From Isurus oxyrinchus (lineage: Eukaryota), in assembly GCA_026770705.1 (NCBI GenBank), contig JANJGN010000012.1, forward strand, positions 22,382,001-22,446,000: a stretch of DNA of 64,000 bases. The letters are read 5' to 3'. How positions within the stretch are numbered: position 1 is the stretch's first letter; the number at the start of each line of letters is the position of its first letter. The notes under the pieces are model-generated. The model saw only the letters and a program-made list of their open reading frames with translations, did no database searches and was not told where the DNA came from. Of this stretch, positions 1 to 64,000 are shown in pieces. The translations under genes and the position numbers were made by a program.

Positions 1-388
1 AAACAGCAGTGAGATAAGTCACAGAGTCTTGAAATCATAGAAGGAGGACATTTTGCCCACTGAGTCCATGCCACCCTTCTGTAGAGAAATCCAGGCCGTC
101 CCTTCCCCCCAGAGTAACAGCCAAATAATCTGTTTTAGCGAAGTTGATTGAGGGACAAATGTTGGTCAGGCCACAGGGGAAATCTCTTCTGTTCTTCTTC
201 GAAAAGTGCTTTGGGACCTTTTACCTCCACCTTACAGAGCAGACAGGGCCTCAGTTTAATATCTCGTCTGAAAGATGGTATCACACTCCCTCAGTATTAA
301 ACTGAAATATCAGCCGGATTAATGTGCTTTGGAGTTAGACTCAAAAAACACAGCCTTCTGACCCCGAGAGTGCTACCCACTGAGCCAA
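1..388 (-). mobile_element. tRNA-derived Deu-domain SINE (SacSINE1/AmnSINE1-like), interrupted near 20-113 by a CR1 3' fragment
   Basis: Reverse-strand core 'ttgagggacaaatgttggtcagg...cttcttcgaaaagtgc...ctccctcagta' and head 'agagtgctacccactgagcc'; shared with about 10 other copies in the window. Confidence 0.75.
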
Positions 389-894
389 GGCTAACAGTTC
401 CATGTCAGAAACTAGGAGCTAACAACTACCTTTAACTGAGGATCTTGAATGAAGAGCCAAACCCACTAACAGGGTTTGGTAAAGAACTGAATCAGGAAGT
501 AGCGATCACATGAGTTGGCTTCTAAATAATGTCCAGGGCAATGGTGGTAAGAATGTGAGAGTTAGTGAGGCAGAGATAACATAGTGCTGGCAACCACCTC
601 AGAACACTGGAACCAGTGATCGGGACACAGCTGTACCCACACAAGGTGATTGTGCTACTGTTCCAGCTGGTTCAAAAAACATCTGTCACCAGCAAGGGGG
701 CCTGGAGTGTAGCCAGATGTTACATAGCAGAGTCGACTGCAGGGTCAGGGTAGCTGCAGGAGCGTGGCAATGGGCGTCTGGAGAATTGGGGGGAGGTGCC
801 ACAGATAGCTGCTGGTGTTCAAAGAATGGGAAGGAATCTGCAGAGCTGATGCTTGCAGAAAGCTGGAGACGGATACTGGCCTTTCTAGAAGACT

Positions 895-1445
895 AGAATA
901 CAAGGTGTATAAAGCCGTGATCAGGCCACACCTGAAATCCTATGAGCCATTCTGGCCACCGCACCCTGGAGAGGATCTATTGGCCTTGGAAGAAGATTTA
1001 CCAGTTTGATACCTGGACTTTAAGAGTTAAGCTCATAATTAAACAAACTAAAATTGTATTCCCCAGAATTTAGAGGATTAAGGGATGATTTGATTAAAGT
1101 TTTCAAGATATCAAGGACAACAAATAAGGTAGAGGGGAACTATTTCCACTGGTTATGTGGTCTGGAGCTAGGGGATTTAGTTTAAATATTAGAGCCAGCC
1201 CTTTCAGTAGAGAAATTAGGAAACATTTCATGCAAGGGGTGTGGAAGATTGGAACTCTCTGCCACAAATGACAACTGATGCTGGATCAATTGTGAATGTT
1301 AAAACTGAGACTGAGAGCTTCTTGTTAACCAAAGGTATTAAGGGATATGGGGCAAAGGCAGGTTGGAGTTAAATGACAGATCAGCCATGATCTCACTGAA
1401 TGGAGGAGCAGGCTCGAAGGGCTAAATGGCCTCCTCCTGTTTCGG
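895..1445 (+). mobile_element. CR1 LINE 3' fragment (RT C-terminus + 3' UTR)
   Basis: Translates as YKAVIRPHL.Y..FW.PH; ends in the CR1/HER1-type tail 'gatcagccatgatc...aatggcctcctcctg'. Confidence 0.85.
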
Positions 1446-2394
1446 TGTCCCTGTGCCAAGACACCCAGTTTCCCACCAGAGCTGACATGCATATGCCCAC
1501 CAACGCAAAACAAAGAATGCTGCCTTAGTGCAATCAGTCTGGCAATGAGGGCTGACAGCAGGAAGTAGGTAGGCAGCTCTTGATTTCTGGAGACGGGGGG
1601 TGGTCTGTGTGGCTGATTGGTACGTGGGCAAATTGTGACTAAACATTTACCAGGAACTTGCATAAATGCAAAATAAGAGTAAGTTAATCGATGTACAGTA
1701 TAATGAGCACTAATTTATTTCAGGCAATACTCTATGTCAATCAAAGCTGCAGCTGAGCACTCAGGCAGATTTTTGTTGCATGACAGGGTTAAGCACGGTT
1801 AGCATTTCTATTCTCTCTTGGCTTTTGCGCAGCATTTTGGGTTTTCAGTTCATTACTGTGAAGGAATATGTAGATGAACCCCACAGTCCCGCAGTTAAAC
1901 AGATACTGTATTACCATGGCAACCTCACTCCAGGGCTGGGAGAGAGAAAAACCTGCAATATTTTAACCCTCGTTCCCAGGCAAACGTTAAAAAAAAAAAA
2001 TCCAAATCCCAAAGGTGAAAGGGCAGCCATTTGGACATGCTATCCTATATGCAAATTCTGATAAACAGGCAATTCTGTCTGTCAAGGAATTTGATGAGCT
2101 GATTACTGGAATTTTTAAAAGTGTATAATTGGAACAAGTTCTTTGTACCACTATGCGCTTAACCAGACTGCAATCGAGTTGAAACTGAAGTGGATGGTTA
2201 TATTTTTCAGATAAGAGGGATTGCAAGATGGAATTCATTGTTTCTCAATTCCTTCCAAACAAAGGCAGCTTCCCACCCTTAAATCACGCTGATACGTCTG
2301 AATGAAATCTACTACTGGATCAATGACAGGTTGTGATGACAGTAAACAGACAGGCAATTGGGCTTTTTTCTACATGAATGCAAGTATTACAGTA

Positions 2395-2610
2395 ATGACA
2401 ACAACTTGCACTTATAGAGCACCTTTGACATAGAAAGGCATCCCCAGAGGCGCTTCGGAGGAGTGTAATTGAGCAAATAATTGACACAAAGCCACGTAAG
2501 GAGATGTTAGGGTAGGTGACCAAAAGCTTGGTCAAAGGGTTATAAGGGCCACATTAGAGAGAGAGAGAGAGAGAGAGCTGGTGAGATGGAGAGATTTAGG
2601 GAGGGAATTA
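2395..2610 (-). mobile_element. L2/CR1-clade LINE 3' end with (GA)n tract
   Basis: 'caacttgcacttatagagcacc' matches the SINE 3' tail, but the following sequence differs ('accaaaagcttggtcaaag'). Confidence 0.55.
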
Positions 2611-2989
2611 TCTAAGTGAAGGATAGGTTGACATTAGGTGGCACTCTTCATGAGGCCCATTAAAGCCTCCACCTTACTCAGTTATTCCCTCGCACACTGA
2701 TCGACCTGCTGGATATTCCATGTGTTTTTAATTTAATTAGAATGATACTGTGCTCCCAGTGAAGTCCATGTTTCAGGATATTGCAGGCTGTATTCAATAA
2801 TTTTCGGTCTATTAATTTTAACTTCTGGTGAAATGCTCCCTGCAATGCCACTCCCTGTGCATAGGTGGATAGTGAGACCATCCCTTATGTTTTAGATTTT
2901 TTTTCCCTACATTTCTCCTCCACTCTCTTGAAGACTCTGAGCCTTGTTGAGGTATAGTTCCTTAACATCAGCAGATCTCTATGATTTTA

Positions 2990-3566
2990 ACCAAGTGGGA
3001 ATTCTGCAGCAATTAACTCACCTCCTGACTCCCCAAAGCCTGTCCACCATCACCAACGCACAAGTCAGGAGTGTGATGGAATACTTTCCGTTTGCCTGGA
3101 TGAGTGCAGCTCCAACAACACTCAAGCAGTCTGACGCCACCCAGGACAAAACAGCCCACTTGATTTGCAATGCATCTACCACTTCAGCATTCACTCCCTC
3201 AGCCACCGACACACAGTGGCAGCAGCATGCACTGTAATAACCCACCAAGGATCCTTGGACAGTACTTTCTATACCCGCAACCACTACCATCTAGAAGGAC
3301 AAGGGCAGCAGATAGATGGGAATACCACCACCTGCAAGTTCCCCTCCAAGCCACTCACCATCCTGACTTGGTAATATATCGTCATTCCTTCACTGTTGCT
3401 GGGTCAAAACCCTGGAGCTCCCTCTCTAACAGCACTGTGGATGTACCTACACCACATGGACTGCAGCGGTTCAAGAAGGCAGCTCACCACCACCTTCTCA
3501 AGGGCAATTAGGGATGGGCAATAAATGCTGGCCCAGCCAGTGAAGCCCACACCCCGTGAAACAAAA
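2990..3566 (+). mobile_element. CR1-superfamily (Zenon-like) LINE 3' fragment
   Basis: LTHLLTPQSLSTI..AQVRSVMEY...W..A RT C-terminus; tail 'ttctcaagggcaattagggatgggcaataaatgctggcc'. Clade assignment is tentative. Confidence 0.75.
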
Positions 3567-3636
3567 TTCTTCACCAGGGAGCATAGATAACGACCGTTCA
3601 ACCATGGAAAGCATCACTATAGAATGGTGCAGAAAT

Positions 3637-4701
3637 AAGGACTTACATGTATATGGTACCTTTCATGACCTTGGGATGTCCCACTGCTCCCACAGCCAAC
3701 TTTTGACAAGCAGTCACTGTTGTAATGCAGGAATTGTGGCAGCCAATTCACGCATGGCAAGCTGCTACAAAAAGCAACATGATAATGTAATGACCGGCTA
3801 ATCTCTCAGCGATATTGATTGAGGGACAAACAATGGCCAGGACACCTGGGAGATTGGCACTGCTCTGCTTTCCACCCAAGCACACGGGATCTTTTGTGAA
3901 GGCAGACTGGAGCTCGAGTTAAGGTCACATCTGAAAGTGCAACAAGCGCGCGGTATTGCACTGGAGGCTCAGCCCAGATTTTGTGCTCAAGTCCCTGGCC
4001 AGAATTTTACGCCCTGTGGGCAGGCACGGGCCTGAACCAAACTTGTGCATAAAATCGCACAAGGTGATGTCAGGCGAGCGTCCTGACATCATCGCACGCT
4101 TGCGCGATATGTCGTTCGACGGGCGTGCGGAAAAGTCAGAAAAGCACCTGCCAACAATTAAGCGGGCAATTAAGCCCATTAACGTCCCAATTGTCAGCGA
4201 TTTCTCGTGGCCCGTCCAACCTTACGAATGGCGGACCGGCCAATCGGCCGGAGGGGCTTTACATTTTTGGTGAAACCTCATCCAAGGGCAGGATGAAATC
4301 TCCATTCGGATTTAAAATAAAAATGTATATATCTGGGGACTGTTTTTTTTTATGAGGCCTGCTTTCAGGTGCTTGATTGCGTTGCACGGACATTTTTTTG
4401 CAGCATTTTCTTATTTGCAGGTCTGTAGCTCCCTGAGGCAGCTGACTGCCTTCAGGGAGCTCTCTCGAAGCGCTCACCCGCACCCACGGTGACATCAGCG
4501 CCCGCCTTCTTCCCGCGCCCAACAGCAGTGCTGAGCCTCCCTCCGGGCCAGTCAGCATAAGATCGCGGGCTGGAGCGCACTTCACATCCGCTTTCAGGCA
4601 CGCCAAAGCACGTGCCAGGCAAGTGCAAATTTCAGGCCCTGGAATGGGAGGTGAGCCCACCATCTCCTAACTCAGGGTCAAGAGTGCTACCCACTGAGCC
4701 A
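3637..4701 (-). mobile_element. Deu-domain SINE split by a MITE
   Basis: SINE body at 3637-3997 resumes at 4639 ('ctggaatggga...agagtgctacccactgagcc'). Confidence 0.8.
3998..4638. mobile_element. Non-autonomous Harbinger-type MITE, CTG TSD
   Basis: Termini gccagaatttt / aaatttcaggcc, with CTG at 3995-3997 and 4639-4641. The left ~190 bp resembles the reverse complement of the Harbinger right end (41600-41801). Confidence 0.8.
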
Positions 4702-4855
4702 CACTCATACACTGCCCAATACATTTCCAATGTCCACTTTTCATCAAGCGATCAGCAGAAACCTAATCCAAGCCAACTCTAATCCCAAAACTGCCAATTC
4801 CCTGTTGAGTTACGGGTACAATAGAATAATGACTATTGCTGAAAAAAAGAGACAT

Positions 4856-4893
4856 GCCGTCAAATCTTTTCATCTTGTACTCATCAGGATAGC
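4856..4893 (-). ncRNA. Degenerate minimal type I hammerhead ribozyme motif (Penelope pLTR)
   Basis: Minus strand reads GCUAUC-CUGAUGA-GUACAAGAU-GAAA-AGAU-UU-GACGGC; core intact, stems partly decayed. Confidence 0.6.
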
Positions 4894-5374
4894 TCGCAAG
4901 AATTTTCCAACCTTAATGAGGGAGCATCAATTTATACTGCATGAGAGAGAGCTGATTGGTTGGCAAGTGGACTCTGACTGGTGGAGGCATTGCCATAGAG
5001 AATGGCCCATGGAACAGTCAACTGCCCAGCTTTGTTCAAATTCAAACCGGACAGGTTGACTCTGATTGGTCAAGGCATTGACCTGGGAACTGAGCCAGGG
5101 AGTGACTGTTCCCTAACCTTTCGTTTAGTTGAAAAAGGCACAATGTGTGGACATGCTCCTTCTGTCTGCAGAGGACAGGGCCTAGTGTGTGAAGATATGT
5201 GGCTTCTAGCATGTGTAAATGAGCCAAACTGAGAGCCTGACTGACAATCTTAAATTGGTTTTCAGTGTAATTCATAGCACAATCAGGATTGTTTAGCAGG
5301 TGTTGTCCAGTCATGGAATTACATCTAATGTTGGACATTATGCTTTGGGATTTGCAAACATGGGCTGGCTGAGT

Positions 5375-6655
5375 ATGAACATACGAAATAGGAGCAGAAG
5401 TAGGCCATTCAGCAATCTGCAAATTTAGCTACCAAGCCTTCACTCTCCTCATCTAAGGAATTGATATAAATTGTAAAAAGTTGAGGCCCCAGCACAGATA
5501 CCTGCGGGACTCTACTCATCACATCCTATCAATCAGCAAAGGTCTATTTTCACATACTCTCTGTTTTCTGCCAGCCAGCCAATCTTCTACCCATGCTAAT
5601 ATGTTACTCCCTACGGCGTGAGTTTTTATTTTCTGCAATAACATTTGATGTGGCATCTTATCAAATGCCTTCTGGAAATCCAAGTACAGTGCATCTACAG
5701 GCTCCCCTTTATCCACAGACCATGTTATTCTTTCAAAGAACTCCAAAACATTGGTTAAACATGATTTCCCTTTCACAAAACCTTGCTGACTCTTCCTGAT
5801 TATCTTCAGTTTCTCTAAGTGCCCAGTTATAACGTTCCTAATGATCGACTCTCACATCTTCCCTATGACAGACATCAAGCTAACTGGCCTATAGTTTCCT
5901 GTTTTCTGTCTCCCTCCCTTCTTGAATAGAGAGGTTATATTTGCTACTTTCCAGTCTGTTGGAGCCGTTCCAGAATCTAGTGAATTTTGGAAAATTAACA
6001 TCTACTACCACATTAGCCACTTCTTTTAAGACCCCAGGATGAAGTCCATCAGGATCTGGAGACTTGTCAGCCTGCAGCTCCTTCATTTCTTCTCCTGATC
6101 AATCTTTTAGTCATTCTCTGCCATTCTTTATATTCTGACCAATCATCTGACCTGCCACTTATCTTTGTGCAGTTATATGCTTTCTCCTTAAGTTTGATGC
6201 TTTCCTTAACTTCTTTAATTAACCACGGATCGTGGGCCCTCCCTTTAAAATTTTTATTTATAGTAGGAATATACTTATTCTAAGTATCTGATTCTGAAAT
6301 ATCCCCTTAAATGTCTGCCATTGCTTCTAGATTGATCTATTACCTATCCAAGTACCCCGGTTCACTTCAGCTAGCTCAGCTTTCATCTCCACATAGTTGT
6401 CCTTACTTAAGTTTAAGATACTAGTTTTAGACCCACCCTTCCCCCTTTCAAACTGGATGTAAAATTCAATCATATTGTGGTCGCTGCTACCTAGGGGTGC
6501 CTTTACTCTGAGGTCATTAATTAATCCAGTACGCAATACCAAGTCTAATATAACCTGCTCTCTGGTTGGTTCCAGAACATGCTGCTCTAAGAAACCATCT
6601 CGAAAGGACTCTAAGAACTCCTCATCCAGATTACTATTGCCAATCTGACTTTTCC
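5375..6655 (-). mobile_element. CR1 LINE ORF2 fragment, internally deleted
   Basis: KGKSCLTN.LEFFE...VD..YLDFQKAFDK.PH, KSP.PDGLHP.VLKE and LGSSDHNMIEF motifs. Confidence 0.9.
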
Positions 6656-7654
6656 AGTACGGTCAGTACTTTGCCTGTTGCGAACAGCTGAAGAGATGTA
6701 CTGTTTGGTACAATCCGCCAGTCTTTGGGACATATGGCCTACGTACATACCTGGCATCACACTGGCACTGAAACTCATATACCACATTATTCATTTGTGT
6801 GATAGGCAAAACATCTTTTTAGTTCGACAGCAGCATGCTGTTAGTGGAGCATAACACTTGTGTTGATACTGCATAGTAACAGCATGCCTTCACCTGTTGC
6901 CCAAATTTTTGAGACATCTTACCTTTCCAGGGTAATCTGAGGTAAACTGGGCACTTTTCAGGACCTAAAGTGGCAGCCTTAGGCCCGTTCATGAGTTTGC
7001 AGGATATACAGCAAGCAATGACGTGATCAGGGTAGCCATTATCCCGCAGGATGACTTTGATGCCCCTATTTCAGCATCAAGCATTCACGGTGAGCAAACG
7101 TCTTGGGCCCTATTTACAAGGTTGCCAATAAATTCAATCTTATAGTGCGTGAAACTACAAATCACAACACGTACATTGACCAGTGAAGGTAGGCTTGCGG
7201 TAAACAGTAGTAGAGAACACATTGGCAGGTTTTTCAATGTTCTGTAATTGGACAACACCAGCTGAACAATCCTGATTGTGTTAAGAATTATATTGAAAAC
7301 CAATTTAAGATTGTCAGTTGGCCTCGCAGTGTGGCTCACTTATGCATGCTAGAAGCCACATATATTCACACACAAGGCCCTGTCCATTGCAGACAGCATG
7401 TGCATACTTTGTGTCTTATTCAACTAAACAAAAGCTTAGGGAACAGTCATTCCCTGGTTCACTTCCCAGGGCAATGCTTTGACCAATCAGCGTCTACCTG
7501 TACGGTTTGAATTTGAACAAAGCTGGGCAGTTAACCGTTCCATGCTGCATTCTCCATGGCAATGCCTCCACCAGTCAGAGTCCACTTGTCGACCAATTGG
7601 CACGCTCTTCTCATGCGCAGTTGGAAAATTCTTGCGAGCCGAAAGCTTTGATAG

Positions 7655-8432
7655 CGGCCTGAACTTTCGGGATGGCGGAGGTCTTGTTTCCTGCCATCTG
7701 AATAATCAGCAGGAAACAGATACCCGCCAACTCTGACTGCCTTACAGCCAATTTACTCTCTAACGAGCTGGTGGGGATCGTGCCCCTCACTCAGGAGGAA
7801 ATCCCACCTTAGAGAGCTGCCGGACAATCTGATTGGCTGGCAGCTCTCCCGTTCCCTGCAGCGACAGCGCTCCATTGGACAGAAGAGGAAGTTCAAGAAG
7901 ACATCCGGGACTCGAGGCCCAGGTAAGTTCAGGGATCCTAGGGCGGGTAAGATAGGGAAGATCTCAAGGGGGTGCGAGGGGTTGGGGAGCAATCAGGGTA
8001 TCGGGGAAGAAGCCAATGGGAGGTGTTTCAGAGGCCACTGGACCTTAACGTTGGGGTGTGGGGGGGTGTGGTGCCCAACTTCAAAAGGGGTCCTTTAATG
8101 GAGGCACCACCATCACCCACCCCCACCCCCCACCCCCCCACCCCCACCCCTTCCCACCTTGGGTGTAACTTTGATGTATTTCGGGCTTCCCCCACGAGGT
8201 TCAGTCCTCCCTCCAGCCTAAAAACTGAGGCTGGGCAGGAGATGGCCAATAATTGGCCACTTAAGGGCCTCAACTGGGGCAAGGGCAGGCTTCCCGAGGC
8301 CTTGCCCACCCCAGCGTAAAATCACTGTGTGGTCAGGGCTGGCAGGGACCCAGAGGGACTCCCCGTCCCTTCAATTTCATGCTCCACCCCACCGCCTAAA
8401 AAGCCACCAGTGGGGGAATGTAAAATTCGGGC
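7655..8432. mobile_element. Harbinger-type MITE, TAG/CAG TSD
   Basis: Termini cggcctgaacttt / aaaattcgggc; excision restores the Penelope sequence 'gaaagctttga(c)agcatgtctc'; same family as 46994-47715, in opposite orientation. Confidence 0.75.
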
Positions 8433-8489
8433 CAGCATGTCTCTTTTTTCAGCAGTACTCAAGTTCTGTATTACCAAGCAAATGATAGT

Positions 8490-8895
8490 TGTTATTGGAC
8501 TAATGATCTGAAAAAAATCTCACCATGGAAGCTGGGAAATTAAATTCATTAGTTAAATAAATCGGGAAGGAAGAGTTGGTGATGGTGACCGTGAAACTAC
8601 TGCATTGTCATAGAAATCCATCTGGTATCCTTTAGGGAGGGAGATCTGCCGACCTTACCTGGTCTGGTTTACACGTGGCCCCAAGCCCACAGCAACGTGG
8701 TTGACTTTTAACTGCCCTCTGAAATGACCGAACAAGTCACTCAGTTGTACCAAACTGCTACAAGAAAAGGATAACCTTCACAGACTGCCGCCGTTCAACA
8801 AAATGCCTGACCACCGCCTTCTCAAGGGAAATTAAGGATGGGCAATAAATGCTGGCCTTGACAGTGACACCCATATCCTGAGAATGAATAAAGAA
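8490..8895 (+). mobile_element. Second tRNA-derived SINE family (Meta-SINE-like centre, Zenon-like LINE tail)
   Basis: 'gatggtgaccgtgaaac...cctttagggaggagatctgccgaccttacctggtctgg' followed by the 'ttctcaagggaaattaaggatgggcaataaatgctggcc' tail. Confidence 0.65.
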
Positions 8896-9209
8896 GAGTT
8901 CAGCACACACCACGGATCAAGCTTTCAGCCTTTTGTATGTCTTAGCCCTTTGTCACTGGGTTATAGAGCATGAATTCAGTATAACTGGAGTGAATCAGAT
9001 TTTTCTGATCCACTGGAACTCCCTTGTATGGACTAGCTTCTATTTAAATAGTTAATTGTTAACGTGAGTTGCCTGCACAAGAGGAATTAATTTGGCTCCT
9101 GTTTTAATTGTTTTAAACAGAAACTGCATTTGCAGGTGGGTGATGCTGAAAATTAGTTCTGTTTTGTCAATGTTTCCAACAGTGCTTTACTAATGGAGTT
9201 AACGGTCTT

Positions 9210-9640
9210 GAATTGATGCAGCAATGTAATCTCAGGACACCCCAAAGTACTTTACAACCAATGAGATACTTTTGAAGGGTGGTGAGCGTTGTGTTGTTGG
9301 CAAATGCAGCAGCTGTTTTGTGCAAAGCAAGATCCCACAAAGAGCAAATGAGATGAATGAACTAACTATTTTAGTGTTGTTGGTTGGAGGATTAGCCAGG
9401 CAATCAGGAGAACTCCCTTTCTCTGTTTTTGAATTGTGCCATGAGATCTTTTACCACCAGCTGAACAGGAAGATAGGGTCTCAATTTAGTGTCTCATCCA
9501 AGAGTTGGTAACTCCAACTAGTGCAGTCCTAACATCACCTCAGCCTTATTTATGCACTGAAATCCATTCTGAGATTATGAATGCACAGCTTTATGATCCA
9601 CAGATAAGAGTGCTGTAAACTGAATTAAGTCCCAGTGGGA
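9210..9640 (-). mobile_element. Deu-domain SINE
   Basis: 'ctcaggacacccaaagtactttacaaccaatga...gtgccatgagatcttttac' matches the other copies. Confidence 0.7.
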
Positions 9641-9699
9641 CTGGAGGCAGAGCAACAAATTTTCTTTCTCATACTCATGGCCAACCATCACAGTTGGGG

Positions 9700-12600
9700 T
9701 AACCCATTGCGAGTGACAACACATTGCAAGTGATAATGCATTGTGAGTCATAACGCATTACGAGTCATAATGCATTGTGAGTGATAATGCATTGTGAGTC
9801 ATAATGCTTTGTGAGTCATAATGCATTGCGAGTGATAGTGCATTGTGAGTGATAACGCATTGCGAGCAATAACTCATTGCGAGTGATAATGCATTGTGAA
9901 TCATAACGCTTTGTGAGTCATAACGCATTGCGAGTGATAATGCATTGTGAGTCATAATGCATTGTGAGAGAATGCATTGTGAGAGATAATGCATTGCGCA
10001 TGATAACGTATTGCGAGTGATAACACATTGTGAGTCATAACGCAATGCGAGTGATAATGCATTGTGAGTCATAACGCATTGCGAGTGATAATGCATTGTG
10101 AGTGATAACGCATTACAAGCGAAAACGCGTTGTGAGTCATAACACATTGTGAGTCATAATGCATTGCGAGTGATAATGCATTGTAGGTCATAATGCTTTG
10201 CGAGTGATAACACATTGTGAGTCATGATGCTTGTGAGTCATAACGCATTACGAGTGATAACGCATTGTGAGTCATAATGTATTGCGAGTGATAGTGCATT
10301 GCGATTGATAATGCTTTGTGAGTGATAATGCATCGTGAGTCATAATGCACTGCGAGTCATAAGGCATTGCGAGTGATAATGCATTGTGAGTCATAATGCA
10401 TTGCGAGCGATAACGCATTGTGAGTCATAATGCTTGTCAGTCATAATGCATTACGACTGATAATGCATTGCGAGTCACAATGCATTGTGAGTCATAATGC
10501 ATTGTGAGAGATAATGCATTGTGAGAGTTAATGCATTGCGTGTGATAACGTATTGCAAGCAATAACGCATTGTGAGTCATAACGCATTGCGTGTGATAAT
10601 GCATTGTGAGTCATAATGCATTGCGAGTGATAATGCATTGTGAGTGATAATACATTGTGAGTCATAATGCATGGCGAGACATGCATTGCGAGTGATAACG
10701 CATTTTGAGTCATAATGCATTGCGAGTGATAGTGCATTGCAAGTGATAATGCTTTGTGAGTGATAATGCATCGTGAGTCATAACGTATTGTGAGTCATAA
10801 GGCATTGCGAGTGATAATGCATTGTGAGTCATAACGCATTGTGAGCGATGACGCATTGTGAGTCATAATGCTTGTGAGTCATAATGCATTACGACTGATA
10901 ATGCATTGCGAGTCATAATGCATTGCGAGTCATAATGCATTGCAAGTGATAATGCACTGTGAGTCATAATGCATTGTGAGTCATAACACATTGCTAGTGA
11001 TAACGCATTGTGAGTCATAACGCATTGTGAGTGATAACGCATTGCGAGTGATAACGCATTGTGATTCATAACGCATTGCGAGTGATAATGCATTGTGAGT
11101 CATAACGCATTGCGAGTGATAATGCATTGTGAGTCATAATGTTTGTGAGGCATAACGCATTACGAGTGATAACGCATTGTGAGTCATAATACTTTGCGAG
11201 TGACAATGCATTACTAGTGGTAAGGCTTTGCGAGTCATAATGCATTGTGAGTGATAATGCATTGTGAGTCATAATGCACTGCAAGTGATAATGCATTGTG
11301 AGTGACAATGCATTGTGAGTCATAATGCATTGCGAGTCATAATGCATTGCGTTTCATAACGCGTTGCGAGTGATAATGCATTGTGAGTGATAATGCATTG
11401 TGAATCATAACGTTTTGTGAGTCATAACACATTGCGAGTGATAATGCATTGTGAGTCATAATGCTTTGTGAGTCATAATGCATTGCGAGTGATAACGCCT
11501 TGCGAGCAATAACTCATTGCGAGTGAGAATGCATTGCGAGCGATAACGTATTGCGAGTGATAACACATTGTGAGTCATAACGCTTTGAGTCATAACGCAT
11601 TGCGAGTGATAACGCATTGCGAGTCATAATGCATTGCAAGTGATAATGCATTATGAGTCCTAACTCATTGTGAGTGATAACGCATTGCGAGCGATAACGC
11701 ATTGCGAATGATAATACATTGTGAGTCATAATCCTTTGTGAGTCATAATGCATTGCGAGTGATAACGTATAGCGAGTGATAATGTATTGTGAGTCATAAC
11801 GCATTGTGAGTGATAATGCATTATGAGTCATAACGCATTGCGAGTGATAATGCATTGTGAGTCATAATGCTTGTGAGTCATAACGCATTACGAGTGATAA
11901 TGCATTGGGAGTCATAATGCATTGCAAGTGACAATGCATTGCGAGTGGTAAAGCTTTGCGAGTGATAATGCATTGCCAGTCATAATGCATTGTGAGTGAT
12001 AATGCATTGTGAGTCATAATGCATTGCGAGTCATAATGCATTGCGAATGATAACGCATTGCGAGTGATAACGCATTGTGAGTGATAACGCATTGTGTGTT
12101 ATAATGCATTATGAGTGATAACGCATTGTGAGTCATAATGCATTGCGAGTGATAACGCATTGCAAACAATAACGCTTTGTGAGTGATAATGCATTGTGAG
12201 TGATAATGCATTGCGAGCGATAACGCATTGCGAGTGATAAGGCATTGTGAGTGATAACGCATTGTGAGTCATAACGCTTTGTGAGTCATATCAATTTGCG
12301 AGTCATAATGCATTGTGAGTGATAATGCACGATGAGTGATAATGCATTGTGAGTCATAATGCATTGTGAGTCATAACGCTTTGTGAGTCATAACGCTTTG
12401 TGAGTCATAAGGCATTGCGAGTGATAATGCATTGTGAGTGACAATGCATTGTGAGTCATAATGCATTGCGAGTGATAACGCATTGCAAACAATAACGCAT
12501 TGTGAGTGATAATGCATTGTGAGCGATAACGCATTGTGAGTCATTATGCATTGTGAGTGATAACGCTTTGTGAGTCATAATGCATTGTGAGTCATAATGC

Positions 12601-15600
12601 ATTGCGAGTGATAATGCACTGTGAGTCATAATGTATTGCGAGTGATAATGCATTGTGAGTCATAATGCATTGCGAATGATAACACATTGTGAGTCATAAC
12701 ACATTGTGAGTCATAATGCTTTGTGAGTCATAATGCATTGCGAGTGATAACGCATTGCAAACAATAATGCATTGTGAGTGATAAAGCATTGTGAGTGATA
12801 ATGCATTGCGAGTGATAACGCATTGCAAGTGATAAGGCTTTGTGAGTGATAATGCATTGTGAGTCATAACGCTTTGTGCGTCATAACGCATTGCGAGTGA
12901 TAACGCATTGTGAGTGATAATGCATTGTGAGTCATAATGCGTTGCGAGTCATATCAATTTGCGAGTCAAAATGCATTGCGAGTGATAATGCACGATGGGT
13001 GATAATGCATTGTGAGTCATAATGCATTGTGAGTCATAACGTTTGTGAGTCATAACGCTTTGTGAGTCATAATGCATTGCGAGTGATAACGCATTGCAAA
13101 CAATAACGCTTTGTGAGTGATAATGCATTGTGAGTGATAATGCATTGCGAGCGATAACGCATTGCGAGTGATAAGGCATTGTGAGTGATAACGCATTGTG
13201 AGTCATAACGCTTTGTGAGTCATATCAATTTGCGAGTCATAATGCATTGTGAGTGATAATGCACGATGAGTGATAATGCATTGTGAGTCATAATGCATTG
13301 TGAGTCATAACGCTTTGTGAGTCATAACGCTTTGTGAGTCATAAGGCATTGCGAGTGATAATGCATTGTGAGTGACAATGCATTGTGAGTCATAATGCAT
13401 TGCGAGTGATAACGCATTGCAAACAATAACGCATTGTGAGTGATAATGCATTGTGAGCGATAACGCATTGTGAGTCATTATGCATTGTGAGTGATAACGC
13501 TTTGTGAGTCATAATGCATTGTGAGTCATAATGCATTGCGAGTGATAATGCACTGTGAGTCATAATGTATTGCGAGTGATAATGCATTGTGAGTCATAAT
13601 GCATTGCGAATGATAACACATTGTGAGTCATAACACATTGTGAGTCATAATGCTTTGTGAGTCATAATGCATTGCGAGTGATAACGCATTGCAAACAATA
13701 ATGCATTGTGAGTGATAAAGCATTGTGAGTGATAATGCATTGCGAGTGATAACGCATTGCAAGTGATAAGGCTTTGTGAGTGATAATGCATTGTGAGTCA
13801 TAACGCTTTGTGCGTCATAACGCATTGCGAGTGATAACGCATTGTGAGTGATAATGCATTGTGAGTCATAATGCGTTGCGAGTCATATCAATTTGCGAGT
13901 CAAAATGCATTGCGAGTGATAATGCACGATGGGTGATAATGCATTGTGAGTCATAATGCATTGTGAGTCATAACGTTTGTGAGTCATAACGCTTTGTGAG
14001 TCATAACGCATTGCGAGTGATAATGCATTGTGAGTGACAATGCATTGTGAGTGATAATGCATTGTGAGTCATAATGCATTGCGAGTCATAATGCATTACG
14101 CGTGATAACACACTGTGAGTCATAACGAATTGTGAGTCATAATGCATTGCGAGTGATAACGTATAGCGAGTGATAATGCATTGTGAGTCATAATGCATTG
14201 TGAGTGATAATGCATTGTGAGTCATAACGCATTGCGAGTGATAATGCATTGTGAGTCATAATGCTTGTGAGTCATAACGCATTACGAGTGATAATGCATT
14301 GGGAGTCATAATGCATTGCGAGTGACAATGCATTGCGAGTGGTAACGCTTTGCGAGTGATAATGCATTGCCAGTCATAATGCATTGCGAGTGATAATGCA
14401 TTGTGAGTCATAATGCATTGCGAGTCATAATGCATTGCGAATGATAACGCATTGCGAGTGATAACGCATTGTGAGTGATAACGCATTGTGTGTCATAATG
14501 CATTATGAGTGATAACGCATTGAGTCATAATGCATTGCGAGTGATAGTGTATTGTGAGTCATAATGCTTTGTGAATCATAATGCATTGCGAGCGATAACG
14601 CATTGCGAGTGATAAGGCATTGAGTGTGATAATGCATTGTGAGTCATAACGCTATGTGCGTCATAACGCATTGTGAGTGATAACGCATTGTGAGTGATAA
14701 TGCATTGTGAGTCATAACGCTTTGTGAGTCATATCAATTTGCAAGTCATAATGCATTGTGAGTGATAATGCACGATGAGTGATAATGCATTGTGAGTCAT
14801 AATGCATTGTGAGTCATAACGCTTTGTGAGTCATAACGCTTTGTGAGTCATAACGCATTGCGAGTGATAATGCATTGTGAGTCATAATGCATTGTGAGTC
14901 ATAATGCATTGCGAGTCATAATGCATTGCGAGTCATAATGCATTGTGAGTCATAATGCATTGCGAGTGATAATGCACTGAGTCATAAAGTATTGCGAGTG
15001 ATAATGCATTGTGAGTCATAATGCATTGCGAGTGATAACACATTGTGAGTCATAATGCATTGTGAGTCATAATGCTTTGTGAGTCATAATGCATTGCGAG
15101 TGATAACGCATTGCAAACAATAACGCATTGTGAGTGATAATGCATTGTGAGTGATAATGCATTGCGAGCGATAACGCATTGCGAGTGATAAGGCATTGTG
15201 AGTGATAATGCATTGTGAGTCATAACACTTTGTGCGTCATATCAATTTGTGAGTCATAATGCATTGTGAGTGATAATGCACGATGCGTGATAATGCATTG
15301 TGAGTCATAATGCATTGTGAGTCATAACGCTTTGTGAGTCATAACGCTTTCTGAGTCATAACGCATTGCGAGTGATAATGAATTGTGAGTGACAATGCAT
15401 TGTGAGTCATAGTGCATTGCGAGTCATAATGCATTGCGAGTCATAATGCACTGCACGTGATAACACATTGTGAGTCATAACGCATTGTGAGTCATAACAC
15501 ATTGTGAGTCATAATGCATGGCGAGCAATAACTCATTGCGAGTGATAATGCATTGTGAGTCATAACACTTTGTGAGTCATAATGATTTCAGAGTCATAAT

Positions 15601-18600
15601 GCATTGTGAGTGATGATGCACGATGAGTGATAATGCATTGTGAGTCATAATGTATTGTGAGTCATAACGCTTTGTGAGTCATAAAACTTTGTGAGTCATA
15701 ACGCATTGCGAGTGATAATGCATTGTGAGTGACAATGCATTGTGAGTCAATGCATTGCGAGTCATAATGAATTGCGAGTCATAATGCATTGTGAGTCATA
15801 ATGCATTGCGAGTGATAATGCATTGAGTCATAACGTATTGCGAGTGATAATGCATTGTGAATCATAATGCATTGCGAGCAATAACTCATTGCGAGTGATA
15901 ATGCATTATAAGTCATAACGCTTTGTGAGTCATAACGCATTGTGAGTAATAATGCATTGTGAGTGATAATGCATTGTGAGTGATAATGCATTGCGAGCGA
16001 TAACGCATTGCGAGTGATAACACTCTGTGAGTCATAACGTTTGTGAGTGATAATGCATTGTGAGTCATAACTCATTGTGAGTGATAACGCATTGTGAGCG
16101 ATAACGCATTGCGAGTGATAATGCATTGTGAGTCATAATCCTTTGTGAGTCATAATGCATTGCGAGTGATAATGCATTGTGAGTCATAATGCATTGTGAG
16201 TCATAATGCATTGCGAGTCATAATGCATTGCGAGTCATAATGCATTGTGAGTCGTAATGCATTGCGAGTGATAATGCACTGAGTCATAAAGTATTGCGAG
16301 TGATAATGCATTGTGAGTCATAATGCATTGCGAGTGATAACACATTGTGAGTCATAATGCATTGTGAGTCATAATGCTTTGTGAGTCATAATGCATTGCG
16401 AGTGATAACGCATTGCAAACAATAACGCATTGTGAGTGATAATGCATTGTGAGTGATAATGCATTGCGAGCGATAACGCATTGCGAGTGATAAGGCATTG
16501 TGAGTGATAATGCATTGTGAGTCATAACACTTTGTGCGTCATATCAATTTGTGAGTCATAATGCATTGTGAGTGATAATGCACGATGCGTGATAATGCAT
16601 TGTGAGTCATAATGCATTGTGAGTCATAACGCTTTGTGAGTCATAACGCTTTCTGAGTCATAATGCATTGCGAGTGATAATGAATTGTGAGTGACAATGC
16701 ATTGTGAGTCATAGTGCATTGCGAGTCATAATGCATTGCGAGTCATAATGCACTGCACGTGATAACACATTGTGAGTCATAAAGCATTGTGAGTCATAAC
16801 ACATTGTGAGTCATAATGCATGGCAAGCAATAACTCATTGCGAGTGATAATGCATTATGAGTCATAACGCTTTGGGAGTCATAACGCATTGCGCGTAATA
16901 ATGCATTGTGAGTGATAATGCGTTGTGAGTGATAATGCATGCGAGCGATAACGTATTGCGAGTGATAACGCTTTGTGAGTCATAACGCTTTGTGAGTGAT
17001 AATGCATTGTGAGTCATAATGCTTTATGAGTCATAAGGCATTGCGAGTGATAATGCATTGTGAGTCATAATGCATTGTGCGAGATAAAGAATTGTCAGAG
17101 ATAATGCATTGTGCATGATAACGTATTGCGAGCGATAACACATTGTGAGTCATAACGCAATGCGAGTGATAACGCATTGCGAGTGATAATGCATTGTAGG
17201 TCATAATGCTTTGCGAGTGATAACACATTGTGAGTCATAATGCTTGTGAGTCATAACGCATTACGAGTGATAACGCATTGTGAGTCATAATGCATTGCGA
17301 GTGATAGTGCATTGCAATTGATAATGCTTTGTGAGTGATAATGCATCATGAGTCATAACGCATTGCAAGTCATAAGGCATTGCGAGTGATAATGCATTGT
17401 GAGTCATAATGCATTGCGAGCGATAACGCATTGTGAGTCATAATGCTTGTGAGTCATAATACATTACGACTGAAAATGCATTGCGAGTCATAATGCATTG
17501 TGACTCATAATGTATTGTGAGAGATAATGCATTGTGAGAGTTAATGCATTGCATGTGATAACGTATTGCAAGCGATAATGCATTGTGAGTCATAACGCAT
17601 TGCGAGTGATAATGCATTGTGAGTGATAACGCATTATGAGTGGTAACACGTTTTGAATCATAATGCATTGCGAGTCATAATGCATTGCAAGTCATAATGC
17701 ATTGCGAGTGATAACGCATTGCGAGTGATAACGCATTGTGAGTAATAACGTATTGTGAGTCATAACGCATTGCGAGTGATAACGCATTGCGAGCAATAAC
17801 TCATTGCGAGTGATAATGCATTGAGTCATAATGCATTGTGAGAGATAATGCTTTGTGAGAGATAATGCATTGCGCATGATAACATATTGCGAGCGATAAC
17901 ACATTGTGAGTCATAACGCAATGCGAGTGATAATGCATTGCGAGCGATAACGCATTGTGAGTCATAATGCTTGTGAGTCATAATGCATTGCGAGCAATAA
18001 CGCATTGTGAGTGATAATGCATTGTGAGTCATAACGCATTGCGAGTGATAATGCATTGTGAGTCGTAATGCTTATGAGTCATAACGCATTACGAGTGATA
18101 ACGCATTGTGAGTCATAATGCATTGCGAGCGATAACGCATTGCGAGTCATAATGCATTGTGAGTCATAATGCATTGTGAGAGATAATGCATTGTGAGAGT
18201 TAATGCATTGCGTATGATAACGTATTGCGAGCGATAACGCATTGTGAGTCATAACGCATTGCGATTGATAACGCATTGTGAGTGATAATGCATTGTGATT
18301 CATAACACTTTGTGAGTCATGACGCTTTGTGAGTCATAACGCATTGCGAGTGATAATGCATTGTGAGTGATAACGCATTACGAGTGATAATGCGTTTTGA
18401 GTCATAATGCATTGCGAGTCATAAGGCATTGCGAGTCATAATGCATTGCGAGTGATAATGCATTGCGAGTGATAATGCACTGAGTCATAATGCATTATGA
18501 CTCATAACACATTGCTAGTGATAACGCATTGCGAGTCATAATGCATTACGCGTGATAACACACTGTGAGTCATAACGCATTGTGAGTGATAATGCATTGC

Positions 18601-21600
18601 GAGTGATAACGTATAGCGAGTGATAATGCATTGTGAGTCATAACGCATTGTGAGTGATAATGCATTGTGAGTCATAACGCATTGCGAGTGATAATGCATT
18701 GTGAGTCATAATGCTTGTGAGTCATAACGCATTACGAGTGATAATGCATTGGGAGTCATAATGCATTGCGAGTGACAATGCATTGCGAGTGGTAACGCTT
18801 TGCAAATGATAATGCATTGCCAGTCATAATGCATTGCGAGCTAATAATGCATTGTGAGTCATAATGCATTGCGAATCATAATGCATTGCGAATGATAACG
18901 CATTGCGAGTGATAACGCATTGTGAGTGATAACGCATTGTGTGTCATAATGCATTATGAGTGATAACCATTGTGAGTCATAATGCATTGCGAGTGATAGT
19001 GTATTGTGAGTCATAATGCTTTGTGAGTCATAATGCATCGCGAGCGATAACGCATTGCGAGTGATAAGGCATTGAGAGTGATAATGCATTGTGAGTCATA
19101 ACGCTTTGCGCGTCATAACGCATTGTGAGTGATAACGCATTGTGAGTGATAATGCATTGTGAGTCATAACGCTTTGTGAGTCATATCAATTTGCGAGTCA
19201 TAATGCATTGTGAGTGATAATGCACGATGAGTGATAATGCATTGTGAGTCATAATGCATTGTGAGTCATAACGCTTTGTGAGTCATAACGCTATGTGAGT
19301 CATAACGCTTTGTGAGTCCTAACGCATTGCGAGTGATAATGCATTGTGAGTCATAATGCATTGTGAGTCATAATGCATTGCGAGTCATAATGCATTGCGA
19401 GTCATAATGCATTGTGAGTCATAATGCATTGCGAGTGATAATGCACTGAGTCATAAAGTATTGCGAGTGATAATGCATTGTGAGTCATAATGCATTGCGA
19501 GTGATAACACATTGTGAGTCATAATGCATTGTGAGTCATAATGCTTTGTGAGTCATAATGCATTGCAAGTGATAACGCATTGCAAACAATAACGCATTGT
19601 GAGTGATAATGCATTGTGAGTGATAATGCATTGCGAGCGATAACGCATTGCGAGTGATAAGGCATTGTGAGTGATAATGCATTGTGAGTCATAACACTTT
19701 GTGCGTCATATCAATTTGCGAGTCATAATGCATTGTGAGTGATAATGCACGATGCGTGATAACGCTTTGTGAGTCATAACGCATTGCGCGTAATAATGCA
19801 TTGTGAGTGATAATGCGTTGTGAGTGATAATGCATGCGAGCGATAATGCATTGCAAGTGATAACGCTTTGTGAGTCATAACGCTTTGTGAGTGATAATGC
19901 ATTGTGAGTCATAATGCTTTATGAATCATAACGCATTGCGAGTGATAATGCATTGTGAGTCATAACGCTTTGTGAGTCATAATGCATTGCGAGTGATAAT
20001 GCATTGTGAGTGATAATGCATTGCGAGCGATAACGCATTGCGAGTGATAACACTTTGTGAGTCATAACGCTTTGTGAGTGATAATGCATTGTGAGTCATA
20101 ATGCTTTGTGAGTCATAACGCATTGGAAGTGATAACGCATTGCGAGCAATAACTCATTGCGAGTGATAATGCATTGTGAGTCATAATGCATTGCGAGTCA
20201 TAAAGCATTGCGAGTGATAATGCATCGTGAGTCATAACGCATTGTGAGTGATAATGCATTGTGAGTCATAACGCATTGCGAGTGATAATGCATTGTGAGT
20301 CATAATGCTTGGGAGTCATAACGCATTATGAGTCATAATGCATTGTGAATCATAATGCATTGCGAGTGACAATGCATTGCGAGTGGTAACGCTTTGCGAG
20401 TGATAATGCATTGCCAGTCATAATGCATTGCGAGTGATAATGCATTGTGAGTCATAATGCATTGCGAGTGATAACGCATTGCGAGTGATAACGCATTGTG
20501 AGTCATAATGCATTGCGAGTGATAACGCATTGCGAGTAATACAGCATTGTGAGTCATAATGCTTTGTGAGTCATAATGCATTGCGAGTGATAACACATTC
20601 TGAACAATAACGCATTGTGAGTAATAACACAGTGAGTGATAATGCATTGCGAGAGATAACGTATTGCGAGTGATAACGCATTGTGAGTGATAATGCATTG
20701 TGAGTCATAACGCTTTGTGAGTCATAATGATTTCAGAGTCATAATGCATTGTGAGTGATGATGCACGATGAGTGATAATGCATTGTGAGTCATAATGTAT
20801 TGTGAGTCATAACGCTTTGTGAGTCATAAAACTTTGTGAGTCATAACGCATTGCGAGTGATAATGCATTGTGAGTGACAATGCATTGTGAGTCAATGCAT
20901 TGCGAGTCATAATGAATTGCGAGTCATAATGCATTGTGAGTCATAATGCATTGCGAGTGATAATGCATTGAGTCATAACGTATTGCGAGTGATAATGCAT
21001 TGTGAGTCATAATGCATTGCGAGCAATAACTCATTGCGAGTGATAATGCATTATAAGTCATAACGCTTTGTGAGTCATAACACATTGTGAGTAATAATGC
21101 ATTGTGAGTGATAATGCATTGTGAGTGATAATGCATTGCGAGCGATAACGCATTGCGAGTGATAACACTCTGTGAGTCATAACGTTTGTGAGTGATAATG
21201 CATTGTGAGTCATAACTCATTGTGAGTGATAACGCATTGTGAGCGATAACGCATTGCGAGTGATAATGCATTGTGAGTCATAATCCTTTGTGAGTCATAA
21301 TGCATTGCGAGTGATAATGCATTGCGAGCGATAATGCATTGCGAGTGATAACACTTTGTGAGTCATAACGCTTTGTGAGTGATAATGCATTGTGAGTCAT
21401 AATGCTTTGTGAGTCATAACGCATTGCGAGTGATAACGCATTGCGAGCAATGATTCATTGCGAGTGATAATGCAATGTGAGTCATAACGCTTTGTGAGTC
21501 ATAACGCATAGCGAGTGATAACACTTTGTGAGTCATAACGCTTTGTGAGTGATAATGCATTGTGAGTCATAATGCTTTGTGAGTCATAACGCATTGTGAG

Positions 21601-24600
21601 TGATAACGCATTGCGAGCAATAACTCATTGCGAGTGATAATGCATTGTGAGTCTAAAAGCATTGCGAGTCATAACGCATTGCGAGTTATAATGCATTGTG
21701 AGGCATAACACATTGCAAGTGATAACGCATTGCGAGTGATAATGCATTGTGAGTCATAACTCATTGTGAGTGATAACGCATTGTGAGTGATAACGCATTG
21801 CGAGTGATAATGCATTGTGAGTCATAATCCTTTGCGAGTCATAATGCATTGCAAGTGATAATGCATCGTGAGTCATAATGCATTGAGAGTGATAACGCAT
21901 TGTGAGCAATAACTCATTGCGAGTGATAATGCATTGTGAGTCATAACGCTTTGTGAGTCATAACACATTGCGAGTGATAATGCATTGTGGGTCATAATGC
22001 ATTGTGAGAGATAATGCATTGTGAGAGATAATGCATTGCGCATGATAACATATTGCGAGCGATAACACATTGTGAGTCATAACGCAATGCGAGTGATAAT
22101 GCATTGCGAATGATAATGCATTGTGAGTCATAACGCTTTGTGAGTCATAAGGCTTTGTGAGTCATAACGCATTGCGAGTGATAATGCATTGTGAGTCATA
22201 ATGCATTGCGAGCGATAACGCATTGTGAGTCATAATGCTTGTGAGTCATAATGCATTACGACTGATAATGCATTGCGAGTCATAATGCATTGTGAGTCAT
22301 AATGCATTGTGAGAGATAATGCATTGTGAGAGTTAATGCATTGCGTGTGATAACGCATTGCGAGTGATAATGTATTGTGAGTCATAATCCTTTGTGAGTC
22401 ATAATGCATTGCGGGTGATAATGCATAGCGAGTGATAACGCATTGTGTCATAATGTATTATGAGTGATAAGGCATTGTGAGTCATAATGCATTGCGAGTG
22501 ATAGTGCATTGTGAGTGATAACGCATTGCGAATAATAATGCATTGTGAGTCATAATGCTTTGTGAGTCATAATGCATTGCGAGTGATAACGCATTGCGAA
22601 CAATAACGCATTGTGAGTGATAATGCATTGTGAGTGATAATGCATTGTGAGCGATAACGCATTGCGAGTGATAAGGCTTTGTGAGCGATAATGCATTGTG
22701 AGTCATAACACTTTGTGCGTCATAACGCATTGCAAGTGATAATGCATTGTGAGTGATAATGCATTGTGAGTCATAACGCTTTGTGAGTCATATCGACTTG
22801 CGAGTCATAATGCATTGTGAGTGATAATGCACGATGAGTGATAATGCATTGTGAGTCATAACGCTTTCTGAGTCATAACGCTTTGTGCGTCATAAAGCAT
22901 TGCGAGTGATAATGCATTGTGAGTGACAATGCATTGTGAGTCATAATGCATTGTGAGTCATAATGCATTGCGAGTCATAATGCATTGTGAGTCTTAGTGC
23001 ATTTCGAGTGATAATGAATTGTGAGTCATAATGTATTGCGAGTGATAACTCATTGCGAGTGATAATGCATTATGAGTCATAACGCTTTGTGAGTCATAAC
23101 GCTTTGTGAGTGATAATGCATTGTGAGTCATAATGCTTTGTGAGTCATAACGCATTGCGAGTGATAACGCATTGCGAGTCATAACGCATTGCGAGTTATA
23201 ATGCATTGTGAGGCATAACACATTGCAAGTGATAACGCATTGCAAGTGATAATGCATTGTGAGTCATAATGCATTGCGAGTGATAACGCATTGCGAGTGA
23301 TAACGCATTGTGTGTCATAATGCATTATGAGTGATAACGCATTGTGAGTCATAATGCATTGCGAGTGATAATGCATTGCGAGTAATAATGCATTGTGAGT
23401 CATAATGCTTTGTGAGTCATAATGCATTGCGAGTGATAACGCATTGCAAACAATAACGCATTGTGAGTGATAATGCATTGTGAGTGATAATGCATTGCGA
23501 GCAATAACGCATTGCGAGTGATAACGCATTGTGAGTGATAATGCATTGTGAGTCATAACGCTTTGTGAGTCATAACGCATTGCGAGTGATAACGCATTGT
23601 GAGTGATAATGCATTGTGAGTCATAACACTTTGTGAGTCATAACGATTTCAGAGTCATACTGCATTGTGAGTGATAATGCACGATGAGCGATAATGCATT
23701 GGGAGTCATAATGCATTGTGAGTCATAACGCTTTGTGAGTCATAATGCTTTGTGAGTCATAACGCATTGCGAGTGATAATGCATTGTAAGTGACAATGAA
23801 TTGTGAGTCATAATGCATTGCGAGTCATAATGCATTGCGAGTGATAATGCATTGAGTCATAATGCATTGCGAGTGATAATGCATTGTGAGTCATAATACA
23901 TTGCGAGTGATAACACATTGTGAGTCATATCCCATTGTGAGTCATAACGCATTGCAAGTGATAATGCATTGTGAGTGATAATGCATTGTAAGTGATAATG
24001 CATTGCGAGCAATAACATATTGCGAGTGATAACGCATTGTGAATCATAACGTTTTGTGAGTCATAACGCATTGAGAGTGATAACGCATTCTGTGTGATAA
24101 TGCATTGTGAGCGATAACGCATTGCGAGTGATATCACATTGTGAGTCATAACACTTTGAGTCATAACGCATTGCGAGTGATAATGCATTGCGAGTCATAA
24201 CGCATTGCGAGTGATAATGCATTGTGAGTCATAACTCATTGTGAGTGATAACGCATTGTGATAACGCATTGCAAGTGATAATGCATTGTGAGTCATAATC
24301 CTTTGTGAGTCATAACGCATTGTGAGTGATAATGCATTGTGAGTCATAACGCATTGAGACTCATAATGCATTGTGAGTCATAATGCTTGTGAGTCATAAC
24401 GCATTATGAGTCATAATGCATTGTGAGTCATAATGCATTGCCTGTGACAATGCATTGCGAGTGGTAACGCTTGGCGAGTGATAATGCATTGCCAGTCATA
24501 ATGCATTGCGAGTGATAATGTATTGTGAGTCATAATGCATTGTGAGTGATAACGCATTGCGAGTGATAATGCATTGCGAGTAATAATGCATTGTGAGTCA

Positions 24601-27600
24601 TAATGCTTTGTGAGTGATAATGCATTACGAGTGATAATGCATTGTGAGTCATAATGCATTGCGAGTGATAACGCATTGCGAGTGATAATGCATTGCCAGT
24701 CATATTGCATTGCGAGTGATAATGCATTGTGAGTCATAATGCATTGCGAGTGATAACGCATTGCGAGTGATAACGCATTGTGTGTCATAATGCATTATGA
24801 GAGATAACGCATTGTGAGTCATAATGCATTGCGAGTGATAACGCATTGCGAGTAATAATGCATTGTGAGTCATAATGCTTTGTGAGTCATAATGCATTGC
24901 GAGAGATAACGCATTGTGAGTGATAACGCATTGTGAGTGATAATGCATTGTGAGTCATAACGCTTTGTGAGTCATAACGCATTGTGAGTGATAACGCATT
25001 GTGAGTGATAATGCATTGTGAGTCATAACGCTTTGTGAGTCATAATGATTTCAGAGTCATAATGCATTGTGAGTGATAATGCACGATGAGTGATAATGCA
25101 TTGTGAGTCATAATGCATTGTGAGTCATAACGCTTTGTGAGTCATAACGCTTTGTGAGTCATAACGCATTGCGAGTGATAATGCATTGTGAGTGACAATG
25201 CATTGTGAGTCACAATGCATTGCGAGTCATAATGAATTGCGAGTCATAATGCATTGTGAGTCATAATGTATTGCAAATGATAATGCATTGTGAGTCATAA
25301 TGTATTGCGAGTGATAATGCATTGTGAGTCATAATGCATTGCGAGCAATAACCCATTGCGAGTGAGAATGCATTGTGAGTCATAACGCTTTGAGTCATTA
25401 CGCATTGCGAGTGATAATGCATTGTGAGTCATAATGCATTACGAGTGATAATGCATTGTGAGTCATAATGCATTGCAAGTGATAATGCATTATAAGTCAT
25501 AATGCATTGCGAGTCATAACGCATTGCGAGTTATAATGCATTGTGAGGCATAACGCATTGCGAGTGATAACGCATTGCGAGTGATAATGCATTGTGAGTC
25601 ATAACTCATTGTGAGTGATAACGCATTGTGAGTGATAACGCATTGCGAGTGATAATGCATTGTGAGTCATAATCCTTTGTGAGTCATAATGCATTGCGAG
25701 TGATAATGCATCGTGAGTCATAACGCATTGTGAGTGATAATGCATTGTGAGTCATAACACATTGCGAGTGATAATGCATTGTGAGTCATAATGCTTATGA
25801 GTCATAATGCATTATGAGTCATAATCCTTTGTGAGTCATAATGCATTGCGAGTGACAATGCATTGCGAGTGGTAATGCTTTGCGAGTGATAATGCATTGT
25901 GAGTCATAATGCATTGCGAGTGATCATGCATTGTGAGTCCTAATGCATTGCGAGTGATAATGCATTGCGAGTGACAACGCATTGTGTGTCATAATGCATT
26001 ATGAGTGATAACACATTGTGAGTCATAATGCATTGCGAGTGATAACGCATTGCGAGTAATAATGCATTGTAAGTCATAATGCTTTGAGAGTCATAATGCA
26101 TTGCAAGTGATAACGCATTCCGAACAATAACGCATTGTGAGTGATAACGCATTGTGAGTGATAACGCATTGTGAGTCATAATGCATTGTGAGTCATAACG
26201 CTTTGTGATCATAACGCTTTGTGAGTCATAACGCATTGCGAGTGATAATGCATTGTGAGTCATAATGCATTGCGAGTCATAATGCATTGCGAGTCATAAC
26301 GCGTTGTGAGTCATAATGCATTGCAAGTGATAATGCATTGTGAGTGACAATGCATTGTGAATCATAATGCATTGCGAGTCATAATGCATTGCGAGTCATA
26401 ACACGTTGCGAGTGATAATGCATTGTGAGTGATAATGCATTGTAAGTGATAATGCATTGTGAGCGATAACTCATTGCGAGTGATAACGCATTGTGAATCA
26501 TAACGTTTTGTGAGTCATAACGCATTGCGAGTGATAATGCATTGTGAGTGATCCCTCCTTGCGAGAAATAACACATTGTGAGTGAGAATGCATTGTGAGT
26601 CATAAAGCTTTGTGCGTCATAACGCATTGTGAGTGATAACGCATTCTGTGTGATAATGCATTGTGAGCGATAATGCATTGTGAGTGATAACACATTGTGA
26701 GTCATAACGCTTTGAGTCATTACGCATTGCGAGTGATAACGCATTGTGAGTCATAATGCATTGCAAGTGATAATGCATTATAAGTCATAACGCATTGCGA
26801 GTCATAATGCATTGCGTGTGATAATGCATTATAAGTCATAATGCATTGAGAGTCATAATCCTTTGTGAGTCATAATGCATTGCGAGTGATAATGCATTGT
26901 GAGTCATAACACATTGTGAGTGATAATGCATTGTGAGTCATAACGCATTGCGAGTGATAATGCATTGTGAGTCATAATGCTTGTGAGTCATAACGCATTA
27001 CGAGTGATAATGCATTGTGAGTCATAACGCATTGCGAGTGACAATGCATTGCGAGTGGTAACACTTTGCGAGTGATAATGCATTGCCAGTCATAATGCAT
27101 TGCGAGTGATAATGTATTGTGAGTCATAATGCATTACGAGTGATAACGCATTGCAAGTGATAACGCATTGCAAGTGATAACGCATTGTGTGTCATAAATC
27201 ATTATGAGTGATAACGCATTGTGAGTCATAATGCATTGCGAGTGATAGTGCATTGTGCGTGATAATGCATTGCGAGCGATAATGCATTGCGAGTGATAAC
27301 GCATTGAGTGATAATGCGTTGTGAGTCGTAACGCTTTGTGAGTCATAACGCATTGCGAGCGATAACGCATTGTGAGTCATAACGCTTTGTGAGTCATAAC
27401 GATTTCAGAGTCATGATGCATTGTGAGTGATAATGCACGATGAGTCATAACGCTTTGTGAGTCATAACGCATTGCGAGTGATAATGCATTGTGAGTGACA
27501 ATGCATTGTGAGTCATAATGCATTGCGAGTCATAATGCATTGAGTCATAATGCATTGCGAGTCATAACGCATTGCGAGTTATAATGCATTGTGAGGCATA

Positions 27601-28208
27601 ACACATTGCAAGTGATAACGCATTGCAAGTGATAATGCATTGTGAGTCATAATGCATTGCAAGTGATAATGCATTGTGAGTCATAACGCATTGCGAGTGA
27701 TAACACATTGTGAGTCATTACGCTTTGTGAGTGATAATGCATTGTGAGTCATAATGCTTTGTGAGTCATAACGCATTGCGAGTGATAACGCATTGCGAGC
27801 AATAACTCATTGCGAGTGATAATGCATTGTGAGTCATAACGCTTTGTGAGTCATAACGCATTGCGAGTGATAATGCATTGTGAGTCATAACGCTTTGTGA
27901 GTCATAACGCATTGCGAGTGATAATGCATTGTGAGTCATAATGCATTGTGAGAGATTTTGCATTGTGAGTCATAATGTATTGCGAGTGATAATGCATTGT
28001 GAGTCATAATGCATTGTGAGAGATTTTGCATTGTGAGTCATAATGTATTGCGAGTGATAACACATTGTGAGTCATAACGCATTGTGAGTCATAACGCATT
28101 GTGAGTCATAATGCATTGCGAGCAATAACTCATTGCGAGTGATAATGCATTATGAGTCATAACACATTACGAGTGATAATGTATTGTGAGTGATAATGCA
28201 TTGTGAGT
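9700..28208. repeat. 17-bp tandem satellite/minisatellite array, consensus AAYGCATTGYGAGTSAT, roughly 1,090 units
   Basis: Continuous visible 17-bp periodicity over ~18.5 kb with occasional 15-16 bp units; unit count estimated as length/17. Confidence 0.98.
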
Positions 28209-28410
28209 AACAGCAGAGTAATAAAGACTAGATGATCTGTTTTTAATGTCAGTTGAGGGATAAATACTGTCCAGGACATCAGGGAGAAGTTCCCTGATCT
28301 TCTTCAAAATAGTGCCATCGGATCTTTTAACTTCACTTGGGACGGAGTCTGTGTCTAACGATTCATCTGAGACAGCACCTCCAATAGTGCAGCACCTCCT
28401 CAGTACAGAT
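28209..28410 (-). mobile_element. Deu-domain SINE fragment abutting the array
   Basis: 'aacagca...atctgttttt...gttgagggataaatactgtccaggaca...cttcttcaaaatagtgccatcggatctttt'. Confidence 0.75.
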
Positions 28411-28869
28411 ATGTCACTTATGAGTTTTGTTGCGACTGTTTACCCAAGGCAGCAACTGCGAGACATCACAGGCTGGAAAGTACATTGCAGAGGGATAAAG
28501 AATTGAAAACCTTACCCCCGCAGCTTGGGATGGACAATAAATGTTGGCCTTGCCAGTGATGCCCACATCCTCAGAATTAATTTTTTTATTAAATTACATC
28601 TCAGTAGGATCATCTGCTTCTTTTCCAGACTGTAGTGTGTATGCCTCTTCACATGTTCTTTGCAGGGAACATGTCTTAAGAACGTTACTGGCAGAACACA
28701 AGCTGTAGTCTGTGTTTGGTGATAACAACACATAGCAATCTGTCCTCTATTGTTCATGGGGAACATTGCTTAAGCTACTTCCCTCTGACACACTTCTCTC
28801 TCAGCCCAAATAAGATTGCAAGTGGCAAGAAACCTCAAACAAGAGGGCCAATGGGATTCAGGATTGCAT

Positions 28870-29390
28870 ATGTAGGGGCCCTGATTACAACTGCAAGGAG
28901 TTGAGAGTAAAGTTTGTGCAACATACTTATTGGCATAAAAATTGAGCAATGCATTCAACTTTGGGAAGCTCATTACAGAAAAGGACATTGGAGCTTTGGA
29001 AAAAAAGGCACAGATTCGTTAGAAGGGTTGGAAGATGAGATCATTAAGAAGGACTTCAAGATCTAAGTCTGTGTTCACTGGAGCAGGGAAGGTTTAAGGG
29101 GGGATGTAATGGGGCATTCAAAATAAGAGAAGTAATTGTGAAAATTTACTTCCGCTGGCCTGTGAATTGATAATGAAGGAGCATTAAACTGAGGATTAGT
29201 AATGGGTGCATAAAGGGGAACGTTAAAAGGGATATCTTCATACTAAGAATTATTCATTTGAATTCATTGCTGTGTGTGGTGTGGAAGCCAACCTAATCAC
29301 AATAAAAAGAAATTAGATAAACAGTCAAAGATGAGAAATGTCAAAGACTATGAGAGAAGACAGAAAAATAGGATTAGAGGAAATGGCTGT
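28870..29390 (+). mobile_element. Highly decayed CR1 3' fragment
   Basis: 'cattacagaaaaggacattggagctttgga' and 'tgttcactggagcagggaaggtttaaggggggatgtaat' resemble the CR1 RT end. Confidence 0.6.
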
Positions 29391-29909
29391 AATGGGAGAC
29401 TCAGCACCAACACCAACAACATCACTAGCACTATCATCAGCATCAATACTGGCACCAGTGTTCCTGTCTAGGTAGCCAGTTGGTGAAGATTAGAAGTAGG
29501 CCCAAAGTTTATTCAATCTTGCATTTGTTTATAGGGTTAAGCATTTCAAGCGTATGCCTCCTAACTCAACCACACTACAACATCAATAAGTGCCCTTTTT
29601 TATATGCTCAAATGAAATTCAGTTAGCACCCACTACCTGTATACAATTCGTTAGGAACTAAAGATAGGTTAAATAAGTTATATTTGTATTTTTGGTGTTA
29701 GGAGTGAGTTTTAGCTTTAAGTTTAAGTTTAATTTGTGTTTCTGTATTGGTGCTAAGAAAGGGGGGAGCTTAAGTTTTAGTTTCATTTTAAACAAATGCC
29801 TGCAAGTCCATGGGTTTGTTTATGTGCCTCATTGTGGCAGACGATGTGTGCCAAGCAGATCAAATCCACAAGGGAGACTGGATCATGCAGTTGCAATGAT
29901 TTTGCAATT

Positions 29910-30693
29910 TGTATTTTATTTTGAGGTGCACGCCTGAATTCATAAGTAATAAGTCTACCAAGACTTCAGAGATTTTTAGAAAACTAAATTAAACCAAAAT
30001 AAAAAATTTCAAGCACATACATAGGTCTACAAATTACTACTATAATAACTCCTAAAACCCCTATTTAATCTGGCTTCCAGTTACTCCCCTGTTAAGGCAA
30101 CAGTAAAAAAAATATATAGGTTTTAAACAGATCCAGGGAAGTCAACACAATACCCTGGAGAATAGAATTCAAAGTAGCTTTTCCCAGCTTCAGTTTCTGT
30201 AGACACAGACTCAATGCACAAATACTGGAGGCTTTTCACACTTCTGGTAGATCTTGCAATGCTTTATCTGACACATAGTTTCTTCTCCTTTATACATGTT
30301 TCTCCCTTTTAATGTAAATCCTATTGTTCCCATATGTCTTTGGAACTTTACCTTTCTCATAATATAAATCTTTTAATGGTACTAATATTATCAGAAACCT
30401 TTGTGAGAAATAAACACACTGCTTGGCCTAGCTTCTCTGGTTAGGTGTAACACCCTAACATCTCTTTGAAATTTCAACTACTCTGATTTATCTAAAAATG
30501 CTAACTCTCCTCACCTCACATTCTAAGACTTCGGCCATGTATTTAGCATTTCAAACCTAGCTTCTTTTGGTGAGTCAAAGTCTCCAGACCAGCTATCTCC
30601 AATTCAAGTAAATCCCACACATAGAAACTATCCAAACCCCACTATTACAATAAATCACAATAACATTATGAGAATTATTATACTTTCCTGACA
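29910..30693 (-). mobile_element. LTR-like repeat copy A
   Basis: Reverse complement starts TGTCAGGAAAGTATAATAATTCTCATAAT; homologous to 31656-32265. Confidence 0.55.
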
Positions 30694-31655
30694 ACCTGCA
30701 ATTCTAATGAGGTTTTATGACTCTTGAAGTAGAAAAGCTGGGCTGTTGCCTACCAACAGAAAGCCCACAGAGACAGAGAAGAACTGAAAAATAGTTTCAG
30801 TTCAGTTGAAACCAGGAGCCAGGAGAGGCTGGACATAGCAGAGGGAACTGCAGAGAGAGCAGATTCCCCAAAGAAACCGAGAGATCCCAAAGCCAAGGAG
30901 TGAGGTAGAAAAGAGGGGTCTCAAGAAGACCTTCTAGTCAAAGGAAAAGAACAGGGATCTGGAAAAGGTCCTGTTAAGTGGAGCTAAGAGTAAGAAGCAG
31001 AGGAAGGCTCCAAGCTTAAAGGGAGAAATATGCAGAATGCAGACTTAAAGCAAAATATGAGAAGCCAGAAGATCCAAGGAGGCAACCAAAGGTTGGTGAT
31101 TTCTCTCTATGGGCATGTGAAGCAGTGGTGTTCTGTTGGCATGCCTGAGTATCTGAAAGAGAGTGAGTGGAAGGCAAAGCCTGATGCATGTGGTAATCCA
31201 GGGGACAGGAACATTGGAAAGAGAGTTCAAAACCCTGGAGGTGGACCCTTGTGGGAGGGGTCTGAGAGAAAGTATCACTTGAGAGAACATTCCAAAGTGG
31301 GTTCTTCAAGAATGAAGATTGGAAACCCTCATGTGCAAGAAGAAGTTCAGTGAGACCGGTTGGCTCACAGTATGACAAGCATCTTGGAGGAGTTGATAAG
31401 AGATCCATAGCATCTGTTTAGGGTGGCATTTGTCACTTGGTTTCAGAGTGTGGTGTGTCTGACTACAGTCACCTATTGGTTTACATGGACTGTTTACTTA
31501 CTGTGAGCATTAAGGTATAGATAGCTTTTGTAACTTGTGTTATCCCTGCAAATCTATATACATCTGTAAAGGTATAGTTGTGGGTGTAGGAGTAACATAA
31601 TATAGTTCATCCCTTCTTGTTTAATAAATGTTTTATTCTTTTATTAAAAGTTCAT

Positions 31656-32265
31656 CACGCCATGAGAGTATAATAATTTTCATAATAGTTTTCAGATTTA
31701 TTGTAAAGTAGGTCTATGGGAGGTTGTATTGTTCTGTCTGTATGTGTGATTTAATTACATTTTGTAGCCAAGACTGCAAGTTGAAGTTATCAAAAGAATT
31801 AAGGTGTAGAAGTGTGTCTTTAATATGCTATTGAGTAAACAAGGTTGGGTCTTAGCATGTAAGTTGTAAAGGAAATATACATTTTTAGATAGATGAACGT
31901 GAATTTGGTTTTCAAAGGGATCTCTGTTTGTTTACAAATAGCCAGATGAGCAAGTTAAGAAGTGTTTATTTTTCTCAAGGGTTATTGACAATATATAATT
32001 GCAAACGAAAAGATTCATAATATGAGAAAGGTCAAGTTCCAAAGACATATGGAAACAATGGAGTTTACATATTAAAAAGGGAGAAATATACATAAAGGAG
32101 AATGAGGTTGTGTGTCACCTCTGGTGAAGGCATTGTAAGATCTAACAGAAGAGTGCGAAGCCTCCAGTGTTTGTGCATAAGCCTGCTGTCTGCAGAAACT
32201 GAATCTGGAGAGAGCCATTTTGAATTCTACTGTCCGGGGTATTGTGTTGCTTTGCTGGATCTGTT
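31656..32265 (+). mobile_element. LTR-like repeat copy B (truncated)
   Basis: Starts CGCCATGAGAGTATAATAATTTTCATAAT; shares 'atgagaaagg..aagttccaaagacatatgg' with copy A. Confidence 0.55.
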
Positions 32266-32460
32266 TATCAGCATTAATACCAACACAAACATTGGCAGCA
32301 GCACTGACACCAATGCCAAGAATAGCATCATCATCTGTACTGGCACCAACAACACTGCTACCACCAGCTGATCATCAGCTCTGATACCAGGACCAACATT
32401 AAGACTGGTACTGATACCATCACTGATACCATCACTGACACCAAGATCAACATTGGCTCC
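32266..32460. repeat. Degenerate ACC/ATC/AGC-rich low-complexity tract
   Basis: Includes actgataccatc repeats; a matching piece lies at 29400-29458. Confidence 0.6.
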
Positions 32461-33117
32461 TAATGCGCTTCCTTTAGTGCTGAGATTTCAATATTCTCTT
32501 ACAGAAAATTAGTTGAAAGTACAGAAATCAAGTTTAAGTAAGATTAAGTAATGTTTGAATACAAATAAGCAGAATGAAACATCTACAGAAATTGGTATTT
32601 ATTCAGTGCGAAAATATCATAGGAATTAATATGAATATGTAATTGCAGCAGATGTTTTAAAATTCAACTATTGCTAAATATTCATGTATGATAATATGGC
32701 TACACAGCAGAAATTCAACTAAGTGCAAAAGAGTTTCTCTAAAGCTGCTTTATTTTTAATCGCCTTTCCAGGGATAATTTCAAAACTCATCAACTTTCTG
32801 CTATTCTTTGATTGGAAGAATCTAATACCGGTTAAAAATACAGAATTAAAAACAGAAGAGTCTGGGAACACAGAGCAGGTCATGTGGCATCTGAAAGGGA
32901 ACAGACGAGGTCGGAATGAACTTTTCCCTCAGAACCCATTTGACGCCTAAAAGAAAAGCGTGTTGATGTTCATCCACTTATGGCATGGTTGAGATTGGAG
33001 GTGAACTTAGGGTCCTGCACTGCTGGGGCGTAAAATTGACCTGATGAAACTGGGAAGAGATGGAGGCTGAGGGTGAACGAATTAGAAGCTGCACATGATG
33101 GGGAAGGAGAAAGACAG

Positions 33118-33400
33118 CAAGAGCTTGCATTTATGTAGTGCCTTTCACAACCTCAGGATAGCCAAATTGCTTTGCAACCAATGAAATACTTTTGAAGTGC
33201 AGTCAGTGCTCTATTGCATGAAATGTGGGAGCCCATTTTTGCACAGCAAGCTCAATAAAACATCAGTGTGATAGTGACCAGATAATCTGTATTTTTAGCA
33301 AGGTTGGTTGAGGGATAAATGCTATCTGAGACACTGGGGAGAACTTACCCCTGATTTTCTTTGAAGTAATGATGTTGGGACCCTTTACACCATTAAAGAG
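33118..33400 (-). mobile_element. Deu-domain SINE
   Basis: 'cttgcatttatgtagtgcctttcacaacctcagga...gaccagataatctg...ggttgagggataaat'. Confidence 0.8.
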
Positions 33401-33649
33401 GACAGAACAAATTTCACAAACTAGCACCTAAAGCGCACTAAGAGCACGAAGGATACGGGCACAGAGCGATTGAATCATTACAGCACAGAAAGAGGCCATT
33501 TGGCCAATGAAATCCATGCCAGAGGTTGACATGTCCTAATTTTCCATTCACTATTTTTAATAAGTGGAAGATGGTGCTGTCAGATCCCTGTCTGAGCTTC
33601 CAGTGTAAGCCCCCGCTGTGTGAAACTCTGTAGCGGGAATTTTAAATCA

Positions 33650-35245
33650 TAAAATAAGGTGTTATCATGGATTGGTTAGCTAACAGGAAGCGGAGAGTAA
33701 GCAAAAATGGGTCATTTTCAAATTGACAAGCTGCAACCAGCAGAATGCCACAGGGATCAGTGCTGGTGCCTCAACTATTTACAATTTATATCAATAACTT
33801 TGCTGATGACACAAAGATAGGTAGGAAAGTAATTTGTGAAGGGGACATAAAGAGTCTGCAAAGGAATGTAGATAGGTCAAATGAGTGAGCACAAATTTGG
33901 CAGATGGAGTATAATTTGAGAAAATGTGAACTTGTTCACTTTGGCAGGAAGAATAGAAAAGCAGCATACAATTTAAATGGAAAGAGATTGCAGAACTCTG
34001 CAGTACAGAGTGATCTAGTTGTCCTGGTACATTAATCACAAAATATTAGAATGTCATTGCAGGAAGTGATTAGGAAAGCAAAAGGAATGTTGGCATTTTT
34101 TGCAAGGAGAAAGAAATATAAAAGTATTTCTTCTCAAGGGCAACTAGGGATGGGCAATAAATGTTGGTCCAGCCAGCGAAGCCCACATCCCGTGAATGAA
34201 TTTTTTAAAAAGTAGGGATGCTTTGCTACAGTTGTACAGAGCTTAGGTGAGACCACAGCTGGAGTACTGTGTGCAGTTTTGGTCTCCTTACTTGAGAAAG
34301 GATAAAATAGTATCAGAAGTAGTTCAGAAAAGGTTCACTCGACTGATTCCCTGGATGAAGGGGTTGTCTTGTGAGTGTTACTGACAGGAAAGGGGTTAAT
34401 TTAAACGGCAATAATTTCTCCTCTCATCATCTGTGCATAAACAGAAAGATGTTTCAATTTACTTCCCCCTTTATAAACAGTGGCATATTTCCCAACCCCT
34501 CAATTTTGGTGTGATCCAATTTTCTATTAATAACCCCACAGCAAACTCGAGGTAGGATGAACTCAAAGGGTTAGTTTATTGCACACATTCAAAATGTGTA
34601 AGGAAGGTCACAACGTAGCTTCCATACTCAAATAGTAAACAAAGGGATAGAGAAAAGAAGGTTTCACAGAACAGAGACCACAGAGAAAATAAATATTTTT
34701 TCATGAGTTCACAGAACGGCTGAAAACCGATGTTGTAGATCTCATTTTTCTCGTGGTGCGGATTTCACACAATGAGATAGGCATGGAGAGATGAATCAAT
34801 CTTGTGGACAATGGCACAGAACTTCCAACAGAAGCAGCGTAGGTGGGGCCACGTGTACAACCTGGGCAGAGCTCCTTTTCTGTGAGACTGCGAGATGGTA
34901 ATCAGCAGACTGAACTTTTCAGTTCAGCAAGGCAATATTATTTGTTCCACAAGTCAGAGGCCCATGTCATATGACTCCCACCTCTCCATCATCTTTGACA
35001 AAGGATGTGCATCATCATCTTTTCCTAAAACTGCCCAGTAGCTTCTGTTTTTCAGGAGTCACGTATAGACAAAGGTTCCACCATTTCAAAGGTCTTTGCT
35101 CAATTTTAAAATTTTAGATATAGCAATGCACCTACTGACACATATTTCATAAAAATATAGAGCATGGGGTCTTAGTTCCTCACATGAGGAGAGGCCGGAC
35201 AGGTTGGGCCATTAGTGTTTAGAAGAACAAGATGATCTTATTCAT
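33650..35245 (+). mobile_element. CR1 RT fragment, interrupted by a LINE tail (34128-34207) and a solo LTR
   Basis: PQGSVL.P.LF, FADDTK and [12 protein letters not shown] motifs recognisable; the CR1 resumes at 35185. Confidence 0.85.
34376..35184 (-). mobile_element. Solo LTR (Gypsy-type), 809 bp, 4-bp TSD TGAG
   Basis: TGT...ACA ends; TGAG at 34372-34375 and 35185-35188; excision restores the CR1 sequence 'gggttgtcttgtgaggagagg'. Strand inferred from AATAAA. Confidence 0.8.
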
Positions 35246-36035
35246 GGAGTTTTTGGCTTGAATGCTCACCAGCCTGCTGCAGGGAGGCTCCTGTACTGAG
35301 CTGGCTGCCTCTGCAATTGGCAAGGGGAGCCATTCTGCCAAAGGCAAAACAATAGCATGCCGGCAAAGTCGTACCCGATTGGGTCCGTGGTCAGCTTGAT
35401 TGGCTACCTGCCTCTGTGGTCCACGGAAACCTCCCCGATGGTGGGAATGCCTTGGACAGGTTTCCGTGGATGGGTGGGAACCACAGAGGTGGGAAGCCAA
35501 TCAAGCTGGCTTTACAGGCACGCCACCAATTTGCTGTCGGCAGACCGGCTCCCCTTGTCACGTGCAGAGGCGGCTGGCTCATTGCAGCAGGCCGGGGTGC
35601 ATTGGAGCCCAAAAGCTCCACATCCCATGTAGACAGGAAAGGCCTCGCCTGCTGCCCAAACAATGAACCCGAAGGCCAGGGCCAGGGGGGCTGGTTAGGG
35701 TTAGCTTCACTGCTCATAATTTTTAACTCTTAATCCACGCCTCCAAGGGAACCTCCATGTTGAGGTGCCCCCGTGGTCCTCAACCTGTCTCAGTAGCGCC
35801 CACCTCTCCTGGTGGGGCTACTGAGGCTCCAGAGCTGCCAATCCCCTGACTGAGCCAGAAGCATCAAGAGCCCACCTGCCCTCCTTAATAGGTCGGCGAG
35901 GGCAGAAATGGCCACTTAGGAGCCCGCCTCCATGAAGATTGCGGTGTCGGGTGCGCTGTTGGTAAGTGTGGGCTCAGGACCCCCAATTGGTCCTGTCATC
36001 GGAGTCCCGAAGCCTGTGAGAAATGCCCGGCCAAT
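35245..36035. mobile_element. Decayed GC-rich MITE-like element
   Basis: Internal blocks ('agagctgcc....ctga', 'tggccactta.g') are shared with the other MITEs; termini are poor. Confidence 0.45.
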
Positions 36036-36554
36036 GGAAAATGAAAGTGGGGGGACTGGGGAGGGAACTTAGGGGAAAAGACTTCCTTTCTCCCCTTTTG
36101 TTCATCTGCTGACTTCAGTTGTTTCATATTGCAGTCAAGTACATCAGTAGTTAATGATTTTCCTATCGCCTGCCCAGACGTGCTTTATTTTGTATTTTAC
36201 TACTAATGAAGCATTGCACTACACCAGCTGTGTCTGACTGCTGCCTGTCCAACCCAGAGCAATCACTCAGGCTCTGGGATCCTGTCCTGTAGCACTTTGG
36301 TTTTCAATGCAGTTTTCGATGGTGATTGACACACAGGGTAGGACTTTCCCACCAGCTTCGGAACCCCAGTGTTGGGATCAAATGGAGGTCCTAAGCTTGC
36401 ACTTATCGGGAGCTCCCTCTTTGAGGAAAGGAGCCTCCATCTCCAACAACCCTGCAGCGGAGGTGGTGGCCTTGGGTCCATGGAGCAGGCAGCCAATCCA
36501 GGTGCCCACCCCTGGGAAACCTCCATGGGCAACGGGTATGCATCATGTTCTGTT

Positions 36555-37225
36555 TGTGGGATTGGATACAAAAGTAGGGAGGTTATGCTTCAGTTACACA
36601 GAGCACTAGTGAGACCCCTTTTGGAGTACGGTGTACAGTATTGGTCACCTTTTAAGGAAGGATGTATATGTGTTGGAAGCAGTTCAGAGAAGGTTTATCT
36701 CTGTTTTTCTCTCCATAGATGCCATCAGACCTGCTGAGTGTTCCAGTATTTTCTCTTTTTGCCAGACTAATACCTGGAATGGGAAGGTTGCCTTATGAGG
36801 AAAGGTTGGACAGACTAGGCTGGTATCTGTTAGAGTTTAGAAGAGTAAGAAGCGACTTGATTGAAATATATAAGATCCTGAGGGGACTTGCCAGGGTGGA
36901 TGTGGAGAGGTTGTTTCCTCTTGTGGGAGAAGCTAGAGCTAAGGGTCACTGTTTAAAAATAAGGGGTCGCCCATTTAAAATGGAGATGAGGCAAAACATT
37001 TTCTCTTAGGGGGTTGTGAGTCTTTGGAACTCTCTTCCTGAAAAGGCGGTGGAAGCAAAGTTTTTAAGGTAGAGGTGAATAGATTCGTGGTAAGCAAGGG
37101 GCTGATAGGCTGTCGGGGGTAGGCGGGATGCAGTTTGAGGTTCCTATCAGATCAGCCATGATTTTATTAAATGGCGAAGCAGGCTCGAGGGGCCGAATGG
37201 TCTACTCCTTGTTCATATGTTCATA
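36555..37225 (+). mobile_element. CR1 3' fragment with a small Penelope-terminal insert (36695-36760)
   Basis: YKSREVMLQL.RALVRP.LEY.VQ.WSP and RLIPGM..L.YEERL..LG...LEFRR motifs, followed by the 3' UTR. Confidence 0.9.
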
Positions 37226-37334
37226 TGTAATGCCTGTTTTGGGGATCCTGCTGTGCCGGTGTGCTTCTATTAACTCATTGAGGAAGCTTCAAAGAGATGG
37301 CATCACCATTAAGTGTCATCACTCTCACCTCTGA

Positions 37335-37600
37335 CCCAGGAAAGATAAGGGTTTGAGCCTCCATTGCGGGACTTGAGCACAAAATGCATTCCCACACTCT
37401 AGCGCCCTCCTGAGCTGCACAGTTGAATGCGCCATCTTTCAGGTGAGGTGTTTAATGAAGATTTTGTCTGCCTTTTATGATGGATGGAGTAGATACTATT
37501 TTAAAGAGGAATGTGGAGTTCTTTTCATGTACTGGCCAATATTTTTCTCTCACTTAACATCAACCAGTTCTCATCTGTGAGATCTGGATCACTGTCTTAT
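37335..37600 (+). mobile_element. Deu-domain SINE fragment
   Basis: 'gggtttgagcc...gacttgagcacaaaat...gccatctttcaggtgagg'. Confidence 0.65.
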
Positions 37601-37919
37601 TTGCTCTCTCGCCTTTGGTTCAGAAGGTCATGGGTTCAAATCCAACTCCAGTGGCAGAGTTTTCAGTTCGGCAGGCGGGCAGTGTTGGCAGGCCTGGGAT
37701 CGGCCGGGAAACGGACCACCACCCACAATCGGCCCCCGACTGCGATTTCACGCCGGCGGGTCAATTGAAGGCCTGCCCAGCGTGAAACGAGGCTCCTCGC
37801 TGGTCGAGATGGCTAGACGGGGTCCTGTTGGCCTCCAGATGCAATGGTGACCTGGCCTAGGCAGCCCCTTGAAGGCTGCCACAGAAGAACGTCCGTTCTG
37901 TGCCTTCAGCATTCAAGTT

Positions 37920-39738
37920 ATGGAGTCGGATGAAGCTGGAGACACCAGGCGGGAGGGCAGGTTGGGTGGGCATTCAGCTGCCCGCTTTTTGGATGAGTGC
38001 CTCGTGGTCTTCCTGGAGGAGGTGGCTGCCAGGAGGGACACACTTGTTCCTGGAGCTGGGAGAAGGAAGACACTGCACCTCACCAAGAGGGATGGGAGGA
38101 GGTTGCAGCGCTGGTTAGCAGCCATGATGTGGCGTGGCACACATGGGTGCAGTGCCGGAAGAGGTTCAATGAACTGCTGCACAGAGGAAGGGTGAGTACC
38201 GTGTTGGCATGGGTCAGTACAGAAGGCACGGCCATCCCCCCACCCCCCGTAGAGCTCAGGGGTGTTAGAGCCTGAGTGCCAACTGTCAATGATGCCAGAG
38301 CTGGCCAAGGGGGTGAGCCCAGCTGCTTGGACAGAGTGTCTTGCGGCTCGAGGGCCACGACTGGGATGTGCCCTGTGAGGTGCTCCTCAGCTGGGGTTGA
38401 CCAGGCTGCAATGGTGTTGCAGGTAGAGAGTGGACTAATCAATGCTCCTCTGTCCTTCCAGGAGAAGCCATAACCAATCAGAGAGGCCACATACAGGCGG
38501 AGGCCCTGCCCAACCTACTGCTGCTGACCTGGTTTGAGCAGGACGCCCTTGAGCTGGAGAGCTGGCCACTCCACGAGCAACCGAGCATGGAGAGGCGGGG
38601 GTGCCAGAGGTGATAGTTTCGGATTGGACAGCCATTCTAGTGTAGTCTCTTTATTGATGGGATCCTCAAACCTGGAGTCCCCATTGATCACTGAAAGACA
38701 ATGGCACCATGATGCAGATCTCCATTGTCTCACCAGGGTGCCTGGCATGCACGGTGACAGTGTGGTGACTTTAACTAAAGGCATGTCCTTCTTCTCCCTT
38801 ACATTCGCCAGCACACACTCACTCTCTGGAGCCCCAAAAGGCCACCCCAAACACTGGAGGACCACGGGGCTTCATTTGCACCTACGTCACACCCACTCTC
38901 TGAACCAGGCACTAGCGCAGATACCAGCACCTCGGTGGGCATTAGATTGGCAGCTAGAATGCAGGTGCACATCGGTGAGGGCACTTCACACTCGCATGAG
39001 GTGCAGGTGGAGGCAGTGAGTGCCCAGGGTGCCAGTATGCAGAGAACTGCTGGGAACCAGGACGATGCTGATTCTAAGGCAGATAATGAGCCTCTGGAAT
39101 CATCCATTAGGTGGCAGATGCGGGATATGTGGGAGGATCTGGCGGATATTCATGAGGATCTGCATGTCATGGTCTCCATTGTGGAGGAGTCCATGGGGAG
39201 CATAATCACTGCATTGACCCTCACGGCTGAGTGCAATGCCTCCTCCATTGAGAAAGTGGTGATTCTCATGGAGAAGCAGTACCAGGAACAGAATCAGGGG
39301 TCCCTGGGATTACGCCTGGACCTGCAAACCCTCACGCAATTGGTCAGTGCCAGTATGGGAGATGGATAAGGCACCCAGTATCCCAGCTAGGGGCCCGTCC
39401 ATCAATGGTGAGCAGGGAGGTCCAGAGCAGCCTCGTATTGGCACACAAGATGTTTGTCGTCTCTGTGGCCTCCTCTCAGGGCACTCTGCATGATGGCAGC
39501 AGCTCCTCCGCCCCTCCACCAGTGACCGTGGCATCTGATGAGACTGTAATGACTGGGGAAATGCCAGCCATGGCATCCCATGGAGGGGCCAGCACAGGCT
39601 CCAATGGCCAGAGGATAATCACCAAGGTCATCAAGGCCATCAAGACGCCAGAGTAAACAGGCAGTCTCCAATGCCGGTGCCAGCGAGCAGGGAGCGCCTA
39701 GGTGCAGCACTCGGGAACATAAGTTAAAGGCACCATGA
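37920..39738 (+). pseudogene. Harbinger Myb/SANT-like (trihelix) DNA-binding protein gene, spliced and frameshifted
   Basis: ARF.DE.L..FLEEV..RRD.L, a frameshift, then W.EVA..VS......TW.QCRKRFNEL. Predicted intron 38192-38461 (GTGAGT...ccttccAG); coiled-coil-like acidic ORF at 38935-39369. The 3' end is approximate. Confidence 0.8.
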
Positions 39739-40071
39739 ACACAAGAGGGACGGTTCACGGGTGATTTTCTGTCCATTTATGTTTGGTTTATTTGTCTGCT
39801 GGTGTAGACATCAGCACCAGTAATGGTAATGTCATTATGCTTTCAATGTGACAATAGCATTAAATTTGCTTTGGTTCTGATGGTCTGAGTATGCTTCACC
39901 TTTTTGTTTTATTGGTGCAGGGTACACCAGTGTGTAATGCCAGACGTGAATGGCTGGATACTTTATTGCACAGGCATTGAGTGGACTTTGGGTGCAAATA
40001 AAAGAGTCATTTCAGACATCCAGGATGGTGGCGGCAGCCCTGGCATGAGGTAGAACCAGATATTTGGCAGC

Positions 40072-41283
40072 CTAGCTGAAGGAGTGTTGGATCAAAGTGT
40101 CCCTGGTGTCCCTGCCTCCCTGGAGGTTACCGAGGTCTGCCTCCACATCCTCATTATTCTCCTCACCGTGCTCCTCTTCTGACTCACCACTGGATTCATC
40201 ATCTGTAGCCTGTGCAGCTGTGTCAAGATCCTCATCCTCCAGTGGGTGCCCCCTTGCCAGTGCCAGATTGGAGATCGCAGCATGCAGTCACTATCAGTGA
40301 CTCCCTCTCTAGGGGGTATTGCCGCTGAACGGTCCAGGCATCAGAAGCGCATCTTGAAAAGACCTATGTTCCTCTCTATCACCGCCGTTGTTGAGGCATG
40401 ACTCCTCTTTTAACGCTGCTCTGCTCTGCCTCTGTTCTTGTGTGGCGGAGAGGTGTCATGAGCCTCCACTTCCATAGATAGCCCTTGTCACCCAGCAGCC
40501 ATCTATCCAGTCGGGCTGGAGCACTGAAGATCCTCGGCACCTGGGAGTGTCTCAGGATGTAAGCATCATGGGAGCTACCTGAGTACCTTGCACAGACTTG
40601 CAGAATCTGCATCCTGTGATCACACACTATTTGCACATTCATAGAATGGAATCCCTTCCTGTTGACCTGCTGGTGCCTTGATGGCCACATGTGTGTAGTC
40701 GATGGCACCCTGGACACGGGGGAACCAACAATCGCTGCAAAGCCTCTGGCTCGCTCAGCCTGGCTGGCCTCATCCATATGGTAAAGAACAGAGGTCACTA
40801 CCTGCCTGAACAGAGCTTCTGTCACCTGCTTGACGCAAGTGTGGACAGCTGATTGGGAGACCCCACACAGATCCCCCACTGACCCCTGGAAAGAGCTGGA
40901 GGCATAGAAGTTGAGGGCCACTGTGACCTTCAGAGCCACTGGCATGGAATGTCCACCCACACAGCCAGAGCTGATCTCAGGCCCAATCATCTGACAAATG
41001 GAGGTCACTGTCTCTCTTGAGAGGTGGAGCCTCCTTCGGCATTGTACCTCAGACATATTGAGGTAGCTGCATCGCCACCTGTAAACCCTGGCAGCAGGAT
41101 GGTGGGGTCTTCTTTGGCCCTCCTACCTTGGACTTCCTGCTGGCCTGTGCCCTTTGTGCCTGCACCTTTCCTCCCTTAGTTTCCTCCCCTGGAAGCTGCT
41201 TTGGGACCCGAGGCCTCCTCTCCCTTCTGCCCCTCTCTTCCTCCTCAGAGGAGGTGCCTCCAGCGGAGGACCACAATCCCCAT
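40072..41283 (-). pseudogene. Harbinger/HARBI1-like DDE transposase, frameshifted with stops
   Basis: GAID.TH (shifted frame), NRKGFHSMNVQIVCD, GSSHDAYIL, WLLGDKGY, IERNIG.FKMRF*, C-terminal RDTLIQHSFS*. Longest remaining ORF is 40379-41056. Confidence 0.92.
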
Positions 41284-42897
41284 TACCAGTGTTTATAGAA
41301 GGCTGTCTGATACCTGGAAGGGCCCACATGGTCTGAATCCTCCAGGGCCTGGAGACACCAATAAACCCTGAAATGAAGCCTGGAAATGCTAAGAACGAAG
41401 CCCTGAACAGAGATGAAGCTGGCCAAGTACCAATTAGCAACCAGCAGCAAACTGTCCTCTAAACTCCTCAGCACTCACATCGGCAATGCTGCTGACCCTT
41501 TTTATCCCGCCCTTGGATGAGGTTTAGCAAATTGGCGGCTGCCTGCCTGCCCATTTTGCCTGTGCGGTGAGCCTACATATCACACAGGTAATGTAACATA
41601 CAGCTTAATTGCCTTTTTAATGGCCTTAACTGGCCTCGTAATTGACGGCGGGCACAGCTCCGACTCCAGCTCAATGCCCGCCGACCGAAATAGCGCACAA
41701 GTGCGCGATGTCGTTGAGACATTGGCCCGATGTCACCGCATGTTATTTTACGTTTGAGCAAGTCAGGCACACACCAGCCCACTCAGCGAAAAATTCTGCC
41801 CCAGGGACTTCAGCCCACATTCCAGGCTGTCGCTCCTAGTACAGCGCTGGGGGAATGCCGTGCTGTTGGAGGTGCCATCTTTCCATAAGACATCAAACTG
41901 AGGTCTCATCTCCTCTCCCAGATGACCATAAAAGGTCCCATGGATGAAAAGCAGGTGGAGTTCTCTCCGGTGTCCTGGCCTACATTTAATCAACATCACT
42001 CGAACATATTACCTGCCCATTATCACTTTGCACTTTGTGGGAGCTTGCTGTGCACAAATTGCTGCTGTTTCCCACATTACAACAGTGACTATACTTCAAA
42101 AGTACTTCGCTGGCTGTAAAACACCATGAGATGTCCAGTTGTTATGAAAGGCATTTAAGAAAGCCCTTCTTTTATTTCATATTGTCTCCTTTCCTTTTAA
42201 CTTGTATTGCAAAATATTTCCCGGCAGACACAGGCCATTCGGCCCAACTGGTCCATGCTGGTGTTCATGCTCCACAAGAGCCTCCTCCCACGTACCCCTC
42301 TTGATCTCACCTCATCAACATATCCTCTATTCCTTTCGCCTGCATCTCTTTACTGGGGTATTTTATCTCATTCTGTGCCGTTGCAGTGAAAGAAAACACT
42401 CTGCACATACATTGGTGCCTGCTCTCACTCCTTGCAAGCTCTTATCTGAACACAAATTTAATGATTCCGAATAATTAGTCACTTCTGCGCCTCCAGGTTT
42501 AATTGGGACTGCCAGTAAATAGATTACAGAAATAAGATAGAAGTAACAAGGAAAATTGAAATAATCAGAGCAGTGCCATCACAGAATCCCAAACTGCAAA
42601 TGATTATTGATTTGCATTTGCAGTTTGTTTCCGGTATGCTTATTCTCGGGCTGCAGTTACTGCCATTTGTTACCCATTCCTGCCTTCCCCTTGAGAAGTT
42701 GGTGAACTTTCTTCTTGACCCACCACCGCCTGTGCAATGCTCTCACACGCTGCTAGGTTTTATTCAGCACAGCAGGGTTTTTTTTTGATATGACCGAGTG
42801 GCTTTTTTTGCTTCCTCAGAGGGCATTTCTCAGTCAGCCGTGTTGGTGTGGGACTGGAGTCCCCTATAGGTCCAAACTGGGTACAGACAGCAGCTAT

Positions 42898-42945
42898 CCC
42901 CCCACACCCCCCCCCCCCCCCCCCCCCCCCCTCCACCCACCCTCC
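42898..42945. repeat. Poly-C tract (G-rich on the minus strand)
   Basis: Run of ~25 C with flanking cca/ccc. Confidence 0.9.
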
Positions 42946-43307
42946 TACAGCTAACTCAGCACACACCAGGCATCATACTCAGACATCTTTGCTGCATCCA
43001 ATTCATTGTCACATAAGAGAGTATAGAGCCCCACGCTCTGAAGCATTGAGAGGGCCACATCTCTGTTATGCTGATCTCTCACTGCCTCATCATTCACCAA
43101 GTATGTGTGTGTGTGAAGTTGAATTTGGGGAGGAAACTTCATTTTTAAAAATTTTTGTTCATGCACAGGGTACGGGTGTCACTGTCAGGCTCAGCATGTC
43201 TTGTCCATCGCCAGTGGGATATGTAGGGGCAAGTACTGTAGTCTTGGACAGACTTGTAGAGAGTTGAGTAGAAAGAAGGAAATACATAAAGTAAACAATA
43301 AAGTACA

Positions 43308-44120
43308 GAACTTGCATTTCTATAGCACCTTTGACATTCTCAGGACATCCTAAAGTGCTTTACAGCCAATGAAATACCTTTGAGGTGTAGACACTGTTGT
43401 AACATAGGAAACACAGCAGCCAATCTGTGCATAGTAAGCTCCCACAAACAGCAATAAAATAAATAAAAACTGAAAATGCTGGAAAATCTCGGCAGGTCTG
43501 GCAGCATCTGTGGAGAGAAAAACAGAGTTAATGTTTCAAGTCCAATATGATTCTTCTTTGGAAGAAGAGTCATATTGGACTCAAAATGTTAACTCTGTTT
43601 CTCTCTCCACAGATGCTGCCAGATGGTTTCTGCTTTTATTTCAGATTTCCAGCAGCTGCAGTATTTTGCTTTTATTTTAGCAATAAAATAACTTTATTTT
43701 GGTGTTATTGTTTGGGGGGAAATATTGACCAGGACACCTGAGAGAAGTTGTCTGCTCTCCTTCAAAGGAATAACAACTTTTATATATGTCTGAACAGGTC
43801 ACAGAATCGCAGAATTTCACAGTGCAAAAGAGGCCCTTCGGCCCATCGAGTCTGCACCGACACGTGAGAAACACCTGACCTACCTACCTAACCCCATTTA
43901 CCAACACTTCGCCCATAGCCTTGAATGTTATGACGTGCCAAGTGCTCATCCAGGTACTTTTTTTACACAGAGGCCTTCATCAGAATGGTGGCATTTCTAT
44001 CAAAGCAGCACTCATTCTGACTGGAGTGGAGATGCCAGTCCAGATAAGACATGGAAAAGGTACTAGGAGTCTCTGGAGTGGGATGTGAAGATCAGCGGTG
44101 AGACTGCAAACCAGCTGAGT
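43308..44120 (-). mobile_element. Deu-domain SINE with two insertions (fold-back element; CR1 tail at ~43798-43965)
   Basis: Tail 'acttgcatttctatagcacc...aaagtgctttacagccaatgaa'; body continues after 43691 and again after ~43965. Confidence 0.75.
43463..43678. mobile_element. Penelope-terminus fold-back (palindromic) element, 13-bp TSD AGCAATAAAATAA
   Basis: Arms 'ctggcagcatctgtggagagaaaaacagagttaa' and 'ttaactctgtttctctctccacagatgctgccag'; TSD at 43450-43462 and 43679-43691. Confidence 0.8.
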
Positions 44121-44199
44121 CATGGGAACACAGCAAACCAACTGAGTCAGAGGGAACACAGCAGTCATTCAGCTTCTGAAAGACACATTGATATCTGAA

Positions 44200-44705
44200 A
44201 ATATAGACCACGCTTGGAGCACTGTGTCACAAGCTTTGGCCTCCATGTTATAAAAAGGACAGAGGTACTGGAGAAGGTGCAAAAAAAGGTTTCACCTCAG
44301 AGCTGAGAGGTAACTGTCAGGAAAGGTTGAAAAGGCTGGGGCTGTTTTCTCTTGAAAACAGAAAGCTGGTGGGTGACCTAAAAGACGTCTTTAAAATAAT
44401 CTAAGATAGAGTAAATATAGAGAAGATGTTTCCATTTGTGGGGGAGACCAAAAACCAGGGTCATAAATATAAGGCAATCACTAATAAATCCAGCAATGAT
44501 TTTCGATAGAAGCCTCTTGATCCAAGAGAGTGGTGAGAATGTGGAAGTTGCTATCAGTGGACCAGTTGAGGCCAATACTACAGATACATTTAAGAGAAAG
44601 CTAGATGCACACATGAGGGCAAAAGGAGTGAAAGGTTATGTTGATAGGGTAAATGAAGAGGGCTGGGAGCATACACACTGGCATAAACCAGTTGGGCCAA
44701 GTGAC
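44200..44705 (+). mobile_element. CR1 3' fragment
   Basis: RPRLEHC, ERL.RLGLFSLE.R.L.GDL and FKRKLD.HM motifs. Confidence 0.8.
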
Positions 44706-44707
44706 CA

Positions 44708-45058
44708 ATTTTTTTTATTCATTGGATGTGGGTGTCACTGGCTAGGCCAGGATTTATTGCCCATCCCCTAATTGCCCTTGTCCAGGGACATTTAAGAGCC
44801 AACCACATCGCTGTGGTTCTGAAGTCACATGTAAGCCAGACCAGGTAAGGACGGCAGATTTCCTTCTCTAAAAGGCATTAGAGAACCAGAGTTTTACAAC
44901 AATCAACAATGGTTTCATGGTCATCATTAGACTTTGCGGATTTTTATTGAATTCAAATTCTACCATCTGCCATGGCGGGACTCAAACCTGGGTCCCCAGG
45001 CATAATCTTGGGCACCTGGATTATTAGCCCAGCAACAATACCAAGACACCATCGCCTC
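44708..45058 (-). mobile_element. Second SINE family (Meta-SINE-like), near full length
   Basis: Minus strand has a tRNA-like head (B-box-like GGTTTGAGTCCC), the central block of 8490-8895, and the Zenon-like tail. Confidence 0.7.
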
Positions 45059-46214
45059 TATGGTGCAGACTCAGCCTAACTTAACGTTAATGATTCAGAT
45101 GGGACCTCCCCCGCCTTCTCCCCCTCACGTCACTTCCTCATCGAAAATGTCACTAATTGGTAAGCCTGAACATAAAAAAGTAATCACAGGAATTTCTCTT
45201 GGGAAGATCAGCAAAGGATGAAGCTGATGTGGAATTTAACTGTCAGTATGATACCATCAGATCGCAAAATCACTACTGACATTTCCTTCGCAATCACATC
45301 ACTGGAAGTGGGAGAGTTTTTGTCTCAGAAATTGTTCCTCACAGTATAAATGAAAAGATAAAAAATTAATTAGCATTCTGTAACAGACATTGAAGAAGTG
45401 TTGGGTGTAATAAATTAGTTCGCCCTCTGAAAGACCAGCTTGTTTCGAGATCAATTTGATATGATGAAATCTTGCTTAAAATCAAAACCGTTTTAAATCA
45501 AGCTTTTTCATTTACCGTCGCCTGTGGCTGTTTGCAATCAAATTTCCTTCATGCACCACAATACATTAATCAGATCAGTGTGAGGGAGAAAAAAAAAGAG
45601 TGCAAATCACCCCTTCAGAATAACTAACAAGCCAGCACTTTAAGCAAGAGAAAATTAACTCGCTTATTGCTTTGGCAAAAAAAAAACTGAGAAATAAGAA
45701 TCTGAGAAAAAGTACATAAGGTTTGAATCCTGAACCCACAGGAATTGGGACATATCATAGTCAGTGGGGTGAGGGCAAGTTTCGTTCCTTCCTATCACTA
45801 ACAGCCTCAGCTGCGGCTCAGTGGCAGCGCTCTCAGTCAGAAGGTTGTGAGCTCAAGTCCTTAACCTTGGTGCTGTCATTATGGGTGTATTGCTTCTCTA
45901 AGGATCCTGAATTAAAGTTATCTCCTGTCTCCAGAACTTGGCATATGGGTGTCGGTGGGTAGCACTTTTGCCTTCTGGGTTAGAATATTGTGTGCTCGAG
46001 TACAATTCCAGAGACTTGAGCACAAACCTAGGCTGACACTCTCAGTACTGAGGGAGTGCTGCACTCCTTTTAAGTGCTACTTTCTGGATGAGGCGTTAAG
46101 TGAGGTCCTGTCTGTTCCCTCAAGCGGATACAGAAGATCCCAACGCCAATTTTGAAGAAAAGCCGGACTTTGCCTGGTGGCCTGAGCCAACGTTTATCCC
46201 TTAAGCAGCATCAA

Positions 46215-46580
46215 ACAAAAGCAAAACATGTTACTGGTAATAAAAACAGGAAGTGTTGGAAAAACTCAGCAGTCTGGCAGCATCTGCAGAGAAACAAAGT
46301 TGACATTTTGAGCCTGCGGGACTTCTTCAGTGCAGGGACTCAAGATATTGGGCAGGATTTTCCAGTCCATAAATTCCTGCCCGAAGTCAGCAAGCCTTTT
46401 GCTGGTTTGTCAAATCTACCATCCTGCCCATGGCAATTCCCGCAGTGGGCGGGGATGGAAAATTCCACCCGCTAACTCTGTTTCTCCCTCCACAGAGGCT
46501 GCCAGACCTGCTGTGGTTTACCAGCGTTTTCTGTTTTTGTTTCGGATTTCCAGCATCAGCAGTATTTTGCTTTTATTTTG
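46215..46580. mobile_element. Penelope-terminus fold-back element containing a mini-MITE
   Basis: Inverted arms as at 43463-43678. Confidence 0.7.
46350..46470. mobile_element. 121-bp Harbinger-type mini-MITE
   Basis: TIRs gggcaggattttcc / ggaaaattccaccc; TSD not clear. Confidence 0.65.
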
Positions 46581-46993
46581 CAGACGACCAATATCGAGTT
46601 ATTAACGCATTGCTATTTGTGGGAGCTAGCTGCATTCAAAAAGGCTGCCCTGTTTCCTACTTTGCAACAATAACTACACCTCAAAAAAGTGCTTCATTAG
46701 TTGTAAGGTCCTTTTAGGATGTTAAGAAAAGTTCTATATAAGTGCAAGTCTTTCATTTTTGGTGGAGTTGCCTCTGACTTTGACCTCTCACGATACAGAA
46801 ATTGAAATTTTACTTCATTAAAGACAAGTTGCATTATACTAGAAATTATGCACTCTGGGACCTTTTAGTTAATGAATAAACAAGCTTGTTCTTCTGTTGT
46901 TATAACTTCGTTTTCATCTACTGAAGGCGTACCAACCTTTTAATAGCTTGTCTGAATCACTGCTCTTTATGAATAAAGCGAGACATAAAGAAA

Positions 46994-47715
46994 GGGTATT
47001 TTACACTCCCCGTGGCAGGTTCTGAGGAAGAGGGGAGCGGGCAGTGAGAAATTGCATGGATGGGATTCCCTCCGGGTTCCTGCCACTGGTCGCCATTTTA
47101 CACCAGAGTGTGCAGGGCCTTGGAAGGGAAGCCCACCTTTGCTCGAATTAAGGCCCTTAAGTGGCTACTTAATGGCCACTTAACAGCCATTTCCCGCCCA
47201 GCCTCAATTTTTAAGCTGGAAGGTGGATGGCAGCTCGGGGGGGAAAACCTGGAAACGAACCAGAGTTCGATCTCGGATGGGAAGGGGCAGGGGTGCCTCT
47301 ATCAGAAACCCCCTTCTGATTGGGGCACACTCCTCTTAAGGCCCGGTGACCTCCAGAAATCTCTCCCCCATCGGCCTATCGCCCAAGATACCAATCGCAC
47401 CCTCCGCTCCCCTTGCAACCCCCCAGGCCTTCCCTGCCCTCCCCACCCTGGGACTCCTGCCAGTCACCTGTCCCAGGACTTAGTGCCAAACAGCTCCCTG
47501 CTGTGCCACTTCTGGCCACTGCAGCGCTATTCCTGGAGGGATTGGAGAGCTGCCAGCCAATCTGATCTTCCTCCCAGTGACGGGCAGAAGTCCCGCCTTA
47601 TGTCAATCAATGCTCATTAGATGGCATCAAGCCTGCTGGAGTCGATGAGGATGAGTTCCCCACCAACTCTTCAGATGGTGCGGGGGCAAGTCCCTGCCAT
47701 CCTGAAAATTCAGGC
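46994..47715. mobile_element. Harbinger-type MITE (same family as 7655-8432)
   Basis: Right end 'gccatcctgaaaattcaggc' is close to the reverse complement of the 7656 end; left end 'attttacactcccc'. Confidence 0.7.
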
Positions 47716-48060
47716 TTTTCATGTACATAGCATCTTTCACAACTTCAGACATCCCAATGTGCTTTACAGTCAATGAAGTACTTTCTGAAATGTAGTCACT
47801 GTTTTAATGTAGGAAACCTGGCAGCCAATTTGCGTGCAGCAAGCTCCAACAAACAGCAATTGGTTTTTCTTTTGGTGATGCAAGGATAAACATTAGCCAG
47901 GATGAAGTCCTCTGTTGATCTTCGAAATACCTGTAGTGTCATGGGATCATTCAAATCCACCTGAGAGGAGAAAGGACCTCAGTTTAATGCCTCATCTGAA
48001 AGAAGGCATCCCCAACAATGCTGCGCTCCCTCAATACTGCTGGCAGTGTTAGCCTGGACT
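47716..48060 (-). mobile_element. Deu-domain SINE
   Basis: Tail-to-core match with the other copies. Confidence 0.8.
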
Positions 48061-48374
48061 TGAAAGGCCTGGATTTTCACTGACTCTGGGGACCTTTAAA
48101 AATGACCAGCGGGACTTGTTCTAGGATTCCTGCCCTCATTCCTTGTGCCAGCAATGCCACCCCCCCACCTCAAACTCCCAACCTGGTTGGCTCCATTGCT
48201 AGGTAGGTATTTCATATCTCCACTGCGTTTTTCATGGAGCTGGACTAGTTTGTCAAGGATACATGGTTCATGGCTCCTCAGAGGAGCTGTGAACCCCTAG
48301 TCTGGATTCAGGAACATTTTGAAAGGTATGTTTAAAAAGTCTTACCAATACCCACCACCCCACTCCCCTGCCAC

Positions 48375-48695
48375 ATGCACTACAGCAATTTGCCTCCTTC
48401 AATAAAACTTCTTCCAAACCCACTATCTCTACCACCTTCAAATGCATGGGAACACCACCACTTGCAAGTTCCCCTCAAGCTACTCACCATTCTGACTTGG
48501 AAATATATCGACGTTCTTTCACTGTCGCTGGGTCAAAATCCTGTAACTCCCTTCCTAACAGCACTGTGGGTGTACCTACACCACATGGACTGCAGCGGTT
48601 CAAGAAGGTGCATCACCACCTTCTCATGGGCAATTAGGGATGGGTAATAAATGCTGGCCTAGCCAGCGACGTTCAGGTCCCATGAAAGAATAAAG
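48375..48695 (+). mobile_element. Zenon-like LINE 3' fragment
   Basis: Close match to 3230-3566. Confidence 0.8.
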
Positions 48696-49594
48696 AAAAC
48701 TGTGTTGAGTTTACTGGTGCTATTTGCTGGTGTGGTTTTAGATTCTGCTGGCGAATTATGTCGGAATTGCTGTTATTTACCAATATTCTTTTAAATAATC
48801 TAGAATTGAGATGGCACTTGCAGATCATCCAGGATGGCTGCTTTACACCACACCACACCCCATCCCCCTGCTCCCTCACTGCATATACACACAGGAATGC
48901 TGCAACCATTCTAAATCATCCAGAACACGAGATATCGGAGCAGGAGTAGACTATAAGGCCCATCGAGTCTTCTCTGCCATTCAATACATCTTGGACCTCA
49001 ACTCCATTTTCCAGCTCACTCCTCACATCCCTTAATTCCCTGTGAGACCAAAAATCTGCCTGTCCCAGCCTTAAATGTATTCAACAATGGAGCATCCACA
49101 ACCTTCTGAGGGAGAGAATTCCAAAGATTCACAACCCTTTGTGTGAAGTAATTTCCCCTCATCTCAGTCCTAAATGATCGGCCCTTTATCCTGAGACTGT
49201 GCCCCCGTGTTTTATACTTCCCACCCAGCAGAAACAATCTCTCATCAACTACCCCTTCAGAATTTTGTAGGTTTCATTGAGATCACCTCTCATTCTTCTA
49301 AACTCCAGAGAATATAAACCCAAATAATTTAGCCTGTCATCAAAGGAAAATCCCTTCATTCCAGGGTCCAAATTAGTGAACCTTCACTGTACCACCTCCA
49401 ATGCAAGTATATCCTTTATTAAATGTGGAGACCAGAACTGCACACAGTATTCCAGATGTGATTTCACCAAATTCCCACACAATTGCAGCAAGACTTCTTT
49501 ACTCATCTGTATTAGGATCAGCAAGGAGCGTGCGAGGAGGCTGGCGACTGCTCTGGAGTGAGACGGAGACCAAGTGAGTAGCAAATCAAGTTTA

Positions 49595-50026
49595 CGTGGG
49601 AATTTTGTGCACGGGGTGGGGGAGGGGGGGGAGGGGGGGGCGGGGGTAAGAGGTGTAGTATACATCGGAATTGTTCTAAGTAGGGAACAGGAGCAGCTGA
49701 GCAGAAGCAGACCTGGGCGTAAACCTCGCCTTCGGAGCTGAGTTTGAAAAGAAACGGAAGACGACATCGCAGGAAAACCACGGCCGGCATTTTCTGCTCG
49801 TCGCACCCGACCCAAACGAGTGTAAAATGACAGAGTCACATGAGGGGACATGTTTTTTTAACATTTCCCAATTGTTCATTTTTAATTTTTTTTATACCTT
49901 CAGCTCCCTGAGGAAGCTCCGGGCCTTAACTGGCTGGCCAACGTGAAATCACGGTCGTGACCCATTCGTGAGCGGCTTCCCGCTCGCCCCCACCAAGCCC
50001 ACCCAACGAGGGCAAAATCCTGCCCC
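49595..50026. mobile_element. Harbinger-type MITE in the CR1 5' UTR
   Basis: Right end aaaatcctgccc; the last ~110 bp resemble the reverse complement of the Harbinger left end ('gatttcacg...aaggcc'). Confidence 0.7.
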
Positions 50027-50224
50027 ATAAGTTCATTGGTTAGTAAGAAACTGGTGTTAAAGAGTGTCTCTTGAATAGCTGTAAATTAGAAAAACATATT
50101 ATTTTGAAAGAAGTAGCATGTTGGAGGAACTCTAGGAATAAGGGGAAGTCAGGACCAGTAACATAAAGAAGTATAAGTAAACTAAAGTAAAATAAAGTTA
50201 ACGCAAGGGAAGTAAAGTTAAGAC

Positions 50225-51144
50225 ATGGCAGGGCAACTTGATTGTGTCGTATGTGTGCCCTGTAATATGTGGGAAGAGGCGGACACTACTGGTGACCCAG
50301 GTGACCACATGTGCAAGAGCTGCTGCCAGCTGCAGAAACTTGAGCTCCGGGTTTCAGAGCTCGAACGACTGCTGGAGTCACTGTGGCACATCCGTGAGGC
50401 TGAGAGCTATGTGGATAGCACGTTCAGAGAGGTGGTTACACCGCAGTTTTGGAGCTTGGAGGCAGAAAGGGAATGAGTGACCAGCAGGCAGTCCAAGAGG
50501 GCCAAGCCGGTAGTGCAGGAGTCCCCTGGGGTCCTGCTCGCTAGTCAGTTTTGTGTTATGGATACTGGTGAGAGCATTGGTTCCTCAGAGGAGTGCAGTC
50601 GGAGCCAAATTTGTGGCACCACAAGCAGCTCGGCTGTAGAGGAGGGGAGGAAGAAGAAAGGAAGTAATAGTGATAGGGGATTCATTAGTTAGAAGAACAG
50701 ACAAATGTTTCTGCAGCCTTTGACATGACTCCAGAATGGTGTGTTGCCTCCCTGATGCCAGGGTCAAGGATGTAACGGAGCGTCTGCAGGACATTCTTCT
50801 GGAGAGGGTGAACAGCCAGAGGGTCTACGTTGGCACCAATGACTTAGGCAGGAAGGGGGATGCAGACAGAAATTAGGGAGCTAGGTAGAAAATTAGCAAG
50901 CAGGACCTCAAACGTAGGAATCTTCAGATTACTCCCAGTGCCATATGCAACTGAGTACAGAAATAGGAGGATAAGGCAGATGAATATGTGGCTGGAAAGA
51001 TGGTGCAGGAGGGAGGGCTTTAGATTCTTGGGTTGCTGGGACTGCATCTGGGGAAGATGGCACCTGTACAAGTTGGATAAGTTGCACCTGAACGGCGCCA
51101 AGACTGAGTTACTTGCTATTACTGCTGGGGGGATTTTAAATTAG
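50225..51144 (+). pseudogene. CR1 ORF1 (CxxC zinc finger/leucine zipper + SGNH esterase-like domain)
   Basis: C..C.MW...C..C..L..LE.RV.ELE; GDS, VGTND and D.LH motifs spread across shifted frames. Confidence 0.85.
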
Positions 51145-51262
51145 TTTGGCAGGGAACCAGGAGAGAATATTTGAGAGTAATACCAAGGTGCACAAAAGAT
51201 ACAGATAGCACTCAGAAAGAGAATGGTAAGTTAACGGGCAGAGTCAGAATAAGAGAGAAAAT

Positions 51263-53546
51263 AATGAAGTCTAAATCAGGGTTACACTGCATGTATATGA
51301 ATGCACAGAGTATAGTAAATAAGATTGGTGAGTTACAGGCGCAGATTGCCATGTGGAAATATGATGTGGGGGTAACAGAGACCTGGTTCATGAAAGGGCA
51401 GGATTGGGTATTACATATTCCTGGGTACAAGGTGTTCAGGAAAGATAGGGCAAGAAGAAAAGTAGGTGGGGTGGCTGTATTGGTTAAGGAGAGCATTGCA
51501 GTGCTGGAGAAAGAGGACGTCCCAGAGGGTTCAAGGACAGAATCAATTTAGCTAGAGCTAAGGAACAAAAGGCTGTAATTACATTGCTCAGTGCAGTCCA
51601 TAGGCCACCAGCTAGTAGGAAGGATGTAGAGGATGTAGCTGAACAATGGGCTACCTTCAAAAAAGAAATGGCTCGGGTACAGTCAAGGTATATTCCCTCA
51701 AAAGGGAAAGGTTGGGCAAACAAATCCAGAGCCCCTTGGATGACAAAAGAGTTAGAAATTAAGATAAAGAAGCAAAAGTGCCTCTGACAGGTGTCAGGGA
51801 GAAAATGCAATTGAGAACTAAGAGGAATATAGAAGGTTCAGAGGAGAGGTGAAGAAGCAAATAAGAGATATAAGAGAAGTGAAGAGAGAGTTAGAGATAA
51901 GGCTGGCAGCCAACATAAAGTGGAATCACAAAGTCTTCTGTAGGCATGTAAATAGAAAAAGGGTGGTAAAAGGAGTGGGACCAATTAGGGACCAAAAAGG
52001 GAATTTACACATGGATTTACACATGAATACTTTGCATCTGTCTTTACCAAGAAAGCAGATGCTACCCAGGCCATGGTGACAGACAAGGAAACTCTGTCAC
52101 TAGAAGAGTTCAAAATTGATAGGCAGGAGGTTTTGGATGAACTGTCGGTACTTAAAGTTGACAAGGCACCAGGACCGGATGCATCCAAGGATATTGAAGG
52201 AAGTGAGGGTGGAAATTGAAGGGGCACTGACCATAATCTTTCAGTCTTCTCTAGACTCAGGGGAGATGCCAGAGGACTGGAGCATTGTAAACATTATGCC
52301 TTTGTTCAAAAAAAGGTCATAAGGATAAGCCCAGCAATTACAGACCAGTCAGTTAAACTTTGGTGGTGGGGAAGCCCCTAGAAATAATTATTCAGGATAT
52401 AATTAATAGTCACATGCAAAAATGTGATTTGATTAGGAAGAGCCAGCATGGATTTCTTAAGGGAAAATTGTGTTTAACTAACTTTTTTTGAAGAGGTAAC
52501 AGACACGGTTGATAAGGGTAATGCTGTTGATCTGGTGTACATGGACTTCCAAAAGGCATTCGATACAGTGCCACACAACGGACTTGTGAGAAAAGTTATA
52601 GCCCATGGAATAAAAGGGACAGTAGCAACATGGATACAAAATTGGCTGAGTAATAGGAGACAGCGAGTGATGGTTAATGGACATTATTCGGGTTGAAAGA
52701 AGGTTTGTGGTGGAGTACCCCAGAGACCCTTGCTTTTCCTGATATATATTTAATGATCTAGAGCTTGGTGCACAGGGAACAATTTCAAAGTTTGCAGATG
52801 ATATGAAATTTAGAAGTATTGCAAACTGTGAGGACAGTTTAAAACTTCAAAAGGACATAGACAAGTTGGTGGAGTGGGCAGATAGGTGGCAGATGAAATT
52901 CAATGCAGAGAAATGAGGTGGTTCATTCCGGTGGGAAGAACATGGAGTGACAATATAAAATAAAGGGCACAACTCTAAAGGGTGTGCAGGAGCAGAGGGA
53001 TCTGGGGGTATACGTGCATAAGCCATTCAAGGTGGCAGTACAGGTGGAGAGAGCAGTTAATAAAGCGTACTAGACTTTATTAACAGGGGCAGTGAGAATA
53101 AGAGCAAGGAGGTTATGCTGAACTTGTATAGGACACTAGTTACACCTCAGCTGAAGTATTGTATACAGTTCCGGGCACCACACTTTAGAAAAGACGTGAA
53201 TGCTTTGGAGAGAGTGCAAAAGAGGTTTACAAAAATGGTGCCAGGGATGAGAAACTTCAGTTATGAAGATAGGTTGGAGAGGTTGGGACTGTTCTCCTTG
53301 GAGAGGAGAAGGCTAAGAGGTGATTTGATCGAGGTGTTCAACAACATGAGAGTACTGAACAGAGTAAGTAGGGAGAAACTGTTCCCGCTCGTAAAAGGAT
53401 TGAGAATGAGAGAGCACTCATTTAAAGTGATTTGCAAAAGAAGCAAACGTGATGTGGTTCAGGTCTGCAATGCACTGCCTGGAAATGTGGTGGAGGCAGG
53501 TTCAGTCAAGGCATTCAAGAGGGCATTAGGTGATTATTTAAATTGA
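51263..53546 (+). pseudogene. CR1 ORF2 (APE endonuclease + reverse transcriptase), disrupted and internally deleted
   Basis: Y.NA.SIVNK, VTETW, FRKDR...GGVA.LVK, YMDFQKAFDTVPH, FADD and LERVQKRFTKM motifs. Confidence 0.9.
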
Positions 53547-54079
53547 AACAATGCGCAGGGTTACGGGGAAAAAGCAGGAGATTGGCACTGAGTCATAGTG
53601 CTCATTTGGAGAGCCGGTGCAGACACAATGGGCCAAATGGCCTCCTTCTGCACCTTATCAATTCTGTGATTCTTGTATGCCAATCTCCTTGTAATAAAGG
53701 CCAACATGCTATTTGCCTTCTTAATTGCTTGCTGCACCTACATACTAACTTTCTGTGTTCCTTGTATAAGTACATCCAAGTCTTTATGAACATCAACACT
53801 TATAAGTTTCACACCTTTTAAAAAATATTCAGCTTTTCTATCTTACGATCAAAGTGAATAACTTCACACTTCCCCACATTATACTCCAGCTCGTTGCCCA
53901 CTCACTTACCCTGTCTATATCTCTTTGCAGCCTCTCTGTGTTCCCCGCCCCCACCCCCCCGCCCCCCCGCCCCCCCCAACAGCTTACCTTTCCACCTGGC
54001 TTGGTATCATCAACAAACTTCAATACCTTACTCTGAAGTTCATTTTCCATGCAGAGAGAGACAGAAAGATAAAGATGGA

Positions 54080-54828
54080 GGGTGGAATCTTCTACTCTGG
54101 CTGGTGGCGAGATTGGAATCAGGAAGGGCATGTAATTAAGTGGGATGGTGATGTACCAGAACTCCGCGGCCTTCCTGCCTCCACCAGGATTGCTCTGGGT
54201 GGGAGGGCCAATGTCTGACCTTCCTGCCCCACAGCCTCTTGAGGCCCTGAAGTGACCAATTAATGAGAACTTAAGAGTCTTATGTCGTCACTACTGGTAT
54301 TAACCCGGCTGCGGGTGGGCCTGTTACCATCCAGCATGCACGGCAGTTAAAACCGTACGGCCAGCTTGTCACCTCTGGGGATGCCAGGTTGAGAGATTAG
54401 GCATTGGGATGGCGGTGGGGTGGCGCTGAGAGCCATCCTTCTGCCCTTGCTGCCAGTCCCCAACCCACGAAACCACCACCCTCCCCCACAACCCATATAG
54501 GTCGCTCAGTGATCCTGGGATGCCGATGCCTGTCTTTCTGGCGGCAGCCACAACCTCCCCAGTGGCGCTGCTGAGCACAAGAATTGCCAGCCTCTGATTG
54601 GCCGGTTGTTCTCAGTAGGCAAGACATTCCCCCACCCCACCCCACCACCCCGCCCCCCCCACCCCGCCCCAGGTCTTGATTGCAGGGATGGCCCACCACT
54701 GGCCTCGCCACTGCCTGATTGGTTTGTGGCTTGGGGGGCCTTCCAGGAAAGAAGCAGCGCAGGTGTCTCGCCATCTCCCCAGCTGGCAGGTGAGACCCCC
54801 CGCCCAATGCCACAGCAAGATTCTGCCC
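54080..54828. mobile_element. Harbinger-type MITE
   Basis: TIRs gggtggaatctt / aagattctgccc. Confidence 0.7.
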
Positions 54829-54837
54829 AGAGAGACA

Positions 54838-54947
54838 GGCCAGAATATTCCAGTGCCTTCGCAGCAGGTTTTCTCCCATTGAAATCTCCATTCACATCGG
54901 CAGGACCGGAAGATTCTGTGAGCATGAGGGGCTGGAAAATTCCAGCC
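54838..54947. mobile_element. 110-bp Harbinger-type mini-MITE
   Basis: TIRs ggccagaatattccag / ctggaaaattccagcc. Confidence 0.65.
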
Positions 54948-55589
54948 TTAGAGATAGAGGGGAAGAGACAGATTCACTGACCGAGCCACAGGAATATTGC
55001 AGCCACTGAATCCATCCTGAATCACCAATAACTGGAGCAGATTTCCCATTCTGGGTGAAAGAGAGAGAGAGAGAGTGAGAGGCAGGGAGTGCAAAGAGCT
55101 GGCTAATGATTTACTAAACCGACTGTGGTGATTTAATTTTCACTGCAGCCCTGTTGAACCCCCAGGGTCCTTAAGTAATTTCTGTGCTAAATTGAAATCA
55201 GTCTGACTTTCTCCTGCTCCATTCTCTGAACAGCAGAATATGCAAACCCACCAGCTGGGGCACACTGCCAGGGAGTTGGCACCGAACCCAAGGAAGAGAG
55301 GCCGATGGCTGATCCAGAGTGAAAAGAGCATCCAACACTGAATTATTTTGTTCGCTCAAAGTGTGAGCCCTGGCTTCAGTGGTGAGAAATCTATCAATCT
55401 CGGTTTTGAAATGTTCAATTGATTCCCCCAGACTCAGCAGCTTTTTGCTGGAAAGAGTCCCTAGTTTCCACTCCCCTTTGTGTAAAGAAGGAGCAGAGAC
55501 TGAAACGTGTTTGGACTTTAACGCACAATGCAGGGAGGGAGAGCACAGGAAAAGAATCACGTGGGACGATGTTTTCAAGAGGTTAGGAG

Positions 55590-56465
55590 GGCCCAGAGAG
55601 GAAACTGCCCATCACACAAGTACCAGGTCAATGACCATCTCCAGCAAGAAAGAATCTAACCATCTCCTCTTGACATTCAATGGCATTACTATCACTGAAT
55701 CACCCACTATCAACATTCTAGGGATTACCATTGACCAGAAATGTAATTGAACCAGCTATGTAAATGCTGTGGGTACAGGAGCAGGTTATAACATGGAATT
55801 TCTTTTATTTTTTTTTATGTGAGGTTGTAGTCGCTGGTAAGGCCAGCATTTGTTGCCCATCCCTAATGCCCCTTCAGAAGGTGTAATGAAGGTTCTGTGG
55901 CGAGTAACCCACCTCCTGATTCCCCAAAGCCTGTCCACCATCTACAAGGCACAGGTCAGGAGTGTGATAGAATACTCTCCACTTGCCTGGCTGAGTGCAG
56001 CTCCAACAACATTCAAGAAGCTCAACACCATCCAGGACAAAGTAGCCCGCTTGACTGACACCCCATCCTTCACATTAAACTTCACCCCCTCCAACACCAG
56101 TACACAGTGTCAGCAGTGTGTACCATCTACAAGATGCACTGCAGCAACTCGCCAAACCTCCTTCAGAGCAGCTTCCAAACTCACAAGCTCTACCACCTAG
56201 AAGGACAAGGGCAGAGAACACATGGGAACACCACAACCTGCAAGTTCTCTTCCAATCAACACACCATCCTGACTTGGAACTATATCACCCTTCTTTCACT
56301 GTCACTGGGTCAAAATCCTGGAACTCCCTCTCTAACTCTGTAGTGAAGGTTCTGTGTACCTACACCACATAGACTGCAGCAATTCAAGAAGTGGGTTCAC
56401 CACCACCTTCTCAAGGGAAATTAGGGATTGTCAACAAATGCCGGCCACATCCATGAATGAATTAA
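55590..56465 (+). mobile_element. Zenon-like LINE 3' fragment with an inverted tail insert (~55800-55885)
   Basis: ITESPTINILGITIDQK and IYKAQVRSVIEYSPLAW motifs. Confidence 0.8.
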
Positions 56466-56759
56466 AAACAGAGTCAGGCCAAAAAGATAAAACAGGGGAA
56501 CTTTGGACCTAGGAATTGTGGAAAGATTGGTTGATCATGCAACAACTTCCCTGTTAATCAGGAGTATGGGTTCAAAGCCCACTCCTGAGTCTTGAGCACA
56601 GCCCAACACATCAGTGTAGTATTGGGAGTGATGTACTATCAGAAATTCCACCTTTCTAATGAGATGTTAAACCTAGACTTTGTATGCCCCTTGAGGTGGA
56701 CATCAGGGATCCCACAGCCAATATTTAGGAGAAGAACAGGGCTGTTCTCAGATCAGCCA

Positions 56760-57010
56760 TGCTGGTTTGGGGCTGGAGGTAGATATAGGTCCAGACCAGG
56801 TAAGGAAACATTACCTTCCGTATAGAGTATTAGTGAGCAATTGGGTTTTTCCAACAATCTAACAGCTCCATGGTCACTCTTTCTAATTCTGGCTTTTTAA
56901 TTCCAGAGTTTTTAAACTGAATTCAAATTCTCAAACTGCCATGGTGTGATTTAAGTTCTTGTTCTTCTGGATTATTAGTCCAGGAACACAACCACATAAA
57001 CCACAGGACA
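56760..57010 (-). mobile_element. Second SINE family fragment
   Basis: 'ccagaccaggtaagg...tgaattcaaattctcaaactgccatggtg', as at 44708-45058. Confidence 0.6.
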
Positions 57011-57348
57011 CTGACTGAAAACCCTGGCCTCCAGGGAGAACAGGTTAAAATAAGAGAGGAACTGTTCACTGGTGGTGGGTCCGTAACCAGACGACACAGA
57101 GTTAAGGTAAAGGACCAGAGGGGTGGATGAGTTTTTTTAATGCAGTGAGCCATTGAGACCTATCTGAAAGGACAGTGGAAGCAGATTCAATAGTAACTTT
57201 TAAATTGGATAAATATTTGAAGGGTAAAAGCTTGCAGGGCTATGGGGAAAGAGCAGGGGAGTGGCACTAATTGTTTAGCTTTTTCAAAGAGCCAGCATGT
57301 GCACAATGGGCTGAATGGTCTCCTTCTGTGCTGTATGGTTGATGATAC

Positions 57349-58481
57349 TGTTCTGAATATCTAGTTGATAATTCATAATGTTATAACTTCTAGTTTTAGA
57401 AATTAAAATTCTAACTGCGAAAAACATGGGCATCTGATTGAGAAATTGATAAGCAACCTTGAAGTAAATGCCATTCAAACAAGCGTGAATTAATTACAGT
57501 TAAAAGCTAACTTTGTTTGTCTTGCAAGGTCAGAGTTGCTAGTGAAATAACTTCAAAAATGAATGAGCTATCCCTAAGTTTGTGGTGGAGCTGGTGAGTC
57601 TGGAGAAAGTCATAAATCTCCATTAACAATATAAATTATTCACATAGGTTGCAGAATTAAAGAGTTGTGTTGAATGTAAAATAATTCATTTGCATTTCCA
57701 TTTGAATCAGCCCAAAGCGTGCCATGTTACCACAGAGACTGTTTTTCAGGGTGAAGTCTTGGTTAGAAGGTTCCTTTGCTTAATTTATCTATGCGTTTGC
57801 TGATAGAAGCAAGCAGTTCAGTTCACTTTGGGTTTTGTGAGGGTAAAGTAGCTGGAAGATTTGGTCTAGCTTGCAGCTGGTGGAAGAAATCTATGGTGGT
57901 CCTCAGAGCCTTGTGGCGTAAAACAGTCAGCTTGAATAGTTAGCTTGGAATGAGCTATACAGAAGCTGTGGGAGAAAACTGGGCAAAAAACAGTCTATGT
58001 ACATCCAAAACCAGGCAAGGAGCTGAGGAGTCCATAATCATGAGGTCTGTAAAGAAAATTGGAAGGTAACTTAGCCAAAAGCTAATAGAAGGATCCCCAT
58101 GTAATTCATACCTCTGGAAATAGCTGGAATACTAAGAAGAATTAAAGTAAATTCTGGAGGGCTGTGGCATACCTTTTGTGTTAATCCCATGAAATGTGAA
58201 TAAACCTTCAAGATTTCGTAAGATAAGGGAACACTTGTGGGCGGGCGGTGAGGGGGGGCGGTGCAGGGAGCGTGAATAAAATGTAAAACTGAGTTTCTAG
58301 CATAAATCTTTATAAACTATAGTATAACATTAGTAGTGCTTGCTTTGTTCATTTTTTTATATATATCCAATAAGGTTTTTTGTGTAAAAGCATGAAATGT
58401 TGTGGAGTAATTCTGTCAGTTAATTGCTGGGTGTTTGGATTTCTTCTTTAAACGTTAACAGCCCCTAACAGGATCATAACA
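57349..58481 (+). mobile_element. Solo LTR (Gypsy-type), 1133 bp, 4-bp TSD ATAC
   Basis: Ends TGTTCTGA...TCATAACA (7/8 inverted match); ATAC at 57345-57348 and 58482-58485. Strand is tentative. Confidence 0.75.
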
Positions 58482-58749
58482 ATACAATGAATTGGTCTAG
58501 CCTTATATTTTAATTCCCTGAGGGAACTCACTGCAGAAACTCACAGCTCCCTTTGTCAATATATATCAGGGACTGACAGCTTCAAAAAGATTGCCTCTGC
58601 CTCTGAATATTGAAGGGGAGCTCACACTGCGTATTTACGTTGTGCCTTAAACCAAGAAAGATGCCTGAATCTATAGGAACCTACGCATCCACCTGAGAGG
58701 ACTTTGCTTAATGTCTCATCCAAAAGTCAGATTGTTGGACATAAGTACA

Positions 58750-59165
58750 TTCTGGGGCTCTTTTCTCTAAGAAAGGGAAGGATGAGGGGGTGACCTGATA
58801 AACGTATTTAAAATTATAAAAGGTTCGGATGGGTAGACGTAGAGAAGTTGTTTTCACCTGTGGGGGAGACCAAAACTAGGAGTCGTAAATATAAGATAGT
58901 CACTAATAAATCCAACAGGGAATTCAGGAGAAAATTTTTAACCCTGCAGATAGTGGTGAGAATGTGGAGCTTGCTACCACAGGGAGTGGTTGGGTTGACT
59001 AGTATTGATGTATTTAAGGTGAAGCTAGATAAATACATGAAGGAGAAAAGAATAGAAGGTAATGCTGATAGGGTGAGATGAAAGGGAGGAGCAGGTGAAG
59101 AGGCATGTATAGAGCATTAACACAAGCATAGACCTGAAGAATGGCCTGTTTCTGTGCTGTACATT
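58750..59165 (+). mobile_element. CR1 3' fragment
   Basis: VVRMWS.LP..VV....I..FK.KLDKYM motif. Confidence 0.8.
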
Positions 59166-59659
59166 CCATGTAATACCAGCCTTGTTTATTGGTTAATCAT
59201 ATTAGATCTAAAAGTGAAGCTCCGATTTACTCTTTTAAAATTATTTTCTGCCCAGTATTTATGGGAGTCCAAAATTAATATTATTCCTTGGCATGCTTCT
59301 CAACTTCCACTCCTAGTCTTTGAATTTCAAGAACCCTTGATAACTTCAGATCAATTTCAATTCCACCAGCCTCCCTGATTTCTTAAATTTGATTTCTTTC
59401 AGCTGCCTCTCCCAAGATTTGGCATCAAATTGAAAGTTTCTTGGCTCCAGTGTTCCATGTCTCTAATATAATTTCTTCATCCAGTGGCCCCACCACTCTC
59501 TGTCCCCTTGTCCTATTTTTCAAGGTGTGTTGCTGAGAATGCAGTCGCCTTGCCCAGTGCTGATGCTTTGCTCACTTGTGAGGATCCAGGATAAAGCTAA
59601 GGTAGATAACAACAACTTAACCCAAACGCATCTCACTTTTAAAGACAGGACGCGCACTG

Positions 59660-60177
59660 AGATAGCGCCTTTCACAACCTCAGGATGTCCCAAAGCACTT
59701 TATAGCCAATGAGGGGCTTTCTTTGAAGCGTAGTTACTCTCGTAACATAGGTAAACGCAGCAGCCAATTTGCTTGTAGCAAACCCCCATAAACAGCAATG
59801 ATAATCAGCCAATCTTTTTTTTAAGTGATTTTAGCTGTAGGATAAATACTGACCAGGTGACATGGGATCCTTTATGTCTACTTGGGAGGGTAGTCGGACC
59901 TCAATTTGGCATAACTGTGACAGTTTTAATTGCGTCAAGGGAATTCAGTGTCAGATTCTGGGTATAAGGGGCAGCCGATTTAACATCACACTTCGCCCCT
60001 AACACAAACTTCTATCCCAACTTCTCATCTGAAAGATGGCACCTCTGACAGTGCAGCATTCTTTCAATGTTGGCACTGGGAGCGTCAGCCTGAATTTTAC
60101 GCTCAATTTTCTGGACCGGATCTCCAAAGCCATGAACCTTTGACTCAGAAGGAAGCATACCACCCACTGAGCCACCA
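59660..60177 (-). mobile_element. Deu-domain SINE with internal insert
   Basis: Tail at 59660; core and head 'ctcatctgaaagatggcacctctgacagtgcagc...cccactgagcc'. Confidence 0.75.
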
Positions 60178-60691
60178 CTGACACATTCACGAAGAGCAGC
60201 CGCTGACGGAGCAGTCGACGAAAAATCAAAATCAGAGTAGTTAGGTGACACTAAGTTACTTTAATGGCCCATAGATTGTACATGGGTGAGGGACTGAGGA
60301 GCAGGAGAAGCTCCATAGTTTTGCGGTTAGACTAAAAAATAAACTGAAGTAGGAACTAAGGAACAGGAGTAGGTCATTCAGTCCCTTGAGCATGTTCCAT
60401 CATTTAATTAGATCATGACTGATCTATACCTTAACTCCATCTACTCGCCTAGCTCCTGTAACCCTTAATATCCTTGCCGAACAAAAATCTATCACAGTCA
60501 GTTTTGAAATTTTCAGATTAATTTAAGTTCTCAACAAAGGTTTGGGGAGAGAGTTGCAGGTTTTCCATTCCCCTTTTTGTGAATAAGTGCTTCCTGATAT
60601 CACCCCTGAATGGCCTGATTATATCCCTTGTCCTGGACTTCATTCACCAGAAGAAATAGTTTCTCTCTACTTAGTTAACTCTTTTAATCAT

Positions 60692-61829
60692 ATGGTTGTT
60701 TAGTAATAAAGAACTTGAGTATTGCTGAAAAAAAGAGTCTTTTTGTCTTGTACTCATCAGGATGAATCTCAAGAAAATACCAATGTCAGGGGAAACAACA
60801 TATTTATGCTGTATGAGAAGAGAGTGCTGATTGGTTGGCAATTAGTAAAGATGTTGCCATGGAGAGTGCACTAGCAGATGGTGACTGACAGTTAACTGCC
60901 AAGGGTTAATTAAAATTTAAACCTTGACATTAATTTGTTAAGACATTGCCCTAGGGAATTAACCAGCGAATGGCTGTCACTTATTTTGTTTAGCTGAAAC
61001 AGGCGCAATGCAAATTCTGTCTGCAAAGAACAGGGCCCAGTTTATTAATATATGTAGCTTGTACATAAATGCACTTAAATACACCACACTGCAAGCCCAA
61101 CTAACAATCTTAAATTGGCTGTCAGCGTAATTCTTAGCACACTGAGGATTATTTAGCAAATGTTGTCCAATCGCGAATCACAACTAATGTTGGACACTGT
61201 TTTGAGTTTTGCAATCATGGGCTGGTTGGTGTTGGCCTGTATGCTGCCCATCGCAAACAGCAGAAGGGACATGTTGTTTGATAAGATCCACCAGTCTTTG
61301 GGCCTGCATACCTAGCATCACATTGGCACTGAAATTCATATACCACATCACTCATTTGTGTGATAGGCAGAAGGTCTGTTTGGCTTGACGGCAGCATCCT
61401 GTTAATAGCAAATACCACTCGTGTTGCTGCTACATTGTAACAGCGTGAAACAGCTAGCTTCACCTGTTGTTCAAATTTTTGAGATGCCTTGCCCTTCCAG
61501 GGTAATCGGAGGTAGACTGGGCACTTTTTAGGGCAAAAAAGGATGGCCCTTGGGCCCTTTCATGAGGCTGCGTGAGATACAGTGTGAAATGATCTGATCA
61601 GGGTAGCCATTATCCTACAGGATGTCTTTGATATGCCCTATTTCAGCATCAAGCTTGCGTGGTGAGTAAATGGCTCAGGCCCTATTTAGAGTCCACTTGC
61701 CAACGAATCAGCACTCTCTTCTCATCTCGTATAAATATTCTGTTTCCCACGACATTGGTATTTTCTTCCAAATTGTTCTGATGAGTGCATGATGAAAGGC
61801 TTCAACAAAAAATCTCTTTTCTCAACATT
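60692..61829 (-). mobile_element. Penelope-like element with short inverted terminal copy
   Basis: VVYEFQCQCDARY.G GIY-YIG-like motif; LNNPQCAKNY; ~61689-61829 is an inverted copy of the left end; imperfect TSD cttttaatcat / ccttcaatcat. Confidence 0.82.
61773..61808 (+). ncRNA. Minimal type I hammerhead ribozyme motif (Penelope pLTR)
   Basis: UUGUU-CUGAUGA-GUGCAUGAU-GAAA-GGCU-UC-AACAA: perfect 5-bp stem I, intact core, UC cleavage site, weak stem II. Confidence 0.7.
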
Positions 61830-62351
61830 CCTTCAATCATCTTAAACACCTCAGTTAAATCACCCCCTAACCTCTAAACTCAAGGGAATACAAGACCAGT
61901 TAATGCAACGGCCTTTTATCTGGAATTTCACCATTTGCAGTATTAGGAGCACTGGAACAGGAGGAGGCCATTCAGCCCTTTGATATGTTCTACATCCAAA
62001 TAGATCATGGCTCATCTGGAGCTTAACTCCATCCATCTGCCTTAGTTCCATATTCCTTAATACCCTTTCCAAACAATAATATATCACTCTTTTCGCTGCC
62101 CAAAGTGCAATCTCCCCAACACTAGGAAGATTAAACACAAATTGGGTGAACACTTTGCTGAAAGCCTCTATTCAGTCCACAAGCATGACCCTAGGCTTCT
62201 GATCACCCGTCATTTTAATTCTCTGCACCACTCCCACTTCGACCTTGCTGTCTGCAGCCTCCTTCACTGCTTCAGTGATGTTCGATGGAATCTCAAGGAA
62301 CAGTACTTCATCCTTCAATTAAGCACTTTATAGCCTTTCAGACTCAACACT

Positions 62352-62635
62352 TGTGTATTCGCCAGTTAGTTTTATATTTTATATACCTCAGAGCAATGTA
62401 GAGATGACACTGGTTCTAAGTCTACGACAGATTTATTTACAGTGTTTTAAAATATCTCTTCAATTACAAGATGTCTCCACACATGTTCAGAGCTCTGGCT
62501 TCTCAGGTCTTTTTGGAAGCTTCTGTTTACTTTAACTCTCGAGGCTACATCCAGGCTTAATCAATCAAGCACAGTGAACACAGTCAACAGACTACTATAA
62601 TCAAACACAGATCAATTAAAGTGTTGAACACTACA
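62352..62635 (-). mobile_element. Short solo LTR, 284 bp, 6-bp TSD AACACT
   Basis: TGT...ACA ends; AACACT at 62346-62351 and 62636-62641; AATAAA on the minus strand. Confidence 0.75.
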
Positions 62636-62918
62636 AACACTGAGTTGAATCATTTCAGGTCATAACCTCTGCTTCCATGTTTTTAGACATCAGCTGTTGG
62701 TAATGATTATGCTGCTGCCATTCACACCTCCTCTAGGCCCATCTTTTGTTTCTTTACTTGTCCCAATACCATCTCATTTTGCCTTTCACCATCATTCCCT
62801 TTGTGATTTAATCTCTCCTCCCACCCTAAACAAACCATCCCAAATGTTCTTTCCTCCCCTTCCCACTTTCCCTGCCTCTGGTACTTATTAAAAACCTGTT
62901 ACACCCCTTACATCTTCC

Positions 62919-62955
62919 AGTTCTGGCAAAGGGTCACTGACCTGAAACATTAACT
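62919..62955 (+). ncRNA. Decayed hammerhead motif of the second Penelope family
   Basis: AGUU-CUGGCAA(core mutated)-AGGGUC-ACU-GACCU-GAAACAUU-AACU; stems I and II pair. Confidence 0.5.
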
Positions 62956-63274
62956 CTGTTCCCCACAGATGCTCCCTGACCTGCTGAGTATTCCCAGCAT
63001 CTTCTGTTTTATTTCAAAAATCTATCCAAGTCAGCTTTATAATTTTCAGTTGACCTCCAACTTCAGAAGTTTTTTGTGGGGAGAGAGTTCCTGATGTCCA
63101 CTATCCTTTCCCAAAGAAGTGATGAAGAAGACAGTGACTCAATTCTTCATTTTAACACTGTGCGGTAGGGAAGAGAAAGAAAACACATGGAGCAAGGTGA
63201 ACTGAAGATCAGGAGGAACAAGAGAAGGAAACTCATGTCAGTAAGACAGAGAGACAAGGTGGCAAGAGAGCCCA

Positions 63275-63735
63275 AGAAATAGGGTCAGGAGCAGACCATT
63301 TGGCTCCTCGAGTCTGCTCTGCCATTCAACACAATCATGGCTGATCTTGGGCTTCAGTTCCACTTTCCCACCCAATATCCCTTGATTCCCTGAGAGGTCA
63401 AAAATCCGTCTGTCCCAGTGTCAAGTATATTCAACATTGAGGCATTCAGAACCCTCTAGGGCAGAGAATTCCAAAGATTCACAACCCTCTGAGTGAAGAA
63501 ATTTCTCCTCATCTCAGTTCCCAATGATCGGTCCCTTATCCAGAGACCGTGCCCCCGTGTTTTAGATTCCCCGACCAGCAGAAACAATCTCTCAGCATCT
63601 ACCTTATCAAGCCCCTTCAGAATCTTGTATGGTTCAATGAGGTCATCTCTCATTCTTCTAAACTCCAGAGAACATAGGCCCAATTTACTCAGCCTCTCGT
63701 CATAGGACAACCCCCTCATCCCGGAGACTAATTTA
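63275..63735 (-). mobile_element. CR1 3' fragment
   Basis: GMRGLSYDERLSKLGL.SLEFRRMR.DLIE...FFTQRVVNLWNSLP. Confidence 0.92.
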
Positions 63736-64000
63736 TATTGATAATCAATAGAAGTTTGGAGGTTGGCAATGGGAGAAGGATTGTTGATCACATAAATAAT
63801 CCCTCGTATCTTGTCCTGAAGAATACCTGGGACATCCCTTGCCCCGATTTGATCCGTTTTTCTGACACGCTATGTCCTGACTCTGCTCATCCCCATGGCA
63901 ACACAGATGACTCACTGTGTTGAAGGAGCGCCATTTTGTCATAGAAACAGCAAGATGCCATTCAGCCCGTTAAACTTGTTCCACCATTCAATGACAGCAT

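What the first reader, a model, noticed from the sequence alone, without database searches (positions are those of the whole stretch)
3995..4641. MITE inserted at the same SINE nucleotide as the autonomous Harbinger 34 kb away
Seen: in SINE orientation this locus reads tcccattcCAG[MITE]CAGggacttgagcac, and the 37652 locus reads tccaactcCAG[Harbinger]CAGggacttcagccc. Both duplicate the same CAG just 3' of the B-box, in the same relative orientation. An empty site is visible at ~46009. The MITE shares only one end with the Harbinger and the flanks differ, which argues for independent events. Established: zebrafish Harbinger3_DR has a CWG TSD and an extended target preference. Inference: this family may preferentially target an abundant SINE head as a safe haven. 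The sample is only two events.
Basis: partly seen in the sequence, partly recalled or inferred. Interest (0 to 1): 0.7.

Follow-up and report, generated by a model that had tools for sequence, protein, structure and literature searches.

The report
Harbinger hot spot inside a SINE
Many unrelated cut-and-paste transposons in this genome landed on the same three letters of an old short repeat, but they are well under 1% of all copies, and the spot likely attracts them only because it spells the short DNA pattern their enzyme prefers, which is ordinary behaviour.

Summary
A 642-bp MITE and a broken 4,150-bp Harbinger sit at the same CAG of two separate SINE copies. The hot spot is real genome-wide: 14 of 18 and 24 of 45 element ends near the SINE head fall on this one offset of 31, and 30 such elements form 20 sequence clusters, in both orientations. 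The safe-haven reading fails. About 0.1-0.5% of ~106,000 exact ends are there; 0 of 199 unselected ends and 0 of 58 closest relatives. These elements duplicate HWD (CWG ~7.5%) and prefer a palindromic flank of about 15 bp. A one-base SINE variant that spoils the right half-site loses the hot spot (13:0 filled against 24:42 empty) and is hit 7 nt away. A LINE and a second SINE hold similar hot nucleotides. Half-site rates measured outside the SINE leave a residual of 1.6-1.9x (95% 0.45-6.9). Nested hot spots and extended PIF/Harbinger target preference are in print, and the scan noted like cases in other genomes (e1-9293555, e1-9805955).

The parts
3997..4638 (+). Harbinger-type MITE, 642 bp, 12-bp imperfect TIRs; family of several thousand copies
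   Evidence: (8,976 first-look candidates, 40 scored)
4639..4641 (-). TSD copy (CAG in SINE orientation)
3995..3997 (-). second TSD copy; shares one G with the TIR, so one base is missing at this junction
4642..4700 (-). 5' half of host SINE 1 (tRNA-like head with decayed B-box; B-box label recalled)
3660..3994 (-). 3' part of host SINE 1
37652..41801 (.). full-length broken Harbinger element, 4,150 bp
40379..41122 (-). transposase remnant (DDE_Tnp_4, E 2.6e-13)
37997..38275 (+). Myb/SANT-like remnant (weak, E 0.026, below Pfam cut-off)
37649..37651 (+). TSD CAG, left
41802..41804 (+). TSD CAG, right
37600..37648 (+). 5' half of host SINE 2
41805..42170 (+). 3' part of host SINE 2
45945..46200 (+). 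empty SINE copy; CAG at 46009-46011 followed by A (weak site, matrix score 1.6)
37310..37570 (+). second empty SINE copy, CAG lost by mutation (matrix score 0.2 or less)

Best explanation
Harbinger-type transposons of this genome inserted again and again at one CAG in an old SINE head, likely because that spot matches the palindromic target their transposase prefers and not because they seek the SINE. Shown: the ends duplicate HWD and prefer G at +1, T or A at +2, G or T at +3, T at +4 and T or C at +5 on each side. Shown: the common head variant CCACTC-CAG-GACTTG has two good half-sites and is filled; the variant with one extra A after the CAG is almost never filled there and is hit at a TTG 7 nt further on. 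Inferred: the two-protein transposase (Myb-like protein plus DDE enzyme) reads this motif directly in target DNA, and any abundant repeat that carries a good match turns it into a single-nucleotide hot spot. Inferred: the SINE copies were already diverged and largely dead when the insertions came. The two window sites are extra-base heads in which that base is G, which restores the key +1 position.
For: Target matrix from 170 unselected exact ends. Variant test: 13 short-variant against 0 extra-A filled sites, while empty heads are 24:42 in the first 100 rows (hand tally), Fisher p 1.3e-5; 13:1 with the window MITE counted, p 1.6e-4. Sites picked on the upstream side only: 18:1 among those whose far junction could be read, against 28:18 empty (first 100 rows, hand tally), p 0.007. 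The TTG site has 7 hits, all in extra-base heads (p 0.003). On real empty heads the matrix gives CAG 10.5 in the short variant against 1.8 in the extra-base variant, and +7 0.04 against 6.9. Matched control: CAG-GACTT sites are filled 18x above uniform outside heads and 385x inside, a ratio of 22 (10-54); the upstream half-site measured outside heads and LINEs predicts 12-14; residual 1.6-1.9. Other repeats have hot nucleotides too: a second SINE (35 of the first 100 of 108 rows at one offset, two more hot offsets, about 240x, 98-768) and a LINE-like repeat (26 of the first 100 of 265 rows against 7-10 for the head, about 85x). 20 clusters among 30 inserted elements, both orientations. Coding-type elements are not enriched at the head (5 of 22 against 25 of 121, p 0.78). 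SINE heads are 75% identical to their majority, MITEs 87.5%.
Against: The simple matrix under-predicts badly: 7-18x (bootstrap 4-51) against an observed 644x (330-1,200) for the short variant and 209x for all heads. Only the empirical two-half estimate closes the gap, and its upper bound leaves up to about 7x. On real heads the matrix ranks offsets +14 and +15 as high as the CAG, yet one search shows 0 and 1 hits there. Per copy the head is the hottest of the three repeat sites measured. The window's own two sites are of a rare class (extra base G; matrix 1.8 and 13), so two in one window is rarer than my estimate of 0.25-4.6 such windows per genome, which counted all filled heads. Denominators rest on hand tallies of the first 100 rows, all from the start of contig C1, and on 4 background copies for the second SINE.
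Confidence: 0.78

Rival explanations
1. Sequence preference plus a local boost: a Pol III factor on the B-box, or the 8-bp inverted repeat that ends at this CAG, would make the site several times more accessible.
For: The residual over the two-half model is 1.6-1.9 with an upper bound near 7. The head is the hottest site per copy. The short variant has a perfect TCAAGTCC/GGACTTGA inverted repeat (seen in the sequence), and the window's empty head folds into an 11-bp stem as RNA. Predicted +14/+15 sites are not hot.
Against: The residual includes 1. The extra-base variant keeps the B-box and a 7-bp inverted repeat yet loses the CAG site. Other offsets near the head run at only 0.13 and 0.48 hits per offset, near the uniform expectation. 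Hot sites of like size occur in a LINE-like repeat and in another SINE. An old host repeat exposed to every burst would give a similar small excess (inference).
Confidence: 0.14
2. An evolved safe-haven strategy: the family, or one subfamily, aims at this SINE head as Dada elements aim at small-RNA genes.
For: At least two full-length copies of one family (window, L349) and further coding-type copies (L430, L431, L434) sit at this nucleotide.
Against: 0 of 29, 0 of 29 and 0 of 199; about 0.1-0.5% of all elements; 20 clusters among 30 elements, the largest with 4; no excess of coding copies.
Confidence: 0.04
3. The filled heads descend from one or a few SINE-plus-transposon composites copied by retrotransposition or segmental duplication.
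For: A few duplicate pairs exist among the hits (L363 and L368 share flanks).
Against: Inserted elements range from about 115 to 4,232 bp, fall in 20 clusters and lie in both orientations, in at least two SINE bodies. The window's hosts are 65% identical with unrelated flanks.
Confidence: 0.02

Closest known systems
Zebrafish Harbinger3_DR (known here through passages of PMC3016246 and PMC2836001; the primary paper was not held)
   Same: Two genes (Myb-like and DDE), short TIRs, 3-bp TSD, palindromic target preference of about 15 bp. The printed consensus AAACACCWGGTCTTT shares 10 of 15 letters with the hot SINE site and the same C-TSD-G core.
   Different: Here the TSD is a broad HWD (CAT/ATG, ATA/TAT, AAT/ATT, CAA/TTG lead; CWG about 7.5%), the preference is statistical, and it is pooled over many dead families.
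Nested-insertion hot spots of human TEs (Levy, Schwartz, Ast; PMC2836564, abstract and passages read)
   Same: DNA transposons reuse single positions in older SINEs in both orientations (MER1 in MIR3 at positions 154 and 160); motifs in the target repeat are proposed as the cause.
   Different: Other superfamily and host; here a one-base SINE variant acts as a natural test of the motif.
Plant PIF/mPIF and Ping/mPing (PMC2836001, passages read)
   Same: Long element plus MITEs sharing ends; extended target preference.
   Different: 9-bp preference in plants; here informative positions reach +5 or +6 on each side.
Dada DNA transposons (PMC3706591, abstract and passages read)
   Same: A DNA transposon found at a fixed nucleotide in a Pol III-type multicopy sequence.
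   Different: Dada is strictly targeted, has 6-7 bp TSDs and, for the U1 and U6 families, no TIRs; here over 99% of copies are elsewhere, with TIRs and 3-bp TSDs.

Membership tests
PIF/Harbinger superfamily | DDE transposase of the DDE_Tnp_4 type | tested here: met
   E 2.6e-13, above cut-off
PIF/Harbinger superfamily | second gene with Myb/SANT-like domain | tested here: inconclusive
   Myb_DNA-bind_4 E 0.026, below cut-off; the frame is broken
PIF/Harbinger superfamily | 3-bp TSD and short TIRs | tested here: met
   (55 end pairs with identical 3-bp TSD)
PIF/Harbinger superfamily | extended palindromic target preference | tested here: met
Harbinger3_DR-type CWG specificity | TSD CWG | tested here: not met
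   6 of 170 sampled ends; 6,994 ends genome-wide, about 7.5%
Target-specific DNA transposon (Dada-like) | most copies lie in the one target | tested here: not met
   0 of 29, 0 of 29, 0 of 199
Target-specific DNA transposon (Dada-like) | fixed nucleotide inside the target | tested here: met
   14 of 18 and 24 of 45 at one offset, with a second site at +7
Target-specific DNA transposon (Dada-like) | 6-7 bp TSD | tested here: not met
   3-bp TSD
SacSINE1 / DeuSINE (host repeat) | tRNA-derived head plus Deu domain, by match to the published consensus | not testable with these tools
   The likeness is recalled. PMC5499810 passages describe the family in sharks, but its supplement with the alignments could not be read. 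ARAGORN finds no tRNA gene in the window.

The most novel reading that the evidence does not exclude
On top of its sequence preference the Harbinger transpososome is drawn up to several-fold to Pol III B-box heads or to the hairpin that ends at this CAG: an early, partial step from loose target preference toward Dada-like targeting, visible as about 2% filled copies in one SINE variant.
Probability: 0.12. Interest if true: 0.6.

Novelty: new member of a known kind. Interest (0 to 1): 0.28.

Why it matters
Two things are of modest use. About 106,000 exact ends allow a precise natural target map for vertebrate Harbingers, and the one-base SINE variant is a ready in-genome control for it. Recurrent insertion at one nucleotide also means that such nested insertions are prone to homoplasy as phylogenetic markers (inference). 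If a residual B-box or hairpin effect proved real, it would show how strict targeting of multicopy Pol III sequences can begin.

Tried and rejected
One duplicated insertion: rejected. Fixed orientation: rejected. CWG as the family TSD: rejected. Enrichment of coding copies at the head, suggested: rejected. The second SINE as a far hotter site, suggested by 3 of 100 rows: the genome count gave about 37 ends at that offset (35 in the first 100 of 108 rows), a hot spot of the same order. A plain position matrix as a full account: it finds the CAG and +7 sites but under-predicts their size and over-predicts +14/+15. A real tRNA gene at the site: none. Blast-based junction reading failed for 10 of 25 upstream-picked loci; longer stretches resolved three of them, and unreadable, deleted or ambiguous junctions were left out of the 13:1 and 18:1 counts. 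The background includes a few filled heads from selected loci, so its head count was not used. Papers: the primary Harbinger3_DR paper was not held; the SacSINE1 supplement could not be read. Searches (listings and abstract starts only) showed no report of this hot spot in a cartilaginous fish; that library lacks most subscription journals and Repbase reports. Read-laying, folding and protein-database searches were not used.

Full report
Setting. The window is G000:C12:22382001-22446000 of a 4.98-Gb animal genome. Its repeats look shark-like to me (recalled; earlier scan notes on this genome say the same). The genome was searched with 12 queries and sampled through 448 loci. Pattern counts are whole-genome; only the first 100 rows are printed, and tallies from rows were made by hand.

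1. The observation. The long element spans 37652-41801 with CAG on both sides. It holds a broken transposase on the - strand (DDE_Tnp_4, E 2.6e-13) and a weak Myb-like remnant on the + strand (E 0.026). The MITE family's ends are GGCCAGAATTTT and AAAATTCAGGCC, which puts the window copy at 3997-4638; its left junction lacks one base, so the CAG duplication there is inferred with a 1-nt loss. The MITE matches the long element over 188 nt at one end (65%). Both lie in the same SINE family at the same CAG. The hosts are 65% identical and the outer flanks are unrelated apart from short patches. The empty head at 46009 is there, with A after the CAG where both filled sites have G.

2. Is the nucleotide a hot spot? 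Yes. Ends within 30 nt upstream of the SINE motif GACTTGAGCAC: 18 hits, 14 at one offset. Ends within 30 nt downstream of TTCAAGTCCC: 45 hits, 24 at the same CAG and 7 at a TTG 7 nt on. p is about 1e-16 and 1e-22. Thirty elements with both junctions read (28 from loci plus the window's two) form 20 clusters at 70% identity over 60% of the length, and members of one cluster lie in both orientations. L349 is a 4,187-bp sister of the window's long element (76% over 4 kb) at the same nucleotide of a sister SINE, reversed. These are independent insertions by many families.

3. Is the SINE the family's target? No. There are 87,482 exact 12-mer ends under the pattern (control 340), about 106,000 as 11-mers. 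None of 29 closest MITE relatives, none of 29 closest relatives of the long element's end (27 coding-type) and none of 199 ends not selected on their flank is at the site. Scaling by assumed motif survival gives 0.1-0.5% of elements. Coding-type copies are 5 of 22 at the head and 25 of 121 elsewhere. SINE heads are more diverged (median 75% to majority, n = 17) than the MITE family (87.5%, n = 30), so the hosts were likely old when hit.

4. What draws the insertions. 170 unselected exact ends give a TSD of HWD (131 of 170; CWG 6 of 170) and a flank of G (0.61), T or A (0.52, 0.29), G or T (0.38, 0.28), T (0.64), T or C (0.38, 0.33), T (0.42). Genome-wide, 6,994 ends carry CWG, about 1.6x background. 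The head comes in a short form, CAG-GACTTG, and a form with one extra base, CAG-AGACTT. Among empty heads these are 24 and 42 of the first 100 rows and, with the sister SINE, 28 and 18 of the first 100 rows. Filled sites are 13 short against 0 extra-A (p 1.3e-5; 13:1 with the window MITE), and 18:1 among upstream-picked sites with a readable far junction (p 0.007). The TTG site is hit 7 times, always in the extra-base form (p 0.003). On real empty heads the matrix scores the CAG 10.5 (short, n = 10) against 1.8 (extra base, n = 8) and the +7 site 0.04 against 6.9. A tether at a fixed distance from the B-box would not move with this base; a sequence reader would (inference). The window fits: both filled sites have G at +1 and the two empty heads score 1.6 and 0.2 or less, although the MITE site itself scores only 1.8 today.

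5. Is sequence enough? The plain matrix predicts 7-18x (bootstrap 4-51) but 644x (330-1,200) is seen for the short form and 209x for all heads. It also ranks +14/+15 highly on real heads, where 0 and 1 hits are seen. A matched control does better. Of 63 ends followed by CAGGACTT about 39 are in heads and 24 are not; of 108,726 such sites 8 of the first 100 rows are heads. That gives 385x inside, 18x outside, ratio 22 (10-54). The upstream half-site, measured on the 61-62 of the first 100 of 265 ends that are neither head nor LINE against background, predicts 12 (four positions) or 14 (six). Other repeats behave alike: about 240x (98-768) at one CAT of a second SINE and about 85x (51-144) at one CTG of a LINE-like repeat. 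A boost of a few-fold at the head is not excluded.

6. Two in one window. With 200-850 filled heads, 0.25-4.6 windows of 64 kb per genome should hold two (assumed survival rates). The window's pair is of a rarer class (extra base G), so the figure for exactly this pair is lower. A reader would notice a pair at any of several hot spots, and that selection was not modelled.

7. Comparison with the known. Extended target preference is a defining trait of PIF/Harbinger: 9 bp in plants and 15 bp in vertebrates (PMC2836001, passages); Harbinger3_DR integrates into AAACACCWGGTCTTT (PMC3016246, passage). Single-position hot spots of DNA transposons inside older SINEs, used in both orientations, are reported for human TEs (PMC2836564, abstract and passages). 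Dada elements are the strict case and differ in TSD, ends and share of copies on target (PMC3706591, abstract and passages). The host resembles SacSINE1 (recalled; PMC5499810 passages; supplement not readable, so membership is untested). My searches listed no report of this particular site. Two earlier scan notes on other genomes reached the same reading; I looked them up after forming mine.

8. Verdict. The coincidence is real and marks a strong single-nucleotide hot spot, but the family does not target the SINE. It is a new instance of a known kind. Interest 0.28. The chance that a B-box or hairpin adds a true boost is about 0.12.

Noticed in passing
window 9705-28208: An 18.5-kb satellite of about 1,093 copies of a 17-bp unit, 81% matches; one search also lists inverted matches within it.
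   Followed up: no
window 4944-7608: A 2.7-kb stretch bounded by inverted repeats of about 375 bp (85-87% complementary), with no open frame over 128 codons; likely another dead DNA transposon.
   Followed up: partly
window ~46350-46470: A mini element of about 120 bp with Harbinger-type ends, like the 115-118 bp class seen; no clean TSD.
   Followed up: partly
genome-wide: 25 of 121 unselected exact ends lead into Harbinger coding sequence within 1.4 kb, which implies on the order of 10,000 long copies with an exact end; a very large load of full-length Harbingers.
   Followed up: partly
L109-L138 and rows: A second SINE has three hot nucleotides for the same ends within 30 bp (offsets 4, 22 and 29-30).
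   Followed up: partly
L377-L392 and rows: A LINE-like repeat (CR1 label recalled) has a hot CTG with 26 of the first 100 rows.
   Followed up: partly
L155, L164, L349, L360, L361, L367: A sister SINE shares the same head up to the hot CAG but has a different body, and is filled at the same nucleotide.
   Followed up: partly
rows (L418, L420, L427): 6 of 100 rows share the same continuation after the TIR-like motif plus CAG: either another hot spot or an internal motif of a repeat.
   Followed up: no
window 45986-46030: The SINE head folds as RNA into an 11-bp stem (-15.4 kcal/mol, no shuffle control) with the hot CAG at the loop's 3' edge.
   Followed up: partly

What the first reader, a model, noticed from the sequence alone, without database searches (positions are those of the whole stretch)
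9700..28208. 18.5 kb array whose 17-bp unit is two abutting palindromes
Seen: the common unit AATGCATT-GTGAGTCAT matches its own rotated reverse complement at 14/17 positions, and two of the three mismatches would be G-T wobbles in a hairpin. The array therefore has dyad axes about every 8.5 bp. I see no transposon insertion inside it although the flanks are TE-saturated. Inference: a young or actively homogenised array able to form hairpins or cruciforms, or long dsRNA if transcribed. I do not recognise it as a described satellite.
Basis: partly seen in the sequence, partly recalled or inferred. Interest (0 to 1): 0.7.

Follow-up and report, generated by a model that had tools for sequence, protein, structure and literature searches.

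The report
Old giant single-site shark minisatellite
This 18,500-letter stretch of what is likely shark DNA is about 1,100 varied copies of a 17-letter unit at one site that a second species also carries, and because only about one copy in seven holds both palindromes it is most likely an ordinary large minisatellite rather than a hairpin-forming element with a job.

Summary
The array is real: 9,705-28,208, period 17, 1,092 whole units, 81% alike, no insertion. The 14/17 self-symmetry holds only for the commonest unit (158 of 1,092; 1.3% of shuffles reach it). Both palindromes occur in 164 units, neither in 411, and the longest perfect arm is 13 bp. Single strands fold better than permuted arrays (predicted), but far worse than the duplex. 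The locus is not young: both junctions lie in a second species whose flanks differ by about 1.8%. It is turning over rather than homogenised: 0.1-1.3 kb blocks are re-copied at 0.1-6% divergence, the edges are old, and CpGs are decaying. It is single-site. A likely sister array on C31 reached the same size without these palindromes, and five of six other array families sampled have no perfect dyads. The lack of insertions is close to expectation for DNA this recently re-copied. Verdict: a new member of a known kind, of low interest. The scan had not noted this array before, only other minisatellites in this genome.

The parts
9705..28208 (+). 17-bp minisatellite array, 1,092 whole units; main polymorphisms T/C at unit positions 3 and 10 and C/G at 15; 380 TGAGTCA (AP-1 consensus, name recalled) and 473 AATGCATT; CpG o/e 1.23
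12120..14004 (+). tandem block duplication of 55 units (934 bp), 99.9% identical, with a 947-bp exact match; very recent, or an assembly duplicate
14869..16865 (+). 41-unit block at 14,869-15,563 copied 1,302 bp downstream (99.3%)
15547..21315 (+). 37-unit block at 15,547-16,170 copied to 20,692-21,315 (99.5%); non-adjacent copy
14090..19760 (+). blocks at 14,090-15,291 copied to 18,540-19,760 (97.6-99.2%); non-adjacent copy
9207..9453 (.). old SINE-like interspersed repeat left of the array (aligned part; it continues towards about 9,630 by eye)
   Evidence: (deep cover); family type recalled
28209..28420 (.). truncated SINE-like copy abutting the last unit; the first 155 nt of the family majority sequence are missing on the array side
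   Evidence: 36 hits in 464 kb; mean identity 75% among the 27 copies that reach the junction side
9317..9738 (+). left junction, bridged by contigs of organism B (X5, X8, X15; 34 array bases)
   Evidence: table 8
28172..28329 (+). right junction, bridged by contigs of organism A (X1) and organism B (X5, X15; 37 array bases)
   Evidence: table 8

Best explanation
It is an old, single-site, very large minisatellite of varied 17-bp units whose interior carries recently re-copied blocks, likely made by out-of-register recombination or repair, and whose palindromes are likely a by-product that at most nudges slippage. Shown: position, unit spectrum, block copies, old edges, presence of both junctions in a second species, CpG-decay pattern. 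Inferred: a 17-bp seed was duplicated before the two species split. Misaligned sister or homologous chromatids then copy blocks of 6-56 units, both next door (unequal exchange) and at a distance (conversion-like repair). This keeps the interior young, leaves the edges frozen, and leaves little time for insertions. Germline methylation erodes the CpG-bearing variants. The array is likely neutral, methylated DNA between a lectican gene's second exon and the next gene.
For: Variant-repeat anatomy: 261 distinct pieces, 81% mean identity, no fixed higher-order period. 118 duplicated blocks scored; the best five are 28-56 units at 97.6-99.9%. 454 of 1,092 units lie in a 12-unit block with a partner at 2% or less and 804 at 5% or less; with unit order shuffled the best match anywhere is 6-7%. 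Edges sit at 8-10% and much of the 11.7-16.8 kb interior at 0-2.5%. Single locus: 203 of 203 genome matches to a 28-mer pattern and 451 of 458 to a 16-mer lie in the array. Old locus: orthologous pieces differ at 26 of 1,429 (X5), 25 of 1,449 (X15) and 15 of 816 bases (X8), against 1 of 1,365 for organism A (X1). CpG decay: G4>A in 68 of 403 units after C versus 5 of 616 after T, and the contrast holds after collapsing repeated contexts. These palindromes are not needed for size: a likely sister array of 18.85 kb on C31 lacks both of them (5.6 versus 25.7 perfect arms per kb), and 5 of 6 other families sampled have none, one of them spanning about 90 kb. No palindrome-perfecting: 7 of 1,092 units reach 16/17, and perfecting changes are rarer where the hairpin could form (G9>A 12 of 378 versus 53 of 714). 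No ORF above 152 aa and no Rfam hit.
Against: Single-strand folding exceeds the null: top strand -24.4 kcal/mol per 8 units, with 0 of 150 column-permuted arrays reaching it (bottom strand: 8% do); both strands summed, 3 of 120. The C31 array also folds better than its null (5 of 120), so it is not a structure-free control. The array has survived at its site through the species split and is CpG-rich (o/e 1.23 versus 0.3 in the flanks), which neutrality allows but does not predict. It holds 20.6 AP-1 motifs per kb against 64 in 400 kb nearby. The comparison arrays were found by similarity, not drawn at random. Unit counts are not independent events. Length variation between alleles and methylation were not measured.
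Confidence: 0.75

Rival explanations
1. Hairpins formed in transiently single-stranded DNA are the main reason this array became and stays so large (MSY1-like structure-driven instability).
For: 25.7 perfect arms of 7 bp or more per kb versus 1.7 in the flanks. Folding above permuted arrays. Units are nearly all full length (1,045 of 1,094), a feature read as hairpin-related at MSY1 (PMC2599865, passages). Imperfect hairpins drive triplet expansions (PMC12708500, passages).
Against: Equal or larger arrays exist with no perfect dyads. The two half-palindromes co-occur exactly as independence predicts (164 versus 161.7). There is no template-switch perfecting. The mutation units seen are 0.1-1.3 kb blocks, not the single units that small hairpins would slip. 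One 141-nt test window chosen for holding a 12-bp arm scored z = -1.8 only.
Confidence: 0.12
2. The array is a homotypic AP-1 cluster that acts as a silenced or signal-inducible enhancer of the neighbouring lectican (likely neurocan) gene.
For: 380 TGAGTCA sites spread evenly, 35-47 per 2 kb; 0.3% of shuffled units hold the motif. It lies 75 kb upstream of the lectican signal-peptide exon and 58 kb upstream of the next gene start. Both motif-bearing and motif-free units occur in organism B (table 5c). Precedents: MORC3-restricted tandem repeats with AP-1, SPI or SP/KLF clusters of up to 61 motifs (PMC13373173, abstract and one section) and the LTR10 AP-1 VNTR (PMC466953, passages).
Against: There is no motif-specific constraint: T10-C15 units have fewer changes than T10-G15 units inside the motif (2.7% versus 5.1%) and, by the same factor, outside it (3.7% versus 6.6%). 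About two thirds of units lack the site. CpG decay points to germline methylation. The sister array has no such sites. In PMC13373173 only two of the MORC3-restricted repeats regulated neighbouring genes, and both were SPI clusters. Many motifs could have been found in some 17-mer.
Confidence: 0.07
3. It is a dyad-rich satellite with a structural role (centromere-like cruciform DNA) or a source of long double-stranded RNA.
For: Short dyads are enriched at many centromeres (PMC5889037, passages). A + strand transcript is predicted to fold well (-136 versus -92 kcal/mol per 340 nt in the flanks).
Against: It is one 18.5-kb site, 22.4 Mb into a 147-Mb contig among genes, about 0.0004% of the assembly. 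Extrusion would trade -178 for -43 kcal/mol per 136 bp. The longest uninterrupted RNA helix is 9-17 bp on the + strand, and - strand folding equals the flanks.
Confidence: 0.03
4. The locus is real but its assembled length or inner order is partly an assembly error (for example the 947-bp exact repeat).
For: An exact 947-bp tandem copy; no read or contig spanning the array could be examined.
Against: Both junctions are in public contigs of two organisms. Most block copies carry point differences, and the same assembly holds a roughly 90-kb array, so 18.5 kb is not a ceiling.
Confidence: 0.03

Closest known systems
Hypervariable autosomal minisatellites with variant repeats (MVR loci; PMC2674676, passages)
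   Same: Unit in the 7-100 bp range, head to tail, interspersed variant units, block duplications, single locus.
   Different: About 1,100 units and 18.5 kb, well above the 'up to 100 units' given for minisatellites in PMC6947457 (passages); AT-leaning (39% GC); allele-length variation not tested.
Human MSY1 (DYF155S1) minisatellite (PMC2599865, passages)
   Same: Short unit predicted to form a hairpin, base-substitution variants, near-invariant unit length, gene-conversion repair proposed.
   Different: MSY1 is haploid, has a 25-bp unit, is 75% A+T and has variants in simple blocks. This array has intermingled variants, and only 15% of its units hold both palindromes.
MORC3-restricted tandem repeats with homotypic motif clusters (PMC13373173) and the LTR10 AP-1 VNTR (PMC466953)
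   Same: Tandem unit carrying an AP-1 motif, giving a very dense homotypic cluster.
   Different: 380 motifs here against up to 61 and up to 33. No binding, accessibility or enhancer data, no motif-specific constraint, and it is not inside an LTR.
Dyad-rich centromeric satellites (PMC5889037, passages)
   Same: Dyads shorter than 10 bp and predicted single-strand folding.
   Different: A single interstitial 18.5-kb locus among genes, not an abundant centromeric family.

Membership tests
Minisatellite / VNTR with variant repeats | Head-to-tail unit of about 7-100 bp | tested here: met
   period 17, 0% indels
Minisatellite / VNTR with variant repeats | Interspersed variant units and block duplications | tested here: met
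   261 distinct pieces; 118 duplicated blocks
Minisatellite / VNTR with variant repeats | Locus-specific array in unique or euchromatic surroundings | tested here: met
   203 of 203 and 451 of 458 pattern matches lie in this array; genes on both sides
Minisatellite / VNTR with variant repeats | Copy number varies between alleles | not testable with these tools
   only short-read contigs were offered; no spanning reads
Classical satellite DNA family | Abundant, long or multi-locus arrays of one unit | tested here: not met
   18.5 kb of 4.98 Gb at one site; the nearest relative (C31) shares no unit sequence
Dyad-rich centromeric satellite | Short dyad symmetries above background | tested here: met
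   25.7 versus 1.7 perfect arms per kb
Dyad-rich centromeric satellite | CENP-A occupancy at a centromere | not testable with these tools
   no chromatin data; size and gene-flanked position argue against
Tandem-repeat enhancer (MORC3-repressed or LTR10 type) | Homotypic transcription-factor motif cluster | tested here: met
   380 TGAGTCA, 20.6 TGASTCA per kb
Tandem-repeat enhancer (MORC3-repressed or LTR10 type) | Factor binding, accessibility and regulation of a target gene | not testable with these tools
   no chromatin or reporter data; indirect test for motif constraint was negative
Transposon-derived minisatellite | Unit matches part of the element in which the array sits | tested here: inconclusive
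   the array abuts a truncated SINE-like copy and shares a 9-bp word near the junction, but 11-95% of shuffled units score as well, and the left flank does not continue the element (shuffle fraction 0.24)

The most novel reading that the evidence does not exclude
A 380-site AP-1 cluster, about six times the largest homotypic clusters reported for repressed tandem-repeat enhancers, has been held in place since before two shark species split upstream of neurocan, and works as a methylation-silenced, injury- or signal-inducible enhancer whose strength is tuned by block duplication.
Probability: 0.07. Interest if true: 0.65.

Novelty: new member of a known kind. Interest (0 to 1): 0.22.

Why it matters
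As read here it matters little: one more large minisatellite in a genome that has many. It is a usable natural test case. The locus is old while its interior turns over, so long reads from two species would measure tandem-repeat turnover in a slowly mutating lineage. With its C31 sister, it offers a matched pair for asking whether unit palindromy changes array instability. If the AP-1 cluster were functional, it would be the largest repeat-built enhancer among those in the papers I read and would tie repeat turnover to control of a brain matrix gene.

Tried and rejected
Coding array or hidden micro-exons: rejected. The longest stop-to-stop frame inside is 152 aa; two array frames gave only sub-cutoff DUF4334 hits. 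Structured RNA: 0 Rfam matches in the window. Fixed higher-order repeat: none; identity is flat over lags 1-30. Expression: no RNA holder listed; this says nothing either way. Sixteen organism-B runs held 11-17% of the array's words; I laid only three of them (X5, X8, X15) and only on the junctions, so the shares themselves are not used as evidence. Summed contig depth over the edge units is high in all four runs but is not a copy number and was not used. The stretch near 28,424-28,507 had no cover in any run, which proves nothing. X8's right junction and a bridging left junction for X1 (its contig ends 16 bases into the array) were not among the listed pieces. SINE origin of the unit: not significant. 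Palindrome-perfecting by template switching: not seen. Selection on AP-1 sites: not seen. Host-gene exons inside the window: none among 110 plus 10 frames scanned, but short exons can be missed, and the lectican's non-coding first exon was not located, so intron versus intergenic is open. The C23 hit is an unrelated TC/CA-rich repeat. The arrays found share only a short ACACTG-type core with C31 and are treated as unrelated controls. Paper searches for a described shark repeat of this kind (listings only) and look-ups of earlier notes found nothing; Dfam and Repbase were not available.
Full report
Observation. TRF gives one array at 9,705-28,208, period 17, 1,092.6 copies, 81% matches, 0% indels. 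A wrap-around alignment parsed 1,094 pieces (1,092 whole units plus two ends), 261 distinct, 1,045 of them 17 bp, with a single inserted base and no foreign DNA. Three positions are near 50:50 (T/C at 3, T/C at 10, C/G at 15). It matches its rotated reverse complement at 14/17, which 1.28% of 200,000 shuffles reach: real but modest. The next commonest unit scores 8/17 and the mean at that axis is 10.5/17. Both palindromes are intact in 164 of 1,092 units, against 161.7 expected if independent; neither is intact in 411; the modal unit never runs more than twice. The two 'wobbles' are one G-T pair counted twice, and the 8.5-bp spacing is arithmetic.

Structure potential (all predicted). Perfect inverted arms of 7 bp or more (loop up to 12, nested counts) number 475 in the array and 79 in 45.5 kb of flank; the longest is 13 bp. 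With DNA parameters, 41 eight-unit windows fold at -24.4 (top) and -18.7 kcal/mol (bottom). Column-permuted arrays average -11.4; 0 of 150 reach the top-strand value and 8% reach the bottom. Flank windows average -13.8. The duplex is -177.7 against -43.1 for both hairpins. Summing strands, 3 of 120 permutations reach the real value. As RNA, + strand 340-nt windows fold at -136 against -92 in 22 flank windows, and - strand windows at -87; the longest uninterrupted helix is 9-17 bp on + and 8-15 bp on - (21 windows each). So small hairpins in exposed single strands are plausible. Cruciforms, which need supercoiling (PMC12708500, passages), and long dsRNA are not indicated.

Turnover. There is no fixed higher-order period, but 118 duplicated blocks were scored: a 934-bp tandem copy at 99.9%, a 1,302-bp offset copy at 99.3%, and non-adjacent copies 4.5-5.1 kb apart at 97.6-99.5%. 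454 units (42%) lie in 12-unit blocks with a partner at 2% or less and 804 (74%) at 5% or less; five shuffles of unit order gave best matches of 6-7%. The edges are at 8-10% and much of the 11.7-16.8 kb interior at 0-2.5%. Adjacent copies fit unequal exchange and distant ones fit conversion-like repair (inference; such repair is proposed for MSY1, MS32 and CEB1 in PMC2599865, passages). The array is CpG-rich (o/e 1.23; flanks 0.34 and 0.29), and G>A changes are far commoner after C: 68 of 403 versus 5 of 616 at position 4, and 49 of 426 versus 11 of 632 at position 11. The contrast persists in 831 distinct three-unit contexts, the expected mark of germline methylation (inference). Changes that would perfect the palindrome are not enriched: G9>A 12 of 378 and T17>C 1 of 378 beside an intact TGAGTCA, versus 53 and 24 of 714 elsewhere; five control positions are about equal, while A6 is changed more often beside TGAGTCA (113 of 378 versus 73 of 714). 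These counts are not independent events.

Copy number and age. All 17 genome matches to a 34-mer and all 203 to a degenerate 28-mer lie in the array; 451 of 458 matches to a 16-mer do. Public contigs of a second organism (B; runs X5, X8, X15, three studies) run from the left flank 34 bases into the array, and those of X5 and X15 cross the right junction with 37 array bases. Orthologous pieces differ at 26 of 1,429, 15 of 816 and 25 of 1,449 bases (about 1.8%), against 1 of 1,365 for X1 of organism A, which may be the assembly's own sample. Contigs of X8 and X15 loop from the last unit back into the array through both C15 and G15 units (table 5c), so the variant repertoire is shared. Borrowing the epaulette-shark rate of 7e-10 per generation (CI 1.4-14.1e-10; PMC10587355, passages) gives about 1e7 generations (6e6-6e7). 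That is a rough inference from another lineage, but the locus is not young. Much of its interior is younger than the split.

Insertions. 44% of flank bases hit 400 kb of neighbouring DNA, but mostly as old copies; the SINE-like family averages 75% identity. Segments 92% or more identical to another locus number 14 in 445.5 kb, so 0.6 are expected in 18.5 kb; at 90% the figure is 33 (1.4) and at 85% it is 73 (3.0) (lower bounds from a small database, and some are tandem 69-mers). Zero insertions in DNA re-copied at 0-10% divergence is therefore unremarkable.

Relatives and controls. A DNA search found an 18.85-kb array on C31 (24,028,152-24,047,004; about 1,147 units of 16-17 bp). Its commonest unit differs at 3 of 17 positions from this array's second commonest unit; 26 of 100,000 shuffles reach 13/17 and 2 reach 14/17. 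No unit sequence is shared, mean cross identity is 62% and the flanks are unrelated, so common origin is likely, not shown. A pattern common to both gave 337 matches, 336 of them in these two arrays. The C31 array has no AP-1 sites in 10 kb, 5.6 perfect arms per kb and unit dyad scores at chance level (p 0.19-0.78), though its strands still fold above their null (5 of 120). Six further array families (periods 15-22 bp and a compound one) were sampled. Five have no perfect arm of 7 bp, including one whose hits span about 90 kb on C11; one (C10, 18 bp) has 22.3 per kb. They were found by similarity, not at random. Of 25 TRF rows of period 8 or more in the neighbouring 400 kb, none of the 15 given a p-value had a significant dyad. 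Thus large minisatellites are common in this genome, form without dyads, and dyad-rich ones occur more than once.

Setting. The array is 22.4 Mb into a 147-Mb contig. Among 150 of 384 long non-repeat frames scanned, the left side gave a V-set and two Xlink exons on the - strand; the Xlink exon's best PDB match is aggrecan. A signal-peptide exon with acceptor and donor lies at L031:4,872-4,943, 75 kb from the array. To the right, an ATG-bearing CpG-rich first exon starts at L040:2,530 on +, 58 kb away, followed by ankyrin exons on -, then Ank plus LEM, abhydrolase, L34 and Jiraiya domains. From recalled human gene order this is NCAN, NR2C2AP, RFXANK, ANKLE1, ABHD8, MRPL34 and TMEM221; these names come from no call. 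That the genome is a shark's rests on earlier AI notes and my recall of its repeats. The right end of the array abuts a SINE-like copy lacking its first 155 nt in this orientation, but the unit's match to that element is not significant; transposon-born minisatellites are well known (PMC6947457, passages).

AP-1 cluster. TGAGTCA occurs 380 times, 35-47 per 2 kb, against 64 TGASTCA in 400 kb nearby. Tandem repeats with such clusters can be repressed enhancers (PMC13373173, abstract and section 13; PMC466953, passages). The indirect test for selection was negative: units of the motif-bearing type are better conserved by the same factor inside and outside the motif. This remains the most novel reading not excluded, at about 7%.

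Verdict. An old, single-locus, unusually long variant-repeat minisatellite with ongoing block turnover; palindromy is partial and likely incidental. Hairpin-forming minisatellites (MSY1) and dyad-rich satellites (PMC5889037, passages) are known. I found no description of this repeat in four paper searches (listings only) or in earlier notes; Dfam and Repbase could not be searched. No supplementary files were read, and none is known to bear on a claim. New member of a known kind; interest 0.22.

Noticed in passing
G000:C31:24,028,152-24,047,004 (L058:8152 to L060:7004): Likely sister array, 18.85 kb, about 1,147 units of 16-17 bp, 13-14/17 like this array's unit, without its palindromes or AP-1 sites; unrelated flanks.
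   Followed up: partly
L070 (G000:C10:14,894,001-14,904,000): 18-bp minisatellite filling the 10 kb fetched, with 22 perfect inverted arms per kb, as dyad-rich as the array studied.
   Followed up: partly
L064, L065 (G000:C11:about 133,275,500-133,365,700): Compound 8/21/45-bp repeat array whose hits span about 90 kb, with no perfect dyads.
   Followed up: partly
L066, L067 (G000:C696 and C597): 15-bp satellite on two small contigs, filling both 10-kb stretches, with hits over much larger spans; a candidate abundant family.
   Followed up: no
L063:5388-7455 (G000:C14): 19-bp minisatellite whose flanks read like the two sides of an interspersed repeat (by eye, recalled as a LINE), a possible clear case of a transposon-born array.
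   Followed up: no
L035, L046, L050, L055, L056, L058: The same 69-bp tandem unit recurs at many loci in short arrays (3-24 copies), 79-98% alike: a dispersed minisatellite family.
   Followed up: no
L040:2719-3499: 43-bp minisatellite (18 copies) just inside the first intron of the + strand gene that starts at L040:2,530.
   Followed up: no
window 37,650-41,800: GC-rich element with a DDE_Tnp_4 transposase remnant on the - strand (40,382-41,122), likely Harbinger-type (recalled).
   Followed up: partly
window 49,500-53,650: Near-full decayed LINE on the + strand with GDSL-esterase-like (50,848-51,141) and RVT_1 (52,478-52,693) remnants.
   Followed up: partly
L051:7980-9999 to L052:1848: Element with ZCCHC3-like RNA-binding domains, a zinc knuckle, an endonuclease and a 465-aa open reverse-transcriptase frame: a fairly intact LINE.
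   Followed up: no
L033:3808-8276 and L030:1478-1806: TG-rich minisatellites of 34-38 bp upstream of and within the lectican gene.
   Followed up: no
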